Shown here: positions 1-55,428 of the stretch, in pieces
Layout: each line of letters begins with the position of its first letter
Numbering within the stretch: position 1 is the first letter of the stretch
IMG/VR virus record: IMGVR_UViG_3300034102_000073
Span: 1 to 55,428 of that record
Direction: 5' to 3' (one strand)
DNA length: 55,428 bases
From: a virus
Taxonomy: Duplodnaviria > Caudoviricetes
Program-made: the position numbers and the translations under genes
Notes under the pieces: generated by a model
The model's database searches: none
What the model was told of the DNA's origin: nothing
Seen by the model: only the letters and a program-made list of their open reading frames with translations

Positions 1-127
1 TCCCTTGAACACGACAACTGGCCTATGAAACCGTCAGGGTTATGTCGCTTCTGTCCTGCTCGTCACGATTGTGTGAGTGCTAGGGTTTAACCTGATAAAA
101 AATACTTGACAGGAGCGTAAAGTGTCT
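1..127. repeat. 127-bp direct terminal repeat, identical to 55302-55428; circular assembly overlap
   Basis: tcccttgaac...aaagtgtct occurs at both ends and cuts through the nuclease gene; 127 is a common assembler k-mer. Confidence 0.95.
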
Positions 128-133
128 TACAAT
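106..133 (+). promoter_or_regulatory. Possible sigma70-type promoter TTGACA-N16-TACAAT overlapping the VRR-NUC start
   Basis: ttgaca at 106-111, tacaat at 128-133; AGGAG RBS at 111-115 lies in the same stretch. Confidence 0.4.
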
Positions 134-424
134 ACACCGGAAGGTAAAGTTAAAAGGAAGGTTGTTGAGTTACTGAAGGCAAAGAAGATTTGGTACTTCT
201 TCCCTGCCAACAATGGGATGGGTAAGGCAGGTATCCCCGACATCATTGCCATAGTGGGTGGGATTTTTGTAGGGGTAGAAGTGAAGGCTGACCGTACGAA
301 GAAGCCGACAGAGTTGCAGGTACGGTGCGGTGCTGAGATTAGAGGCGCAGGTGGTGAATGGTTCTTGGTGTGCGATGAAGCCAGTCTGCGTCAGGTAGAA
401 CTATACATAGAAAAGAACGGGTGA
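122..424 (+). CDS. VRR-NUC domain nuclease (Holliday-junction resolvase-like)
   Basis: TPEGKVK...G(I)PDII...VEVKA...PTELQ PD-(D/E)XK pattern; AGGAG before GTG; adjacent to helicase. Confidence 0.9.
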   Translation: MSYNTPEGKVKRKVVELLKAKKIWYFFPANNGMGKAGIPDIIAIVGGIFVGVEVKADRTKKPTELQVRCGAEIRGAGGEWFLVCDEASLRQVELYIEKNG

Positions 425-428
425 AGAT

Positions 429-1982
429 ATGCTAGTGGTTGAAGAAGCCAAAGCACTGGCTCTCAAATTAAACAATCCTGATCGGGTGCTTGAGTGCATC
501 CCGACTGCCAAGCCATTCGAGTACCAAGGCACACCCCTTGTCGTTACTCCGCATAGGCTTGATGAAGTGCGCGTGTTGCGCAACCTCGGTATACAAGCCC
601 CATCACCCATCCTGTATTACTACGACTGGCCCGGCCAGTTCACGCCGTATGACCACCAAAAACAAACTGCTGCGTTCTTGACGCTCCAGCAGCGCGGGCT
701 GGTGCTGAATGAAATTGGTACGGGCAAGACCCAATCATCCCTGTGGGCTGCGGACTACCTTATCAAGACCAAGCAGGTTAAGAAGGTTCTTATTCTTTCG
801 CCGTTGTCCACCCTTGAACGTGTGTGGGCTGACGGTATCTTCATGGGGTTCCCTCACCGCAAGTTCTTGGTGCTACACGGCACAGCGAAGAAGCGTTTGG
901 AAATGTTAAAGCGTGAGGCTGACTTCTACATTATCAATCATGACGGGTTCCCAATCATCAGTGAACATACTCATGGAATGTTTGATCTCATCATCGTTGA
1001 CGAGGCGGCAGTACTACGCAATCCCTCGACACAGCGGTTCAAGATTTTTCGTAAGTGGATGGAGACAAATCATTCTGCGCGTCTGTGGTTGATGACGGGT
1101 ACACCAACTCCCAACGACCCCACCGATGCGTGGGCGTTGGCGAAGTTGGTCAACAGTCCATACTGCACAAAGACTTTCACATCGTTCCGTGAACAGGTGA
1201 TGATGAAGATTGGTCAGTGGAAATTCATACCACGACCTGAGTCTGTAGAGATTGTGAAGAACATCCTACAACCTGCTGTCAGATATACCCGCGATGAGTG
1301 TTTCGATTTGCCGGATACCATTGTGCAGACTCGCTCAGTTGAACTTACTGCCGAACAGAAGAAGCATTACACACAGATGCTCCGCCATTTCGTAACGGAG
1401 ATGTCTGCGGAGGGGACGATTACCGCAGTGAACGAAGCGGTCAAGATTCAGAAACTTGTACAGATTTGTTGCGGCGTTGCTTACGGTGACGACGGGCAGA
1501 ACATTGAGATTGATGCGACCCCTCGCGTCAACTTGGTGAAGGAGGTAATAGAAGAAGCAGGGGAAAAAGTAATTGTGTTTGTACCGCTGACGGGTACTCT
1601 GCATATGTTGGAGAAAGAGTTGAGCAAGCATTGGTCGGTTGGTGTTGTGAATGGCGAGGTGTCCTCGAACAAACGCAATGACATCTTCCATAACTTTCAG
1701 AACAACAAACATCCACATGTGTTGATTGCCCACCCCGGCACGATGGCGCACGGACTTACGCTCACCACGGCATCCACAATTATTTGGTACGGCCCGATCA
1801 ATAGCAATGAAACATATACACAAGCAAATGGTCGGATAGAGCGCATCGGCAAGAAGCATGTATCCAATGTCATACACATTGAAGCAACAGACCTTGAGCA
1901 TAGGATGTATGAGCGGCTCAAGAACAAACAAAAGTTGCAGGGTCTACTTCTTGATTTGATACAACAAGAAACTGAAAGGTGA
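429..1982 (+). CDS. SNF2-like superfamily 2 DNA helicase
   Basis: Walker A EIGTGKT, DEAA box, MTGTP motif III, HGLTL and QANGRIERIG motifs. Confidence 0.93.
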   Translation: MLVVEEAKALALKLNNPDRVLECIPTAKPFEYQGTPLVVTPHRLDEVRVLRNLGIQAPSPILYYYDWPGQFTPYDHQKQTAAFLTLQQRGLVLNEIGTGKTQSSLWAADYLIKTKQVKKVLILSPLSTLERVWADGIFMGFPHRKFLVLHGTAKKRLEMLKREADFYIINHDGFPIISEHTHGMFDLIIVDEAAVLRNPSTQRFKIFRKWMETNHSARLWLMTGTPTPNDPTDAWALAKLVNSPYCTKTFTSFREQVMMKIGQWKFIPRPESVEIVKNILQPAVRYTRDECFDLPDTIVQTRSVELTAEQKKHYTQMLRHFVTEMSAEGTITAVNEAVKIQKLVQICCGVAYGDDGQNIEIDATPRVNLVKEVIEEAGEKVIVFVPLTGTLHMLEKELSKHWSVGVVNGEVSSNKRNDIFHNFQNNKHPHVLIAHPGTMAHGLTLTTASTIIWYGPINSNETYTQANGRIERIGKKHVSNVIHIEATDLEHRMYERLKNKQKLQGLLLDLIQQETER

Positions 1983-1986
1983 AGAT

Positions 1987-2391
1987 ATGTCTGTAACAGT
2001 AGACGAAGTAGTCTCAGCCTATATCAAACTCCGTGCGAAGAAGGACGCAATGGAAGCCAATACTAAGGCTGAGGTAAAGAAGATTGTCGAGAAGATGGAC
2101 AAGTTCGAGGGTTGGCTGAAACAACAAGCCGATGCTCAGGGTGTTACATCATTCAAGACAAAGCACGGTACGGCGTTCCTCAAGACCACTGACTATGCCA
2201 ACGTCGAGAATTGGGATGCTGCGTTCAAGTTTATCCTCGACAACCAAGCATACGACCTGCTAAACAAAGCAGTCAGCAAGGTTGCCGTACGTGGATATAT
2301 TGAGACGAATAAAGCAGTACCGCCCGGTGTCAACTATGGCACAAAGATAGAGGTAGAAGTTCGTAAACCAACAACCCGCGTGGAGGATTGA
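1987..2391 (+). CDS. Conserved phage replication-module hypothetical protein
   Basis: Good ORF with upstream GAAAGG; coiled N-terminus, KTKHGT and PPGV motifs seen next to SSB genes in such modules. Confidence 0.7.
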   Translation: MSVTVDEVVSAYIKLRAKKDAMEANTKAEVKKIVEKMDKFEGWLKQQADAQGVTSFKTKHGTAFLKTTDYANVENWDAAFKFILDNQAYDLLNKAVSKVAVRGYIETNKAVPPGVNYGTKIEVEVRKPTTRVED

Positions 2392-2392
2392 T

Positions 2393-2761
2393 ATGTTAGG
2401 AGGATGGTTCAAAAAGAAATTACAGGCTGCGTTGCGTGAAATGCACGATCAATCGCCTGAGGTGCGTCGCACAACAGCGATGGAGGAAATGTTTGGACGT
2501 ACTCTACCCACTATAGTTGCGTTCAAAATCAACAATGGTTTTGTAGTGCAAGCACAAGACACGCCTACTATTGCGCAGTATGGAGAACTCCGACAGTCAG
2601 GGTTCACCTACTGCAAAGATGCTGAGGCAATCGCGGAACATATCGTATCTTCCGCAGTAAGAGAGAAGATCGGAATACAGCAAGAGATGTTTGGTCAGAG
2701 CGTCCCTTCCATGCTTAAACAATCTGTCATATCCGGCGCACAAACTCGCCGTCAACCGTAA
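2393..2761 (+). CDS. Hypothetical protein
   Basis: GGAGG RBS; tightly packed between neighbours. Confidence 0.65.
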   Translation: MLGGWFKKKLQAALREMHDQSPEVRRTTAMEEMFGRTLPTIVAFKINNGFVVQAQDTPTIAQYGELRQSGFTYCKDAEAIAEHIVSSAVREKIGIQQEMFGQSVPSMLKQSVISGAQTRRQP

Positions 2762-2783
2762 CGCTCAACTAAAGGAGAAATCT

Positions 2784-3755
2784 ATGAGCAATCTCGTTCC
2801 AGTAAATGTGCAAGTTCCCGCCCACCTTGCAGCCCGTATCGGGCAACCATCGGCACTCGCTACATCTATGGCAGGTGGACTCGCCACTGGTGAAGCGTTT
2901 CCACGAATCAGCATTAAGGGTTCACGGTTCCGTATTGTCGAAGGTGATGCCGAGACTGTGTTGGACTCGACTACCATTGATGTAGTTGTTGTTGGTGCTA
3001 ACCCTCGCCTGAGTAAGACTTGGTATGCGAAGGCATGGACACCTGATAGCGAACCTGCTGCACCTGAATGTTTCTCGTTGGATGGTGTGTCACCTGACCC
3101 GCAGTCCACTCAACCACAGAATGATCTGTGTGCATCGTGTCCGCAAAATGCTTGGGGTTCGAAAGTCACGCAGCAAGGTCAGCAGATTAAAGCATGTTCT
3201 GACAAGAAGCGACTTGCTGTGGTGAGTGCGGATGACCCGACCGGCCCTGTGTACCTGCTTGAGGTAACTCCTGCGGCACTGAAAGGTTTGAACCAGTACC
3301 AAAAAGAACTGGCTCATCGCGGCATCGCCCCCGAAATTGTGCGTACCCGTGTATCATTCGATACCGATGCGTCGTTCCCGAAACTCAAGTTCGGTTTCGG
3401 TGGCTTTAATGAAGCCGATGCTCAGGAAGCTGTTGACCCGCTATTTGGTTCAGCGCAAGTCAAAGAGATCACTGGCGAAACTACTCGCCAACCTGTAGCA
3501 GTACCGCAACTTGCGGCTGCTCCTGCGCCAGTTGCACCGAAACCTGCCGTGAAAGTGGCAGAACCCCAACCCGCTCCTACCCCTGCGGAACCACCCGCTG
3601 CTCCCAAGCGCGGTTTCGGTGCAACCAAACAAGCGGCTCCTAAGGCTGCGGCTCCTGCTGCACCTGCTGCGGCTCCTGCTGCTCCTATGGCTGCGGCGGC
3701 GTTGGCTGATAGTATTGCCGCCCTTGTCGGGGAGGTAAACTCTGATGACGCCTAA
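2784..3755 (+). CDS. Putative single-stranded DNA-binding/annealing protein with Cys cluster and Pro/Ala-rich tail
   Basis: AAGGAG then ATG at 2784; PECFSLDG...CASCPQN...KAC; low-complexity linker and acidic end (SDDA). Confidence 0.7.
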   Translation: MSNLVPVNVQVPAHLAARIGQPSALATSMAGGLATGEAFPRISIKGSRFRIVEGDAETVLDSTTIDVVVVGANPRLSKTWYAKAWTPDSEPAAPECFSLDGVSPDPQSTQPQNDLCASCPQNAWGSKVTQQGQQIKACSDKKRLAVVSADDPTGPVYLLEVTPAALKGLNQYQKELAHRGIAPEIVRTRVSFDTDASFPKLKFGFGGFNEADAQEAVDPLFGSAQVKEITGETTRQPVAVPQLAAAPAPVAPKPAVKVAEPQPAPTPAEPPAAPKRGFGATKQAAPKAAAPAAPAAAPAAPMAAAALADSIAALVGEVNSDDA

Positions 3756-4032
3756 GCAACCACTTGACTTTTCCAAGGTCGAGGCGTTGCGCAAGCATAT
3801 GCTCCTAACAACAGTTGACATGGCTGCTCTGTTAGGAGTGTCACGGATGACGTACTACGGATGGGTAAGGGGGAAACCCCTGCGCAAATCCAGTGACCAA
3901 AAGGTGCGTCAGATGTTAAAGTCACTGCTTGCGATTATGACCGACCATGGCTGGCCTTCTCCTGAAGTTATTGCCATGGAGCAACCGCAACGCAAACAAC
4001 GCCTTGATGAGATTCTAGAGTCGTACGTATAA
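3745..4032 (+). CDS. XRE-like helix-turn-helix protein
   Basis: LTTVDMAALLGVSRMTYYGW HTH pattern; GGGAGG RBS. Confidence 0.8.
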   Translation: MTPKQPLDFSKVEALRKHMLLTTVDMAALLGVSRMTYYGWVRGKPLRKSSDQKVRQMLKSLLAIMTDHGWPSPEVIAMEQPQRKQRLDEILESYV

Positions 4033-4038
4033 GGGTGC

Positions 4039-4060
4039 GGCGGGGGAGCAATCCCCCGCC
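4039..4060 (+). terminator. GC-rich hairpin with GCAA loop between HTH and primase
   Basis: ggcggggga-gcaa-tcccccgcc; no U tract, so may be a processing or stability hairpin. Confidence 0.45.
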
Positions 4061-4077
4061 AATAGATAGGGGTATCA

Positions 4078-6981
4078 ATGAACACGCTTGATTTTTTGAA
4101 GCGGGTTCTTCCGTCAGAGGGGTTATATTGTTCATTCACTGTAGTGGGCAAGTACCCAAAACAGGTTCACCACCAGACGATAGAAGAACTTGCTGCTGAA
4201 GTACTGACAGATAGTCAGAAGGGGCACAACACATACTTTGCGATCTCCGCTTTCAATAGCGACGAGAGCAGGGAACAAGCAAACGTCAGAGTCATAAAGA
4301 CATTTGCGCTCGACATCGACTGCGGTGAGGGTAAACCCTACCCATCGTGGAAAGAAGGGCTGCTTGTTTTATCCGACTACATCCGTGAACTGAATCTCCC
4401 CGGCCCGATGATTGTTCGATCAGGCAACGGGCTACATGTTTACTGGACTTTGACTACTGAGATGACGCCACAGGAATGGCGTCCGATTGCTACGGCGTTC
4501 AAGGCTTCTGCTGTTGCCAAGTTCAAAGAACTTGCAGAGAAGCGCGGCATCATATCGCCCACACCGAGTAAACCCTATATCGACCCTGCTGTACCTGCTG
4601 ACCATGCGCGGGTGCTACGTCCTGTTGGAACCGTTAATACCAAAGGTGGCAATACAGTCGCCCTGATTTTCGACGCGCCACCTGTTGACCCACAACACTT
4701 TGCGTCGTTCTTCCCTGTTACCTATGGCTCACCCAGTGAGCCACCACCACGACACGCATCTGGCAGCACATTGCTAGATAACCTAGCAGTCAAACAAGAT
4801 TACCCGCCATCCAATGCTGATGCTGTTCTGAGCAAATGCCAACAGATTAAATGGATGTACGAGAACCGTCACGACAAGACCAAGATAGATGAACCGATAT
4901 GGTATCGGATGTTAGGTGTTGCAGCGTTCTGCCACGACTCCCATGCAGTTGCTATTAAATGGAGCGAAGGTCATCCTGAGTTCGACCCACAAGCAACCAT
5001 AGATAAGATGGAGCAGTGGAAGCAGAAATGTACTGGCCCAACATCATGCGAGAAGATTGAAGAAGTACGCCCCGATGGGTGTAAGGGATGTAAGTTCAAA
5101 GGAAAAGTTTCCTACCCCACACAACTTGGTATTCAGTATCAGGAAGTGCAGATAGCCCCCGACGCGCTAGACACTGCTGCTTACGAAGTGGAGTTGCCCA
5201 AACCATTTAAGAGAACCAACAAAGGCATTAAGGTCAGTATTGATGACGCAGATATTGATGTATGCCCGTTTGATATTTACCCTGTTGGGTACGGCAGAGA
5301 TGAATCACTTGGCTATGAGGTCGTCCGGTATCACTGGAACCGACAACATATTGGCTGGCAACCGCTGAACCTACGCCAAGCATTTCTCACCGACGGTAGC
5401 CGTGAGTTTGCAGGAGCCATTGCAGATCAAGGCATCGTTCTTTTCAACAAGAAACAAACGGAGTACTTCCAATATATGCTGCGCACCTACATGGACAAAC
5501 TGCGGCAGCAGAGAGCCATGACGAACCTCTATTCCACAATGGGATGGAAGCATGACTACACAGAGTTCGTCATGGGTGACACCATTCTGCGCTGCAATAA
5601 AGATGGAACTATCACAGAGGAACAAGTTCTCTTATCCTCTACATCCCAACGCCTAGGGCATGACCTCTACGGTACAAGCGGAAGCCTTGCCGAGTGGCGA
5701 GAGTTCACTCGTATCATGCCGAAGGTCAACTTGTTGGGGCAGATGTTTGCGATAGGCGTCAGCCTATCGTCGCCGTTGTATGCCTTCACAGGACTTAAAT
5801 CCACAACCGTGTCGCTCTACGGGCCGACAGGCTGCGGCAAAACCCTTGCTCAGTTGTGGGGTCAGTCTGTGTGGGGCGTACCTGAGAAGCTGCATTTCGC
5901 TGCCAAGTACACACAGAACGCTGTGTTCGCACGGTTTGGTCTGTACTGCAATATGCCGCTGACCATCGACGAAACCACGATGATGGATGTCAAAGATGTT
6001 GGTGACTTCCTGTACTGGATTTCCCAAGGTCGAGACAAAGCACGACTGAACCGCAATGCGGAGGAACGTGAGTCTAAAGAGTGGCAAGCCCCTGCCATAC
6101 TATCCAACAATACATCTATGGGTTCTAAACTTGTGGCATCCGGGATGGAAACCACAGCGCAGATGGTTCGACTGTTGGAAGTTTCGTTACAAGTCCACCC
6201 GATATTTAAGTCAGGTAGCACCGCAGGTCGAGACATCTATAACTTCATCTCATCTAACTACGGTCATGCAGGTCGAGAGTTCGTGAAGTATCTGTTGCAG
6301 CTTGGGCCTGAAGGTATGAAGGCCATCGTTGATGATGCGTTCAAGACTTTCCCTAAACGCTATCACCACCACTTCACAGGTGAAGAACGCTTTTGGGAAC
6401 AAGCCATTGTACTGGCTGACCTTGCTGTTCGGCTTGCTTACGAGAACAACATCGTGGCGTTTCCACCTGAGGTCATGACGAATTGGATTCTGAATCAGAT
6501 AGGTGCGCTGCGTAAGACAGTCATTGACTATCAGAACGATGGGTTCGATATGTTGACTGAATACCTAAACGAACACGCAAACATGGCGCTGACGGTATGG
6601 CACACAGGTGACACTAAACCTGCTGTTGATATGCAGCGGTTACCCCGTGGTGAAGTACGTGCAAGGTTCGACTGCCACCGTAAAGACCACTCCTCACAGT
6701 TTGACCACGGTACAGTGATGGTTGACCGTACGCACTTCCGTAAATGGCTTGCCATGAAAGGCGTGGACTACCGTGGATTTATACGAGAGATGACTTCTGC
6801 TCAGATTGTCGTAACGCCCAAGTCTAACAAAGCCAGTCTCGGTAAGGACAGCCCAATCAAACTGCCTCAGTCCTACGTGATTGCGCTGAACCTAAGCCAC
6901 CCCCGCCTCAAGGGAATCCTAGAGGACGAGGATATGGCTATCGACAACACATTGCTAGGTCAACTCAAAGTCGTTCAATAA
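4078..6981 (+). CDS. Primase-helicase (AEP-type primase + DUF927-like ATPase/helicase)
   Basis: DIDC and SGNGLHVYW primase motifs, C..C..C cluster, Walker A GPTGCGKT, Walker B LTIDE. Confidence 0.88.
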   Translation: MNTLDFLKRVLPSEGLYCSFTVVGKYPKQVHHQTIEELAAEVLTDSQKGHNTYFAISAFNSDESREQANVRVIKTFALDIDCGEGKPYPSWKEGLLVLSDYIRELNLPGPMIVRSGNGLHVYWTLTTEMTPQEWRPIATAFKASAVAKFKELAEKRGIISPTPSKPYIDPAVPADHARVLRPVGTVNTKGGNTVALIFDAPPVDPQHFASFFPVTYGSPSEPPPRHASGSTLLDNLAVKQDYPPSNADAVLSKCQQIKWMYENRHDKTKIDEPIWYRMLGVAAFCHDSHAVAIKWSEGHPEFDPQATIDKMEQWKQKCTGPTSCEKIEEVRPDGCKGCKFKGKVSYPTQLGIQYQEVQIAPDALDTAAYEVELPKPFKRTNKGIKVSIDDADIDVCPFDIYPVGYGRDESLGYEVVRYHWNRQHIGWQPLNLRQAFLTDGSREFAGAIADQGIVLFNKKQTEYFQYMLRTYMDKLRQQRAMTNLYSTMGWKHDYTEFVMGDTILRCNKDGTITEEQVLLSSTSQRLGHDLYGTSGSLAEWREFTRIMPKVNLLGQMFAIGVSLSSPLYAFTGLKSTTVSLYGPTGCGKTLAQLWGQSVWGVPEKLHFAAKYTQNAVFARFGLYCNMPLTIDETTMMDVKDVGDFLYWISQGRDKARLNRNAEERESKEWQAPAILSNNTSMGSKLVASGMETTAQMVRLLEVSLQVHPIFKSGSTAGRDIYNFISSNYGHAGREFVKYLLQLGPEGMKAIVDDAFKTFPKRYHHHFTGEERFWEQAIVLADLAVRLAYENNIVAFPPEVMTNWILNQIGALRKTVIDYQNDGFDMLTEYLNEHANMALTVWHTGDTKPAVDMQRLPRGEVRARFDCHRKDHSSQFDHGTVMVDRTHFRKWLAMKGVDYRGFIREMTSAQIVVTPKSNKASLGKDSPIKLPQSYVIALNLSHPRLKGILEDEDMAIDNTLLGQLKVVQ

Positions 6982-9900
6982 GAAAGAATCTCAGCCGCAG
7001 ACCTAAGGTCGGTACGTGATGCCTTAGGCGCGGTACGGAGATACCGCTGTGTTGCAGGACGGATGGCCTCGGCGTATGCCTTGGCAGCGTTCTCTTGGAA
7101 GTTGGCAATGTAGAGCGGTGTGCCATACGCTGCTCTATTCCAATCTGCTACTGCTGCGTTGATGTCTCTGACTTGATCTGAGTCGCCGGACATACGAGCC
7201 TTAATCCACGCCTGTTGATACCCCGCAGAAATCTCACGCTGGTAGTCTGTCATTCTCCGCGCTGTGCGGATGAACTCGTACTGCTGCGCCGCAGCTACAG
7301 GATAGAAGCCTAAAGCACGGGTTAGATAAGTTCCTGCGGTAAGGTCTTTGGACACCACGTAACCACGGCGATCAATGATCGCACCCGCGCTGTCGTACGC
7401 CAACATGTCGCCAAGTGCGCGACCCATGGTGATTGGGTTTTCCCGCAGTACATCAACCATTGAAATCTTCTCAGAGAACGGTGCTCTAATCGCGTTGGGG
7501 ATGGTAGATGCTACTCCCCACAACATTGACAGCGATGGGCCACCTATCTCCTCAAGCTCTTTGGCTGCATTGGAACCTGCAAGAAGTAGTCCTGTGCCGG
7601 GAACGAAGTTACCGACGGATACCCGTGACGCAATGTCAGCAGGGATGAAGGAGTTCAACACGCCGCGCATGACGTATGGAGAAATCCCCGGTGCGATCTG
7701 GTCGAGGTATTTAGCAACCTCATACCGGACGCTACCTGTGATACCTAGTTTCTGCGCGAGTGTGTCCAATAAGTCCTCGGCGTCCTCTGCAAATGGGAAA
7801 GCCAGCAGACCGCCGAACAGCCAGAGTGAAACAAGCATAGCTACTTTGCCGGGCCGGTCGAGGCGGTTCAACAACTGAATAGTTGTTGTTGGATACACCT
7901 TGTACATATACAAGAAAGACTGCAACCCTGTACGCCACGCAGATGGACGGTTCATCACCGAGTACTCACCAAGTGTGAACTTCAGAGTTTCAACAGCAAA
8001 GGCACGGGCGTCAGTAGTCGCTTCTGCTGGGCTTCTTCCTGCTGCAATAGCGCGGTCGTAAGCCAGACGATAAGCTGCAAGACCTAAGCCTCTGCGTACT
8101 GCTTGCTCTGTGGAGTTGAAAGTCCACATCATGCCATCAAGAAGTTTCTGTCCTGCACCGGAGGTTACTCGACCACGAGCAGTCGCCGTCAGTGCGTTGG
8201 ACTGCGCAGGAATCATCACACCTTCACGGATTTCATCTGCGATGAACTTAGCCTCATGCGATCTCAGACCATACTTAGCTTGCAGCTTAGGGTCTTTCGC
8301 AACAGCGTCATAGAACTCAGCCGTTTCAAATCCGGGGGTATCTTGCCCGATGTTACCAAGTGAAGTCATTGTTGACTTGCGTAGGCCAACTTGGTTTAGA
8401 GCAATACCAAACGCAGCCATAGACTTGGCGAATCCGAATCCGCCACCAAAGGCAGTCTTGGAGTTATAAGTTGCCAGATAAGGGATGCCGTTGGTTACAG
8501 CGCCCACATAGTTCAACGCACCCGTAGCTATAGATAAACCCAGTTGGAACACACTGGTATACGCACGGACAGAGGAAGCGACTTCACCGCTACCAAAGTC
8601 AGACTCGTCCACGTTGCGGTTATTGTTCAGGAAGGCAAGGAGTTGAGCAGCTTCGTTGTAGTACTGGTTAGCCTTCTCGTATGTACCGCCTTCATTGGTC
8701 TTGTTGTACATGAAGGCGTAGCGGTAGTAGTCAACTTTGGCGTAGTGCTTCTCCTCCCTAGTAGCAGTGGGGTTCTTCTCCATTGCTTCCCAGTGTCTAC
8801 GCTTTGTCTCAAGTACCGATTTGCTGCCATTCCATAGCTCGTTGGATGAGCGCAGGTTACGGTTCATGATCTCCGACAAGCGTGGACGGATGATGACCTT
8901 AGCGATTGTGGACGCACGCGCCTCGACATGTTGCATGATAGCTTGCACGCCATCACTGCTGGCCCCCGGTGTGAACTCACGCTTCAAGCGGTTACGCGCA
9001 CGAGCGTTCTGTTTGGTCAACGCAACCACTACGTTTTCCATCTTCACGGGGTTCAGGGTAATACCGAACTGCCGCAAGCCACGGACAAACTCGTTAAGGT
9101 TCAGTTCGAGTGGAGCAGCGATAGAGTTAAGCGCAGCCCCCGGCATTGCGGTAAGTTTAACTTCTTGGATTGTGTACCTGCCAGAAGCCTCATCATAGAC
9201 TTCTGCTTTGTAAGTACGATCCCCGAACAAGTCTTGGTTCAGAGTACGGGCGAACGCTACGGCCTCATCCTTACCCTCGAACTGAGAGTACACCAACATG
9301 TTCTTGTAGTCTTGCTTGAGGTTGACGACTCGTCCCGCTGCGTTAGTTACAACCACACGGACTTGATGATCGCCCTTACGGTTGATCGGGGTATAGCCTG
9401 TAGCCAGAGACTTTTTAGTGAACAGATCGGCGTCATCATTCGCCACTTCAAAGGTAATGATGTCTTTAAGGCGGTTCTGGATTGTGAACTTAGCCTGCTC
9501 ATCCCCTTCAGGGAAAACCAACCGCTGCTTAAAGTCTTTGGCAAAAGCGATAGCGTCATCGGCTACAGTCTTATCGTCAAAGAAACTTGCAAATCGGTCG
9601 TAGTCCATCTGTTCGCCAAGAATGATGGCTTTGTTTACTGCCACGATAAAGTCGTTGGCTTTCTCGATACTAGCCGAGTTCAGCATTGGGTCGCCGTTCT
9701 CGTCATAGGTTTTGTCGGCAGTGTAGAACTCTTTGTACCTACGGTAGATACGCTGGAAAGCCTGACGTTCTGCGGCAGTCAGAGCATACTTACCTTCTGC
9801 GTTTGGTTTAGTGATGTCAGCGATCTCACGGAAGGCCAAGTCTTGATCTTGTAGGAAGCTGCTGTATCTTGCCCACAAGAGTTTGACTTCAACTTCTTTA

Positions 9901-12900
9901 ACGGATTCACGAGCGCGTAGGTAGCCCTTCCAAACTTTGCTATCTTCGGTTAGGTCTTTGATCCCCGGCACGTTGACCTTCTCTTTGACTACTTCGCCTT
10001 TGTCGTTGAGATACTCGACATCATAGGAGTAACCATTTTTAGCTTCGGCGAAGGTCAGCTTACCTAGCTCGAACAGACGATCAACTTCAGTCTGCCCATT
10101 CTCATTTACGGTCAGCGCCAACTGTCCTTTGTCATCGACATAGAACAGCGGGGTTTTACCTAGCTTACGAACGTCACCGACAGTGGCTACCTTATAGCGC
10201 AGTCCACCGTACAGCAACTTGTTGACCTGATCTAGTTCTTCCGTGGTGATGCCACCTACTTCACCAATACCGAGTTTGACTGCGCGATTAAGCAGCACAC
10301 CAAGACGTTCTTTCTCTGTGACCTTGATGTTCATCGCAAGGTCTTTACCGGAATTCAGGAGGTCGTTAATAGCAGACAAGCCTGCGTTCTCACGGGCGCG
10401 GAAGTTGGTCAGGCTAAAGAACTGAGTCACGAACTTGTCTGCCGCAAACGAGAACTTACCGGTCTTATCAATGAAGCGTTGTACTGCCTCGTTGATGGAC
10501 ATTGGAATACCAGCGGCATCGTCCATCATTAGACCAGCCATCAAGTTATCCCTACGTAGGTCGCCTGCCATTGCGAAACGTCCAGACCCGTCAATATCCT
10601 GCCCATGCACCATACTTACCATACGCTGTGCAACATCTTTGGCGTCGAAGAACTGCGAGGTCTGTCCATTGCGGGTGTAAGCACGGGCTTGGTTGACAAA
10701 GAACCTAGCCGTTTCGTCACCGAATTTAATACCCAACTTGTTGAGCGCACCCTTGATAGAGTTCCAGATACGCGCCAGCAGGCTGGAATCCAACTGTGCT
10801 GCAAAGTCCGCGAGGTATTCCTCAGTAGCTTCTGCTTTAGACTGGTCGGTGACCGACATAGCAGCGTCTACATATGACTGAATAGCAGGGCTGAACTTGT
10901 AGATTTGCTCCATCAGAGCGTTGAACTGCTTCTCTCCGATCAGGCTGCGCAGTCCGTTGTGACCAATGGCTTCGTGAGCCAGCACGAAATTCAACTGCTG
11001 CTCAGTTGCTACGCGGTCAGCAAACACAATAACCGTGTCGCCACCAAAGGAGTACGCCACAGCCGATACGTTATCGAAGTCACCTTGCGTACGAGCCGCA
11101 GCAGCACGGGCGTAGAGTTCAGGGTTACGCGCCTTGAGATCAGCTTGATTCTTGTAGATGAATGTACGTGGCTTGACTGCTAGGCGAGACAGGAAATTCG
11201 CCACCAACATCTTGATCTTACCCATTGGCACTGGGTTGGTGATCGGCGTGCCGTCATCACGCTCAAAGCGTCCGGTGTCATCACGGTTGTTAGTGCCATA
11301 GGCGTTCCAATCATCGAGAGAAAACGGCGAACGGTACTCACCCTTGGCTTGGCCTTCCTCAGAAATCTTCACATCGGGATCAACTTCTCCGCGATCTTCT
11401 GCCTCAAAGTTACGTACCTCAGTATCCGATACCTCACGGACATAGACGCGTAGTTTGCCATTGACCACACGGGTCTTTGGAGTACCGTCGTCAAAGTAAG
11501 CAGAGATAGGATTGCCGCCCGGTGTTTCCCAGTCCTCAAGTTCAGCAGCCTGTACGTCTGCATACAGTTTCTTCAGCGCATTGATGGCGTCTTGCTGCTG
11601 CTTAGTGGTGTACGCCATACGGTTGGAGTTCAAACGCTGAATCTCGTCGAACAACTTAGTGGCAGGATTGCGTTTGGTGAAGTCGTTAGCCCCGTTGTCT
11701 TTTGCTTCTGTACCACCACGCTTGAGTTTCTTCAGCGTGTCCTTAGGGAAGTTGTCAGGACGTAGCTGCCCACCATCAAGATACAGTTGGGCGTCGTTTA
11801 CGCTGATACCAGTAAGGCGGGTCTTGATCTGCGGGAGTAATTCGTTTTCCTGCGCAAACTTAAACCATGGCTTTTCCATGCCTTTGTTTTCACCACGGGT
11901 GTACACGGCTTCGATAGTCTGAAGGGTATTGACCTCGTTCAGCACTATTTGTTTGATGAGCGCACGCTCAGTACTGCTCCAGTTCTTACTAGACAGATAG
12001 TCACGAGCGCGGGCTACAGCTTCAGCAAGATTAGTTTCTTCCGGCGAGAAGTATGCGTATCTAACCACAGTGGTTAGCGCATCAGCTTTACCTCTGATCG
12101 TCGTAGCTTCCTCGACGTTATTGATCTCATCGTTGACTACGCTGAGCGGAGTTATCTCGCCTTTGAGTAGACCTTCTTCTTTCTGCTCGTCAATGTATGA
12201 CTCAGTTAGAAGATTGGCCTCAGCCATAGTGGCCTTGCCACGAGTGACAAGGTTGCGCCACGACTGCTGGTGAACTGGGTTTAGCTTGTCGAACGTCGGT
12301 GCGTTATCAGGCTTTTTATCCTCCCACTGTTCTTCAGCAGTGACAGGCTCAGGCTCAGCTTTTTTTGGCTCGGCCTTTTTCTCAACCTTACCTTTCTTCA
12401 AGGTAGCAGCTTTTGGAGCAGGAACAATCTCTTGCTCTTTGCCAGCCTTGACTACATCTTTCCGAACAGCTTCTTGCTTATCTTCTTGCTTCTTTGCTTT
12501 GAGGGCTTGACCTTTTCCGGCAGTTTTCGGTTGTCCGGTGTCTCCTTCTCCCACCTTTTCGCCATCTCTGGTTCGTTTGCGTGCATCCAGCGGCGTTGGC
12601 TTTCGCTCTTGAACGGCATTTGTTTCCTCCCCTTTATAGACAGTTCGGACTGTCGTGTCTCCAATTTGGTCTAACAAAAATGCACGGTGATGCCCGTCGT
12701 TAATATAAAAAGAACCATCGGGCAATGCTGTTACGACTATTGGGTTTTGCGCAGTAAAGTCACGCAGACGTTGTTGTGCTTCGGGGTCTGCCTTAAACGC
12801 ATCGACCATCTCCCGCATGGTCATATATTCATCAATGTTCTTCATCCCCGCGACATTAGTCAGTATGTCGAATACTTGGGATTCAGTAACACCCTGAGTA

Positions 12901-15551
12901 CCAATCGCACCATTAGGACGCTTTATATTTGCAATAAGAAAATCAAACGATCCTTCTGCTGGCTTTACTTCTTGTTTCTTTCCTCGCTTCAAACCCCGCA
13001 TATTTTGCGCAGCACGCGCCGCCGCAATAGTATTTGCCGTGACTGGTGCGCCTGTCGGTGGAATCTGGGTAGTGCCTTGCTGCGTAGTCGGTACAACTTG
13101 CTGCCGCGTGCCTGCACTCTTTAGCGCTGCTACTGTAGGCTCGCCTTTTTGCGTGAACAACGCCATCTGTCCCATACGACGAAGATCGGCAGGAGTAACG
13201 GGTGTTACAGGTGCAACAGGCTCAGGTAATTGTGTACCCACACCACGGCGCAAACCTTCGGCACGAGAAGGACGAGGCAAATCACGGGGTCTAAATAACG
13301 GCAACTGCTGAGGGGTACGCTCACGAGGCGCAGTCATCGGCAGTGAAGGTGTCTGCGGTGTGCTTTCCTGCGGGAAAGCCAAATCCAGTTGGCGCTGGTT
13401 CTGTGCTGCTTGCGCTAAACGAGCTATCTCTGCCTCGCGCTGCGCAGCGGCAGCAGCCTCAGCTTGCTGAAACGCAGCCTGCCGTGCCTGTTGGTCTTGC
13501 AACTGCTGGAGTTGACCAGCCATCTGATTGTTGAACGGAGCCTGAGGTGCAGGTGGAGCGAACTGTAATGCACCCTGACGAGGATCAGAAGTAGGACTAC
13601 CAAGTGGCTGCGCATTAGGGATAATACCGAGTTGCCGTGCATAAGCGATTGCCTCAGGGTCTTCATTCAGTAAACCAATCTGAAGGTCTTTGACGCTCTG
13701 ATACCGAACTTGCCCACCCATGCGCGATGCCAATTCCTGCGCAGAGATGCTACCGCCAAATACATCGAGTACACCTTGCGAACCTTGCGTTGCACCGGGC
13801 GGGACGTTACCTTGTTGCCGTAGCATTTGGTCGGGGTAAGCCACGCCTTGCGGGGTGACCATCATTGTCGGGCCACCGACAGGACTTACCGGCGACACAG
13901 GGCCACCTAGCATTGGCGGTGGCGGTGGCGGCAGGGCAGGGAATTCCCTAGTAAATGCACCACCCTGCATAGGTGCAGCGGGCGGCGTTGGCGGCGGGCT
14001 AGTCGGAACAACAGCCCCGCCAGTAGTAGGCGGAGATGGGTCTTTGCCGCTGTCTAGAAGGTTTACTGCTAACTTGTTGTCACGAAGGTTGCTCAGGCCA
14101 CCAATGGGGCCACCGACACCAAAGCCAGCGGCAAAGGCGTTCAGCAATCGGCGACGCCCTTCAGGAGAATCAATGTTTACGTCTTTGTTGGCGTAGATAC
14201 CGAGCGATTCTTGGAAGGCTTCAGTCGCACCTTCTGCCAAACCACCAACGGCTGTACCCGTGGCGAGCCGCCGCCCGACTTCAAGGCTCTTACCTCCAAG
14301 GGTTTTTATATCACCTAGTGCGCCGCGTGCCATCCATTGAGGAGTACCACCCACACCGAAGATACGACTTGCAGCCAAGAACTCAGCGGCAGATTCAGCC
14401 AGACCGTAGGGGATGCCCAAAGCCACAGCCATCAGGCGATCACCTTCACCGTCGCCGCTCTCTAGGGTTTCTCCGTAGATGTCTGAGATACCAGTGGCGA
14501 TGTTCTGTCCAGTGGTTGCAAGCGTAGCCCCGCCAATCTGACCGGCACGCCTGTAGTACTGAGACAGAGTGTTCTCCGCAGCTTGACGTAGTGCAGCAGC
14601 TTCTTGCTGGATAGCAAGCCGTTCTGCTTGGTTCTTTGCTTGTGCAGCCAGCACCGCATCGTAGGGAATCAGGGCGCGAGAAGCCGATGGGTTCTTAATT
14701 GCCGCTGCTGCGGTAATACCAGCAGCTTCTTTGAGAAGTTTTGTTTCCGCTGCATCAAGAGCTTCACCGCGCAGATGCTTCTGCGCTGCCAGCATCACAC
14801 CCTTCTTGAATGTCTCCTTACCAGTCAGCGCCATAATTGCGCCGCCTGTAGCAGTTACAGGGTTCGGGCCACCACCGGCTGCGCCACCTGCGAGGAAGCC
14901 GACAGCACCAGTCACAATAGACTCAATAAGATTCGGGCCTTGTTGGGCAAGGTTAGCGGCGAACCAGTCGAACAACCCACGGTCACCGGATGTAACACCC
15001 ATGCCGTAGTCTTTCTTGTCGCCGATACCTGTGAACTCCCGCTGGTATACCTGATTACGGGACAAGTCTTGGATTTGCTGTTCGACTACGTTCCTGCCAA
15101 CCTTCTCCATACCAAGGAACTGTAGGCCGTAGCCACCAAGCAACTGAAGATTATCAACTCCGATACCGAAGTTCTTCTTCATCAACTGCCATGTAGTTGG
15201 GTCAGCGATGCTCTTAGCATGGGATAGATAGCCACTCACCGATACAGGACGCCAATCACCATCAGGCAATGGAGTACGCCCTCCATCAGGGCGCATATTC
15301 TTCAGTGACTCTACAACCGCTGTGTCGTTGTCAGCGTCGAACGTAGTACCGTTGACAAACAATCTGTTGGTTGACGGGCTGTATGCGACCGTAGCAGCAG
15401 GAATAAATGGTTGGAAAGCCGGAGCTTGAGGCCGTGGAGCAGCAGCATCAAGAGCGGCAGAATACCGCCCAAGATCAATACCCCCCATACCACTGCCCGG
15501 TTGGGGCGTCAGTCCGTAAGGAAGTCCTACCGTCAGTGCTTGGTCAGCCAT
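6975..15551 (-). CDS. Giant (2858 aa) internal virion/ejection protein, polyvalent: ParB-like domain and zincin metallopeptidase domain
   Basis: Last gene of the morphogenesis operon; INDGHHRA ParB-like motif; LAHEAIGH...EEYLA zincin motif; GAGG RBS. Confidence 0.85.
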   Translation of the reverse strand: MADQALTVGLPYGLTPQPGSGMGGIDLGRYSAALDAAAPRPQAPAFQPFIPAATVAYSPSTNRLFVNGTTFDADNDTAVVESLKNMRPDGGRTPLPDGDWRPVSVSGYLSHAKSIADPTTWQLMKKNFGIGVDNLQLLGGYGLQFLGMEKVGRNVVEQQIQDLSRNQVYQREFTGIGDKKDYGMGVTSGDRGLFDWFAANLAQQGPNLIESIVTGAVGFLAGGAAGGGPNPVTATGGAIMALTGKETFKKGVMLAAQKHLRGEALDAAETKLLKEAAGITAAAAIKNPSASRALIPYDAVLAAQAKNQAERLAIQQEAAALRQAAENTLSQYYRRAGQIGGATLATTGQNIATGISDIYGETLESGDGEGDRLMAVALGIPYGLAESAAEFLAASRIFGVGGTPQWMARGALGDIKTLGGKSLEVGRRLATGTAVGGLAEGATEAFQESLGIYANKDVNIDSPEGRRRLLNAFAAGFGVGGPIGGLSNLRDNKLAVNLLDSGKDPSPPTTGGAVVPTSPPPTPPAAPMQGGAFTREFPALPPPPPPMLGGPVSPVSPVGGPTMMVTPQGVAYPDQMLRQQGNVPPGATQGSQGVLDVFGGSISAQELASRMGGQVRYQSVKDLQIGLLNEDPEAIAYARQLGIIPNAQPLGSPTSDPRQGALQFAPPAPQAPFNNQMAGQLQQLQDQQARQAAFQQAEAAAAAQREAEIARLAQAAQNQRQLDLAFPQESTPQTPSLPMTAPRERTPQQLPLFRPRDLPRPSRAEGLRRGVGTQLPEPVAPVTPVTPADLRRMGQMALFTQKGEPTVAALKSAGTRQQVVPTTQQGTTQIPPTGAPVTANTIAAARAAQNMRGLKRGKKQEVKPAEGSFDFLIANIKRPNGAIGTQGVTESQVFDILTNVAGMKNIDEYMTMREMVDAFKADPEAQQRLRDFTAQNPIVVTALPDGSFYINDGHHRAFLLDQIGDTTVRTVYKGEETNAVQERKPTPLDARKRTRDGEKVGEGDTGQPKTAGKGQALKAKKQEDKQEAVRKDVVKAGKEQEIVPAPKAATLKKGKVEKKAEPKKAEPEPVTAEEQWEDKKPDNAPTFDKLNPVHQQSWRNLVTRGKATMAEANLLTESYIDEQKEEGLLKGEITPLSVVNDEINNVEEATTIRGKADALTTVVRYAYFSPEETNLAEAVARARDYLSSKNWSSTERALIKQIVLNEVNTLQTIEAVYTRGENKGMEKPWFKFAQENELLPQIKTRLTGISVNDAQLYLDGGQLRPDNFPKDTLKKLKRGGTEAKDNGANDFTKRNPATKLFDEIQRLNSNRMAYTTKQQQDAINALKKLYADVQAAELEDWETPGGNPISAYFDDGTPKTRVVNGKLRVYVREVSDTEVRNFEAEDRGEVDPDVKISEEGQAKGEYRSPFSLDDWNAYGTNNRDDTGRFERDDGTPITNPVPMGKIKMLVANFLSRLAVKPRTFIYKNQADLKARNPELYARAAAARTQGDFDNVSAVAYSFGGDTVIVFADRVATEQQLNFVLAHEAIGHNGLRSLIGEKQFNALMEQIYKFSPAIQSYVDAAMSVTDQSKAEATEEYLADFAAQLDSSLLARIWNSIKGALNKLGIKFGDETARFFVNQARAYTRNGQTSQFFDAKDVAQRMVSMVHGQDIDGSGRFAMAGDLRRDNLMAGLMMDDAAGIPMSINEAVQRFIDKTGKFSFAADKFVTQFFSLTNFRARENAGLSAINDLLNSGKDLAMNIKVTEKERLGVLLNRAVKLGIGEVGGITTEELDQVNKLLYGGLRYKVATVGDVRKLGKTPLFYVDDKGQLALTVNENGQTEVDRLFELGKLTFAEAKNGYSYDVEYLNDKGEVVKEKVNVPGIKDLTEDSKVWKGYLRARESVKEVEVKLLWARYSSFLQDQDLAFREIADITKPNAEGKYALTAAERQAFQRIYRRYKEFYTADKTYDENGDPMLNSASIEKANDFIVAVNKAIILGEQMDYDRFASFFDDKTVADDAIAFAKDFKQRLVFPEGDEQAKFTIQNRLKDIITFEVANDDADLFTKKSLATGYTPINRKGDHQVRVVVTNAAGRVVNLKQDYKNMLVYSQFEGKDEAVAFARTLNQDLFGDRTYKAEVYDEASGRYTIQEVKLTAMPGAALNSIAAPLELNLNEFVRGLRQFGITLNPVKMENVVVALTKQNARARNRLKREFTPGASSDGVQAIMQHVEARASTIAKVIIRPRLSEIMNRNLRSSNELWNGSKSVLETKRRHWEAMEKNPTATREEKHYAKVDYYRYAFMYNKTNEGGTYEKANQYYNEAAQLLAFLNNNRNVDESDFGSGEVASSVRAYTSVFQLGLSIATGALNYVGAVTNGIPYLATYNSKTAFGGGFGFAKSMAAFGIALNQVGLRKSTMTSLGNIGQDTPGFETAEFYDAVAKDPKLQAKYGLRSHEAKFIADEIREGVMIPAQSNALTATARGRVTSGAGQKLLDGMMWTFNSTEQAVRRGLGLAAYRLAYDRAIAAGRSPAEATTDARAFAVETLKFTLGEYSVMNRPSAWRTGLQSFLYMYKVYPTTTIQLLNRLDRPGKVAMLVSLWLFGGLLAFPFAEDAEDLLDTLAQKLGITGSVRYEVAKYLDQIAPGISPYVMRGVLNSFIPADIASRVSVGNFVPGTGLLLAGSNAAKELEEIGGPSLSMLWGVASTIPNAIRAPFSEKISMVDVLRENPITMGRALGDMLAYDSAGAIIDRRGYVVSKDLTAGTYLTRALGFYPVAAAQQYEFIRTARRMTDYQREISAGYQQAWIKARMSGDSDQVRDINAAVADWNRAAYGTPLYIANFQENAAKAYAEAIRPATQRYLRTAPKASRTDLRSAAEILSY
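12452..12619 (-). CDS. Nested out-of-frame small basic protein (55 aa, MPFKSESQRRWMHANEPEMAKRWEKETP...)
   Basis: GGGGAGG RBS 6 nt before ATG; +1 frame relative to the giant ORF; resembles, from memory, small stand-alone phage proteins beginning MPFKS.AQRR. Confidence 0.7.
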   Translation of the reverse strand: MPFKSESQRRWMHANEPEMAKRWEKETPDNRKLPEKVKPSKQRSKKISKKLFGKM

Positions 15552-15563
15552 TTATGCCTCTAC

Positions 15564-18461
15564 TTATTTTCTATTGACATTTAGTCCGCGATTCATTTGG
15601 GTAGGTAGAACAGTTATGTTCTCCGCTGAAAACTTACCGTCTGTACCCATCTTAGCCGGGTTCATATCGAACCTAGCAACATAGTTTCCATCTTTTGAGA
15701 AGGCCACCAAGCTTTCACCGCCGTCAGGGTTGATAACTTTCTGAGGGCTATCGAATCCTTGCATCTCCATAGCCTTCTTAATAAGCTCCGTCTGGCTCTT
15801 AAAGGATTCTACTTTTAGTGAATTGATTCCTTTTACCAATTCGACCTGAACCAACTTAGCGGTTTCTAACTGCGTCTCAAACTGTTTACTATACAGCGCA
15901 GCTTCAGCATCCTGCTTTCTCTGCCGGTATGACTGGTCAATAGTCCGCATAGCCATGTCTGCAAGTGTAGCCTTATCAAGTACATTGGCGACACGTAACT
16001 CTCCGTCTACCGGCATATACAGATTAAATTTACCATCTGTTCGAGGTTGAATACGAATTTCCTGTCCAGAATACCAAGACCAGATACGCTCAAGCCGCTG
16101 GGGATTGTTTGCATACTGGAAGTCATGTAGTGCTTGGTACGTGATAGACATACCAAGATTGTTGTCCACTCCTTCCAAACCTTTCTGGATAGCTTGGTCA
16201 GTGGTAACCATGTCTTGCTGATACTTCAACCTAGATTGGTTGATCTGCCCGTCCAGAGTACGAATCTGATCTAGCTTACTCTGAGCTTCTTTAATCAACC
16301 CATTACGGCGTGCAACTTCAGCTTCCATAGCCAACTGCTGACGTTGCTGCGAAGCAAGTCCCAATTCATTTTTATAGAATTGTTCGATGGCAGCACGAGA
16401 TTGCTGGTACTGCTGTATAGCCGTGTTACGCTGATAGAGCAGTTTGTTTGTCTCGAAGTTGTGCTGCTCAGGAGTCATCGAGAGCGCAACGCGCACTCGC
16501 TTCAAAACCTCATCAGACTCCAAATCACCAGCGGGTTTAGATACTCCAGCAACTTGCGCAGGAGCTTCTGCCGCTGGCTGATCTTGGCGCACACCCGGTG
16601 AAACTTGAACATTCTGGGCATCGGGGCGAACTACATAACGACCAGTGTTGTCTACCTGAACTCTAGCTGTACGTCGTCCATACAAATCTTGATACTGCTT
16701 CGGCTGCAAGTGTAGCCCCATCGGGTCTTTAGCGACTGATGGATACAAGTCCATAAGCCTGCCGGTAAACTCGACGTTGTTTGTTTGCGCCAATTGCGAT
16801 AGGAAATCGTTCTGCCCAGTTGTCGGATTCTTTTGTGTCCCCGGCCCAGTTCCGAAGATCACAGGAACACCGCCTTTAGATTTGATAAAGGCGATCTGTT
16901 GTTCTACAGCAGTACGCTCAGCAGGGTTGTTAGGCAAACCTGTACCAAGATAAATGGTCACGCCGTTAAGATCATTCTTAGCCGCGTATTCTTTCAGCAT
17001 TTTCAGGACAGCCGTAGGGCTTGCACCTGTTTTGTAGGAGCCATCTAACTTGTTTGCCTTCGCAAACCCTTCAGCCAGACTATCACCTATAGCTATGACC
17101 TTACCACTTGGGGCAGCCGCAGCTTGCTTGGTGGTTTGTGGAGCAGCTTGTGGCACACCAGTTTTTGCAAGCTGGTTATATTGCGCGATGTAGTTTTTGG
17201 TTTCAGTAGGTAGCGCATTGGGATTGCTACCCTTCTTGATCCAGTTGTCTACATTGCCCGGCCCCCAGTTATATGCAGCCAATGCGTAGTAGACATTGTT
17301 ATCGTAACGATTCAACATCGCTGCAAAATAGTCCCGCCCAAACCGACGGTTCTCCTCAGGAGAATTATTTTGCAGAGGCTTAACACCGAAGCCGGGGTCT
17401 TTACCAGTCGCACGCATGATCTGCATTGCGCCCTGTGCGCCTTTAGGACTGACCGCGTTAACATTTCCACGACTTTCAATGTACTCAATGATCGGTACAA
17501 CCTGTTCTACTACCGAGGAAGTTTTAGTTGCTGCTCGACGCGAGTCACGAATAGCGCCTTCTTTTTTGAACGCGTTTACAAATCCAACAGGGTCAATATC
17601 TGCTATCGGTAAAGCGTTAGGGTTCTGGTTGAAGTAGTCAATAGCTTCTTTGCTATTGAACCAGTCCAGTGCCTCAGTAATAGCCGCACGTTTGTTTGCT
17701 TCCTGCGCGGTATCAGTGAAGTATCCTTTGATCGCGCCGAACACATTACCCGCTAGGCCGTAGTCACCCGTAGCAAGTTTGTTGCGGATATTTTCACGGG
17801 CACGATTAACTGCTAACTGTGCGTTTTGTGTAGCTGCATTGCGGTTAAATCCGGCGAGATTCGGGTCAACCTTTGTATACCCCGGAATGTTGGCATCAAT
17901 CTCTCCTACACGGCTTCTACCATTAGGAATGAAATCCGGTACGGTTAGTGAAGTGCCTTTACCCTGTGCATTTGCGTAGATTTTTTCACGGATAGCAGCA
18001 GGAAATTTACCATTCTGTGCTTCGTAATTTTGTAGGTACGTAGTCGCATCTATTGGTACTTGGTCAGAACCAGCAACCGCAGGTTCAGGAACACGATTTA
18101 CAGGCTGAGTAGCGTCTTTCCAAGTACTGACTTTGCCATCAGACGCAGGAGCGGGCACTGGAACCGGGGCAGGTTCGCGCACTACATAGGGAGTACGGAA
18201 GGTAGAAGCATCCCCCGGCATGGGTTTGTTCGTAACGTCAAACACCGAGGGCGGCATTGTGAAACCTACCGGCTGTAGCCCCGCTACATTATCTTTAACT
18301 GTAGGTAAGCGTTGCTGTAGCTCCGCACGTTGCCGCTCTGCGCGATAGAAGTCGTCAGTTTCTTGAACCGCACCCAACATCTGCGGGATACGGCGCATGG
18401 TTTGAAACTGCGCATCTTCATTCGCAGGGATTGATCTAAAGAACGCATCAAGTCCAGCCAT
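15564..18461 (-). CDS. Internal virion protein with SLT lytic transglycosylase and SGNH/GDSL hydrolase domains
   Basis: IESRGN..AVSPKGAQGAMQIM, ALAAYNWGPG, ETKNY; then IAIGDSL...DPMGLHL; AAGGAG RBS. Confidence 0.88.
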   Translation of the reverse strand: MAGLDAFFRSIPANEDAQFQTMRRIPQMLGAVQETDDFYRAERQRAELQQRLPTVKDNVAGLQPVGFTMPPSVFDVTNKPMPGDASTFRTPYVVREPAPVPVPAPASDGKVSTWKDATQPVNRVPEPAVAGSDQVPIDATTYLQNYEAQNGKFPAAIREKIYANAQGKGTSLTVPDFIPNGRSRVGEIDANIPGYTKVDPNLAGFNRNAATQNAQLAVNRARENIRNKLATGDYGLAGNVFGAIKGYFTDTAQEANKRAAITEALDWFNSKEAIDYFNQNPNALPIADIDPVGFVNAFKKEGAIRDSRRAATKTSSVVEQVVPIIEYIESRGNVNAVSPKGAQGAMQIMRATGKDPGFGVKPLQNNSPEENRRFGRDYFAAMLNRYDNNVYYALAAYNWGPGNVDNWIKKGSNPNALPTETKNYIAQYNQLAKTGVPQAAPQTTKQAAAAPSGKVIAIGDSLAEGFAKANKLDGSYKTGASPTAVLKMLKEYAAKNDLNGVTIYLGTGLPNNPAERTAVEQQIAFIKSKGGVPVIFGTGPGTQKNPTTGQNDFLSQLAQTNNVEFTGRLMDLYPSVAKDPMGLHLQPKQYQDLYGRRTARVQVDNTGRYVVRPDAQNVQVSPGVRQDQPAAEAPAQVAGVSKPAGDLESDEVLKRVRVALSMTPEQHNFETNKLLYQRNTAIQQYQQSRAAIEQFYKNELGLASQQRQQLAMEAEVARRNGLIKEAQSKLDQIRTLDGQINQSRLKYQQDMVTTDQAIQKGLEGVDNNLGMSITYQALHDFQYANNPQRLERIWSWYSGQEIRIQPRTDGKFNLYMPVDGELRVANVLDKATLADMAMRTIDQSYRQRKQDAEAALYSKQFETQLETAKLVQVELVKGINSLKVESFKSQTELIKKAMEMQGFDSPQKVINPDGGESLVAFSKDGNYVARFDMNPAKMGTDGKFSAENITVLPTQMNRGLNVNRK

Positions 18462-18473
18462 GCTGTTTCTCCT

Positions 18474-19934
18474 TTAACCGCGATAGATGTCGCGAGTATC
18501 TTTCGACAACAGCGGGTATGTCATGTAGGAAGCCATCTTTGTTGCACCCTGACCGGCAAGCGCACGAGACGTATCAAGTTCACCATACATAGACTGCAAC
18601 TCTTTCAGTCCGGCTTGCATACCGCGAGGCGCGGTGGGATACATGCTCTGCGCACGCGATAGAGCTTGGTTACGCATATCCAAACCGCCTGCATAGCCAC
18701 GGTCATATGCGCTGCCCACGTTTGCAGTGAGGCCGAGAGTTGCACGGCGACGCTCAGCAGCGCCATAGCCGGGGCTACGCAATCCTGCAAAACGGTCATC
18801 GCGGAATCCTTCTGCCAGTGCTTTTGCACCACGAACTTGAGCTTCGTTAGAAGCCTGCTGCGCCCAGTATTCAGGGTTGATAGCTTTAGCCTGCGTTACA
18901 AAATCGTTGTACTCAGCCAGCTTAGCTTGGTACGCTGCTTGGTCTTGACCTTCAAGACGTTTGAGTTCTGCTTGATACTCGTCGATACGTTTTTGCTGTT
19001 CCTTACCTGCTTGCGACGCATAGATGCCGCCAATTACTTGTGGAGTCATCATCAAGGTCATGTCTGCAAGTTTGGTAGGGTCAGTTACCCGACCCTTTAG
19101 CGCAGCCCAATACCCCGGATCAGTAGCAGCAGCGGGAGTAACAGCATTAGCACCACTTGTCGCTGTGCTGGCAACACCGGTATTAACACCGCCACCACCA
19201 GATACATACCCCGGTAGCTGGCCTGCATTTGCTCCGCTATAGTACGTTCCTCCATCAACTGCTGATGTAGCAGGATTTACAGCACCAGATGATCCTGAGA
19301 CGTTAGCATATTGCGGAGGGTTCGTCGTCGTCGAAAGGGTATTACCAGCGTTGCTTGTGTTTGTAGCTTGGAGATTCTGCGATGCACCCGCGTTGGGGTA
19401 CTGCGCATTTGCTAACTGTGCGTTAGTAACATCATCTACACCACTAGCAGCAGGCCCACCAAAGAAGCCGGTCTGGCTTTGACCAGCATTAGTTACTGTA
19501 CCAGTTGGGCCAAAGAAACCGGCGTTTTGGGTAGTTGCTTGCCCAAATAGCGGGTTATTCGTGGAGCCAAACCCGCCCATACCTTGCGTAAATCCACCGC
19601 CAATACCGCCCATCAGCGCACTACGACCGACATCTCCGCCAGTTAGCGCCGCTCCAGCGGCTCCAAGTACAGCACCAGTAGCGGCGGAGGCCAGCGTACC
19701 GGAGATAGCGCCAGCCATAATACTGGAGCCAAATACCGTGGTTGCAACCATAGGAGCAATAAACGGAACCGCGATAGCAACGACCACACCAAGTAGTCCT
19801 TTAAGGCCACCGCCACCGCCCATCTCAGACTCACCGCGAATAGCCGCAGCAATAGGATTCAATTTACCGGGGAACATATCGCGTGTTCCGTACGTGACAA
19901 ACTCAATGTTGCCAAAGGTGATTTGCTTAGTCAT
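18474..19934 (-). CDS. Putative DNA ejection/pilot protein
   Basis: Gly/Ala-rich with N-terminal hydrophobic helices and C-terminal coiled region; sits between acetyltransferase-like and SLT genes; GGAGG RBS. Confidence 0.7.
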   Translation of the reverse strand: MTKQITFGNIEFVTYGTRDMFPGKLNPIAAAIRGESEMGGGGGLKGLLGVVVAIAVPFIAPMVATTVFGSSIMAGAISGTLASAATGAVLGAAGAALTGGDVGRSALMGGIGGGFTQGMGGFGSTNNPLFGQATTQNAGFFGPTGTVTNAGQSQTGFFGGPAASGVDDVTNAQLANAQYPNAGASQNLQATNTSNAGNTLSTTTNPPQYANVSGSSGAVNPATSAVDGGTYYSGANAGQLPGYVSGGGGVNTGVASTATSGANAVTPAAATDPGYWAALKGRVTDPTKLADMTLMMTPQVIGGIYASQAGKEQQKRIDEYQAELKRLEGQDQAAYQAKLAEYNDFVTQAKAINPEYWAQQASNEAQVRGAKALAEGFRDDRFAGLRSPGYGAAERRRATLGLTANVGSAYDRGYAGGLDMRNQALSRAQSMYPTAPRGMQAGLKELQSMYGELDTSRALAGQGATKMASYMTYPLLSKDTRDIYRG

Positions 19935-20431
19935 TTTGTGACCTCCGTTAGTTCAAGCCTCATGTGGGAGTAAACCTGCTTAAATCCAAAACGAGTAATC
20001 ATGCGTTGCATTGCAGGATTTACCCACCCATCAATTACACGTACTCCGTTCATGTAAGCCCATCCGCAAAATTCGCGCCAGAACTTACGATGAAACACAG
20101 CTAAATCTGTACCGCCTAATGCTAGGATATTCAGTGCTGGAAGCCGTGGGTACTGTACGACTTCCGCAGCTAGGGCTAACCGGACATCTAGATTAGGGTT
20201 TGTACCAGTCTTATCATTGGTGAGGACGAAGATAAAAGCAGCGCGGTTCAGCGCCATGACTTTTATATCTTCAATTTCCAACTCACCGTGCATCGACTCT
20301 TTTACGCAACGATCCAACAAAGGCTTAGCTAGAGGCCAAAAGCGATCAATCAGCCGAGCATCGGCGAGCATAAGAGGCTCGTACTCACGCAACGGAGCGT
20401 ATTGAACTTGCTCGGCTGGTTGACTGTGCAT
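19931..20431 (-). CDS. GNAT-like virion assembly protein (positional analogue of T7 gp13)
   Basis: VVQYPRLPALNILALGG...W..RFGF pattern; precedes ejection genes. Confidence 0.6.
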   Translation of the reverse strand: MHSQPAEQVQYAPLREYEPLMLADARLIDRFWPLAKPLLDRCVKESMHGELEIEDIKVMALNRAAFIFVLTNDKTGTNPNLDVRLALAAEVVQYPRLPALNILALGGTDLAVFHRKFWREFCGWAYMNGVRVIDGWVNPAMQRMITRFGFKQVYSHMRLELTEVTK

Positions 20432-21417
20432 CATGACTTAGACTTTCCTTCGTCTTTGTCACCCTTCTTGTACTTGTCCAGCAACATATCAAAGAAGTCA
20501 GTACCTTTTGCTTCGACAACATGCTTGGGGATGACATACTCACCGCCGGAAACACGAATCTGGATGTCGTCCGCACGGCCCGTCTTGTCCTTAGTAGGCG
20601 ACCATTCTTCCGGTATGTCTCCACCCATATTAAAGCCCGGACGGAATGTATCGTTGAATGTCTGAACTCGTCCGCCATTGGCTAACTGTTGCATTGGGCC
20701 ACTAGCCTGAGCGCCTTGTAACTCTTGCTGCACCGCAGCACCAGCCATCAAAAGTGCAAACACAATCCCTTGGTCATACTCGGCAGGCAAGTCTTGTTCA
20801 GTAGCCAGACCGCGCTGAATAGCAAGCTGACGTAGGCGTGGGTACAACGCAGGGTTCTGAGCCGCAGCAGTCGCAAGCTGGACAGCGGTATTTAGCTGCT
20901 CCATAGTCAACTCACCAGACTGGATAGCTTGCATAATTACTTGCCGCATTTGACTAATAGCTTGCGGATTATTTTGCAGAACCCTCTCAATCTCGTTTTC
21001 CATCTCCTCGTAGCCAGCAGGTTCTCCGCCACCCATCATCGGCTGTCCACCCATCATAGGCTGTCCACCCATCATCGGCTGCCCCATCGGGCCTACTTGC
21101 CCACCGTCCGCGTACGTAGGCTGCATACGGAAGTCAAGTACAGGGTAATTAGGATTAGAAGCTACTGTCCCTGTCGGGGCTGTCTGAAGGGCTTGCATGT
21201 TGATACCGCCGGTAGAAGCGCCACCGCCACCGCCGCCCATCAATCCTTGCCCCTGCTGGTTAATTAGATTGGCTAAGGACGCCGGGAGCGCCGTTGTAGC
21301 CGGAGCCATACCGGAACCAAAGCCGGGGCTACGCATACCTGCTGCTGGGCTAAAACCATCTTGCAGACCCAAGTTCTGCATCCATGCTTGCCCGCCGTTT
21401 TGTTGTCCTCGTGACAT
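20431..21417 (-). CDS. Gln/Gly/Met-rich internal virion protein
   Basis: YADGG, LANGG, FNMGG motifs and C-terminal TGRADDIQIRVSGGEYVIP; GQPMMG tandem repeats. Confidence 0.7.
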   Translation of the reverse strand: MSRGQQNGGQAWMQNLGLQDGFSPAAGMRSPGFGSGMAPATTALPASLANLINQQGQGLMGGGGGGASTGGINMQALQTAPTGTVASNPNYPVLDFRMQPTYADGGQVGPMGQPMMGGQPMMGGQPMMGGGEPAGYEEMENEIERVLQNNPQAISQMRQVIMQAIQSGELTMEQLNTAVQLATAAAQNPALYPRLRQLAIQRGLATEQDLPAEYDQGIVFALLMAGAAVQQELQGAQASGPMQQLANGGRVQTFNDTFRPGFNMGGDIPEEWSPTKDKTGRADDIQIRVSGGEYVIPKHVVEAKGTDFFDMLLDKYKKGDKDEGKSKS

Positions 21418-21437
21418 GATCGTATCCTTTCGAGTCG

Positions 21438-21776
21438 CTATGATTTAAGTTGGTTAATCAGAGCGTTCAGCACATCCTTGATGTATGCTACATCCCCGAT
21501 CAGTGTTTGTACATCCACAATAAGTTTTGCATAGTCCTCCGCACTGGCGACATTCACACCGCTTATTGTAAACCCAGCACCCGTTGCTGTCACTTGTCGT
21601 ATAGACAAATCACCTATAGGCTGGACTCCTACCTGCCCAGCGATTAGGGCTTGATACCCAGTGTTACCCCGCTGTCCAGTTAGGATTTCTACGTTCTGCT
21701 TTACGTTGTTCAGGAATTGAAATTGCCATTCAGGTACTCCTACCTGTGGCACGGCGGGTAATGCTGCGTAGCTCAT
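21438..21776 (-). CDS. Small tail-associated protein
   Basis: Translationally coupled to the nozzle gene (TAATG); C-terminal coiled coil. Confidence 0.65.
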   Translation of the reverse strand: MSYAALPAVPQVGVPEWQFQFLNNVKQNVEILTGQRGNTGYQALIAGQVGVQPIGDLSIRQVTATGAGFTISGVNVASAEDYAKLIVDVQTLIGDVAYIKDVLNALINQLKS

Positions 21777-24160
21777 TATGCTGTCCTTAATCCGAAGGGA
21801 GTCTCGCCCACATGGATAGCCCGAATACGAGCCGAGCCAGCCACAGAGACTTCAAATGTGTCTGACCTATATCCAGCCGGGAGCCGGAAAATTTCTGAGC
21901 TATCTACAGTCACATCACAGACCAATTCTTTATTAGCCCATAACTTAAACGTCACAGGGAACGCGCCTGTAATCGACCGTAGGTAAATAGTCAGATCAGG
22001 GTCACCGTTCAGCATCATGCTATTGACTGTACCTAGTACGTCTACATGCGCCGAAGTATTTGGATCAACATAATCTACAGGGCCGTTCACCGTACCTAGT
22101 TGCGGGACTAGTGACCAAATCTCTGCGTTATGGGGTGCTACTGTAGCGTTATATGCGACGATTGCTTCTGTCTCCTCAGAAGGTACAGAATAATCAGCAA
22201 CTACACGCGCTGCTCCCAAGTTCAGATAGTCTTTAGTGACAATGACTTTCGACTTCCACTCTAGCGGTAGCAACGGCTGGGAGTCGTCGTCCCATTTAGA
22301 CAGCGAGCCGGACGTATCCGAGATGTAGTAAAACACGTTGGTACGGGAGTCATAGTGCGCAGCGCTAAACACAACTGGCGCGGTGATAAAAAATCCCCCA
22401 ACCTTATCTTCGCGCTCGAAGATAAATGAGCCTGCGGAATGTGACGCAAAGTACTTACCTGCGTAAAACGCTGCCACAAGGGTAGTTGGATTAAGATCAC
22501 GTTCCCATGTATCCCAGTCGTGAACAAGTTTGGTTACGAGATCAATACCCGCCGAAGGGTTATAAACACCGATACCACCATACGTAGGGAACACGACACC
22601 GTATCCAATATTCACAATACCGCGTTTAGATGTACATGGGTACGGAGCATCGATACGTGCGTACGACATATTTGCCGGTGTGTTTCCGCTAACCAAGAAT
22701 GGGTACGATTCAGTCAGCACTAATACCGAACCTGCAATCGGAGATATACCGATAATTCGAGAGTCAAAAACTAGTCTGTACTTAGCAGGCCACGCCCAAG
22801 GTTTGTTCGGTTCGGAAAAGCACAACTCATTCTCTGTGAAGCCGCAGAGAATGTTGTTCTGAATAGACGATAGCCCCTGCATATTCGCCGGAGGCGCATC
22901 GTAATCCTGTGATGCCAAGGCTATACCTAGACCATCTGGATCGTAGTCGTCAATAAACGTAGTGGACTCATAGTACCGCGATACGTTTGTCTCAGGTTCA
23001 GAAATATCCCAGTAAAGCGTACCTGCTGAACAAGCAGTATTTGCTTTATCCGATCCATTCTTTACGTAGCTAAACTCATATTCCCCATCTACGTCAGTCA
23101 CTATACCGTCTGTGATATTAAATGTGGTATCAGGCGTGCCGCCAAAGGCGATACCCGTTACTTTTATCTTATCCCCCACAAGTAAATTATGTGGGGTAGC
23201 AGTAGTAAGCGTAACGGTATTAGAGGTACGAGAAGCGAAATCTACGTCAACCGGGAACCATACCGTGCGCAAACGGAAATAATCTGTGCCGCTACTTGAA
23301 GTGATCGTGCGATACAGCCTAAAGCCAGAGATATACGTATTACCCGCTGGCTTTGCCGTAGGCAAGTTACCTACGGTGACCACTTGTCCCTCTTTAAGAT
23401 AATCCGTAACAGATGGGTCAGACGGTATAGACTCCTCTCCCCACCCTGTCAACCACGTATAAACGTAGTTGCGAGTAATCGTATTACCAGCAAGATTGAC
23501 TTTTCCAGATGTATCCGCAGTTGTGGACACCGCGTCGCCGGAATTAAAGTAGGTAAACGATGTTGAGTTCGTTACTGTAATTCGTACGTTAGTGGCGTTA
23601 AAAGTTTTACCAGTAGTAGTGGTAAACCCGGACACGGTTACAACCTGCCCGGTTTTTAAATTGTGTGCTGCGCCTGTGACAATCGTGGCTATGTTGCCGG
23701 AGTCACGAGCGTATGAAGCAGTTGTTGCAGCAGTGAATGAAGTGACTACTGTAGTTGGGATAGTCTCAGGCAGAGGCAGACCTAGGTCGTACGCAGTGAC
23801 GGGGTAAGGCCCAGCACCTTGGATAGCAAGATCATAGTTGGTGACTTTAGGGACGCCATCACCACTGAAGTAAATACGTTGTTCTTCTTCCGTCAGCGCA
23901 GTAGTAACCGCCACATCTACGTCGGTTAGCCAAGATAACCATTTAAGATCATCCGGGTCAGCAGGATTCCGCATAGGGTAAATCGCCCTAACAACACCGT
24001 TGCGACTTACGTTATCCACGATGGTCGGTTGGTGGTACGGAATCAGATCGCCAGAGTAGACCTTAGCGTTAGACGCAATCTGTGCGGCAGCATCCGGCAG
24101 CAACTCCGGGCTGATCTTCGGAGCCGCCCCTAAAAACTTGCTGAGTTTAATTGCTGCCAT
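21776..24160 (-). CDS. Tail nozzle/stabilisation protein with two inserted T..AH.L..G..V.V.G beta domains
   Basis: About 800 aa; ISPELLP N-terminus, YVYTW...GEES.PS, LCFSEP..P.AWP motifs typical of podophage nozzles. Confidence 0.75.
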   Translation of the reverse strand: MAAIKLSKFLGAAPKISPELLPDAAAQIASNAKVYSGDLIPYHQPTIVDNVSRNGVVRAIYPMRNPADPDDLKWLSWLTDVDVAVTTALTEEEQRIYFSGDGVPKVTNYDLAIQGAGPYPVTAYDLGLPLPETIPTTVVTSFTAATTASYARDSGNIATIVTGAAHNLKTGQVVTVSGFTTTTGKTFNATNVRITVTNSTSFTYFNSGDAVSTTADTSGKVNLAGNTITRNYVYTWLTGWGEESIPSDPSVTDYLKEGQVVTVGNLPTAKPAGNTYISGFRLYRTITSSSGTDYFRLRTVWFPVDVDFASRTSNTVTLTTATPHNLLVGDKIKVTGIAFGGTPDTTFNITDGIVTDVDGEYEFSYVKNGSDKANTACSAGTLYWDISEPETNVSRYYESTTFIDDYDPDGLGIALASQDYDAPPANMQGLSSIQNNILCGFTENELCFSEPNKPWAWPAKYRLVFDSRIIGISPIAGSVLVLTESYPFLVSGNTPANMSYARIDAPYPCTSKRGIVNIGYGVVFPTYGGIGVYNPSAGIDLVTKLVHDWDTWERDLNPTTLVAAFYAGKYFASHSAGSFIFEREDKVGGFFITAPVVFSAAHYDSRTNVFYYISDTSGSLSKWDDDSQPLLPLEWKSKVIVTKDYLNLGAARVVADYSVPSEETEAIVAYNATVAPHNAEIWSLVPQLGTVNGPVDYVDPNTSAHVDVLGTVNSMMLNGDPDLTIYLRSITGAFPVTFKLWANKELVCDVTVDSSEIFRLPAGYRSDTFEVSVAGSARIRAIHVGETPFGLRTA

Positions 24161-24166
24161 GATGTA

Positions 24167-24505
24167 TCACACGTTTCGTTCAAAGTGAGGGCAATCCACT
24201 AGCGATTTGAAGTTGCCGCCCCAACGATTCTTAGGATGCAGTGACTCCCAGTACGCGCCGACAGGAGTAATAATCTCCTTGCTCCAGATGATCTTACCGT
24301 CCTTAAAGAAGTTTAAGTCAATGGCGCACCGCTTTAGGTGGATAGAATTCATAGTCTTAGAACGCCCAGCCTTCACATGAAGGGCTTGTTGTTCGGGAGT
24401 ACGAGCCAACTCACCACCCGTGACCATAAATCCCTGATCGGTAGCGTATTGGATCAGCTTACAGACATCAAGAAGAAATGCTGCTTGTTCCTTTGCGAGG
24501 CTCAT
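24167..24505 (-). CDS. Endolysin, M15 family peptidase
   Basis: RTPEQQ, SIHLKRCAID, WGGNF, DCPHFE zinc-binding motifs. Confidence 0.9.
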   Translation of the reverse strand: MSLAKEQAAFLLDVCKLIQYATDQGFMVTGGELARTPEQQALHVKAGRSKTMNSIHLKRCAIDLNFFKDGKIIWSKEIITPVGAYWESLHPKNRWGGNFKSLVDCPHFERNV

Positions 24506-25023
24506 TTGTCACCTCCTTTGTTGCGCATCTCCATAACTTTTTCAACTGTACGCCCGCCGAAATACGCAGTCATAACCAGCATACCCCACTGTCCTAACAG
24601 CGTGACATAGGCTTCAGCTATACGGTAACCAGCGCCGTCTAGGAGCGCGAACAACAGATATGCACTCAACAAATAGACCAGTGTACCGGGGCGGATATTC
24701 TTGGATAGCCAAGAATCAGAAGCCATATCTGCTTTCCAACGGTCGGTGACATTGTTCTCTTGGTTGGCTTGCGCAGCCAACAGAGCTTCCAATTCCTGTT
24801 GTTCCAGCTTTGCCTTCTCGATACCGAGTTCGAGCAGACGTTCTTCATGGTCGTACTGAAGTTGGCGCAGCTTCTCTACTTCTTCAGGAGAAGGATTGTC
24901 GGAGATTTTGACTCCCAAAGTTTTCTCGACAACTTCTTTACCTTTAGCTTGGATAGCACTAGACAGCAGGTTAAGACCACTTTCTGCTAATGTACCAAGT
25001 AATGCACCAACAATCGGTATCAT
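24502..25023 (-). CDS. Putative holin
   Basis: DSWLSKNIRP followed by two hydrophobic helices and YFGGR; adjacent to endolysin; GAGGGG RBS before ATG 25023. Confidence 0.75.
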   Translation of the reverse strand: MIPIVGALLGTLAESGLNLLSSAIQAKGKEVVEKTLGVKISDNPSPEEVEKLRQLQYDHEERLLELGIEKAKLEQQELEALLAAQANQENNVTDRWKADMASDSWLSKNIRPGTLVYLLSAYLLFALLDGAGYRIAEAYVTLLGQWGMLVMTAYFGGRTVEKVMEMRNKGGDK

Positions 25024-25024
25024 G

Positions 25025-25555
25025 TTACCCCCTCGCGTATTTTGCAATCATATAAAACATGTATGACACCACCGAAATTAGGAAAACTACTGACCCAATG
25101 ATGACGCCGTACAAGATAATCTTCTCCCTCAACTCACGCTTCAACTTCCGTGCCTTTGATACAAGGCGTCGCTGCTCTGCTTCTTCCTCTGCTCGCTCAT
25201 CCCGGATTCTTTTCCTCTCTAGCTGAAAGTCATCCCACAATCCGGGCAACGGGCAGTGGTAAATTATCAATTCCCGTAACTCCACTTCATACTGCTGCAA
25301 CTGCCTAACCCGCATTACGTTTTCCATTGCCTCGCTATCTACTGATAAACGCTTTAATGGGTTCAGCGATTTCTGACTACTGGCCTTAGCAACTACCTCT
25401 TGCGCCTCAAAGAAACTACCTAGATGAAAAGTAACTTCGTGGGCAATAGAATGTATGTCTTTAGCAGCACCTCTTGCGTCCTTATACAAATTGATCGCAG
25501 CTTTCACCCCTGCTACTGCGGCTTGGGCTGTTGCGAAAGCTGTAATCGGATCCAA
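25025..25555 (-). CDS. Hypothetical protein with C-terminal transmembrane helix (TTG start)
   Basis: AAGGAG then TTG; DPIT.FA.A..A N-terminus; hydrophobic C-terminus. Confidence 0.7.
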   Translation of the reverse strand: MDPITAFATAQAAVAGVKAAINLYKDARGAAKDIHSIAHEVTFHLGSFFEAQEVVAKASSQKSLNPLKRLSVDSEAMENVMRVRQLQQYEVELRELIIYHCPLPGLWDDFQLERKRIRDERAEEEAEQRRLVSKARKLKRELREKIILYGVIIGSVVFLISVVSYMFYMIAKYARG

Positions 25556-25559
25556 TTTT

Positions 25560-25826
25560 TCACTCCTTATCTTCCTTACTCTCTAGCTTCTTAAACAAAA
25601 GCCCAAGAGTGTTGTCGATCTTATTGAATCCGTCTTTCATATCTTCTTTAATTTCGCGCACCGCATCTTTGAAATCGTCACGACGTACGAAATCCTCGTG
25701 CATCTTGGTGTCAATAGCCCGAACATCTTTCTTCAGGTCTTGAATCGCGTCCCAGATGATTTTCAAAATCCATCCCCCGCAAAAACCAGCAATGGCGACA
25801 GCCCAATTGAATACCACCTGATCCAT
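25560..25826 (-). CDS. Small membrane-anchored coiled-coil protein (lysis-cassette accessory)
   Basis: N-terminal TM helix followed by coiled coil, FVRRDDF motif. Confidence 0.7.
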   Translation of the reverse strand: MDQVVFNWAVAIAGFCGGWILKIIWDAIQDLKKDVRAIDTKMHEDFVRRDDFKDAVREIKEDMKDGFNKIDNTLGLLFKKLESKEDKE

Positions 25827-25853
25827 GATTTACCTTTCCGCACGAGGCTTCTG

Positions 25854-26036
25854 TCATTTCTTTTTCATGCACTTACCCATCGCCTTGCATTTAGCAGGAC
25901 TTGGGCAACCAGCGCACGCTTTAAACGCTTTCATAGGAACCTTGCCGCCTTTTTTATAGCCAGCAACAGCCTTGCGTTTTGCTTCATCTTCATCCTTACG
26001 GCGCATTGCCGATTCCGTCATTAGTTTGAGAGGCAT
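25854..26036 (-). CDS. Small basic protein with YKKGG motif and four-Cys tail
   Basis: AAGGAG RBS; CAGCPSPAKCKAMGKC. Confidence 0.7.
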   Translation of the reverse strand: MPLKLMTESAMRRKDEDEAKRKAVAGYKKGGKVPMKAFKACAGCPSPAKCKAMGKCMKKK

Positions 26037-26053
26037 TTCAGTTCTCCTTTAAG

Positions 26054-27313
26054 TTACCAAACAGTTATAACCACACGCCCTGCGCCGCCGTTACCGCCCG
26101 CGCTGAACCCTGCACCACCCCCACCAGCGGGGGTACTTCCATTCTGCCCTGCACCACTGTCAAAAGCACTAGACGTTCCACCATTACCGCCGACCATAGA
26201 CTGCCCGCCAGCGGACGCAGCACCAGCAGCAACGGGCTTACCGCCACCACCACCGCCGCCGTATACTGAGTGTTGCCCAATACCATCAATAATCGAATAA
26301 CCGCCTACCATTTGGTATTTCGTAGTGTCCTTACGCATACCTGCACCGCCGCTAAATGTAGCAGTAAGGTAGATATAACCTAACCACGCCGACGTATATG
26401 GATTAGCAAATCCATCTTGCTGCCCACCGGGGAGTGTAGTAAATGGAGCGCCGCCAAGGGCAACGAGATTCATATTCCCGCCGCCAAAGTTATATCCTTG
26501 TTGGTACGCAAGACGACCTTCGCCACCACCCACGGTGTAGCCTAGGAACGTAGTCGTGCCGCCCGAAGCACCGTCGCCGTTGACACCGGTTTTTCCTGCA
26601 CCGCCCTGACCTACAGAACCGCTATAGGATGCGTTTGGTAGGTCTGTAAGGAGAATAATTTTTTCGAGGTATCCGCCACCGCCGCCACCATGAGCCTGTG
26701 TACCGTTTGCTGCTTGGCGGGAACCGCCAGCGCCTCCGCCCCACATCTGGATTAAGGCATACGTACCCTTGTTAGGCTTTGTCCATGTGAAGTTAGTAGG
26801 GGCTGCACCGGCTACATCACCGGTAAAAATTTGTCTGTCAACGACTGCGGAATCTTCAGTGACCGAGGTGACTAGACCTTTACTATTGACAGTGAATCTA
26901 GGCGTTAAACCATTGCCACCGAATGTACCGGCGGATACGCCAGATGCAGCTAGTTTAGAAGCGACTACTGCACCGTCCTCAAGATCATCTTCGCCAATTG
27001 TGCGGATAGGCAAATCGCCTAGTAGTGCTGCTGTAACACGAAGCTCAACTCGGTCACCTGTTGCGAACGCTTGCGCGGTCGTCCCGTCCTGCCCGCGCAC
27101 AACAGTAAGTGTATCGTTAGTGCGGTTAGTTACTTTTACAATTTCTAAGTTATTGGAGGTGTCAAGGAGCGTTACATAGAAGTAATTACCAGAGGCTACA
27201 GAAGCAGCAGGAAAACGCGCACCCTGACCAACAGCCAAACTAATAGTAGTCGCTGAGGAGTTAATCCCTGTAAGGATGGTACTGAACGCATTGTTTTTAA
27301 TCTGTACGCCCAT
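26054..27313 (-). CDS. Tail fibre/appendage protein 1 with glycine-rich C-terminal domain
   Basis: Shared NNA...RFP...NNLEIVKVT...RGQDGTTA anchor; WTKP...WGGGAGG Gly-rich domain. Confidence 0.8.
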   Translation of the reverse strand: MGVQIKNNAFSTILTGINSSATTISLAVGQGARFPAASVASGNYFYVTLLDTSNNLEIVKVTNRTNDTLTVVRGQDGTTAQAFATGDRVELRVTAALLGDLPIRTIGEDDLEDGAVVASKLAASGVSAGTFGGNGLTPRFTVNSKGLVTSVTEDSAVVDRQIFTGDVAGAAPTNFTWTKPNKGTYALIQMWGGGAGGSRQAANGTQAHGGGGGGYLEKIILLTDLPNASYSGSVGQGGAGKTGVNGDGASGGTTTFLGYTVGGGEGRLAYQQGYNFGGGNMNLVALGGAPFTTLPGGQQDGFANPYTSAWLGYIYLTATFSGGAGMRKDTTKYQMVGGYSIIDGIGQHSVYGGGGGGGKPVAAGAASAGGQSMVGGNGGTSSAFDSGAGQNGSTPAGGGGAGFSAGGNGGAGRVVITVW

Positions 27314-27316
27314 GCT

Positions 27317-27631
27317 TTACTCCGGCTTTGGATACTTGGCTTTAACAGCCAAACACGTATCAGTATATCGCTGTAACTGTGCAGTGTCACCTTTTACGAT
27401 AGCATCTAGATAATCTGTAATAGGGGGGTACTCCGCTTTACGCTTGCGCTGGTACTCAGCCCTACTCCATTCGCGGTTCAGCCGCAATACCTCAGCGTCA
27501 AGTTGCGCCTTTGTGGGCTTGTCAATCTGGGTATCCCGCCACTTCAACGTGCTGTAATCCTCCCCAATAATAGACCACGACGCGCCGGGGCAAAGAGACT
27601 GAATTGCATGTGTAATATCGTACTTACTCAT
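27317..27631 (-). CDS. Putative tail fibre assembly chaperone
   Basis: YQRKRKAEYP.I.D.LDA...VKAKYPKP motif; follows a fibre gene. Confidence 0.7.
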   Translation of the reverse strand: MSKYDITHAIQSLCPGASWSIIGEDYSTLKWRDTQIDKPTKAQLDAEVLRLNREWSRAEYQRKRKAEYPPITDYLDAIVKGDTAQLQRYTDTCLAVKAKYPKPE

Positions 27632-28626
27632 TGCGCGATCTCCATCAGCGTTACCGAACTGGTAGCGATTTCGTACCCACTCTGCCCGACTGCTGCACCG
27701 GAGACAGCCCGATTAAGATAAAACGTAGTCGCAGTACCATGGTTTATAAAGCGCAACTGGTAGGTCAGAGTGCTTGTAGTCGCCGGGGAGTCCATATAGG
27801 ACATTAACCGAGATTGAGGAGTCGAGTCGTCGTTGGCATCGTATACGCTAGATTTCCAACCAACCCATCCTTGTAGGGGTACAGCACTATTGTTACCGAT
27901 TGCTGTGCCATTTCGCGTCAAACGGAAAACTATATTGTGGTTATTCTGCTCGCAAGTTACGTCCATCAATACCCAGATTTTGCTGTCGCTGTACTTGGGC
28001 GTTATATCCAAGAACATATCCGTGACACTGGCCTCCAAATTAGCGGAAGTAGCAATCGTAGTTACTGTGTCTACCTGCTTATGCACAGTCTGAATAATCA
28101 TACCGGGAACTTTAATTGCCCCCGGATCAGCCCCATCTAAGTAGTGTCCAGACGGAATATCAATCACGTTAGACGGGCCGCGTAGCTCTGGCACGATCAA
28201 CGCACCAGTCATGGTATCGCCGGATTTCCTTACGACCTCGTTGACGCGTGGAATCTGGTTACCGGTCGCGTTGGCGATTGCCTCAAGATGCCCTAACATC
28301 GTACCGCCGCCGCGAGATACTTTATCGTCGAATAGCCCCTGTACAGGACGTAGCTCTACTCGTGAAGTAGAAGGGTAATTTCTTGCAGTAGTACCGTCTT
28401 GCCCGCGAACAATAGTAAATACATCAGTCGCAACCGCTGTTACTTTAACTACCTCAATGTTGTTTGAGGTATCAAGTATCGTAAGAAAAAAGAAGTCGCC
28501 TGATCCACCAGCAATAGATGGAAACCGCACCCCAGTACCTACCGCTACATTTAAGCTGGTATCAGAACTGGTAATTGAAGCCGCCAGTGTGCTGTATGCG
28601 TTGTTTTTTACAAGTGCGACGCCCAT
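27628..28626 (-). CDS. Tail fibre/appendage protein 2
   Basis: Shared anchor domain; KSGDTMTG repeats; C-terminal ITPK..SKI...DSPATTS..TY...TLMEIA domain. Confidence 0.8.
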   Translation of the reverse strand: MGVALVKNNAYSTLAASITSSDTSLNVAVGTGVRFPSIAGGSGDFFFLTILDTSNNIEVVKVTAVATDVFTIVRGQDGTTARNYPSTSRVELRPVQGLFDDKVSRGGGTMLGHLEAIANATGNQIPRVNEVVRKSGDTMTGALIVPELRGPSNVIDIPSGHYLDGADPGAIKVPGMIIQTVHKQVDTVTTIATSANLEASVTDMFLDITPKYSDSKIWVLMDVTCEQNNHNIVFRLTRNGTAIGNNSAVPLQGWVGWKSSVYDANDDSTPQSRLMSYMDSPATTSTLTYQLRFINHGTATTFYLNRAVSGAAVGQSGYEIATSSVTLMEIAQ

Positions 28627-28635
28627 ATCAAATCC

Positions 28636-29010
28636 TTATTCCCACGGTGGAACGAGCATTACAGGTTTTGGGATTACGGGAGCGTTAAGAATTCGTTCAA
28701 CGCTATGTTCCAACATGCTCTCGATATTTGTTACCTCTGTAGTACCTAGTGCGCTTTTTACCCATGTAATAACATCTTGCTCGGTAACAGTATCGTACTG
28801 AAGGAAGTTATCCGGGTCTATAGATGGAGCGTACCAACTGACCCCATCCTCGCGGACTTTAGGTTTGCATATCCGCAGCACCCGCTTCTCAATCGCAGAC
28901 GCACCGTTTTCCTCCGCCTTAATCTGTACGGAAACCTCGGTAACAACTGTACCCAACGGAGCGCCAGCATCGACACCCCGCATAGCCAAGACTGTCCATG
29001 TTATGTTCAT
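28636..29010 (-). CDS. Fibre-associated small protein
   Basis: GAGG RBS, ATGA overlap with upstream fibre stop; FLQYD.VTE..VI.WV...LG...PW pattern. Confidence 0.65.
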   Translation of the reverse strand: MNITWTVLAMRGVDAGAPLGTVVTEVSVQIKAEENGASAIEKRVLRICKPKVREDGVSWYAPSIDPDNFLQYDTVTEQDVITWVKSALGTTEVTNIESMLEHSVERILNAPVIPKPVMLVPPWE

Positions 29011-30944
29011 GCTGCTAAATCCTCTATAGGTACTTTTGTAAATACAGTCGCCATCATGGGCGAATCCTTCCAAGGGAATGGACTTGCCGGGTAGGTTGTA
29101 CCACCATCTGAACTTGGTAACACCCGCCCAGTAGCATAAAGCTCACCTTTAGTTGTAAGGAGAAGTCCGTATCCTTTTCTATTAGCGTTTATCGAGTGCA
29201 TAGCCTCCATCCAAACAATCTCGTTAGCAGGAACAGGAAGTAGGTTTGTAATATCACTATGCACCGTACCCGATACTGCGTCGTTCCCACGCGTGCCATC
29301 AACGGCGTACCCAACAGACATAATCTTGTAATTACCGGAGCCGTCTACCCACCGTGAATAGAAGAAGCCCTGTGCCTCAGCGCATCCGGGCCAAACGGCA
29401 TTTACAGAATACCCTGCCGGAATATCAGTAGCCGCAGAGAATGTTGTTTTCTGCGTTGTGTTACCCATCAAGCACTGATAGTAAGAACTAACGCCAGTAG
29501 TGTGCAATGTACCATCAGTTTTTTTGATCCATGTAGTATTCGCGCCAGTGCTATACCTATTACCTGCTATCCAGAAATCAGACACATCAGTAGCACGGGT
29601 TGCAAAAGTACTTTTTAGTACCGTAGTGCCGTCGCCAAGTGAGCCGTTATTATTGTCCCCAGCCCCCCATAATGTGTTATCGGGGAACAAAATCATGCAA
29701 TCCATGACTGCATTTTGCCCAGCGAACATGACTTTGGTGGGTGTACTAGTAGGTAGTTCAGGAATAGCTGCCCACCGTAATCGGTTAGCAACAGACCCAG
29801 CACCAAGAATTCCGGCTGCACCATACCCTAGTCCATACCAAGCACCAAAAAAATCTTGACACATAATACTAGGAGATACTGTTTGCAGAGGACACCAAGC
29901 GTCGCTAATAAAATTTAATGCGCTACCAGTTGAATCCTGTGTTGCAACCCATGTAGTTGAATCAGTAGTTGAGTTTTGCCCTAGCGCACCGGTTGCACCT
30001 TCGCCAGAAGCCCATATTTTGTTGAAGTTTGTGAGTACCCAGACGGTCTGATTAACATCGGAGACCGCTAATCCACGGTTGTTGGTAAGTACTTTACGAG
30101 GGTATTCCCCCCACCACGCCTTAGAGCTATCGGCATAATTCCAAATAAGTCTCCAACGCACTTGGTCAATCGCGTTACCGATACCAAAAGAACCCGCACC
30201 AGCTAGTCCGGTTGCTACGATATAACCGGCATCATCCCACGCAATAACAGTGATCTCGGCTGGGTCAGTGGCAAGGATCACCTCGTTGTAATCAAACGGG
30301 CCTATACCCTCTACATAAGTTGGAATCTCAACAAGCGAAGTCTGTATACGCTGATCTGTAGGGAAACCACCAGTGCCATAATAAGGTGCGTCTACTAACG
30401 CACTGCGAGCAGATGCGTACAAGATGTACCATTTACCATTAGTCGCTTTAAACGCAATAGCATAAGGCGAAACTTCGACTGGAAACGCGGTGTCTACACG
30501 TAACCGTGTGTTTCTGTATATAAAATCCGAATTAACTAGTAGAGTATCCCCAGACATAGGAGCGCCGTAGGAAGCGGCACTATACACCCCTATGTTATTA
30601 GTCAACACTCCTGTCATAGTGTCGCCGGACTTGGACACCTTCTCGTTGAAATGCTCACGAGTTACGCGCATCTCAAATCGATCACCAGCCACATACGCTT
30701 TTGCAGTTGTGCTTTGCTGCGCCCGTGTAATCGTGAATGTATTAGACGCAGCAGTGTGCGCCGTGCATTTCACAATCTCAATGTTGTTACTGGCGTCAAT
30801 CAACGTACCCCAGAAATAGTTAGTTCCTGTGATCGTTGGAAACCTAGCCCCCTGACCTGTTTGTAGGGTGAGCGAAGTCGCCCCACTTGCAAGGTTGGAA
30901 GCTAGGACACCAGTAGCGTTATTGGTTACGGTGGCAGCAGGCAT
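29007..30944 (-). CDS. Tail fibre/appendage protein 3 with RCC1-like beta-propeller repeats
   Basis: Shared anchor domain; repeats WASGEGATGALG, WGAGDNNNGSLGDG, HTTGVSSYYQCLMG. Confidence 0.78.
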   Translation of the reverse strand: MPAATVTNNATGVLASNLASGATSLTLQTGQGARFPTITGTNYFWGTLIDASNNIEIVKCTAHTAASNTFTITRAQQSTTAKAYVAGDRFEMRVTREHFNEKVSKSGDTMTGVLTNNIGVYSAASYGAPMSGDTLLVNSDFIYRNTRLRVDTAFPVEVSPYAIAFKATNGKWYILYASARSALVDAPYYGTGGFPTDQRIQTSLVEIPTYVEGIGPFDYNEVILATDPAEITVIAWDDAGYIVATGLAGAGSFGIGNAIDQVRWRLIWNYADSSKAWWGEYPRKVLTNNRGLAVSDVNQTVWVLTNFNKIWASGEGATGALGQNSTTDSTTWVATQDSTGSALNFISDAWCPLQTVSPSIMCQDFFGAWYGLGYGAAGILGAGSVANRLRWAAIPELPTSTPTKVMFAGQNAVMDCMILFPDNTLWGAGDNNNGSLGDGTTVLKSTFATRATDVSDFWIAGNRYSTGANTTWIKKTDGTLHTTGVSSYYQCLMGNTTQKTTFSAATDIPAGYSVNAVWPGCAEAQGFFYSRWVDGSGNYKIMSVGYAVDGTRGNDAVSGTVHSDITNLLPVPANEIVWMEAMHSINANRKGYGLLLTTKGELYATGRVLPSSDGGTTYPASPFPWKDSPMMATVFTKVPIEDLAA

Positions 30945-30946
30945 GA

Positions 30947-31393
30947 TTAGCTAATCGTCACAGTCCAAGAAATAGTCAGCGTATCCGCTGCGCCCTTGTT
31001 GATGACCGCAAAAATCGTGCGGCAAAGCATGTCGCCAGCAGAAGAATCGTTGAAGATACCTGCTTCGACCAGTGCGCCAGTACCAACGCCGGGGTTAAAC
31101 GTACAAGCGTACGTAACTTGATCGGTTGATACCGTAGTGCTAGTCAACGCTGTACGGCTACTAGCCACTGGTGCAGCAAGAGTTGTGTCACCTAGCGCCG
31201 GAGCAGTATTGGTCGTACCCACTTCCATGTGCGACATCACGTTGGTAGTGGCGTCTTTCATTCGCTCAGCGATGAAATCCAGACCGGACTGCACAACAAG
31301 GTTATCTACCTCGCGTTGATCTTTTACCTGCCCATCTTCACCAGTCAAGACAAACTTGACTTTACCGGTGGCCTTTACAGAATCTTTAATCAT
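30947..31393 (-). CDS. Small structural (fibre/neck) protein
   Basis: NLVV..G...VGT...EAGIFN...ML.R...K...DTL.I.W pattern; AGGAG RBS. Confidence 0.7.
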   Translation of the reverse strand: MIKDSVKATGKVKFVLTGEDGQVKDQREVDNLVVQSGLDFIAERMKDATTNVMSHMEVGTTNTAPALGDTTLAAPVASSRTALTSTTVSTDQVTYACTFNPGVGTGALVEAGIFNDSSAGDMLCRTIFAVINKGAADTLTISWTVTIS

Positions 31394-31403
31394 GATTCAC
31401 TCC

Positions 31404-32621
31404 TTAGTTAAATTGAGACTCATCAATGGCGTAGCCGTTGATCGAACGAGAATCCACGCCAGTAGTGAATTCCCTAATAGCTAGATTATCCGATGTTGTA
31501 CCATCTTCTGTGAAGAAGCGTACAGGAACAATGTTGACAGTCGCCACATCGGTTACAGTTACCGAGTCCGCTAACACTGCGGTTATCGACTTCACATCTG
31601 CGTCTGAAGTTGTCGCTGTATCGGCTAAGACTTTGGTTCCGGTGAAACTATTGATCGCATCGGTGGCTACCGCAGTATCAGTAAGATCAGGTTTTGTAAC
31701 CTGTTTCGCGTCAGCATCCGAAGTCGTAGCTATGTCCGCCACATCGGGGCGGGTCAAATCTCTTACCAGTGCATCAGTAGTTGTTGCCGTGTCCTGAAGC
31801 ACCTTAGTAGGATTCAGGTAATCTATGGCATCAGCCGTACCTACAGTGTCGGAATAGACGACTTGTGGGTGATACGCCGCTGCGTCTGTAGCTTGCGCCG
31901 CGCTCGTAAGGTCAGGCTTGGTAACGGACTTAGCGTCGGCGTCCGAAGTCGTCGCCGTATCCGCCACATCAGGACGAACAAGTACAAACGAGTTGATAAC
32001 ATCAGTCGGTACTGCCGTATCCACAAGGACTTTCGTCGCCACCAAGTAATCAATACCGTCGGAGGTAGTAGCAACATCTTGGGATACCTTTGTCGAGTGC
32101 TTGGCTGCAAGATCAGACGTTGTTGCAGTGTCAGCTATGTCTGGACGAGTAAGATCAAACGAGGGGAAATCGGTAGCAAACGCTGGGTCAGGGTCTACAT
32201 CTGCGTCCGTCTGGTCAAAGTCCAGCGGTTTGGTATGTACCTTTGTTAGGGAGTCTGTCGTAGTGACGGCATCATTGAGTACCTTAGTGAATGTAAAGTA
32301 GTCAACTGCATCCCCAGTTGTAGAGACATCCAATAGCACTTTGTTTATTGCTATGGCAACCGTATCCGAAGGCGTAGCCCCATCCATGAACTGAACAGGG
32401 AAAGTTACTTCCGCACGCAGGCGAGGAGAATCTAGGTAGGTAGCCTTAGGCGCAGCATACGCCGCCGACACAGCAAGAATACCGGCTGTAACAACCGCAG
32501 CAGCTTTTGGGGCGGCAATCTCAGAGGCAAGAGAAACAAGCGCCTTCACAGCCCCAACGACTGTAACAGTCGCCGTAGCCGTGGAAGGCGTTGTTATAGA
32601 GAATCTTGCCCGAATACGCAT
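31404..32621 (-). CDS. Thr/Asp/Ala-rich repeat structural protein
   Basis: Many ~19-20 aa D.A.T(S/T)D repeats. Confidence 0.72.
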   Translation of the reverse strand: MRIRARFSITTPSTATATVTVVGAVKALVSLASEIAAPKAAAVVTAGILAVSAAYAAPKATYLDSPRLRAEVTFPVQFMDGATPSDTVAIAINKVLLDVSTTGDAVDYFTFTKVLNDAVTTTDSLTKVHTKPLDFDQTDADVDPDPAFATDFPSFDLTRPDIADTATTSDLAAKHSTKVSQDVATTSDGIDYLVATKVLVDTAVPTDVINSFVLVRPDVADTATTSDADAKSVTKPDLTSAAQATDAAAYHPQVVYSDTVGTADAIDYLNPTKVLQDTATTTDALVRDLTRPDVADIATTSDADAKQVTKPDLTDTAVATDAINSFTGTKVLADTATTSDADVKSITAVLADSVTVTDVATVNIVPVRFFTEDGTTSDNLAIREFTTGVDSRSINGYAIDESQFN

Positions 32622-32950
32622 CAGAACTCCCCACGCACGCGGAAACGCAGCACATCAAACACAGTGTGTTTTGCTCCGTTATAACTAATTTCGATCTCGC
32701 CTTCGTATTGACCGGGGTCTACATCAAGTACCCCGCCAGTAAAATTAAAACTTACTTTACCGTTTACAGCATCAGTTTTAGTGCAATTGATCGTGGACAA
32801 CAGCGTAGTACTACCTGCGGCACGAAATTTAACTACGACGGTAGTTGTACCGGCAGATAAATCAATCGGTAGCCCAGTGTTCTCGTCAGTCAGAGTCAGA
32901 TTGATCTCTGGCTTACTGTCGTTCTGGACTAGGCGTATAACGTCGCTCAT
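32621..32950 (-). CDS. BppU N-terminal-like Ig-fold structural protein
   Basis: LVQND...L.D...PIDL...G.Y.GEIEI pattern. Confidence 0.65.
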   Translation of the reverse strand: MSDVIRLVQNDSKPEINLTLTDENTGLPIDLSAGTTTVVVKFRAAGSTTLLSTINCTKTDAVNGKVSFNFTGGVLDVDPGQYEGEIEISYNGAKHTVFDVLRFRVRGEF

Positions 32951-32958
32951 ATCTTCTC

Positions 32959-33612
32959 CTATGCAAAAGGTCGCATCTGCACAGTCATCGACGCCCTAGC
33001 GACGCCTAGGTTGGCCTTAGCACGGCGGGCTGCTGTCTTATATGCAAATTGTTTAGCGTGATACGTAGCCAGTTCTCGGTCTGCCCATGACTTACCGGGC
33101 AATACTAGCAAGTGTTGCAATGCCCCATGGATAATTAGTTGCTCACACTCATCAAACGGCGTCTGATCCATTCCACGAGAACTAATGCTAGGCTTTAACG
33201 CCACGAACATTTTGACATCATAAGTCTTAGAGTTGTCTGGAACTGGGACAACAACAAAATGGTCAGGGTCAAACTGTGAAATGTGGCGGGGGTCAGACCT
33301 TTTACTAGCCTCAGTTGCAGGCCAGTCAGGATACTGAGCATGAACTTGTTCCTGCGTAAGTGGGGTAATTTTTTCGCCGTTTACTGTCGAATGAATTACC
33401 GCCACGATTTCCGAGTTCTCAGGAGTCTCGTACTCATACTCATACACCCCGGCTGTTAGACGAATAAGCGGCTGCTCATAACGCCACACTAGCGTTTTTT
33501 CACATACCTCTATAGCAGCGTCTCGAACATACTGCTCAATAGTAGGACGCGGGCAACCCGGCACACTGGGAGCCAGTTTAGATTCAAGAGATAAAAAAGT
33601 CCGCGTAGCCAT
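32959..33612 (-). CDS. Head-tail adaptor-like protein
   Basis: VPGCP...RDAAIE.CE...W, ALKPS, HGAL..L motifs; position after capsid genes. Confidence 0.65.
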   Translation of the reverse strand: MATRTFLSLESKLAPSVPGCPRPTIEQYVRDAAIEVCEKTLVWRYEQPLIRLTAGVYEYEYETPENSEIVAVIHSTVNGEKITPLTQEQVHAQYPDWPATEASKRSDPRHISQFDPDHFVVVPVPDNSKTYDVKMFVALKPSISSRGMDQTPFDECEQLIIHGALQHLLVLPGKSWADRELATYHAKQFAYKTAARRAKANLGVARASMTVQMRPFA

Positions 33613-34266
33613 TTACACCACCTGATTAGGTTGTAGTCCTGCTTCTTCGGTATCCGTAACCGGACGGGCTTGGAAGTTAGTACTCAACGCCTGAACAAAA
33701 GACTGTTGGAACAACTGAGCGCGGTTTGAGTTCACATGCTCGTTATCAATAGATTCCGCCAAGAAAATTGTGCCGTCAACTACGACGGGGAAATACGCAT
33801 CAGGCAGTAAATCTACAGTCTCACCAAGGACGTAATTCTTCGGGGCTTGCGCGTACTCAATAATCAAGACCTGCGAAGCAGGAGCTTTGGGGTAAATAAA
33901 AAAGCGGTTGTTGTTACGTACATGCCGCATCCAATTTACACACGCACCGGGGTCATCATTAGCCCAGTCGGGATATGTCTGGTCAAGAGTCAACCGATTA
34001 GTCTCTCGTACCGCTGCTCCATCCTTTACACGGAATACTTCCATGATTCGAATAGAATCAGAAGGAGCAGTCTGTAGTACCTCTCCCGCAGTAGTAGTGA
34101 ACTCCGCTACTTTAGCGAATAGGTCAGGACGCAACACTGCCATGCGCTTGAGCGCCTGATTCGCAAAACCGAGTAACTCGGTATCCGAATAGCGTTGCAG
34201 CACCGCGTTTGCATTGGTATCCTGCAACATACGGCGAACTTCAACGATAACAGTGTCGAGTATCAT
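33613..34266 (-). CDS. Head-tail adaptor-like protein (DUF6682-like)
   Basis: VRR.LQD...RYSD.ELL...N.A...RPD, FFIYP motifs. Confidence 0.65.
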   Translation of the reverse strand: MILDTVIVEVRRMLQDTNANAVLQRYSDTELLGFANQALKRMAVLRPDLFAKVAEFTTTAGEVLQTAPSDSIRIMEVFRVKDGAAVRETNRLTLDQTYPDWANDDPGACVNWMRHVRNNNRFFIYPKAPASQVLIIEYAQAPKNYVLGETVDLLPDAYFPVVVDGTIFLAESIDNEHVNSNRAQLFQQSFVQALSTNFQARPVTDTEEAGLQPNQVV

Positions 34267-34502
34267 TACATCAGCCCTCTAGATGCTTCGATGTTTAGTT
34301 CTTCATTTACAACGACTGGCTCCTCTGGAACATTCTCAGTCTCCAACACTAGCCCAGACTTACGGCCTTTTTGTTTCTTAGGAATAAACTTTTCAGGAAA
34401 TGCTTCTTCTTCAGTCACTTCCTCGCATATAGGATTCTCCGCGAGAATTGGATTCCAGTCGTAGATAAAACCGTCTCTTTTGTTTCGTAGGAATCGCGCC
34501 AT
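34266..34502 (-). CDS. Small hypothetical protein
   Basis: AGGAG RBS; coupled to neighbours. Confidence 0.65.
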   Translation of the reverse strand: MARFLRNKRDGFIYDWNPILAENPICEEVTEEEAFPEKFIPKKQKGRKSGLVLETENVPEEPVVVNEELNIEASRGLM

Positions 34503-34657
34503 CACTTACTCCTTTTCGCTGCGTTCATATTATCGACCAAGTTAGGGTACTTGCGCCCCGCTTTCTTAGCCGCTGCTTTTGCCTTTGCTTTTTGCTCAGG
34601 CGTTAAAGGTTTCGATTTACCGATTCCCTTAGGTCTTGGTTTATTCCAGACTTCCAT
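34502..34657 (-). CDS. Small basic protein, 51 aa (MEVWNKPRPKGIGKSKPLTPEQKAKAKAAAKKAGRKYPNLVDNMNAAKRSK), absent from the ORF track
   Basis: Manual translation; fills the gap between neighbours; GR.YPNLVDN motif. Confidence 0.75.
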   Translation of the reverse strand: MEVWNKPRPKGIGKSKPLTPEQKAKAKAAAKKAGRKYPNLVDNMNAAKRSK

Positions 34658-34658
34658 A

Positions 34659-34913
34659 TCAGCACTTCCATGCCCGAAGGCTTTTATTGATCCGGCTATT
34701 TGGATCGTTTGCTGTTTTCTTGGATGTCAGCTTCTTCTTCATCCCTTCCATCCTCGCGCAGAACGAATCTCTACGGGAGCCGCCTTCAGGCTGCGGAGGT
34801 TTTAGTCCGGGTTTACCCGGATTGGCTTTGTTGTAAGCGGCGCGACCCTTAGCATTTAGCCCGCCATCAGGGTCTTTACCCTCCTTACGCTGCCATGCTG
34901 GGGTCTTAGCCAT
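34659..34913 (-). CDS. Small basic phage protein (DUF6321-like)
   Basis: KTPAWQRKEGK..GGLN.KGR...RR.SFCARM...W.C; GAGG RBS. Confidence 0.75.
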   Translation of the reverse strand: MAKTPAWQRKEGKDPDGGLNAKGRAAYNKANPGKPGLKPPQPEGGSRRDSFCARMEGMKKKLTSKKTANDPNSRINKSLRAWKC

Positions 34914-35206
34914 CATGCCACCTCGTACCAAATAGTGACAGAACAATCTGCTGGGAGGTCGATATAAACACCATTGGCAAAAATCATTCCGTCGCCGGGC
35001 ATATCAACTTGTGTAATCCCCTTACCGTACGCATTGATTGAATAAAACGGGTCAGACACACCGGGCGTAGTATCTAAATCATAGTACTTAACGATGGCAT
35101 CACTTCCGCCGCTGTGCATCACCATTGTCTTGAGCATACGACAATGCCCACTGATGGCAACACCATCGGTGGTTACTTGTACTGCTCTAACTCCTAGCAC
35201 AGCCAT
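34913..35206 (-). CDS. Small beta-rich virion protein
   Basis: AAGGAG RBS; PG.G..F..G.Y C-terminal pattern. Confidence 0.65.
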   Translation of the reverse strand: MAVLGVRAVQVTTDGVAISGHCRMLKTMVMHSGGSDAIVKYYDLDTTPGVSDPFYSINAYGKGITQVDMPGDGMIFANGVYIDLPADCSVTIWYEVA

Positions 35207-35221
35207 AACTGTTCTCCTTTA

Positions 35222-35246
35222 GAAGAAAGGGGGCCGAAGCCCCCTT
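35222..35246 (-). terminator. Rho-independent terminator after the capsid-decoration gene
   Basis: Minus strand aagggggc-ttcg-gccccctt followed by tcttct. Confidence 0.65.
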
Positions 35247-35250
35247 CCGT

Positions 35251-35727
35251 TTAGGCGCAGTCAGCAACCAATGCCCACACGCGAACAACTGCTGCATCAG
35301 CAGCGTTCACAGTGATGACATCAATCGTATCAGCAGCGCTGTAGTATTTACCAGCACCATAGCCTACGAACGTGTTCGGAGTGCCTTCAGCGAGGGCAGC
35401 AGCCGAGCAGTAAGAAGCAACAGTGTTGGCGTTCACGCCATCCAACCAACCGTCAGCATCAGTACCATCACCGATGTCAACAGTCAGAGTGCCGCCTTCA
35501 GCAGTCACAACGTCCATACCAACCGCCATCACCAACGACTTGGCTGGGATACGGATGGCTTCAACGCCGTCACCTGCACCGATGGCAGCAGCGCCAGCAG
35601 CAGTACGAGCAGCAGAAATTGCTGCGAAATCAAGTTCAACCTCGTAACGGGTGACCTTGTGCAAACCCTCTGCGCGAGGAGCGGCTGAGCCTTTGTTGTA
35701 GCCCAACGATTCAGTAAGAATAGCCAT
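35251..35727 (-). CDS. Putative capsid decoration/cement protein
   Basis: Directly after major capsid gene; Ala-rich beta-type sequence; GGAG RBS. Confidence 0.7.
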   Translation of the reverse strand: MAILTESLGYNKGSAAPRAEGLHKVTRYEVELDFAAISAARTAAGAAAIGAGDGVEAIRIPAKSLVMAVGMDVVTAEGGTLTVDIGDGTDADGWLDGVNANTVASYCSAAALAEGTPNTFVGYGAGKYYSAADTIDVITVNAADAAVVRVWALVADCA

Positions 35728-35752
35728 GATAAATCTCCAAAAAAGTTACGAA

Positions 35753-35770
35753 CGGGGGCCGAAGCCCCCG
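35753..35770 (-). terminator. UUCG hairpin after major capsid gene (probably a leaky terminator)
   Basis: cgggggc-ttcg-gcccccg with weak U tract. Confidence 0.55.
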
Positions 35771-35774
35771 ACCT

Positions 35775-36680
35775 TTACAGGGTGATAACAGCCTGAGTCA
35801 ACGCTTCAGGTTTCACAACCTTGTAGCCATACACTTGCAGACCACGGATGATGTTGCCGAACGTGGTTTCAGAGCGGATGGTTTCCATGTTGGTCATTTG
35901 CGAAGCAAATGTGAAACCCATCTTGTGACCGCCGATAACGCTGAACTTACCAGAAGACACGTTCAGGTTGTGGCTCACATAGAGGGTGAAGCGGTCGATC
36001 ATGCCGAGACGACCATTGCGCAGCGGAGTCATGCTGTCACCGGTCAAAGACGCATCCTTCAGGTCAGAACGCTTGATGTAACCAGCCATCTTAGCCGGGA
36101 TAACCAAGAAACGATCTTGCTCAGGAGCGTTGGCTTCGTCAAGAACAGTACCCATATCAACGATCAAGTCGATGACGTTGGTTTTGTCGATGGCAAGAGC
36201 CGAACCGGTAGTGCCAAGGTCGATGTCACCAGAGATACGACCAGCAGTTGCGCCTTTGTTCAAGGCGGAAATGTCTGGAAGGATGTCGGTGAGAACGCGC
36301 TGGTCAATCTTGATCTTCATACGCTCGGAAGCGTCTTTAGACCATTGATCCATCAGGTTGATGTCCGACTGAACCTTGTCCACATCATCTTCGATACAGG
36401 CAAAATACTCGCCCTTGTCGATCACGAGTTGGAGTTTTGGCTTGTCAGGATTTTCAACCGACAGCGTTTGACCTTTGACATAGGTCTTGATGGTGATCTC
36501 AGGAGTGGTACGGATATTGACCGTATCACCGTGCTGACGAATCTCGCCTTCGTAATCAGTATTGGAAATAGCAGCCAACACAGTTGCGTCGTAGAAATTC
36601 TCGATCAGTTTGCCCGACCAGATTTCGGGAATGAAATTGCCGCTGTAGTTAGGGCGGCCACCTGCGTTAGGAAAAGACAT
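35775..36680 (-). CDS. Major capsid protein
   Basis: FIPEIWS...YEGEI...GDTV.I, G.IDRF..Y.S, D/N.IRGL.VYG..V..P HK97-fold capsid pattern; follows scaffold. Confidence 0.9.
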   Translation of the reverse strand: MSFPNAGGRPNYSGNFIPEIWSGKLIENFYDATVLAAISNTDYEGEIRQHGDTVNIRTTPEITIKTYVKGQTLSVENPDKPKLQLVIDKGEYFACIEDDVDKVQSDINLMDQWSKDASERMKIKIDQRVLTDILPDISALNKGATAGRISGDIDLGTTGSALAIDKTNVIDLIVDMGTVLDEANAPEQDRFLVIPAKMAGYIKRSDLKDASLTGDSMTPLRNGRLGMIDRFTLYVSHNLNVSSGKFSVIGGHKMGFTFASQMTNMETIRSETTFGNIIRGLQVYGYKVVKPEALTQAVITL

Positions 36681-36694
36681 GTTAGTTCTCCAAA

Positions 36695-37744
36695 TTAAGC
36701 GTTAGCAACAATGCGCCCATCTCGCTGTGCAGCGAAGATGTCGCGTTCGATGCGGTCACGCTCAGCCTCTCGCCCTTTGTACTTACCCTGACGGACATCG
36801 TTGAAAAAGTCCTTAATGTCAGACGGAGAGTACTGGCGAGAAGTTTGACCAGTGGGTACGTTCGTGCCGCGTCCGCGACCCGGCGATACCTGCTTTTCAA
36901 GTTCTGAGGCAGACCGATTAGGTTGAGCATTAGCAGTCGATTGGTATCTACCAGTAGCTTGAGAGAATGTACTGAAGAAAGCCGCTACACGTTCCACATC
37001 GAGATTCTGCTGTGCCTGCTCTAGATACACTTGACGGTTCATTCCTGTCATCGGATCAACTTCTAGTAGCCAACTTTGGAAGTCAAGATCATTATTGATA
37101 TGCTGCCAGTTGGGTACGAGATGTGACAACGAATTCCAGAAACGATCCTCAGCACTAAGTGCTTGTTGCTGAGCAACTCGCTGTACCTGAGGCACAACAG
37201 ATGTGTTAAGGCTGGTAGCAATTTGGCTGATTGCGTTTTCAAGCGCAGCCAGCTTGCCGATCATAGGAACAAGTTCCTCTCTCGACACTTTGCGCATTAC
37301 ATCCAGCGACTCACCATACTCCTCTTTCTCTTTATCAGAGACGAGAATAGGAGCCTGCATACTCGCAGGAGCCTGAGATGGTGCGGCAGATAGAGACGAA
37401 AGCAACTGCTCCATCTGACTAACACGGGACTGCAACTCTCGATTAGTGGCGTGTAAGCGCGGAACTTCCGCGTTGTACATACCCTGAAGAGTTCGCCATT
37501 TCTGAGCATAAGTCTCAGAATTTGCGTCGTCATTGCTTTGCTCTGTACCTGACGACGGCGCAGCATTTTCAGTAGCAGCACTGTTGGCAGCAGGCGCTTC
37601 ATTCTCAGCAGGCGTCCCAGCGTCGGGGGAAGGGTCATTAGACGATGGAGTATTCTCCGCGCCTTCGGTTCCCTCGCTGTTGAGTTGCTTGTAGAGTTCC
37701 TGAACGGCCTCAGTCTGTTTACGAATTTGCTCTGGTAATGCCAT
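36695..37744 (-). CDS. Capsid scaffolding protein
   Basis: Acidic disordered N-terminus, coiled coil, A..DGR C-terminus; between portal and capsid. Confidence 0.8.
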   Translation of the reverse strand: MALPEQIRKQTEAVQELYKQLNSEGTEGAENTPSSNDPSPDAGTPAENEAPAANSAATENAAPSSGTEQSNDDANSETYAQKWRTLQGMYNAEVPRLHATNRELQSRVSQMEQLLSSLSAAPSQAPASMQAPILVSDKEKEEYGESLDVMRKVSREELVPMIGKLAALENAISQIATSLNTSVVPQVQRVAQQQALSAEDRFWNSLSHLVPNWQHINNDLDFQSWLLEVDPMTGMNRQVYLEQAQQNLDVERVAAFFSTFSQATGRYQSTANAQPNRSASELEKQVSPGRGRGTNVPTGQTSRQYSPSDIKDFFNDVRQGKYKGREAERDRIERDIFAAQRDGRIVANA

Positions 37745-37755
37745 GATGTACGCTC

Positions 37756-38007
37756 CTATCGGTGTGCGTTAAAAGAATTTTGGGGCGAGGATGAATCCTT
37801 TGCCGCCAGATCAGGGGCATCTTTGACGAGTTTGTAAATCTCGCCCAATACCTGACACCGCCCCTGTTGGAGTGCCGGGTTGTTTACTGCCTGCGGCAGT
37901 TGTTCTAGCTCGTGCATACGCCAGTCTTTCAGAAAGTCCAGAATCTCTGGATACTGTCTGACTGTGACAGCGAACGCTTTGATAACTTTTGGATCGGGGC
38001 GGATCAT
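37756..38007 (-). CDS. Small head-module protein (Bbp19-like)
   Basis: QGR.Q.L motif; position between portal and scaffold. Confidence 0.6.
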   Translation of the reverse strand: MIRPDPKVIKAFAVTVRQYPEILDFLKDWRMHELEQLPQAVNNPALQQGRCQVLGEIYKLVKDAPDLAAKDSSSPQNSFNAHR

Positions 38008-40052
38008 GCTGCCCCCGTCTGTTTATTCGAAACTACATTACCCTCTGCTCCGCCCTTAGGCGCACCATCAGGCTGCGTAGGAGTAGACGTAGCGCCTTTA
38101 GCTTGCGACATAGCAAGCCGCGCCTGCGTACGCGATTCAAAAAGAGCTTTCTCTTTGGACGGAATAAGCTCGTCCACTGGCATCTGAAGTCCCTTAGCCA
38201 CTTCGCGCAGCACTGCCGCACGCCCATCTTTACCCATGATCTCCATGTCGATCTGGTTGGCAGTAGCAGTTAGGAACTCGATACGGCGAACATTCATCTG
38301 CTCTTTGTTCGCAAGGTTAATTGCTCCACGCGGCATGATGTCGAGGTCACCCTTGATGGATTCATCCTCGTCGTACCGCATGTTGTAGATGTACTGTCTC
38401 TCAACGATAGGCTTAATCACATCCGAATCAATGTGCATCACCACTTGCCGGATGCCCTTACCAGCCGACCCCATCAGCATGGACAGTCCAGATGATGTGC
38501 GACCTGCGCCCTGTACATTGAGGTCACCGTATAGATATGCGGGAATACCCGAATGGTCGTCAGCCAGTCGGCTGAACTTATCGTAAACAGCGACAAGCGT
38601 ATTCGCGTTGTCCTCAGGCTGTGAGAAACGCACCGCTGGTGCGCTCGACCCAGCCGGATCGTTCATTACCTGCCAGATTTTCCACGGAGAGATTTGAGTA
38701 ATATCTTCGTTTGCCGGGAGACGTTCGAGATTAACTTCGACTTGAGGGCCACTAGCGATGCCCATGTTGTTGACAAGTGCCCGCGCAGCCGCGTTACATA
38801 CGTTCTGAATATCTTCAATAATCTCTGGTATGCCTTTACCCCAGAACGCACCGGGGCACTTGATAAAAGACGTTTTAGCATAAGGCTTCTCCCCTAACGG
38901 ATCGTAGTTTAGGACAGCCTTAATGACATAGTTACCTACTACCCAGACGTTTGCATCGTACTCTTTTGCTGAGTCAGGAACCTCATCTTCGGTCATCCCC
39001 CACTCCTGCAACATCTTGCCGGAGACTTTACCCCAGAACTCAAGGGCGTCAAAGATTTCAGTCGGACGCATTTCCGTATGGTATTTACGCTCCTCCTGTT
39101 CCTTGATTAGCTCGACATCTTGGTTGATCCAAGACTGTCCATTACCGATCTCAAGTACTTTACGAATAGCGTCGTCGTCATAACCCGGCACACCGATCAG
39201 GTCTGCCAGTTCCATACGAGTCAGGGGGTGATGCTCAAAGATGTAGCCCTCATGGACATTGGAAATGCCCGGCTCAGGAAAAATACGGAAGGGATCAACA
39301 CGCTCGAACTCCGGCGCAATCCGGTCAACAGGCAGGGCTGTAGTACGGCCTTGCTCGTCTTTACCCCAGCCTAGCGCACGCTGACGGCGTACCACTGGCC
39401 CTTTGATGAAGGCTGCTGGGAATGTGACCAGATCGGTGATGAAATCGTTGAACGCCTCAGCCCAGCCACCTTGAGCAAACTGATCGCTGATACGATGCTT
39501 CATACGATCAGCGCGGTTCTGAGCCTCTTGCAGTACACGGAAGCGGAAATCTTGCGAAATCATTTCGCGCAGTTCAGCCATCTCCTGCTGCGAGGGCGCA
39601 CGATCTTGTGCTTCGATGATCTTCATGACCTGATCGTAGAAAATCTTTTCTACCTCAGCCTTTTGTGCGGGCTGCAAATCAGGGATCGGAGTTGGCTGTG
39701 CATCCCACGGAGGAGTGCCAGTATCTAGGAGGATGTCCCTGAGCCAAGACTCCGCTGCGCGGCACTTGACTTCGGTAATCATCATGAACACTTCAGACCC
39801 GCCTTGTTTACGGATCGCTGTCAATTTATCTGCTTCGTACTCGCCGTTACGCTGGCGCATAGCCCTTAGCATCTTCTGCTCAATGGGCTTCTTAGCAATA
39901 CGCGCTGCGTCCCAACACTGCCGCAAGTAATCGGAGATACCCAGAATAAAGGGCGTGTTCTGGCGGTCAGCCAGTTCTCTTTCGAGCTGCTCCTTTTCGG
40001 CTTTTACAAGTTGGTCGTTCGAGACGACCCGCAGTATTGAGAGGCCAGCCAT
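38004..40052 (-). CDS. Portal protein
   Basis: About 680 aa; VDPF.IFP, FWG.GI...QN..N...R...NN, RT.SG.SML motifs. Confidence 0.88.
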   Translation of the reverse strand: MAGLSILRVVSNDQLVKAEKEQLERELADRQNTPFILGISDYLRQCWDAARIAKKPIEQKMLRAMRQRNGEYEADKLTAIRKQGGSEVFMMITEVKCRAAESWLRDILLDTGTPPWDAQPTPIPDLQPAQKAEVEKIFYDQVMKIIEAQDRAPSQQEMAELREMISQDFRFRVLQEAQNRADRMKHRISDQFAQGGWAEAFNDFITDLVTFPAAFIKGPVVRRQRALGWGKDEQGRTTALPVDRIAPEFERVDPFRIFPEPGISNVHEGYIFEHHPLTRMELADLIGVPGYDDDAIRKVLEIGNGQSWINQDVELIKEQEERKYHTEMRPTEIFDALEFWGKVSGKMLQEWGMTEDEVPDSAKEYDANVWVVGNYVIKAVLNYDPLGEKPYAKTSFIKCPGAFWGKGIPEIIEDIQNVCNAAARALVNNMGIASGPQVEVNLERLPANEDITQISPWKIWQVMNDPAGSSAPAVRFSQPEDNANTLVAVYDKFSRLADDHSGIPAYLYGDLNVQGAGRTSSGLSMLMGSAGKGIRQVVMHIDSDVIKPIVERQYIYNMRYDEDESIKGDLDIMPRGAINLANKEQMNVRRIEFLTATANQIDMEIMGKDGRAAVLREVAKGLQMPVDELIPSKEKALFESRTQARLAMSQAKGATSTPTQPDGAPKGGAEGNVVSNKQTGAA

Positions 40053-40282
40053 CAAGATTCCTTCTTGTACTTAAACAGATCGCGCTTACCGACTAGCTTT
40101 CTGGGTGTAATGTCGGTGGCTCCTAGCTCTGCGACTCGTGGTTTAGGAGCTTCAGGCTCAGGCATCGGTTCTTCTTCAGGAACGTACCCACCCTCCGCAT
40201 AGCCTTTAGCTTGCGGGCGGTATGGCTTGCCCATCTTCGGGTTATCCGAGTAGCAAGTCGAGGGTTTTCCTTTTCCGTTCAT
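40052..40282 (-). CDS. Small protein with YAEGG motif
   Basis: AGGAGGAG RBS; coupled to portal start. Confidence 0.65.
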   Translation of the reverse strand: MNGKGKPSTCYSDNPKMGKPYRPQAKGYAEGGYVPEEEPMPEPEAPKPRVAELGATDITPRKLVGKRDLFKYKKES

Positions 40283-40311
40283 ATGCTCCTCCTACTACAT
40301 ATTGTAGTGTA

Positions 40312-40341
40312 GGTCTAGCAGGAAGTATATACGGGTGTCAA
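40312..40341 (-). promoter_or_regulatory. Putative late promoter TTGACA-N18-TAGACC with extended -10 TG
   Basis: Minus strand ttgaca cccgtatatacttcctgc tagacc, directly after a terminator. Confidence 0.45.
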
Positions 40342-40376
40342 AGAAAAAAGAACCCCCGGATTTCTCGACGGGGGTA
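40341..40376 (-). terminator. Rho-independent terminator after terL
   Basis: Minus strand acccccg-loop-cgggggt followed by tcttttttcttt. Confidence 0.7.
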
Positions 40377-40423
40377 AAGCCGCTGGAAGGGAACAGCGGG
40401 GCGAAGGAGAAATAAAACGACAA

Positions 40424-41809
40424 CTATGTCCACCCCACCGCCGACGCTGGCTTGATTTCCCGCCGCTGGGCGAGCATCTGACCCCCACCGGTAGTGATAT
40501 GGAGCATGAGATATTGTAACGCTTCGGCAACATGAGAGTGTTTGTTTTTCTCAATATCCATGTCGCCACGGGGTTTATACCTATAGCCCCCCATCATGGC
40601 GGCTTTGAGTTGAGTGCAGCCGGGATCGACAATGAACGCTGGATCGCCGTCAACCTGACGCATCAGGTATTCGTCCACCGCGTTGATTCGCGCCGAGACA
40701 TTATTCGTCTTAGCCGGGATAACCCGCAGATTCTCCGCCTTAATGATGTCCACAGCAGAACGCTCATCCGTCTGCGCCCGCTGAACACCCGCCGGATCAG
40801 TAACCACCAATATGGGCGCACCGGGGAACCTCTCGTAAAGTAAGGGCTTTAAGACGGTTCGGACAAATCGTTGGACACCCATGTCAAAACTGACCGCTTC
40901 CGCCAGCACGAGGGCACGGCCTCTGGCATCTTGTTGCCCGATGACGGCGGCTGGGGTAAGCCCCAAGTCCATCCCGATAACAATGGGTCGAACCCCATTG
41001 TTGATATAGCGAAGTTTCTGCTTAGCCATATGGTAGTCAGGCCGGAAATACTTGTACACCGGCATACCAGCCGAGGACAGTCCATACTCGCCGTCGATGT
41101 AAACTCGGATGTATTCTTCGGAACGACCCTGAGTGTCGTAGTACCCCTCTGGTAAGTTCTCGACGTTTTCTGCGTAGATGCTACGACCCGAAGGTTGCTT
41201 GAATACATCCCATCCGTTGTCATTGGGCGATACTCCGTCCTTGGGATCGAGTCCTTCCATCTGATAATACCACCAAGTATCCATGGTGGGAGGGTTAGTA
41301 TCGCCCCACATACCGTGCCAAGTCGGGCCACCATCCTTGGCTGAAGGAAAACGACCGATACGTTTGGACATTGCGTCCACAATATCCGGGTGGATGTCCC
41401 GGCACTCGTTGAACCACGCGAATGTCAATTCCAGCGAGTTCAAGTTGGCTACATCGTCCGCATCGTCCAGCGCACGGAACATAATCTCGCACTCTACGTC
41501 CCCCACTTTAAAGAAATAGGTCTTGGTGGTACGCATATAGTCGCCGCATACCCCCGGTGGGAACCAGTCGAGGAAAGTTTTGATCGTTGTATCCTGCAAC
41601 TGACGGGCAGTTTCACGGACAATCGCCGCTCGCGTCTTGCGAATCCCCTGCGCGTTGGGTTTTTGCATGGAAGCACGGCGGACAATCTCAAAAGATGAAG
41701 TCACGGACTTGCCAGAGCCGACCGGCCCCATCAAAACGCGCATTTTCGCGTTCGACTCCATGAACTTTGCCCCCGTAGGTGGGGGTGTGTAGTCAATATC
41801 GAGTGCCAT
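40424..41809 (-). CDS. terL: Terminase large subunit
   Basis: GPVGSGKS Walker A, WFNE Walker B, DTNPP motif III, GMDLG nuclease Asp, SHVAEALQY; start MALDID coupled (TAATG) to upstream gene. Confidence 0.92.
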   Translation of the reverse strand: MALDIDYTPPPTGAKFMESNAKMRVLMGPVGSGKSVTSSFEIVRRASMQKPNAQGIRKTRAAIVRETARQLQDTTIKTFLDWFPPGVCGDYMRTTKTYFFKVGDVECEIMFRALDDADDVANLNSLELTFAWFNECRDIHPDIVDAMSKRIGRFPSAKDGGPTWHGMWGDTNPPTMDTWWYYQMEGLDPKDGVSPNDNGWDVFKQPSGRSIYAENVENLPEGYYDTQGRSEEYIRVYIDGEYGLSSAGMPVYKYFRPDYHMAKQKLRYINNGVRPIVIGMDLGLTPAAVIGQQDARGRALVLAEAVSFDMGVQRFVRTVLKPLLYERFPGAPILVVTDPAGVQRAQTDERSAVDIIKAENLRVIPAKTNNVSARINAVDEYLMRQVDGDPAFIVDPGCTQLKAAMMGGYRYKPRGDMDIEKNKHSHVAEALQYLMLHITTGGGQMLAQRREIKPASAVGWT

Positions 41810-42078
41810 TACGGACGATCCGGGAAAATTCCCTCGACACAGATGATTTTGCTGGGCTGCCCGATCTCCCAACCATGGACTTTCGTGCCATGCTCGTTTG
41901 TCGGACGCCAATCGGGTAGTTTGAAGTTATTGACACCATCGCCGCCGTAGGTTGTACCAATAATGGCGAACAACGGGGTGAAATCTCGGATGTTTATGGT
42001 CTGTCCGTCACACGATGCCCAATGTCTTGGTGCAAACTGCCCCGCAAACTCTCGTACTTCTCCAATATAGCCTTCCAT
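41809..42078 (-). CDS. Stand-alone phage tail-collar domain protein
   Basis: YIGEV..FAG.FAP..W..CDGQ.......LF.IIGTTYGGDG..NF.LPD; AGGAGG RBS. Confidence 0.85.
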   Translation of the reverse strand: MEGYIGEVREFAGQFAPRHWASCDGQTINIRDFTPLFAIIGTTYGGDGVNNFKLPDWRPTNEHGTKVHGWEIGQPSKIICVEGIFPDRP

Positions 42079-42088
42079 ATCGCCCTCC

Positions 42089-42289
42089 TTAGGTCAGTGG
42101 TTCCACAAGCATAACCACAAACTCGCGCCCGCGCTTCTTATGCTTGGAGATTTTAGTCTTGAAAGAAGCTCCCGCCTCCCTTAGACCGGTTGTAAAGTTA
42201 TGATACTCAGCGGAACTGGTGAAAATTGCGGCCTTGAAGCCATCGTAAGTCTGATTAAGCCTGTTGGCTATGCTCAATGGTAGCGACAT
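42089..42289 (-). CDS. Small hypothetical protein
   Basis: GAGGTG RBS; overlaps terS end. Confidence 0.55.
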   Translation of the reverse strand: MSLPLSIANRLNQTYDGFKAAIFTSSAEYHNFTTGLREAGASFKTKISKHKKRGREFVVMLVEPLT

Positions 42290-42749
42290 CCGTCACCTCG
42301 TTTGTGGATTCAGCCTCAATAACCTGCATCTCGTGATCTTTACCACCCAAATTGATGGTGATTCGCACACCGCCAGCACTATTGTCGGTCTGAATGTCGC
42401 CCTTCGGCTCCAACCCAGCCCACTTTACGGTCGATTTGATGAGATCAGCCTTCACCGCCGGGCTTACGCCGGGGTCGTGGATCAACATATAAGATGTTGT
42501 CAGGAGTTCTTCAGCCTGTGCGCGGGCCTTTAGGCGGAATGTCAACCCTTTTTCCTTGATCTCGGACTGGTAGTGTTCCACTTTTTTCAGGAACACCGGG
42601 TCTTTGTTGAACTCAAGGATGTCTGCGGCGGCAATTTTGTGCCGTGCGACTACTTCCTGCAACGATTCTCCGCTGCCTTCAAGCATCAGCGCGACATCAA
42701 AGGCCAGTCGGTCTGACCATTTCGTGAGTTGTAGAGGGAGAGTATCCAT
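42255..42749 (-). CDS. Terminase small subunit (putative)
   Basis: First late gene, upstream of terL; helical N-terminus, V.ITINLG C-terminal strand. Confidence 0.7.
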   Translation of the reverse strand: MDTLPLQLTKWSDRLAFDVALMLEGSGESLQEVVARHKIAAADILEFNKDPVFLKKVEHYQSEIKEKGLTFRLKARAQAEELLTTSYMLIHDPGVSPAVKADLIKSTVKWAGLEPKGDIQTDNSAGGVRITINLGGKDHEMQVIEAESTNEVTDVATIEHSQQA

Positions 42750-42755
42750 GCGCCG

Positions 42756-42786
42756 ACTATATCACAGCAACTTACGGCAGTGTCAA
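42756..42786 (-). promoter_or_regulatory. Putative late promoter TTGACA-N19-TATAGT (extended -10), leaderless terS
   Basis: Minus strand ttgaca ctgccgtaagttgctgtga tatagt cggcgc ATG. Confidence 0.55.
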
Positions 42787-42931
42787 TAGGGGGTATATAG
42801 ATATTAGGAAGATTAGGCGGCGGGGCTAACTTTACACGATGCTTTTTTGGGGTCTTGTTTTGAGAGGTTTACTACACATGGGGGGCGGCTCGAATCGCCA
42901 GTCCATGTGCCCCCCTCCCTGCCAGTCCGAA

Positions 42932-42973
42932 TCGACTGCGACCGACCGCGACCGCTCGACCGACCGCGACCGC
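42932..42973. repeat. Short CGAC/CGACCG tandem repeats in the divergent intergenic region
   Basis: tcgactgcgaccgaccgcgaccgctcgaccgaccgcgaccgc. Confidence 0.75.
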
Positions 42974-42997
42974 AAAGCCCTAGCATTTGCTGGTAAC

Positions 42998-43026
42998 TTG
43001 ACACTTTCGTCAGGTTCTGCGAGTCT
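42998..43026 (+). promoter_or_regulatory. Putative early promoter P1 TTGACA-N17-GAGTCT
   Basis: Same architecture as 44408-44436. Confidence 0.6.
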
Positions 43027-43112
43027 GAAATTGTCGATGCAAGACAGCACCGACAGAGCAGGCGAGTTGCCTAGCTCACCTGTTCTTTGACAATTAGGCA
43101 TGGAGAAATGAA

Positions 43113-43415
43113 ATGACTAATGTCATGGATCGTCCGACACACGTACGTGTCATCGTCGCCCCTAAAGCAGGGTACTTGAAACTTGAGGGCTGCGCTGCTG
43201 ATGCCACTGGCACAGTGTTCAAAGCCGATCAACACAAGGAAGTTTACAACTTCATGGTGAAGAAAGGCAAAGAACTCAAGCGCGAAGTCAAGGTTTGGAT
43301 TCAGTCTGCTGGTGCAAAAACACCAGAGATTAAATTCAACAAGTGGGATCAGAAACCTTACATGGCTCTGATCGACGACACACAACCCAAAGCATCCGCT
43401 AAGGTTGTGTTGTAA
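43113..43415 (+). CDS. Early protein, paralogue A
   Basis: CATGGAG RBS; aligns by eye with 44513-44833. Confidence 0.85.
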   Translation: MTNVMDRPTHVRVIVAPKAGYLKLEGCAADATGTVFKADQHKEVYNFMVKKGKELKREVKVWIQSAGAKTPEIKFNKWDQKPYMALIDDTQPKASAKVVL

Positions 43416-43422
43416 GTAAGAG

Positions 43423-43452
43423 ACCCCAGCCGGTAACCCCGGCTGGGTTTTC
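43423..43452 (+). terminator. Rho-independent terminator
   Basis: cccagccgg-loop-ccggctggg followed by tttt. Confidence 0.7.
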
Positions 43453-43473
43453 CTAAACTCTCTGGAGATAAAG

Positions 43474-43650
43474 ATGAAAGAGACTATGCAAAAACCGTGG
43501 CTCACGGAACTAGAGCAAAAACTGGCAGACCGTGTAGAGCAGCAAAACCTGTACTTTACACAGACTAGCAAGTTCATCCGCAGGGAATGGGATATTGAGT
43601 TCAAACAACTCAAAGACCAGAACTGCCACGGTATCAACCAGCGGTACTAA
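43474..43650 (+). CDS. Small early protein, 58 aa (MKETMQKPWLTELEQKLADR...), absent from the ORF track
   Basis: TGGAG RBS; manual translation; ends at TAACCAC-hairpin. Confidence 0.65.
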   Translation: MKETMQKPWLTELEQKLADRVEQQNLYFTQTSKFIRREWDIEFKQLKDQNCHGINQRY

Positions 43651-43693
43651 CCACAGGGAGGGCAGACGCCCTCCCTACTTTCAGGAGAATGAA

Positions 43694-43852
43694 ATGGAAA
43701 AGATCATGGAAATCACATTCGCCATCATCGGCACAATACTGACCACAGTTGCACTGATTCAGTTAGTACCCGAAGGGATGTGGCTCTCACTGGCAGCACT
43801 GGTGATTGGCCCACAGATGATAGCGATGGCGATACGATCAGCAAGAGACTAA
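43694..43852 (+). CDS. Small two-TM early membrane protein
   Basis: AGGAG..ATGAAATG start; two hydrophobic segments. Confidence 0.7.
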   Translation: MEKIMEITFAIIGTILTTVALIQLVPEGMWLSLAALVIGPQMIAMAIRSARD

Positions 43853-43856
43853 CCAC

Positions 43857-43883
43857 AGCCCGGCGAAAGCCGGGTTTTTTATT
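43857..43883 (+). terminator. Rho-independent terminator
   Basis: cccggc-gaaa-gccggg followed by ttttttatt. Confidence 0.85.
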
Positions 43884-43984
43884 GCCTGCGTTTTTCTTTT
43901 GTATATATAAAACACCATACGTCGGGGGTATATAGCACGCTATGCGGCATAACTAGACATGAATGGGGGTAAAAGCGTAGCAAT

Positions 43985-44350
43985 GCAGCAACTATCTAAC
44001 TCAGATTTTCCATGGCCCGAACTATATAGCAGTTTTAGATACCTCAACTTTACACTTTACATGTCAAGTTACTAGTGTTTCCAAGGGAATCCAAGGGATT
44101 GACTCTCTATATCTATCTAACTATCTAGAATATATAGATAAAAAGGGTACTGTTTGATTCCACTTTCGATGATTCTGATTTTTAATTTTTGCGAACAATA
44201 ATTGTAGTACCCCATCATCTCAAAAAACATAGATAGTTTAGATAGTTGCCCCAAAACCCGCATGAATACTAAGTTTTCCCTATCTCGTACAGTTAGATAA
44301 TCTACCTAAACTTGACACTTCATCTAGATAGTTGTATATAAACCTTACAT
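43985..44350. repeat. AT-rich non-coding region with inverted AACTATCTA/TAGATAGTT repeats; candidate replication origin
   Basis: AACTATCTA at 43990 and 44119; TAGATAGTT at 44230, 44239 and 44325; additional degenerate copies. Confidence 0.65.
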
Positions 44351-44407
44351 CTGATGGTCACAACAGTAGCTCCATTCACCTTACTTCTTACTTTGAAGTG
44401 TCGAAAC

Positions 44408-44436
44408 TTGACACTCGGCTCGGCTTCGGCGAGACT
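44408..44436 (+). promoter_or_regulatory. Putative early promoter P2 TTGACA-N17-GAGACT
   Basis: Perfect -35, 17-nt spacer; mirrors P1. Confidence 0.6.
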
Positions 44437-44512
44437 GGGTTTGTCCCGAAAGGGCAAGCCGTTAATGACATTACGTCATTAACTTTACATTTACTTTCAT
44501 GGAGATAATGAA

Positions 44513-44833
44513 ATGAAAAAAGAGAAGCCAACACATGTAAACGTCATCCTTCGTCCTAAGGCAGGTGATATTGCCATTGAGGGTGTATGGAAAGCTGATG
44601 GTACAGCGTCATCTGACGGTAAGTTTAGCGTTGATGATGCCAAGGTTATCTACGATTACATGGTTCTGAAGGGTAAGGAACTGAAGAAGAAGTTGCATAC
44701 ATGGTCACCTAAGGAAGGTGCAGGTAGTGTACCTGTCATCAAGTTCAACAAGTATGACAATGCACCGTATGTTGCATTGGTCAGCAGTGCAGAAGCATCT
44801 CGTCAGCCTAGTGCAGTCAAGATTGTTCTGTAA
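44513..44833 (+). CDS. Early protein, paralogue B
   Basis: CATGGAG RBS; PTHV.VI..PKAG, MV.KGKELK, P.IKFNK.D..PY.AL shared with paralogue A. Confidence 0.85.
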   Translation: MKKEKPTHVNVILRPKAGDIAIEGVWKADGTASSDGKFSVDDAKVIYDYMVLKGKELKKKLHTWSPKEGAGSVPVIKFNKYDNAPYVALVSSAEASRQPSAVKIVL

Positions 44834-44838
44834 TCCGT

Positions 44839-44866
44839 GGGACGGTAGCAATACCGTCCCTTTTTT
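44839..44866 (+). terminator. Rho-independent terminator
   Basis: gggacggta-gcaa-taccgtccc followed by tttttt. Confidence 0.85.
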
Positions 44867-44888
44867 CGTTTGTTCATGGAGATATGAA

Positions 44889-45134
44889 ATGACACAACTT
44901 TACATTGATGACACCACTGGTGCATTGAAGATTCAATTTGACCTCGTTGATGAGATGCAATGGGAAGATAAGGCTGAGGCTGAGGGGTTGTTTGTCCCAT
45001 TGGAACTCGTTGGATTGGAGGAAGATGCAGGTCACAACCATGGTTATCACCATGGCAAGGGCAGCAATGGCAGCATCTATGAGTACACCGAATGGTTCTA
45101 TGACGGTGACGATTCAGCGTTCTCTGTTGCGTAA
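44889..45134 (+). CDS. Small acidic early protein
   Basis: CATGGAG..ATGAAATG start; D/E-rich. Confidence 0.7.
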   Translation: MTQLYIDDTTGALKIQFDLVDEMQWEDKAEAEGLFVPLELVGLEEDAGHNHGYHHGKGSNGSIYEYTEWFYDGDDSAFSVA

Positions 45135-45137
45135 TAG

Positions 45138-45491
45138 GTGAGCATCATGGCAAGGATTCCGAACCGTGATGCTCGACTCTATGTCGAGCAACGTAAGCCC
45201 TTTGAGGGTTCAAACATATGGGGTGTATGGCAGAAGTCCACTCTGGTCGAGGATGGGTCAGAGTTCTATGTCGTGTACAGTTTCGGTCATCATTTCCCCA
45301 TGTATGTGTGGTCAGAGGGGGTATGGTTTGAGAATGAGGACAGGTTCAGCCGTACTACATCCAAGCATCAGACCCAATGCCGCCCATCACGTACCACTAT
45401 CCTGCTATCAACGGCATGGATGAAAAAACTAGCCACCCTTGGGTATAGGGGGATAGCAGGACAGCGTGTACTCACAGGAGAACCAGCCTAA
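45138..45491 (+). CDS. Hypothetical early protein
   Basis: YVVYSFG.HFP...S.TTSKHQ pattern. Confidence 0.7.
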   Translation: MSIMARIPNRDARLYVEQRKPFEGSNIWGVWQKSTLVEDGSEFYVVYSFGHHFPMYVWSEGVWFENEDRFSRTTSKHQTQCRPSRTTILLSTAWMKKLATLGYRGIAGQRVLTGEPA

Positions 45492-45703
45492 TGGAAGATT
45501 ACCACTTACCAATATGCACCAACTGCTATGCAGTCAGAGTCGAGCCACATCGCCGCAATATGACAAGACCAACATGTATGGCATGTGGGGAGAAACTTGC
45601 CAAGCAGCGTAAGTTTACGGTGGCATGTAGCAACAAGCAGGGGTACGAGTTGATTACCAACATTGACTACCTCAAACAACTTAACCCAAAAAGGACAATG
45701 TAA
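45491..45703 (+). CDS. Small zinc-finger protein
   Basis: CTNC...CMAC; AGGAG RBS. Confidence 0.7.
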   Translation: MEDYHLPICTNCYAVRVEPHRRNMTRPTCMACGEKLAKQRKFTVACSNKQGYELITNIDYLKQLNPKRTM

Positions 45704-45909
45704 TGTTCCATAAACCTAGACGATCATTACCGAAAGTATTTACCGCCATTGGTACATTCATTGCCTTGGCGGTATTTGTAGGGCTTCTCGCCGCCATGAT
45801 TCTTGAGTGGATGGTGGGGTGTGGGGAAACCTATGTCGATTCCAAAGGGGTACGGCATAGGTATGAGTGTGTGTTCTTAACTATACATAATGAAGGGGTA
45901 AAGAAATGA
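45703..45909 (+). CDS. Small membrane protein
   Basis: One TM helix; TAATG coupling. Confidence 0.65.
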   Translation: MFHKPRRSLPKVFTAIGTFIALAVFVGLLAAMILEWMVGCGETYVDSKGVRHRYECVFLTIHNEGVKK

Positions 45910-46091
45910 AACGTCTGTTCACGCTACGGCATGGCAGAGGTGGAGCCATGGTTCATGTCCTGACATCGGACAACCGCATCGAACCTGTCCACTTTGGCAA
46001 CAAGATGATAGCCAAGCAAGCCCGTAATAGCGGCAATGGCTTGGTGGTATCCAAGGGTTATGACCATGACAAATTCAAAGGAGCAAGATAA
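45906..46091 (+). CDS. Small hypothetical protein
   Basis: ATGA and TAATG coupling to both neighbours. Confidence 0.6.
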   Translation: MKRLFTLRHGRGGAMVHVLTSDNRIEPVHFGNKMIAKQARNSGNGLVVSKGYDHDKFKGAR

Positions 46092-47077
46092 TGCGAGCCG
46101 CGACACTTAAAGCAACCATCAAGTCACTATTCCCCATTCAGCGTACGATCTGCATTGAAGGCAGTCCGGGGGGTGGCAAGACAACCATCGTCCATGAAGT
46201 TGCCAAGGAGATGGATGTACCCTGCATCGAGCGGCATATGCCAACCATGTTGGTCGAGGACTTCGGCATCCTGTTCCCTGATGGTGATGACCAACTGAAG
46301 TACAAGCTGCCTGATTGGTTCCCCATCAAGGGTAAAGCCCCTGAACGTGGCATCTTGCTGTTCGATGACCGCAACCAAGCCAATGCAGATTTGCAGAAGG
46401 TGCTTGCCAACATATGCCAAGCCCGAACATTACACGGCACACCGATGCCTGATGGATGGATGGTTATCTCGACAGGCAATCGTCAAGCTGACAGAGCAGG
46501 TGCTAACCGAGTACTTGGACATCTTCGCAATCGTGAGACTGTCTATGAACTTGACACACACCTTGATGACTGGACATCATGGGCTATTGACAACGGTGTC
46601 AAGCCTGAGGTTGTGGCGTTCATTCGCTTTCGTCCCAACTTGTTGCATGATTACGATCCACAGCGTGACCAGAACGCTACGCCTCGTTCATGGGTTGAGG
46701 GTGTATCCGATGTGCTTGGTACTGTCCCTGCCGAGGCAGAGTATGAGTCATTCAAGGGTGCAGTAGGGGAAGGTGCGGCGGCAGAGTTCGTTGGCTTCGT
46801 AAAAATCTTCCGTACTCTGCCCAACCCTGACGCTATATTGCTCAACCCAACTACCTCAGATGTACCGAAAGACCCTGCAACATTGTATGCCTTGAGTGGT
46901 GCATTGGCTGACCGTGCTACCGAGGCAAACATGGAGCGAGTATGTACCTATGCTGAACGTATGGGTGGTGACTTCTCTGTTCTGACCATCTCATATGCTG
47001 CTCGTAAGAAGCCTGAGTTGACCAACACGCAAGCATTTACGAAGTGGTCGTTGGCACATCAGGACATCCTGTTCTAA
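46091..47077 (+). CDS. MoxR-like AAA+ ATPase
   Basis: GSPGGGKT, LLFDD, STGNR..DRAG, LRNR, TPRSW. Confidence 0.88.
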   Translation: MRAATLKATIKSLFPIQRTICIEGSPGGGKTTIVHEVAKEMDVPCIERHMPTMLVEDFGILFPDGDDQLKYKLPDWFPIKGKAPERGILLFDDRNQANADLQKVLANICQARTLHGTPMPDGWMVISTGNRQADRAGANRVLGHLRNRETVYELDTHLDDWTSWAIDNGVKPEVVAFIRFRPNLLHDYDPQRDQNATPRSWVEGVSDVLGTVPAEAEYESFKGAVGEGAAAEFVGFVKIFRTLPNPDAILLNPTTSDVPKDPATLYALSGALADRATEANMERVCTYAERMGGDFSVLTISYAARKKPELTNTQAFTKWSLAHQDILF

Positions 47078-47125
47078 CCACCGAGGGGCAATGCCCCTCA
47101 TTCAACAACATCATGGAGGAATGAA

Positions 47126-47974
47126 ATGAATCTATCTGACCGCGCATTACTGGTGCAACTGTCCATCTCCCAATGGACTGCCCGTAAGTATGACAAGAAG
47201 GCAACCCAAGAAGTTGCCGTTACCTTCAATACATCGAAGGACGCAGGACGCTACAACAAGTCGTTGCTACCCATGAACGACTACCTTGACCGTGTGCATA
47301 AGAAAACCACCCATATCCGTGAGAAGTTCTACAAGAACACGCTGCCATGGGGTATCGAAGGCACGATGATGTTGCCCACTACCAACTACCTTGCGTTCAT
47401 GACTGAGTTCCGTAAGGAAAAGAACGAGTGGCTGACCTTGGTGGATGACTTTGTTGACGAGTATCCAAGGCTTCAGATGGATGCACAACGAGTACTTGGT
47501 GGGTTGTATGCTGACTCAGACTATCCAACTCCTGACGCTATTGCCCGTAAGTTCAACATCGACATGGCGGTATTCCCTGTACCCACTACTGACTTCCGTT
47601 GTCAGATAGCGAGCGATGAGTTGACACGTATCCAACAGGATGTTGAGGCACGGGTAGCTAATGCTCAGGCTACTGCCATGAACGAGGTATGGCAGCGTAT
47701 GTTTGATAAGGTCAAGCATATGGCTGAGAAGTTGGCTGACCCCAAGGCAATCTTCCGTGATACCTTGGTGGATAACCTGAAAGACCAGTGTGCCATGTTG
47801 TCTCGACTGAACTTCATGGATGACCCGAACCTTGAAGCCTTACGGCAACAAGTTGAAGGAACACTTGCATCGCATCACCCAGATGCTTTGCGTAATGACC
47901 CTGACCTTCGCCGTGATACTGCGGCAGAAGCCAAAGCAATCATGGACAAAATGTCCGTCTTTATGGGAGCCTAA
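47126..47974 (+). CDS. Helical protein (DUF3150-like) of the AAA-VWA cluster
   Basis: CATGGAGG RBS; W.ARK.D, TLPW, F...YP motifs. Confidence 0.65.
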   Translation: MNLSDRALLVQLSISQWTARKYDKKATQEVAVTFNTSKDAGRYNKSLLPMNDYLDRVHKKTTHIREKFYKNTLPWGIEGTMMLPTTNYLAFMTEFRKEKNEWLTLVDDFVDEYPRLQMDAQRVLGGLYADSDYPTPDAIARKFNIDMAVFPVPTTDFRCQIASDELTRIQQDVEARVANAQATAMNEVWQRMFDKVKHMAEKLADPKAIFRDTLVDNLKDQCAMLSRLNFMDDPNLEALRQQVEGTLASHHPDALRNDPDLRRDTAAEAKAIMDKMSVFMGA

Positions 47975-47975
47975 T

Positions 47976-49151
47976 ATGACTAGCGTAATGCCTACATCTG
48001 TCGTGCGTAATACCAAGTACGCCGATATGACACCGTTGACTGATGCTCAGAAGGCGGTGCAACACAAGCGAATCATCAAGGCACGTACTGCCTTGGTGTT
48101 GGAGCATCCGTTCATCGGTTCCATTGCATTGAACTTGCCATTCAGTTTCGATGACAAGATTCCTACTGCGGCAACCAATGGCAAGAACATCAAGTACAAC
48201 CCTCGCTTTGTCGAGTCATTGACCGATGAGGAAGTGAAGTTCTTGGTTGCTCATGAGTGCTTTCACCCTATGTTGGAACACAACTTCCGGCGTGGTGGGC
48301 GTCATCCTCGCAAGTGGAACCAAGCAGGTGACTATGTAATCAATCAGCTATTGACTGACGATAGCATCGGCAAGATGCCTCAGGGCGGTTTACTTGACCC
48401 TCGTCTACACCAAGCAGGTGGCGGTACTACCGATGGTATCTACAACTTACTGCCTGAACCTGATGATGGTGGGGATGGTGGTGACCCAATGGATGACTGC
48501 GAAGATGGTGATGGTTCACCTGCCGAGAAGGAACAACAAGCGGCAGAGTGGAAGGTCAAGGTAGCCCAAGCAGCACAAGCGGCGAAGATGATGGGCAAGA
48601 TGTCGGCAGGTCTTGAGCGTCTTGTCACCGAGGTATTACAGCCTAAGGTTGATTGGCGTGACGTATGGTATCGGTTCTTCCAACGATGCAAGGATGACAC
48701 ACGTTCATATGCTAGACCCAACCGTAGGTTCCTTGCACAAGGAATGTATCTGCCTAGTGCCTCAGGTGAAACCCTTGGTGAGGTACTGTTCGCCATTGAC
48801 TGCTCAGGTTCCATTAACCAACAAACCATTGACCAATTTGCGGCAGAGATTCGTATTACTAAGGACGACTTCAATCCTGCTGCTATTCATCTTGTGTACT
48901 TTGATAGCGAGGTATCACACTATGAACGGTTCGGTCGTGACGATGACCTGCATGTCGAGCCTCATGGCGGTGGTGGTACTGACTTTGCACCTGTGTTTGA
49001 GTTCATCAAGGAACGTCAGATTGAACCTGTTGCAATCGTATTCCTGACTGACCTGTGCTGTAACTCATTCGGTGAACAACCTGACTGCCCTGTGCTATGG
49101 GTATCCACCGATGAAGGTACTGCCCCATTCGGTGAAGTGGTGGTGATGTAA
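47976..49151 (+). CDS. HEXXH metallopeptidase + VWA domain protein (DUF2201-like)
   Basis: TAATNG, AHECFH, WN.A.D..IN; MIDAS DCSGS, GGGGTDF, FLTD. Confidence 0.88.
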   Translation: MTSVMPTSVVRNTKYADMTPLTDAQKAVQHKRIIKARTALVLEHPFIGSIALNLPFSFDDKIPTAATNGKNIKYNPRFVESLTDEEVKFLVAHECFHPMLEHNFRRGGRHPRKWNQAGDYVINQLLTDDSIGKMPQGGLLDPRLHQAGGGTTDGIYNLLPEPDDGGDGGDPMDDCEDGDGSPAEKEQQAAEWKVKVAQAAQAAKMMGKMSAGLERLVTEVLQPKVDWRDVWYRFFQRCKDDTRSYARPNRRFLAQGMYLPSASGETLGEVLFAIDCSGSINQQTIDQFAAEIRITKDDFNPAAIHLVYFDSEVSHYERFGRDDDLHVEPHGGGGTDFAPVFEFIKERQIEPVAIVFLTDLCCNSFGEQPDCPVLWVSTDEGTAPFGEVVVM

Positions 49152-49366
49152 TGATTACATACGCCGAACTACTGGCGTTGAGTGTATTCGTGGGTATGGG
49201 ATGCTACATCTCATACCTGCGGTACAAACTCACGACCTCTGAACAGAAAAGATATTTCCTTGAGACAGTCATTGTCGATGTCTGCGAAGGCAACGTCACG
49301 ATAAGGAGAGAACGCGATGGATTTAGCATACATAAAACAGAACGCCAAACTGTTGGAAAAGTATAG
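49151..49366 (+). CDS. Small membrane protein
   Basis: N-terminal TM helix; TAATG coupling. Confidence 0.55.
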   Translation: MITYAELLALSVFVGMGCYISYLRYKLTTSEQKRYFLETVIVDVCEGNVTIRRERDGFSIHKTERQTVGKV

Positions 49367-49919
49367 GCACTTCAACGTAGACACTATTGACTGGTGGGAT
49401 GATGTGTTCGAGATGTTCACCGAGGACATGAAAGAGAAGGGCATTGCAGTAGACCGCATGTTCTTCTCAGGCTTCTGTTCGCAGGGTGATGGTGCTTGTT
49501 TCGAGGGTGAGATAGATGACATTGAAAGATTCTTCTCTCACAACTTTAAGTACACCGACTATCCAATCATCCAACAGCTTATTAAGCATGGCGGTACGGT
49601 GAGTATGAAGTGCGTTCATCGTGGGCATTATTACCATGAGAACTGTACTGTGTTCAGCATGGATAGTGACTGCTTCTACAACCTATGGCAACAACCTGAT
49701 GAACTCCGACAACATGTTGTTCGTGCATTGGACGAGGGACTTGGGTATGAACTCGTGCATTTTGAGGAAGATGTTGTATCCATATTCAGGAACTACATGC
49801 GTGAGTTATATAAGCGGTTGGAAGATGAGTATGACTCATTGGTAAGTGATGATGCAGTAGCCGAAGCGATTCTTGAGTACGACTTATATGAGGAGGTCGA
49901 TGATGATGGGGATACTTGA
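49317..49919 (+). CDS. Acidic hypothetical protein
   Basis: AAGGAG RBS; FSGFCSQGDGACF and LY..LE.EYD motifs. Confidence 0.75.
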   Translation: MDLAYIKQNAKLLEKYRHFNVDTIDWWDDVFEMFTEDMKEKGIAVDRMFFSGFCSQGDGACFEGEIDDIERFFSHNFKYTDYPIIQQLIKHGGTVSMKCVHRGHYYHENCTVFSMDSDCFYNLWQQPDELRQHVVRALDEGLGYELVHFEEDVVSIFRNYMRELYKRLEDEYDSLVSDDAVAEAILEYDLYEEVDDDGDT

Positions 49920-50076
49920 CTACGACAAGATAACGGAAGAAGGAAAGGTTTTCATTGACATGGACGCCCTACCTGACGATGTAGTGGGGTTAGACATATT
50001 GCAGGATTGGATATGTGACCTTCAAGCAATATACGCAGCGAGACATGCGGAAGTTTTTAAACCAAAAGGAGAATGA
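49900..50076 (+). CDS. Small acidic hypothetical protein
   Basis: AGGAGG RBS; D.LQDWI.DL. Confidence 0.55.
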   Translation: MMMGILDYDKITEEGKVFIDMDALPDDVVGLDILQDWICDLQAIYAARHAEVFKPKGE

Positions 50077-50077
50077 C

Positions 50078-50710
50078 ATGGCGACAGTACGATTCAGCAA
50101 AGAACTACAGGATGCAATCCTGAACAACGCACGGATTGTGTTCAACAAACAGAGAGAAGATGCGGATAACAACCGTCCATCCGATGAGTGGGGTGACAAG
50201 ATATATAACACGCTGTTCGGTGAGCATACTGCTGTACTCAATGCAGTACCACCATACTTTTTCAACATGGTAGACAAGATCAAGGTAGAACATATTGGTA
50301 CTCTACCAGTCAACCTTGAGTTCAAACTCAACAGTAAAAGACCCATGCCACATGAGTTTCCTGATACTGAACTAGCTAAGAAGTCAGGGTACTACGGCAA
50401 CGACATACACCTCAAAGATAATCTTACATGGGGTGAATTCCATGCCGATGTAACACGGTGGAAGCAGAGCATCAAGGCAGTAGAAGAAAAGCGTACTGCG
50501 TTCATCATGCAGGTCAAGAAGATCATCGAAGCACACGCCACCCTTGCTCCTGCTCTCAAGGTATGGCCTCCGTTATGGGACTTGGTTCCTGAGAACTACA
50601 AAGAGAAACATCGTGAAGTGAAGGAACGAGAGAAGAAAGAAGTATCTCTCGAAGGCGTGGACTTATCCTCGCTGACTTCCATTGTTGTTGCCAACAAACT
50701 TACACGATAA
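50078..50710 (+). CDS. Hypothetical protein, possibly Nmad5-like
   Basis: AAGGAG RBS; C-terminal TL..ALK.WP.L..L.P pattern. Confidence 0.6.
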   Translation: MATVRFSKELQDAILNNARIVFNKQREDADNNRPSDEWGDKIYNTLFGEHTAVLNAVPPYFFNMVDKIKVEHIGTLPVNLEFKLNSKRPMPHEFPDTELAKKSGYYGNDIHLKDNLTWGEFHADVTRWKQSIKAVEEKRTAFIMQVKKIIEAHATLAPALKVWPPLWDLVPENYKEKHREVKEREKKEVSLEGVDLSSLTSIVVANKLTR

Positions 50711-50720
50711 GGAACAGACC

Positions 50721-51593
50721 ATGACAGTAGCAACTAAAGACTGGTGGAATAGGTGCGTCCTGCGCACCTATGATGATTTCCATGCCCACTTTATGACAGC
50801 CCGAAACAAAGATAAGGGTAAACCCCTGAAGTCTTGGGCTAGGATATACAAGAATGGCTCAACCCTTGAGTTCTATTTCGGTGACCGTACCGGATTGAAG
50901 TTCGGTGAACTAACACCCGACAACATCTTTACGTTCACCGAGTCCCCTCATACCGTTCGCAAGATAGCAGCGGTAACATTCTCATCAAGCATATATAAAG
51001 CCCTGCCACTTATGTGGCAACGGGTGGGTGTCGCCCGATACCGCGTTAGCCATACTTCTGCCATCCCCGAAGATAAAGATCGCGGCTACATGGTGTGGTC
51101 TTACATGCGGCAAGACGCACCTGAATACTTTCAGGGTATGCAGTTCGACATGTTGACAGGTGAGTGCCTCAACCGACGACCTGATTTCAACACTACCGTT
51201 GACCATGGGCAACGCAAGGTATGGCTTAACTCACTACGCAAATTCAAGTATGGCGTCAGAGCGCGTACTCGTATCGGCGCGTTCGACCCGCTAATCCAAA
51301 CACAAAAGAATCTTCCGCGCAGTAATAACTCTGTCCCTGATTGGGCTGCTCCTGAGTGGCAAGACCTTCTATATACATCTATTCGCGACAATCAATTCCC
51401 TATGGAACTCTTGAATGGTTTCGCTGCACACGCAGTACACGACCGATGGTACTATCATCGTGGAAATATAAAAGCAGCAGACATCTTAGCTGCTGTTGAT
51501 GATGTGTGTAAAACGCACAGCATTGACTTGCGTAAACGATTCGGAGTGTTTGATGAAGTGTCCAAGTTGCACAAGGAGGATGAAGTGTCTTGA
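50721..51593 (+). CDS. Hypothetical protein
   Basis: AAGGA RBS; long ORF within the operon. Confidence 0.7.
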   Translation: MTVATKDWWNRCVLRTYDDFHAHFMTARNKDKGKPLKSWARIYKNGSTLEFYFGDRTGLKFGELTPDNIFTFTESPHTVRKIAAVTFSSSIYKALPLMWQRVGVARYRVSHTSAIPEDKDRGYMVWSYMRQDAPEYFQGMQFDMLTGECLNRRPDFNTTVDHGQRKVWLNSLRKFKYGVRARTRIGAFDPLIQTQKNLPRSNNSVPDWAAPEWQDLLYTSIRDNQFPMELLNGFAAHAVHDRWYYHRGNIKAADILAAVDDVCKTHSIDLRKRFGVFDEVSKLHKEDEVS

Positions 51594-51918
51594 TACACGA
51601 TGGCAAGAGGCGACCAAGACTACTGTAAGGCGGCACGCATGTGACTGCGGGGTACGGGGAAGGACTATCGAAAGTTGGGATAGTTCCCCTGCCCCTCAGG
51701 GTAATACCCTACGACAGCCAAAGAGCAAGAAGTTGCCAGTTGTTAAGGCGTCTGATTCCTTGCAGGCTGCCATGTATAACATGACAAAGAAACAGAAACA
51801 TGTTGCTGATAAACACAAGCCTCCCAAGTCTGCGTTCGATTCAATGGATGAGGACTATTCCTATGGTGATAGGTACGATGACATAGGCATCGACATACCG
51901 AGGGGGGATGACTGGTAG
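51553..51918 (+). CDS. NrdR-type zinc-ribbon protein
   Basis: MKCPSC...DTR...RR..C.CG.R..T.E; GGAG RBS. Confidence 0.7.
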   Translation: MKCPSCTRRMKCLDTRWQEATKTTVRRHACDCGVRGRTIESWDSSPAPQGNTLRQPKSKKLPVVKASDSLQAAMYNMTKKQKHVADKHKPPKSAFDSMDEDYSYGDRYDDIGIDIPRGDDW

Positions 51919-51931
51919 GGTAACTACGAAC

Positions 51932-51960
51932 TTGACAGCAATGCAAAGTAGCATAACAAT
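51932..51960 (+). promoter_or_regulatory. Putative promoter TTGACA-N17-AACAAT for replication genes
   Basis: Intergenic; preceded by AAC as in P1/P2. Confidence 0.5.
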
Positions 51961-51989
51961 ACATAAAAACAAAGGCGAAGGAAATCACA

Positions 51990-52418
51990 ATGACCATTGT
52001 TGTATGGGATGGCAGTACTCTCGCTGTAGATAGGGGAGTCTCCGATGGCTATACCATGTGGGAACAGGACAAGGCATGGCGACTAGGCGATGCCGTACTT
52101 ACAGGTGTAGGAACAATGACGCTCGTGATTGCGATGCGTGACTGGTACATCAACGGGCATATCCCTGACCAATTCCCCCCTCAACAAACATTACCTGATA
52201 GATGGTGTGAGTTCATTGTCGCAACACCTGACGGTTTGTTTCGCTACGAACGGTCACACATCCCAATAGAACATGGCAGGAACAAGTGCGCCTTTGGCTA
52301 TGGCAAGGACTTTGCCTATGGTGCGATGGCTATGGGCGCAACAGCAGAGCAAGCGGCGCATGTTGCTTGTAAGTTCTCCCCTCATTGTGGGATGGGGGTA
52401 GATGTCTTTAACTTTTGA
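51990..52418 (+). CDS. Ntn-hydrolase/HslV-like peptidase homologue
   Basis: MT...DG.TLA.D N-terminus; AFG.G..FA.GAM..GATAEQA..VA. Confidence 0.65.
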   Translation: MTIVVWDGSTLAVDRGVSDGYTMWEQDKAWRLGDAVLTGVGTMTLVIAMRDWYINGHIPDQFPPQQTLPDRWCEFIVATPDGLFRYERSHIPIEHGRNKCAFGYGKDFAYGAMAMGATAEQAAHVACKFSPHCGMGVDVFNF

Positions 52419-52429
52419 AGGAGAACAAA

Positions 52430-52690
52430 ATGAAACCACAAAACTCTCAGATTACCGACGCGGTAACGCAAGCCAACCACAAACAAATTGGTGGTGACCA
52501 TTACATGAACATGGGCGTCCAACCATGGAAGGCAATGGAGTCGTGGATGACACCCGAAGAATTCCGTGGGTTCCTCAAGGGTAACGCAATCAAATATCTT
52601 GCCCGAAGCAATACTAAGGGTGGAGTAACTGATCTGCGTAAGGCATACCACTACCTTGAGAAACTCATTGAGGAGGTCGGCGATGAGTGA
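52430..52690 (+). CDS. DUF3310 (SaV-like) protein
   Basis: GGDHY...F.KGNAIKYL.R...KGG..DL.KA..YL. Confidence 0.85.
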   Translation: MKPQNSQITDAVTQANHKQIGGDHYMNMGVQPWKAMESWMTPEEFRGFLKGNAIKYLARSNTKGGVTDLRKAYHYLEKLIEEVGDE

Positions 52691-52799
52691 ACTTGCTACG
52701 GTACTCTCTTTTGCTGGCGGCATATTCGTAGGAGCAGGGTTGATGCTGTTCCTATTGGTCATCGCTATAGCGACAATGTTCTTTTGGGGTGATGAATAA
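52683..52799 (+). CDS. Small membrane protein, 38 aa (MSELATVLSFAGGIFVGAGLMLFLLVIAIATMFFWGDE), absent from the ORF track
   Basis: AGGAGG RBS; TAATG-coupled to polymerase. Confidence 0.6.
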   Translation: MSELATVLSFAGGIFVGAGLMLFLLVIAIATMFFWGDE

Positions 52800-54676
52800 T
52801 GGACATAGTTACCATTGACTTTGAAACCTTCTACTCGAAGGACTTCTCACTCTCCAAGATGACAACGGAATCCTATATCCGTAGTCCTGAGTTCGAAGTG
52901 ATTGGCGTGGGGGTCAAGGTTAATAAAGACCCAACCGTATGGTACAGCGGCAGTAATGTGAAGGGATTTCTGACTGGCTTGGACTACTCCGACAAGGCTA
53001 TCCTCTGCCACAACACAGCGTTCGATGGGGCAATCCTATCGTGGCATTACGGCATCAAGCCGAAATTGTGGCTAGACACCCTGAGCATGGCGCGACCCTT
53101 GCACCAACTTACTGTGGGCGGTTCGCTCAAAGCACTCGCTACTTACTACGGGCTTGGGCAGAAGGGCGAGGAAGTTCTGCAAGCTATCGGCAAGCGCAGG
53201 GCTGACTTCTCCGCTGACGAACTGGCGCGGTACGGTGAGTACTGTAAGAACGATGTGGAGTTGACCTATGAACTGTTCAAGAAACTAAGCAAGGGGTTCC
53301 CCATCTCGGAACTCATGGTCATCGACCAAACCCTGCGTATGTACACCGAACCAGTGATCGAGTTAGATGTGCCTGTGTTACAGCAACATCTTGCTGAGGT
53401 ACAAACACGCAAGCGTTCGCTGCTTGCGGACATGGGAATCGGGGTAGGCGGGGAGCAAGCAGTCAAGGACATGCTCATGTCCAATCAGAAGTTTGCCACT
53501 TACTTAGAATCACTTGGTGTCGAACCACCGAAGAAGGTAAGTGCCAAGACAGGCAAGGAAGCCTACGCTTTCTCAAAGACCGACAAAGGATTCACCGACT
53601 TGCTAGAACATCCTGATGATAGGGTGCAAGCGGCGGTGTCTGCTAGGCTCGGCGTCAAATCCACTATTGAAGAAACACGCACCGAAGCACTCATCGGTGT
53701 GGCAGAGCGTGGTCGGCTACCCATCATGCTCAACTACTATGGCGCACACACAGGGCGATTCTCAGGCGGCGACAAGCTGAACTTGCAGAACTTACCTGCG
53801 CGTGGCAACAACTCTATACGTCGTGCGCTAAAGCCACCGGCAGGACACAAGGTAATTGCAAGCGACTCGTCGCAGATCGAAGCACGTATGGTTGCCTATG
53901 TCGCAGGGCAGGAGGACTTAGTACAAGCGTTTGCTGAAGGGCGCGATGTGTATTCAGAGTTTGCTACTGAAGTCTATGGGCGCAAGATAACGAAGGCTGA
54001 CAAGGTAGAACGATTCGTAGGAAAGACCTGCATCCTTGGTCTTGGCTACGGTATGGGGGCAGAGAAGTTCCGCAGGACTCTTGAGATCGGGCAGGGCGGT
54101 ATCTCCGTCAAGATTGAGTTGAGTGAAGCCGAACGCATCGTCCGGTTGTACAGGCAGAAGAATCATCGAATAGTATCTTTGTGGTCGAAGTGCAATAACG
54201 CGCTTAACCAAATGGTGTGCGGTCAATCGGGACAGATTGTCGATTGGATTCCGTTCGACAACGAGGGCATCATTCTACCGAACGGTCTACGTATACGCTA
54301 CCCTGCGCTACGGCAGGAGGGGAATCAGTACATCTACATCGCTGACCCGCGAGAGTACCGCAAGGCGGTAACGAAGCGAGTGATGACAGGCGAGGTTGAG
54401 GAAATCAACTGGACTAAAATCTACGGCGGTAAGGTGACAGAGAACCTAGTCCAAGCACTCGCACGAATAGTTGTTGCTGAACAGATGGCTGCGATTGGGC
54501 AGCACTACCATGTTGCCTTCCAAGTTCACGATGAAATAATCATCACGGCCCCGGAGACAGATACGTCTAACGCCGAACAACTTCTTGTCAGGATAATGTC
54601 CACCCCACCAGTCTGGGCGGCAGGGCTACCCGTGGCTTGCGAATCAGGAATTGCAGACAACTACGGCGAAACCTGA
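52799..54676 (+). CDS. polA: DNA polymerase family A with 3'-5' exonuclease
   Basis: DFET, HNTAFD, YCKND exonuclease motifs; TGRFSG, NLQN, DSSQIEAR, KTCILGLGYG, VHDE. Confidence 0.95.
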   Translation: MDIVTIDFETFYSKDFSLSKMTTESYIRSPEFEVIGVGVKVNKDPTVWYSGSNVKGFLTGLDYSDKAILCHNTAFDGAILSWHYGIKPKLWLDTLSMARPLHQLTVGGSLKALATYYGLGQKGEEVLQAIGKRRADFSADELARYGEYCKNDVELTYELFKKLSKGFPISELMVIDQTLRMYTEPVIELDVPVLQQHLAEVQTRKRSLLADMGIGVGGEQAVKDMLMSNQKFATYLESLGVEPPKKVSAKTGKEAYAFSKTDKGFTDLLEHPDDRVQAAVSARLGVKSTIEETRTEALIGVAERGRLPIMLNYYGAHTGRFSGGDKLNLQNLPARGNNSIRRALKPPAGHKVIASDSSQIEARMVAYVAGQEDLVQAFAEGRDVYSEFATEVYGRKITKADKVERFVGKTCILGLGYGMGAEKFRRTLEIGQGGISVKIELSEAERIVRLYRQKNHRIVSLWSKCNNALNQMVCGQSGQIVDWIPFDNEGIILPNGLRIRYPALRQEGNQYIYIADPREYRKAVTKRVMTGEVEEINWTKIYGGKVTENLVQALARIVVAEQMAAIGQHYHVAFQVHDEIIITAPETDTSNAEQLLVRIMSTPPVWAAGLPVACESGIADNYGET

Positions 54677-54731
54677 TATATTGGAACCTCAATCTGAGCA
54701 AGGGCGGTGGAAGTCCCACCGCTGACAATCT

Positions 54732-55391
54732 ATGAAACTGAGTCATTCATACAGTTCAATCAAACTGTACGAGAACTGCCCCTACCGTTACTTCCGTCAG
54801 CGTGTTCTGAAGGATGTGGTCGATGAGGGTGGCGAAGCGTCCAAGTATGGTGAACGTATCCACGAGTACCTTGAGCATCGCCTCAAGTCCAACAAGATGT
54901 TGCCACAGGATGTGGCGCATTACGAACCTCTCTGCGCATCGGTGGAAAAGATTGCGCAGGATGGGCAATTACTCATCGAACATGAGCTTGTACTGACCGA
55001 CAACCTTACACCAACAGGTTGGTGGGATGCTGACGCATGGCTCCGATCCAAACTAGACATCTTGGTATTGAATGGAACATTAGCCAATGTGATGGATTGG
55101 AAAACTGGCAAGCGCAATGCTGACCAGTTTCAGATGCAGTTGTTCGCGGCTCAGGTGTTCAAACATTTCCCCGAAGTAGATACAGTCAAGACCTCCCTCG
55201 TATGGCTCAAGACCATGGAGATGGATACGGAGACTTACTATAGGGGGCAGGTCAATGAGATATGGGCTGACGTAATGAGGCGTATCCAACGTATCTATAC
55301 GTCCCTTGAACACGACAACTGGCCTATGAAACCGTCAGGGTTATGTCGCTTCTGTCCTGCTCGTCACGATTGTGTGAGTGCTAGGGTTTAA
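54732..55391 (+). CDS. PD-(D/E)XK exonuclease (Cas4/RecB-like)
   Basis: SYS...CP, G..IH, KLD...DWKTG, Q..L, C.FCP...C. Confidence 0.88.
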   Translation: MKLSHSYSSIKLYENCPYRYFRQRVLKDVVDEGGEASKYGERIHEYLEHRLKSNKMLPQDVAHYEPLCASVEKIAQDGQLLIEHELVLTDNLTPTGWWDADAWLRSKLDILVLNGTLANVMDWKTGKRNADQFQMQLFAAQVFKHFPEVDTVKTSLVWLKTMEMDTETYYRGQVNEIWADVMRRIQRIYTSLEHDNWPMKPSGLCRFCPARHDCVSARV

Positions 55392-55428
55392 CCTGATAAA
55401 AAATACTTGACAGGAGCGTAAAGTGTCT
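55302..55428. repeat. 127-bp direct terminal repeat (copy of 1-127)
   Basis: Exact match to window start. Confidence 0.95.

What the first reader, a model, noticed from the sequence alone, without database searches (positions are those of the whole stretch)
12452..12635. A small gene with its own RBS nested out of frame inside the 2858-aa virion gene
Seen: on the minus strand, AAAGGGGAGG-aaacaa-ATG opens a 55-codon ORF in the +1 frame (MPFKSESQRRWMHANEPEMAKRWEKETPDNRKLPEKVKPSKQRSKKISKKLFGKM), while the host frame reads GEETNAVQERKPTPLDARKRTRDGEKVGEG without interruption. The nested peptide looks protein-like (Trp/Met-containing core, Lys-rich tail), whereas the host frame here looks like a disordered linker. 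From memory, small phage proteins of the form MPFKS.AQRR...A..W/F...TP...LP..V occur as stand-alone genes. Inference: this is a dual-coding segment in which a small basic gene is embedded in the linker of an ejection protein and would be missed by normal gene callers.
Basis: partly seen in the sequence, partly recalled or inferred. Interest (0 to 1): 0.88.

Follow-up and report, generated by a model that had tools for sequence, protein, structure and literature searches.

The report
Hidden small gene inside giant gene
A 55-codon gene for a small, positively charged phage protein is written one base out of step inside a 2,858-codon virion-protein gene; evolution protects the small reading, and the same hidden layout recurs in many unrelated phages, where annotation misses it.

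Summary
Window 12452-12619 (-) is a 55-codon ORF with a GGGGAGG Shine-Dalgarno site and ATG, +1 to the 2858-codon last gene of the internal-virion block of a complete 55.4-kb podovirus-like genome. The peptide belongs to a large family (MPFKS..QR.WM.AN.P.MA..WE.ETP plus a basic tail): 138 called small proteins, 466 IMG/VR stretches and 2980 cluster representatives match. Members occur free-standing, as the extreme N-terminus of longer proteins, or nested. All nested copies lie +1 to hosts that show almost no BLASTP similarity to one another. Three of 3 relatives found through the giant protein alone keep the ATG, SD, 55 codons and stop. There pN/pS is 0.2-0.3 in the small frame and 0.9-2.0 in the host frame; host-only flanks give 0.09-0.30. 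A Cys-bearing subfamily is nested in 80 of 80 loci, including cultured Flavobacterium elemoviruses, where it is not annotated. The nested copy is the genome's only copy. The function is unknown: there was no hit to Pfam or to solved structures, and no expression data were available. My inference is a late-made small basic protein that works with the head or ejection machinery and needs a free N-terminus. This scan had already reported the same layout on other genomes. My literature searches found no description of it.

The parts
12626..12635 (-). Shine-Dalgarno site AAAGGGGAGG, 6 nt before the ATG; in the host frame it encodes K-G-E-E.
   Evidence: sequence; real gene starts of this phage use AGGAG/GGAGG with 5-8 nt spacers; kept as GGGGAGG or GGAGAGG in 3 of 3 relatives.
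12452..12619 (-). Nested 55-codon gene (stop included) for a small basic protein of the MPFKS family; the only family copy in the genome.
   Evidence: 17 K/R, 7 D/E, 0 Cys. AF2 pLDDT 78, helices 6-15, 17-26, 41-52.
6975..15551 (-). Host gene: 2858-aa giant protein, the last gene of the internal-virion (ejection) protein block.
   Evidence: neighbours are an internal virion protein and an internal virion protein with a lysozyme domain. C-terminus matches phrog_11358 and phrog_21376, both of unknown function; no Pfam hit on the whole protein.
12354..12755 (-). Host residues 933-1066: low-confidence, mostly coil stretch (probable disordered linker) that contains the whole nested gene (host residues 978-1033).
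   Evidence: pLDDT below 50 for segment residues 74-207, and a helical domain at pLDDT 75-88 downstream. The alignment had only 4 rows, so this is weak evidence.
12620..12950 (-). Swappable cassette of about 110 aa, weakly ParB-like, that ends at the nested gene's SD; two relatives carry MORN repeats there instead.
   Evidence: alignment. ParBc_2 E=0.0066, below the cut-off; MORN E=1.5e-12 in L085.

Best explanation
Window 12452-12619 (-) is a genuine, separately translated gene. On the late structural mRNA, ribosomes start at its own SD and ATG inside the giant gene. They make a 55-aa protein with a net charge of about +10: a conserved N-terminal MPFKS segment, a two-helix hairpin (W11/M12 packing against M19/A20/W23), a TP..LP.KV motif and a Lys/Arg-rich tail. 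The giant protein reads the same DNA one base earlier as a probably disordered linker between a swappable ParB-like cassette and a helical domain. Selection acts on the small frame; the host frame is only kept free of stops. The family is older and wider than any of its hosts, and the module is always at the extreme N-terminus of proteins. I therefore infer that it needs a free N-terminus. That would explain why it sits out of frame with its own start rather than as an in-frame domain, and would mean the giant gene's linker was written over the small gene rather than the reverse. Shown: existence, family membership, recurrence of the layout, and selection on the small frame. Inferred and not shown: translation, late timing, and a role as a small basic protein working with the head, packaging or ejection machinery (about 35% for that role).
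For: Sequence and SD.

Family: 138 of 142 candidates at E<=0.01; 13 invariant columns in 29 sequences; 466 of 506 IMG/VR stretches; 2980 cluster representatives at E<=1e-3, 449 at <=1e-10.

Free-standing copies: FlowerPower gene 48; 57 of 80 loci.

Nested elsewhere, always with the small ORF +1 to the host: two GenBank phages; 12 clear cases among 80 loci: 8 in hosts of 2018-3670 aa and 4 in hosts of about 400 aa; 80 of 80 loci of the Cys subfamily.

Hosts almost unrelated by BLASTP. Apart from the close relative L005, the window's host has only three short hits, two of which include the overlapped segment.

Test independent of the peptide. In 3 of 3 relatives the ATG, SD, 55 codons and stop are kept. 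Small-frame pN/pS is 0.2-0.3 and host-frame pN/pS is 0.9-2.0. Host-only flanks give 0.09-0.30.

Codon-position entropy is highest at small-frame third positions in nested copies: 0.37/0.20/0.79 and 0.34/0.30/0.74.

Single copy per genome: (6 of 6 records).

N-terminal position: (139 of 150 listed matches start at residue 1-2, and all start within 40 residues of the N-terminus).

Late or virion context: window; portal and TerL neighbours; MuF fusions.
Against: - There is no expression evidence of any kind: no RNA run was listed, and no Ribo-seq or MS data exist.
- The function is unknown. Pfam gave nothing, solved structures gave nothing below E=0.1, and PHROG 1375 reached only E=0.0027. All named relatives are 'hypothetical' or 'uncharacterized'.
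- ORF length alone is unremarkable.
- The loci were chosen by similarity to the peptide, so their entropy and identity figures carry ascertainment bias. The unbiased test rests on three relatives and 55 codons.
- Only the best 80 of 466 and the best 80 of 233 hits were inspected.
- Four of the 16 loci first counted as nested (L007-L009, L025) are ambiguous: the host start may lie inside or after the small ORF.
- The virion or ejection role rests on gene neighbourhood and analogy only. Free-standing members also occur next to lysis genes (FlowerPower) and near replication genes.
Confidence: 0.85

Rival explanations
1. Relic: a once free-standing small gene was swallowed when two virion genes fused. 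It is no longer expressed, and its frame is still open only because the capture was recent.
For: The free-standing state is common and probably ancestral. No expression data exist. Cassette shuffling occurs right at its border.
Against: Among relatives whose host-only flanks have pS 0.55-0.72, the small frame keeps pN/pS at 0.2-0.3, and the ATG, SD, length and stop are intact in 3 of 3. In the Cys subfamily 80 of 80 loci keep the ATG and an open frame of 41-52 codons. It is the only copy in 6 of 6 records.
Confidence: 0.06
2. Frameshift product: the small frame is not a separate gene. Either it is joined to the giant protein by a programmed -1 shift (small N-terminus plus host C-terminus), or it is entered from the host frame by a +1 shift, giving a truncated form.
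For: The host frame is always -1 relative to the small ORF. In other phages the module is an in-frame N-terminus of long proteins, some with MuF. Lys-rich tails contain A-runs.
Against: There is no X_XXY_YYZ heptamer in 16 of 18 nested ORFs, and the window has none. The two that occur are at different places. A conserved SD plus ATG points to independent initiation. Free-standing copies end at similar lengths.
Confidence: 0.04
3. Shadow of host-frame or nucleotide-level conservation: the real conserved element is the giant protein's motif (NAVQE..T..VD...DGE..GEGD) or a DNA/RNA recombination linker, and the +1 peptide similarity is a by-product.
For: The host-frame motif recurs across hosts. 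Module swaps end at this segment.
Against: Free-standing genes conserve the peptide with no host frame: the host-equivalent frame carries stops in 43 of 53. Variation is concentrated at small-frame third positions, which are host first positions, and host third positions vary least. Host pN/pS is 0.9-2.0. Amino-acid identity is 0.82 in the small frame against 0.645 in the host frame.
Confidence: 0.03
4. Chance ORF with a chance SD inside a long gene.
For: Open stretches of 70-80 codons are common in the +1 frame of this gene.
Against: Homology at E=4e-21 to called proteins, profile E=1.8e-27, and conservation in relatives.
Confidence: 0.01

Closest known systems
Lambda Rz/Rz1 embedded two-component spanin genes (Kongari et al. 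2018, PMC6139136; passages read)
   Same: A small phage gene lies wholly inside a larger one in the +1 frame, with its own start. The family also occurs in separated and overlapped layouts. Gene callers routinely miss the embedded gene: the paper lists 182 embedded systems and 196 o-spanins not identified.
   Different: Rz1 is an outer-membrane lipoprotein with a lipobox Cys, and it binds the product of its host gene in a lysis cassette. Here the small protein has no Cys, signal or hydrophobic stretch. The host is a 2858-aa virion protein, hosts are mutually unrelated, and no interaction between the two products is known.
Free-standing MPFKS-type small phage genes, e.g. Streptomyces phage FlowerPower gene 48 (YP_009838084.1, 'hypothetical protein')
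   Same: The same N-terminal motif and basic tail: tblastn E=1e-5, 67% identity over 27 aa, with the match starting at the annotated start.
   Different: It is a separate 72-codon gene between a 'peptidase' and the holin and is not overlapped. It is more divergent (MPYKS, Y for W11).
Flavobacterium elemoviruses (e.g. vB_FspP_elemoC_14-1A, MT497067.1): giant 'structural protein' gene QMP84890.1
   Same: A cultured phage group with the same hidden layout: a 42-codon MPFKS ORF in the +1 frame inside a gene of more than 3,200 codons. It is not annotated: 4 features are listed and none is the small ORF. 68 records were hit.
   Different: It belongs to the Cys-bearing subfamily (..QMKACY..NPKWDCKKW..) and has an A-rich leader without an SD. 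The host protein shows no BLASTP hit to the window's at E<1e-5.
Polyvalent proteins of phages (Iyer et al. 2017, PMC5512222; passages read), for the host gene
   Same: A giant multidomain late-gene protein with a weakly ParB-like cassette and an HExxH motif. Other carriers of the module have MuF domains.
   Different: Pfam finds no domain in the whole window protein at E<=0.01. The words 'overlapping' and 'linker' do not occur in the main text of that paper, so the nested gene is not described there.
T7 gp6.7 and gp7.3, small proteins of the podophage core and tail (Zheng et al. 2024, PMC11784390; abstract read)
   Same: Small proteins that assemble with the core and ejection apparatus of a podovirus. 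This is a functional analogy for the role I infer.
   Different: I did not compare their sequences with the MPFKS peptide. They are separate genes. The analogy is inference only.
Pfam DUF3008 (PF11450)
   Same: Short proteins that begin MP.KS..Q (recalled from memory). The Atlas lists a cluster in which 15% of members carry DUF3008 as the nearest named neighbour, score 0.85.
   Different: No Pfam hit to DUF3008 for the window peptide, for 29 family members or for 5 divergent members.

Membership tests
MPFKS small basic phage protein family (unnamed; nearest library entry PHROG 1375) | Starts with Met-Pro-Phe-Lys-Ser at the very N-terminus | tested here: met
   In one search, 139 of 150 listed relatives match from residue 1-2.
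MPFKS small basic phage protein family (unnamed; nearest library entry PHROG 1375) | Invariant core Q8 R9 W11 M12 N15 P17 A20 W23 E24 | tested here: met
   these columns are invariant in 29 sequences including the window's.
MPFKS small basic phage protein family (unnamed; nearest library entry PHROG 1375) | Significant sequence similarity to independently called members | tested here: met
   best E=4e-21 and 138 hits; profile E=1.8e-27.
MPFKS small basic phage protein family (unnamed; nearest library entry PHROG 1375) | Match to the PHROG 1375 profile | tested here: inconclusive
   E=0.0027, 19 bits; two other members at E=2.6e-4 and 7.3e-4.
Pfam DUF3008 (PF11450) | Pfam HMM match at the gathering score | tested here: not met
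   no DUF3008 match at E<=10, <=1 and <=10 respectively.
Embedded o-spanin (Rz1-like) | Gene wholly inside a larger gene, out of frame, with its own start | tested here: met
Embedded o-spanin (Rz1-like) | Lipoprotein signal with a lipobox Cys | tested here: not met
   0 Cys. No hydrophobic stretch in the 55 aa (direct reading).
Embedded o-spanin (Rz1-like) | Host gene is an i-spanin in a lysis cassette | tested here: not met
   The host is a 2858-aa protein at the end of the internal-virion block.
Programmed -1 frameshift site | Conserved slippery heptamer X_XXY_YYZ in the upstream (small) frame | tested here: not met
   none in the window; none in 16 of 18 nested ORFs; none conserved.
Polyvalent protein (host gene) | Recognisable effector domains (MPTase, DdrB-like ParB and others) in one late-gene polypeptide | tested here: inconclusive
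   no Pfam hit for the whole protein. ParBc_2 at E=0.0066, below the cut-off, and no hit for the HExxH region.

The most novel reading that the evidence does not exclude
The MPFKS module works only with a free N-terminus. After Met removal this would be an N-terminal proline, which follows from the known specificity of methionine aminopeptidase and was not tested here. For that reason phages never place it in frame inside long proteins. Instead, giant polyvalent virion genes were assembled across it: the older small gene stays intact while its -1 frame was recruited as a disordered linker, which is overprinting in reverse. The resulting dual-coding cassette then travels among otherwise unrelated giant genes as a portable junction for domain shuffling. 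That would explain three observations: every host uses the same relative frame, although the other frame is open far more often in free-standing copies; cassette swaps end at its SD; and a 'conserved motif' of giant phage proteins (NAVQE...GEGD) is only its shadow.
Probability: 0.3. Interest if true: 0.85.

Novelty: new variant of a known kind. Interest (0 to 1): 0.72.

Why it matters
Embedded out-of-frame genes are textbook rarities in phages (Rz/Rz1, phiX174). This one is a single, very widespread small-protein family: 2980 cluster representatives match it. It is hidden inside some of the largest phage genes across unrelated lineages. In one subfamily every inspected locus was nested, and it is absent from public annotation, including that of cultured elemoviruses.

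It matters in four ways. Gene callers systematically miss a conserved phage protein. A recurring 'motif' in giant virion proteins is probably a by-product of another frame. It offers a clean natural system for studying dual coding, because the nested gene is the older partner and the only copy in the genome. And it marks a recombination joint in polyvalent proteins. The function of the protein is an open and testable question.

Tried and rejected
- blastn of 2 kb around the site against GenBank phages found no match.
- Pfam on the peptide gave only a sub-threshold FlgA_HD-like hit. Pfam on divergent members gave nothing. Pfam on the whole giant protein gave nothing.
- A profile search of solved structures gave nothing below E=0.1, only a 13-residue word match to SH3BGRL proteins.
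- Foldseek against BFVD returned only uncharacterized phage proteins of the same family. Cluster names are all 'hypothetical protein'.
- Homodimer prediction (2 copies, alignment A1): no support, score 0.00. I do not count this for or against binding.
- RNA evidence: no RNA holder was listed for window 11800-13300.
- -1 frameshift idea: rejected for lack of slippery sites.
- A ribbon-helix-helix DNA-binding fold and an N-terminal-proline catalytic role were considered from the fold. They remain untested ideas.
- Literature: searches for overlapping gene + polyvalent protein + phage, elemoA + structural protein, nested gene/out-of-frame/virion, 'MPFKS' (its one phage hit, read, was unrelated), 'DUF3008' and overprinting/small proteins/tailed phages found no description of this gene or layout.
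- Four loci first counted as nested (L007-L009, L025) were downgraded to ambiguous after inspecting host-frame starts. L081 was dropped because its 561-aa frame ends 8 nt into the small ORF.
Full report
OBSERVATION. On the minus strand the sequence reads AAAGGGGAGG (12635-12626), aaacaa, then ATG (12619), followed by 55 codons and TAG (12454-12452). The host ORF 6975-15551 (-) is 2858 aa and runs through this stretch uninterrupted. The small ORF is offset by 2932 nt, which is +1. Length alone is not remarkable: the 72-codon open stretch is the 4th longest of 124 in the gene's +1 frame. The SD is of the type and spacing used by this phage's real genes. It is the only SD+ATG with an ORF of 30 aa or more inside the giant gene on that strand.

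THE PEPTIDE IS A MEMBER OF A LARGE FAMILY. A search of 5.8 billion proteins limited to 30-97 aa gave 138 of 142 candidates at E<=0.01, the best at 4e-21 and 83% identity. An alignment of 29 sequences has 13 invariant columns: M1 P2 F3 S5 Q8 R9 W11 M12 N15 P17 A20 W23 E24. A profile search of 1.84 billion cluster representatives gave 2980 hits at E<=1e-3 and 449 at <=1e-10. IMG/VR holds 466 confirmed stretches among 506 pattern matches. Pfam has no family for it. PHROG 1375 matches weakly, at E=0.0027. Every named relative is 'hypothetical' or 'uncharacterized'.

THREE LAYOUTS. I inspected the best 80 IMG/VR loci.
- In 57 the ORF stands alone.
- In 7 it is the in-frame N-terminus of a longer protein of 224-1152 aa. 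One of these has a MuF domain.
- In 16 a long frame covers it. Twelve of these are clear: 8 loci have hosts of 2018-3670 aa, and 4 have hosts of about 400 aa, acidic proteins encoded directly after the portal gene whose conserved N-termini lie upstream of the small ORF. Four (L007-L009, L025) are ambiguous, because the host start may lie inside or after the small ORF. In L007 the 'host' is the large terminase subunit.

In GenBank, Streptomyces phage FlowerPower gene 48 is an annotated free-standing member. Flavobacterium elemoviruses (68 records) and a Podoviridae sp. genome carry an un-annotated nested copy inside genes of more than 3,200 codons. That Cys-bearing subfamily has 233 confirmed IMG/VR stretches. 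In all 80 loci inspected the ORF is nested: 50 hosts are 300-500 aa, 20 are 1000 aa or more, and 10 are cut by the locus end. The start is ATG in 80 of 80, with an A-rich leader (0.59 against 0.37) and no SD.

ONE FRAME ONLY. In every nested case the small ORF is +1 to the host: 13 of 13 unique sequences and 80 of 80. Yet in free-standing copies that host-equivalent frame is stop-free over the first 34 codons in only 10 of 53, while the other frame is stop-free in 50 of 53. Nested copies therefore use the frame that needs codon choices to stay open. I cannot explain this. A single origin of the dual-coding cassette is one possibility. Another is that Lys codons read in that frame give Glu/Lys rather than Arg runs.

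WHICH FRAME IS SELECTED. The giant hosts show almost no BLASTP similarity to one another. Apart from its close relative L005 (84% identity), the window's host has three short hits, and two of them include the overlapped segment itself.

To avoid choosing loci by the peptide, I searched with host residues 1040-1500. This found three relatives. All three keep the SD, ATG, 55 codons and the same stop. Over the 165 nt, differences fall mostly on small-frame third positions, for example 6/6/19. Small-frame pN/pS is 0.2-0.3 and host-frame pN/pS is 0.9-2.0. Host-only flanks of the same genes give 0.09-0.30.

Across peptide-selected nested loci, entropy by small-frame codon position is 0.37/0.20/0.79 and 0.34/0.30/0.74, so host third positions vary least. 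Amino-acid identity is 0.82 in the small frame and 0.645 in the host frame. These last figures carry ascertainment bias.

CONTEXT. The window is a complete 55,428-bp virus record with terminal repeats. On the minus strand the gene order is terminase, portal/adaptor, tail fibres, internal virion proteins, and then the giant gene last. The nested ORF is the genome's only family copy. The same holds in 5 of 5 other records with a nested copy.

In a model of host residues 860-1200, residues 933-1066 have pLDDT below 50 and are mostly coil, and the next domain is confidently helical (4-row alignment, weak evidence).

Immediately upstream, the window and L086 carry a cassette of about 110 aa that is weakly ParB-like, while L085 and L087 carry MORN repeats. 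The swap ends at the nested SD and cuts across the relationship shown by the flanks.

THE PROTEIN. AF2 with 29 sequences gives pLDDT 78, helices at 6-15 and 17-26 separated by the invariant Pro17, and a third helix at 41-52. The peptide has 17 K/R, 7 D/E and no Cys. In the Cys subfamily the two Cys replace hydrophobic hairpin positions, which fits a hairpin contact; this is my reading. In 139 of 150 listed relatives the match starts at residue 1-2, and in all 150 it starts within 40 residues, for proteins of 43-1178 aa. C-terminal partners include MuF and NUDIX. I infer an obligate N-terminal module, and this would explain why it is embedded out of frame. The role is not shown. From the late and virion context, and by analogy with T7 gp6.7 and gp7.3 (PMC11784390, abstract), I favour a small basic protein that acts with the head or ejection machinery.

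RIVALS. The shadow-of-host-frame, chance and relic readings are contradicted. A frameshift fusion lacks slippery sites.

KNOWN AND NEW. The layout matches the embedded Rz/Rz1 architecture (PMC6139136, passages), but the lipoprotein and lysis features are absent. Iyer et al. 2017 on polyvalent proteins does not mention it (term search of the main text). Six further literature searches found nothing. Earlier notes of this scan report the same layout on other genomes. I treated them as leads and tested the claims on this window myself.

LIMITS. Only the best 80 loci per scan were inspected.

Noticed in passing
window 12620-12950 (-); L085 5599-5796; L086 and L087, same place: There is a cassette swap directly upstream of the nested SD. 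The window and L086 carry a weakly ParB-like domain of about 110 aa; L085 and L087 carry MORN repeats (E=1.5e-12). The flanks instead group window+L085 and L086+L087, so recombination has a joint at the nested gene.
   Followed up: partly
all nested loci: Every host reads the frame one base upstream of the small ORF. That frame carries stops in 43 of 53 free-standing copies, while the other frame is open in 50 of 53. Unexplained.
   Followed up: partly
L089-L168 (IMG/VR); L001 6001-6129; L002 8001-8132: A Cys-bearing subfamily (..QMKACY..NPKWDCKKW..) was nested in 80 of 80 loci inspected and never free-standing there. There are two host classes: proteins of about 400 aa and giants of 1274-3984 aa. 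It is not annotated in cultured elemoviruses.
   Followed up: partly
host frame over the nested ORF, e.g. window 12452-12620 (-): The host-frame reading (NAVQE..T..VD...DGE..GEGD) recurs in giant proteins with almost no other BLASTP similarity and would look like a conserved protein motif. The substitution pattern says it is a by-product of the small gene.
   Followed up: yes
L007 3472-3603 and TerL 3291-5324; three further loci with TerL next downstream: In several phages the small gene sits immediately before, or overlaps the 5' end of, the large terminase gene. Whether TerL truly starts upstream of it is unclear.
   Followed up: partly
L003 3001-3123 (Prochlorococcus phage P-RSP2, HQ332139.1): An un-annotated 40-codon ORF (MPFVSEKQKKYLYAN...) between annotated genes looks like a divergent family member, but tblastn gives only E=0.01.
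   Followed up: no
P0165, P0166 (NUDIX); P0243, L071 (MuF): The module is fused N-terminally to NUDIX hydrolase domains and to MuF-containing proteins of about 1100 aa. This may hint at cargo-like partners.
   Followed up: no
window 26054-27313, 27628-28626, 29007-30944 (-): Three tail-fibre-like genes share an N-terminal domain of about 100 aa (phrog_8469/6427) with different C-termini. One has RCC1-like repeats (phrog_4219).
   Followed up: no

Follow-up and report, generated by a model that had tools for sequence, protein, structure and literature searches.

The 55,428 nucleotide window IMGVR_UViG_3300034102_000073:1-55428 is viral DNA, and it encodes on the minus strand a 965 residue protein (P0001) in which an SLT lytic transglycosylase domain is followed by a small domain with a GDSL motif. 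The question raised by this locus is what the second domain does, and whether it could serve the first. A sequence-only reading of the locus had proposed that the second domain is an SGNH esterase, which would remove O-acetyl groups from the peptidoglycan so that the transglycosylase of the same ejected protein can open a channel for DNA entry.

Peptidoglycan O-acetylation has been studied for the protection it gives against host lysozyme and for restraining the lytic transglycosylases of the cell itself. To our knowledge, hardly any work has addressed what it does to phage entry or to secretion machines. The proposal starts from a block of lytic transglycosylases by 6-O-acetylation of MurNAc, and excerpts of PMC6174289 support this, stating that O-acetylation at C6 of MurNAc precludes lytic transglycosylases and hinders lysozymes. 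The same excerpts list many Neisseria species as O-acetylating and name H. pylori, and they state that O-acetylation of peptidoglycan is absent from E. coli and from some other Enterobacteriaceae.

Gene neighbourhood and domain layout

On the minus strand, terminase, portal and capsid genes are followed by three tail-fibre genes and a gene assigned to phrog_511, 'internal virion protein'. After these come three small or medium ORFs, the SLT-SGNH gene, itself part of the late operon, and an ORF encoding 2858 residues (Table 1). The gene order around the SLT-SGNH gene is kept in the related viral contigs L002 and L004, and a giant ORF follows the gene there as well. The 486 residue upstream neighbour has a hydrophobic Gly/Ala-rich stretch near residues 45-105 and matches no Pfam or PHROG family; it probably belongs to the same internal-protein module. 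The 2858 residue protein has no Pfam family at E <= 0.01, and two families of unknown function, phrog_11358 and phrog_21376, match its C-terminus. The nearest cultured phages, as judged by the portal, have Rhizobium and marine alpha-proteobacteria as hosts. From the gene order alone we infer that the 965 residue protein is a virion protein that is ejected, which would make it an internal virion protein of a complete, uncultured podovirus.

T7 gp16 is an internal virion protein that carries a transglycosylase. Internal virion proteins of the T7 type (T7 gp16, IVP-D) likewise have a muralytic domain, carried by a large protein whose gene comes after the tail genes and beside those of other large internal proteins. 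Their transglycosylase is N-terminal, whereas the one described here is central and is accompanied by a second predicted catalytic domain, the SGNH domain; none of the T7 proteins was matched by sequence. Muralytic domains of internal virion proteins are described across podoviruses in passages of PMC4819975.

Table 1. Features of the SLT-SGNH gene, its product and its two neighbours. Coordinates are those of the window.
Feature	Coordinates	Strand	Evidence
Gene of the 965 residue SLT-SGNH protein (P0001), stop codon included	15564..18461	-	ORF list and translation
N-terminal module, conserved, residues 1-85	18207..18461	-	75% identity to P0009 (residues 2-84)
SLT lytic transglycosylase domain, residues ~309-430	17172..17537	-	Pfam PF01464
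Ala/Pro/Gln/Thr-rich linker, 22 residues, residues 431-452	17106..17171	-	Sequence
Small SGNH-fold hydrolase domain (predicted), ~145 residues (453-597)	16671..17105	-	AlphaFold2 model, Foldseek, VIA, 141 matching representatives
Second linker, residues 598-648, predicted disordered	16518..16670	-	AlphaFold2 pLDDT
C-terminal module, residues 649-965, long helical hairpin and small beta-sheet parts	15567..16517	-	AlphaFold2, pLDDT 75.2
Ser461 codon, putative nucleophile, block I (GDSL 459-462)	17079..17081	-	Ser in 153/156 rows
Gly479 codon, block II oxyanion-hole glycine (putative)	17025..17027	-	Gly in 151/156 rows
Asn511 codon, block III (LGTGLPN)	16929..16931	-	Asn in 154/156 rows
Block V, D579-P-M-G-L-H584, putative general base His584	16710..16727	-	His in 148/156 rows
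Upstream neighbour, 486 residues, Gly/Ala/Ser/Thr/Asn-rich	18474..19934	-	Translation; position kept in L002 and L004
Downstream neighbour, giant 2858 residue protein, last of module	6975..15551	-	ORF

The 965 residue protein appears to carry two wall-acting domains in its middle, placed on flexible linkers between a conserved module at the N-terminus and a helical one at the C-terminus. The first of them had been read as an SLT domain at approximately 17180-17495, and Pfam agrees: PF01464 matches residues 309-412 (17226-17537) with E 3.9e-20 and 72 bits against a cut-off of 21.3, covering positions 4-109 of the 117 in the profile. It is the only SLT match of the genome in a genome-wide search (76.8 bits). 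The protein contains E329-S330, GAMQIM (344-349) and AAYNWGPG (395-402), and we take E-S, with the catalytic Glu, G-x-M-Q and A-Y-N-x-G to be the motifs that define family 1 transglycosylases. Judged by its sequence, the SLT domain appears intact. Pfam finds no family besides SLT in the 965 residue protein, and PHROGs match the SLT part only.

The linker between the two domains reads LAKTGVPQAAPQTTKQAAAAPSG (residues 431-453), and the first 10 residues of the SGNH domain model, which include the linker end, have a mean pLDDT of 61 (AlphaFold2). Every string quoted in the sequence-only reading for the succession of SLT domain, short Ala/Pro/Gln linker and GDSL-type domain is present: VIAIGDSLAEG at residues 455-465 (17067-17099), IYLGTG at residues 503-508 (16938-16955) and KDPMGLHLQPKQY at residues 578-590 (16692-16730). 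Over the second linker, pLDDT (AlphaFold2) stays at 26-41 across the 49 residues with which the C-terminal model starts. The C-terminal module is shared with nine further proteins (P0159-P0167) at 24-47% identity. Its top fold match is the T7 tail-complex chain 7ey7_A (Z 10.8, 99 residues aligned), which ties with phasin, ESCRT-III and chemoreceptor hairpins; because these are generic helical hairpins we leave the fold unassigned and do not adopt a relationship to the T7 tail complex.

The SGNH domain and its catalytic residues

No Pfam family matches the SGNH domain of the 965 residue protein at E <= 1, and there is no match in NCBIfam. Among 43 relatives, 14 match PF13472 (best 2.2e-5) and two match PF00657. 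A stretch of 168 residues is matched by 141 cluster representatives at E <= 1e-3, 14 of them at <= 1e-30. A search with the alignment profile against the sequences of solved structures gave as best match the putative acylhydrolase 4ppy_A, at a weak E of 0.029; the other matches were bromodomain rows, which we judged to be chance.

The AlphaFold2 model of the domain (pLDDT 92.2, pTM 0.86) has the three-layer alpha/beta/alpha SGNH fold, as had been predicted from the motifs. Foldseek returned 61 matches at E <= 0.001, the best at E 1.5e-6, and the natural proteins among the matches listed are all SGNH/GDSL enzymes. With VIA the best match is 4rw0 (Z 14.8), and the alignments extend over 140-150 residues. 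The match to S. aureus OatA-C has Z 14.2 and rmsd 2.6 with 141 of 153 residues aligned; those to the PatB proteins have Z 13.9 (C. jejuni, at 19% identity among the highest identities listed) and Z 12.8 (N. gonorrhoeae). The TesA lysophospholipase, acetyl-xylan esterase and sialate O-acetylesterase are at most 1 Z from OatA and PatB, and because of these ties structure does not tell Ape, PatB or OatA from lipases or other esterases. A structural comparison with Ape1 and OatA-C had been proposed: OatA-C is among the matches, with a tied score, and no Ape1 structure is among the Foldseek or VIA matches listed, which bears neither way.

Residue conservation was counted over 156 aligned rows (Table 1). 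Each residue of the conserved blocks (GDS, Gly479, Gly508/Asn511 and His584) recurs in 148-156 of the 156 rows, and Gly508 of block III in all 156. The conservation and the confident fold exclude a chance origin of the motifs within a low-complexity linker. In an hhalign comparison with E. coli TesA, the four blocks (I, II, III and V) line up over 124 columns, with Asn511 at the GGND block of TesA (E 2.3e-4, with a probability of only 44%). GDSL had been read as the nucleophile block, and its Ser461 indeed aligns with the GDSL of TesA. Based on sequence conservation and the model, we take the ~145 residue domain to be a genuine SGNH hydrolase, though a divergent one.

The terminal block, read earlier as D..(.)H, stood in part. 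His584 is conserved, and the spacing is D-x-x-x-x-H, with Met581 in the column of the canonical Asp, three residues before the His (His-3), in the alignment to TesA. The conserved Asp579 is at His-5, two residues farther from the His than in canonical D-x-x-H. The position of the block V acid varies across the whole family: it is at His-3 in 89/156 rows and only at His-5 in 42/156, including the 965 residue protein and its close relatives. We suggest that the domain would work as a serine esterase in which Ser461 is the nucleophile, His584 the base, and Gly479 and Asn511 form the oxyanion hole; Asp579 possibly supports His584 from a bulged loop.

Fusion partners and distribution of the SGNH domain

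A survey of SLT and SGNH fusions had been proposed along with the esterase reading, and we scanned 156 relatives (P0003-P0158) with Pfam. A wall-degrading domain is present in 68 of the 156, and in 64 of those 68 it is a glycan-cutting one: 45 SLT, 14 Phage_lysozyme2, two Hydrolase_2 and one each of Phage_lysozyme, VgrG3-like_C and Transglycosylas (the last below cut-off). The four others are three Peptidase_M23 and one VanY. PG_binding_1 occurs in five relatives, and in 88 of the 156 Pfam recognises no wall enzyme. The SGNH domain stands before the muramidase in some relatives and after it in others, and short two-domain forms occur (P0070, 275 residues; P0051, 363 residues; P0141, 365 residues). 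The glycan-cutting partners cleave the MurNAc-GlcNAc bond and are the enzymes that 6-O-acetylation blocks. It should be noted that the bias towards glycan-cutting partners may only mirror the general make-up of phage wall-degrading domains.

The domain is present in some proteins and absent from others of similar build. None of the nine proteins that share the C-terminal module (P0159-P0167) has an SGNH domain, and three of these (P0159-P0161) also share the N-terminal module at 32-35% identity. In P0049, which the source assigns to Neisseria animaloris, the SGNH domain is inserted between SLT and T4SS domains, and a homologue of P0049 on an Acinetobacter plasmid is without exactly the SGNH part. 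Across 20 proteins looked up in their clusters, a single organism name came back. Among 72,556 plasmids, none matched the SGNH part of P0049. In the cultured-phage records, the top match is a prophage protein of Helicobacter pametensis that occupies the tape-measure position and has the SGNH domain ahead of Phage_lysozyme. From these comparisons, the SGNH domain appears to behave as an optional cassette.

The two closer relatives with named hosts are in Neisseria and Helicobacter elements, genera known for O-acetylated peptidoglycan. Distant members come from a Salmonella phage, an unannotated E. coli phage record and a Synechococcus phage, and those in Salmonella and E. coli phages count against O-acetylated peptidoglycan as the substrate. 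Salmonella phage SeF6a has a small stand-alone member among its baseplate genes. A scan of genome contigs gave one partial match, in a MAG; 401 genomes of the phylum of that MAG gave no profile match, in a scan that had no positive control and is hence uninformative.

Possible role of the SGNH domain

We suggest that the SLT-SGNH protein, once ejected, would remove 6-O-acetyl groups from MurNAc and so license its own transglycosylase, and we give this reading a probability of slightly below one half. In brief, the SLT domain would cut glycan strands with formation of 1,6-anhydro-MurNAc, a reaction that requires a free C6 hydroxyl on MurNAc. The SGNH domain would most likely strip the acetyl groups from this position, and the de-O-acetylation would then let the fused transglycosylase open the wall where the genome enters. 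The earlier idea of a de-O-acetylating partner domain is favoured by the SGNH fold, the conserved Ser, Gly, Asn and His, the fused SLT domain and the company of muramidases among the relatives; the lack of a canonical Asp at His-3 speaks against it.

The logic proposed here is the same as that of Ape1 of Neisseria and Campylobacter, likewise an SGNH-fold serine esterase, in which de-O-acetylation precedes the lytic transglycosylase. Excerpts of PMC7083599 describe the transglycosylase LtgA and the esterase Ape1 as partners, with N. meningitidis Ape1 needing LtgA for optimal function. Ape1 is a separate periplasmic housekeeping protein with a CBM35-type module, according to parts of 10.1101/2021.09.23.461501, whereas the domain studied here is phage-encoded, fused to a transglycosylase and, in the model, a ~145 residue core without an extra beta-sandwich. 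The Ape motifs given in passages of PMC1199599 are GDS(H/F) and Dx(V/T)H, and the SGNH domain differs from both, with GDSL and D-P-M-G-L-H. By analogy, we suggest that the domain may work like an Ape esterase, and we do not place it in that family.

An alternative is an esterase that acts on a different glycan or ester of the envelope, for example O-acetyl groups on O-antigen, capsule, exopolysaccharide or other periplasmic polymers, in the manner of a tailspike or fibre, and whose link to peptidoglycan enzymes is only spatial. Known phage SGNH domains are mostly found in receptor-binding proteins. Among the BFVD matches listed are tail spikes and tail fibres from phages of Pectobacterium and Klebsiella, and excerpted papers deal with the fibres of phages that infect Acinetobacter and Klebsiella. 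Sialate O-acetylesterase and acetyl-xylan esterase score equal to OatA and PatB, and the stand-alone member of SeF6a belongs to a phage whose host family, according to excerpts of PMC6174289, includes members that do not O-acetylate. The SGNH domains of tailspikes and fibres are likewise phage-encoded and virion-borne and act on acetylated host glycans, as far as the excerpted papers go. They are part of external receptor-binding proteins that act on capsule or O-antigen, whereas the present domain lies in a predicted internal-protein module, outside the three tail-fibre genes, and is flanked by SLT and not by beta-helix or fibre modules. The PG_binding_1 domains and wall hydrolases among the relatives also point to the peptidoglycan, and we consider an action on another glycan unlikely.

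The domain could also be a lipase or (lyso)phospholipase that acts on lipids of the outer or inner membrane, or on lipoprotein esters, and aids envelope crossing. The reference SGNH hydrolase is E. coli TesA (thioesterase I / protease I / lysophospholipase L1), and it aligns block for block with Z 13.8; some relatives are named 'putative lipase' or 'GDSL-like lipase' in databases, and the adjoining genes look like genes of envelope-spanning proteins. TesA is 12-18% identical to the SGNH domain, and it differs in having the canonical D-x-x-H and in acting on acyl chains. The database names are automatic, the SGNH core is minimal, and what recurs beside it are wall glycosidases and a domain that binds peptidoglycan, not membrane-active modules. 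Taken together, a lipase is improbable.

The C-terminal SGNH domains of OatA and PatB are similar in their compact size, are among the best structural matches and have the same MurNAc hydroxyl as substrate; their scores are tied with those of unrelated esterases, so we make no assignment to this subfamily. The VIA matches to OatA-C and to both PatB proteins would fit an acetyltransferase that acetylates the wall after entry, against superinfecting phages or autolysins. Such an activity would oppose the fused transglycosylase, and the Gly of block II is retained, as it is in typical hydrolases, of which it is presumably a mark. OatA and PatB are transferases fed by a membrane partner or by a fused AT3 domain, and excerpts of PMC12148441 have PatB and OatA-C drawing the acetyl group from an MBOAT or AT3 partner in the membrane. 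Neither AT3 nor MBOAT is found in the 965 residue protein or in the 10 proteins of the neighbourhood and structural module scanned with Pfam, which leaves a transferase very improbable. A non-catalytic domain that binds glycan or serves as a structural spacer in an ejection protein would fit Met581 in place of the triad Asp in this protein and its close relatives, and is just as hard to credit, given that Ser, Gly, Asn and His are near-invariant, also within its own subfamily, and that the conserved acid at His-5 belongs to a family in which the acid varies in position.

The fusion of transglycosylase and SGNH domain is built from known parts. In a literature search that took in only a minority of subscription journals, we found neither a phage transglycosylase-SGNH fusion nor a phage peptidoglycan de-O-acetylase. 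For Curtobacterium prophages, predicted SGNH 'depolymerases' are speculated to deacetylate peptidoglycan or polysaccharide in passages of PMC9862828. Tentatively, and with the odds somewhat against it, we speculate that a broad and largely unannotated family of mini SGNH esterases, with at least 141 clusters (50% identity), forms a portable 'de-O-acetylation cassette' beside muramidases in phages, prophage tails, type IV secretion systems and polyvalent proteins, which would overcome the O-acetylation barrier to envelope-crossing machines.

If the substrate is a different one, what remains of the finding is a divergent esterase with an accessory role in an internal protein of the phage. The ~145 residue SGNH core is a compact enzyme for biochemistry, and lysins against lysozyme-resistant walls could be chosen or designed with the two-domain modules as a guide. 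A transglycosylase joined to a de-O-acetylase would be a direct sign that O-acetylation stands in the way of genome delivery and has been countered by mobile elements. Under the cassette reading, O-acetylation of the wall would be a defence against phages and conjugation that is met by a dedicated counter-measure.

A divergent SGNH domain downstream of the transglycosylase

The sole Pfam family in P0001, the protein under study, is SLT (PF01464) at residues 309-412 (E 3.9e-20; 72 bits, the cut-off being 21.3). This region contains E329-S330, GAMQIM (344-349) and AAYNWGPG (395-402), which we take to be motifs of family-1 lytic transglycosylases. C-terminal to it follow an Ala-, Pro-, Gln- and Thr-rich linker (residues 431-452) and the block strings VIAIGDSLAEG (455-465), IYLGTG (503-508) and KDPMGLHLQPKQY (578-590). 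P0001 has two linkers, both of low pLDDT in AlphaFold2. Pfam and translation bear out the order SLT, Ala/Pro/Gln linker, GDSL-type domain described in the sequence-only reading, and every motif string quoted there is present. Its D..(.)H spacing of the last block does not hold: Asp579 stands at His-5 and Met581 at His-3.

Neither Pfam (at E <= 1) nor NCBIfam has a model that matches the window SGNH domain itself. With residues 445-612 as query, a word-based search drew 847 candidates, of which 25 passed E <= 1e-3 (55-100% identity), and HMMER, run exhaustively over 1.84 billion cluster representatives, gave 141 at E <= 1e-3, 23 at E <= 1e-10 and 14 at E <= 1e-30. Some relatives are already automatically annotated as 'SGNH hydrolase domain containing protein', and in the 43-row domain alignment, A1, PF13472 matches 14 members (best 2.2e-5) and PF00657 two. 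Against PDB sequences the A1 profile reached only E 0.029 (4ppy_A); the GDS and DGVHP blocks were nonetheless aligned. When the profile was aligned to E. coli TesA (gene from locus L007; E 2.3e-4, probability 44%), blocks I, II, III and V fell opposite their TesA counterparts within 124 aligned columns. In the ESM Atlas the domain neighbours GDSL-lipase clusters, several of them small viral proteins (129-140 aa).

The AlphaFold2 model built on A1 has a mean pLDDT of 92.2 and a pTM of 0.86. Foldseek returned 61 PDB matches at E <= 0.001; among those listed, every natural protein is an SGNH/GDSL hydrolase, the best of them 3mil (E 1.5e-6), and the remainder are three designed scaffolds. In VIA-align, 4rw0 reaches Z 14.8 (rmsd 2.7, 149 aligned). 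S. aureus OatA-C (6vjp) has Z 14.2, with 141 of 153 residues aligned at rmsd 2.6, and C. jejuni PatB (8tlb; 19% identity) has Z 13.9; the scores of TesA, an acetyl-xylan esterase and sialate O-acetylesterases differ from these by no more than 1 Z. The best structural match in BFVD is a Synechococcus phage S-H38 protein annotated as Peptidase M15C protein (27% identity). On the predicted model we regard the SGNH fold, as expected from the sequence-only reading, as settled; the scores tie across subfamilies, so the domain is not placed in one of them.

Conservation was scored on the window domain together with the corresponding segments from 155 retrieved relatives; P0137, the remaining one of the 156, had no profile match. 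The S, G, N and H positions are taken by Ser461, Gly479, Asn511 and His584. Block I is kept almost throughout (Gly459 in 154 of 156 rows, Asp460 and Ser461 in 153 each), as are Gly479 (151/156), Gly508 (156/156), Asn511 (154/156) and His584 (148 of 156 aligned rows). Asn551, in the motif PTTGQN and outside the four classical SGNH blocks, is also near-invariant (153/156) and aligns with an Asn of TesA. For the acid, hhalign against TesA sets Met581 opposite the canonical Asp (His-3), with Asp579 two residues upstream. An acid is found at His-3 in 89 of the 156 rows, at His-5 only in 42 (P0001 and all close relatives) and at His-4 only in two; 15 rows have none within five residues of the His, and eight, mostly truncated sequences, have no aligned His. 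The near-invariant Ser-His pair and oxyanion-hole residues are therefore strongly constrained, and only the acid shifts its position. The domain has the predicted fold and three of the four blocks of the SGNH superfamily, block V being irregular, and we conclude that it is a divergent yet genuine SGNH hydrolase.

Genomic setting and proposed virion role

The window spans the whole 55,428-base virus record, which has direct terminal repeats and a completeness rating of 100%. Its portal is closest to those of Rhizobium phages (34.6% identity); HMO-2011-type marine podoviruses stand at about 26%. The (-) strand carries, in order, the large terminase, portal, major head protein, three tail-fibre genes and a phrog_511 gene ('internal virion protein'), then ORFs of 328, 167 and 486 aa, the P0001 gene and a 2858-aa ORF. 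The order around P0001 is repeated in two related viral contigs of about 55 kb. By analogy with the T7-like gene layout (available part of PMC4819975), we infer that P0001 would be packaged and ejected.

Features of the window and of related loci
Feature	Sequence	Coordinates	Strand	Length (aa)
P0001 gene	window	15564..18461	-	965
SLT region of P0001	window	17226-17537		
Asn551 of P0001	window	16809-16811	-	
2858-aa ORF	window	6975-15551	-	2858
Gly/Ala-rich protein	window	18474-19934	-	486
GGQPMM-repeat protein	window	20431-21417	-	
Holin-like gene (phrog_3427)	window	24502-25047	-	
Possible lysin	window	25025-25555	-	176
Tail-fibre gene	window	26054-27313	-	
Tail-fibre gene	window	27628-28626	-	
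Tail-fibre gene	window	29007-30944	-	
HNH-endonuclease family	window	47820-49151	+	
HslV-family peptidase	window	51990-52418	+	
SeF6a stand-alone member	L006	3968-4393	+	141
Acinetobacter plasmid homologue	L009	1435-2682	+	415
H. pametensis prophage protein	L010	3435-6113	+	892

The SLT match of P0001 is the only one in the genome. The 38 ORFs of at least 120 aa scanned with PHROGs include a holin-like gene but no recognisable separate endolysin. The SLT domain may also serve lysis, or the neighbouring 176-aa protein may be an unrecognised lysin.

The 486-aa protein is of low complexity, rich in Gly, Ala, Ser, Thr and Asn, and has a hydrophobic Gly/Ala-rich stretch; it matches no family, and neither does the low-complexity protein with GGQPMM repeats in the internal-protein block. 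Directly downstream of P0001, the 2858-aa protein contains the HExxH-type string AHEAIGH and a DGHHR string reminiscent of ParB/sulfiredoxin-type domains. It has no Pfam family at E <= 0.01, and its PHROG matches, of unknown function, are confined to the C-terminus. The three tail-fibre genes have a common N-terminal module of about 100 residues (phrog_8469) and differ downstream, which suggests receptor-binding proteins that can be exchanged for one another; one of them, of 645 aa, has further matches to RCC1-repeat ('regulator of chromosome condensation') PHROGs. Genes of the replication arm include those for a large protein of the HNH-endonuclease family (phrog_1314, E 7.7e-103) and for a peptidase of the HslV family (phrog_1040).

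Partner domains and distribution of the SGNH cassette

The combination of SLT and SGNH domains pointed out in the sequence-only reading is recurrent. A Pfam scan at E <= 1e-4 of all 156 retrieved proteins (P0003-P0158, of which P0003-P0026 are mutually close relatives) found SLT in 45, Phage_lysozyme2 in 14 (one also with Amidase_2), Peptidase_M23 in three, Hydrolase_2 in two (one just below cut-off), and Phage_lysozyme, VgrG3-like_C, VanY and Transglycosylas (the last below cut-off) in one each; 88 have no recognised wall enzyme. The wall-degrading domain cuts the glycan strand in 64 of the 68 relatives that have one, Hydrolase_2 presumably being glycan-cutting, as we assume from SleB. PG_binding_1 is present in five of the 156, and PHROGs added lysin-type regions in three of 14 further proteins (P0030, P0038, P0046). 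Phage wall enzymes in general are mostly glycosidases, so the glycan-cutting bias is weak evidence.

Persistent adjacency across many architectures is stronger evidence. The SGNH domain and the muramidase are usually adjacent, the former lying after the latter in P0001, P0010 and P0070 and before it in P0023, P0027, P0064 and P0091, and short two-domain forms (275-365 aa) are present. The domain also occurs within phrog_19273, a family of giant proteins with no assigned function. In giant 'polyvalent' proteins as long as 4849 aa (P0027, P0028, P0085, P0113, P0125, P0140) the cassette lies beside ART-PolyVal, LPD3, LPD38, MuF_C, NADAR and PBECR1 domains.

The C-terminal module of P0001 is common to nine proteins, P0159-P0167 (24-47% identity), three of which also share the N-terminus, and profiles found the SGNH domain in none of the nine, even at E <= 10. 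P0049 (572 aa), named in its source as a Neisseria animaloris protein, has SLT at 30-132, SGNH at 163-329 and the T4SS family PF07996 at 374-538; here the cassette sits between the SLT and VirB5-like parts of a type IV secretion protein. An Acinetobacter plasmid homologue matches its residues 23-161 (56%) and 323-562 (40%); only the SGNH segment between them is missing.

Searched against 50,697 phage records, the P0049 SGNH domain was closest to a protein in the tape-measure position of a Helicobacter pametensis prophage (48.9% identity, E 2e-34), in which SGNH directly precedes a Phage_lysozyme (T4-type lysozyme) domain at 674-800. The retrieved relative P0068, equal in length and domain positions, probably represents this protein or one nearly identical to it. 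Four other records matched: Synechococcus phage S-H38 (two), Salmonella phage SeF6a and an unannotated E. coli phage. The SeF6a member ('putative lipase', phrog_14008) is flanked by baseplate tail-tube-cap and wedge genes; this stand-alone form matched only SeF6a and the one E. coli record among phage records.

Peptidoglycan O-acetylation as the proposed target

According to the available part of a review (PMC6174289), 6-O-acetylation of MurNAc bars lytic transglycosylases and hampers lysozymes; many Neisseria species are listed there as producers, H. pylori is named, and E. coli, P. aeruginosa and some Enterobacteriaceae are given as lacking it. The term 'Acinetobacter' is absent from that part of the text. 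The two closer named relatives thus belong to genera known for the modification. These carriers and the cassette-free Acinetobacter homologue, a handful of genus-level cases, fit the O-acetylation idea; the members from Salmonella and E. coli phages are at odds with it.

The closest functional precedent is the LtgA-Ape1 partnership of Neisseria, which is non-covalent (PMC7083599, available part). The Ape family has the motifs GDS(H/F) and Dx(V/T)H and an added binding module; the P0001 domain has none of these and is not an Ape family member.

We suggest that the internal proteins leave the capsid once the phage has adsorbed and then bridge the envelope. On reaching the periplasm, the SGNH domain would hydrolyse the MurNAc 6-O-acetyl ester, with Ser461 attacking, His584 acting as base and Gly479 and Asn511 stabilising the oxyanion. 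That would allow the tethered SLT domain to generate 1,6-anhydro-MurNAc and breach the wall locally, and the two flexible linkers would let both domains sweep the same wall patch. We put this whole mechanism, from ejection to SLT cutting, at slightly below one half (about 0.48).

An esterase for other acetylated envelope polymers is unlikely, though the strongest of the rivals; acetyl-xylan and sialate O-acetylesterases score close to OatA-C, and 68 of the 156 relatives carry a wall-degrading domain. A lipase or lysophospholipase, suggested by the GDSL-lipase clusters and the SeF6a label, is less likely again beside the wall-degrading partners. Very improbable are a PatB/OatA-like transferase, a group to which the domain cannot be assigned, and a non-catalytic module, which the irregular block V would fit but the near-invariant Ser-His pair speaks against.

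Prophage SGNH enzymes that deacetylate peptidoglycan appear as speculation in the available part of PMC9862828, and the literature searched describes no phage transglycosylase-SGNH fusion or phage peptidoglycan de-O-acetylase. P0001 thus joins known parts in an undescribed arrangement, whose proposed role is plausible.
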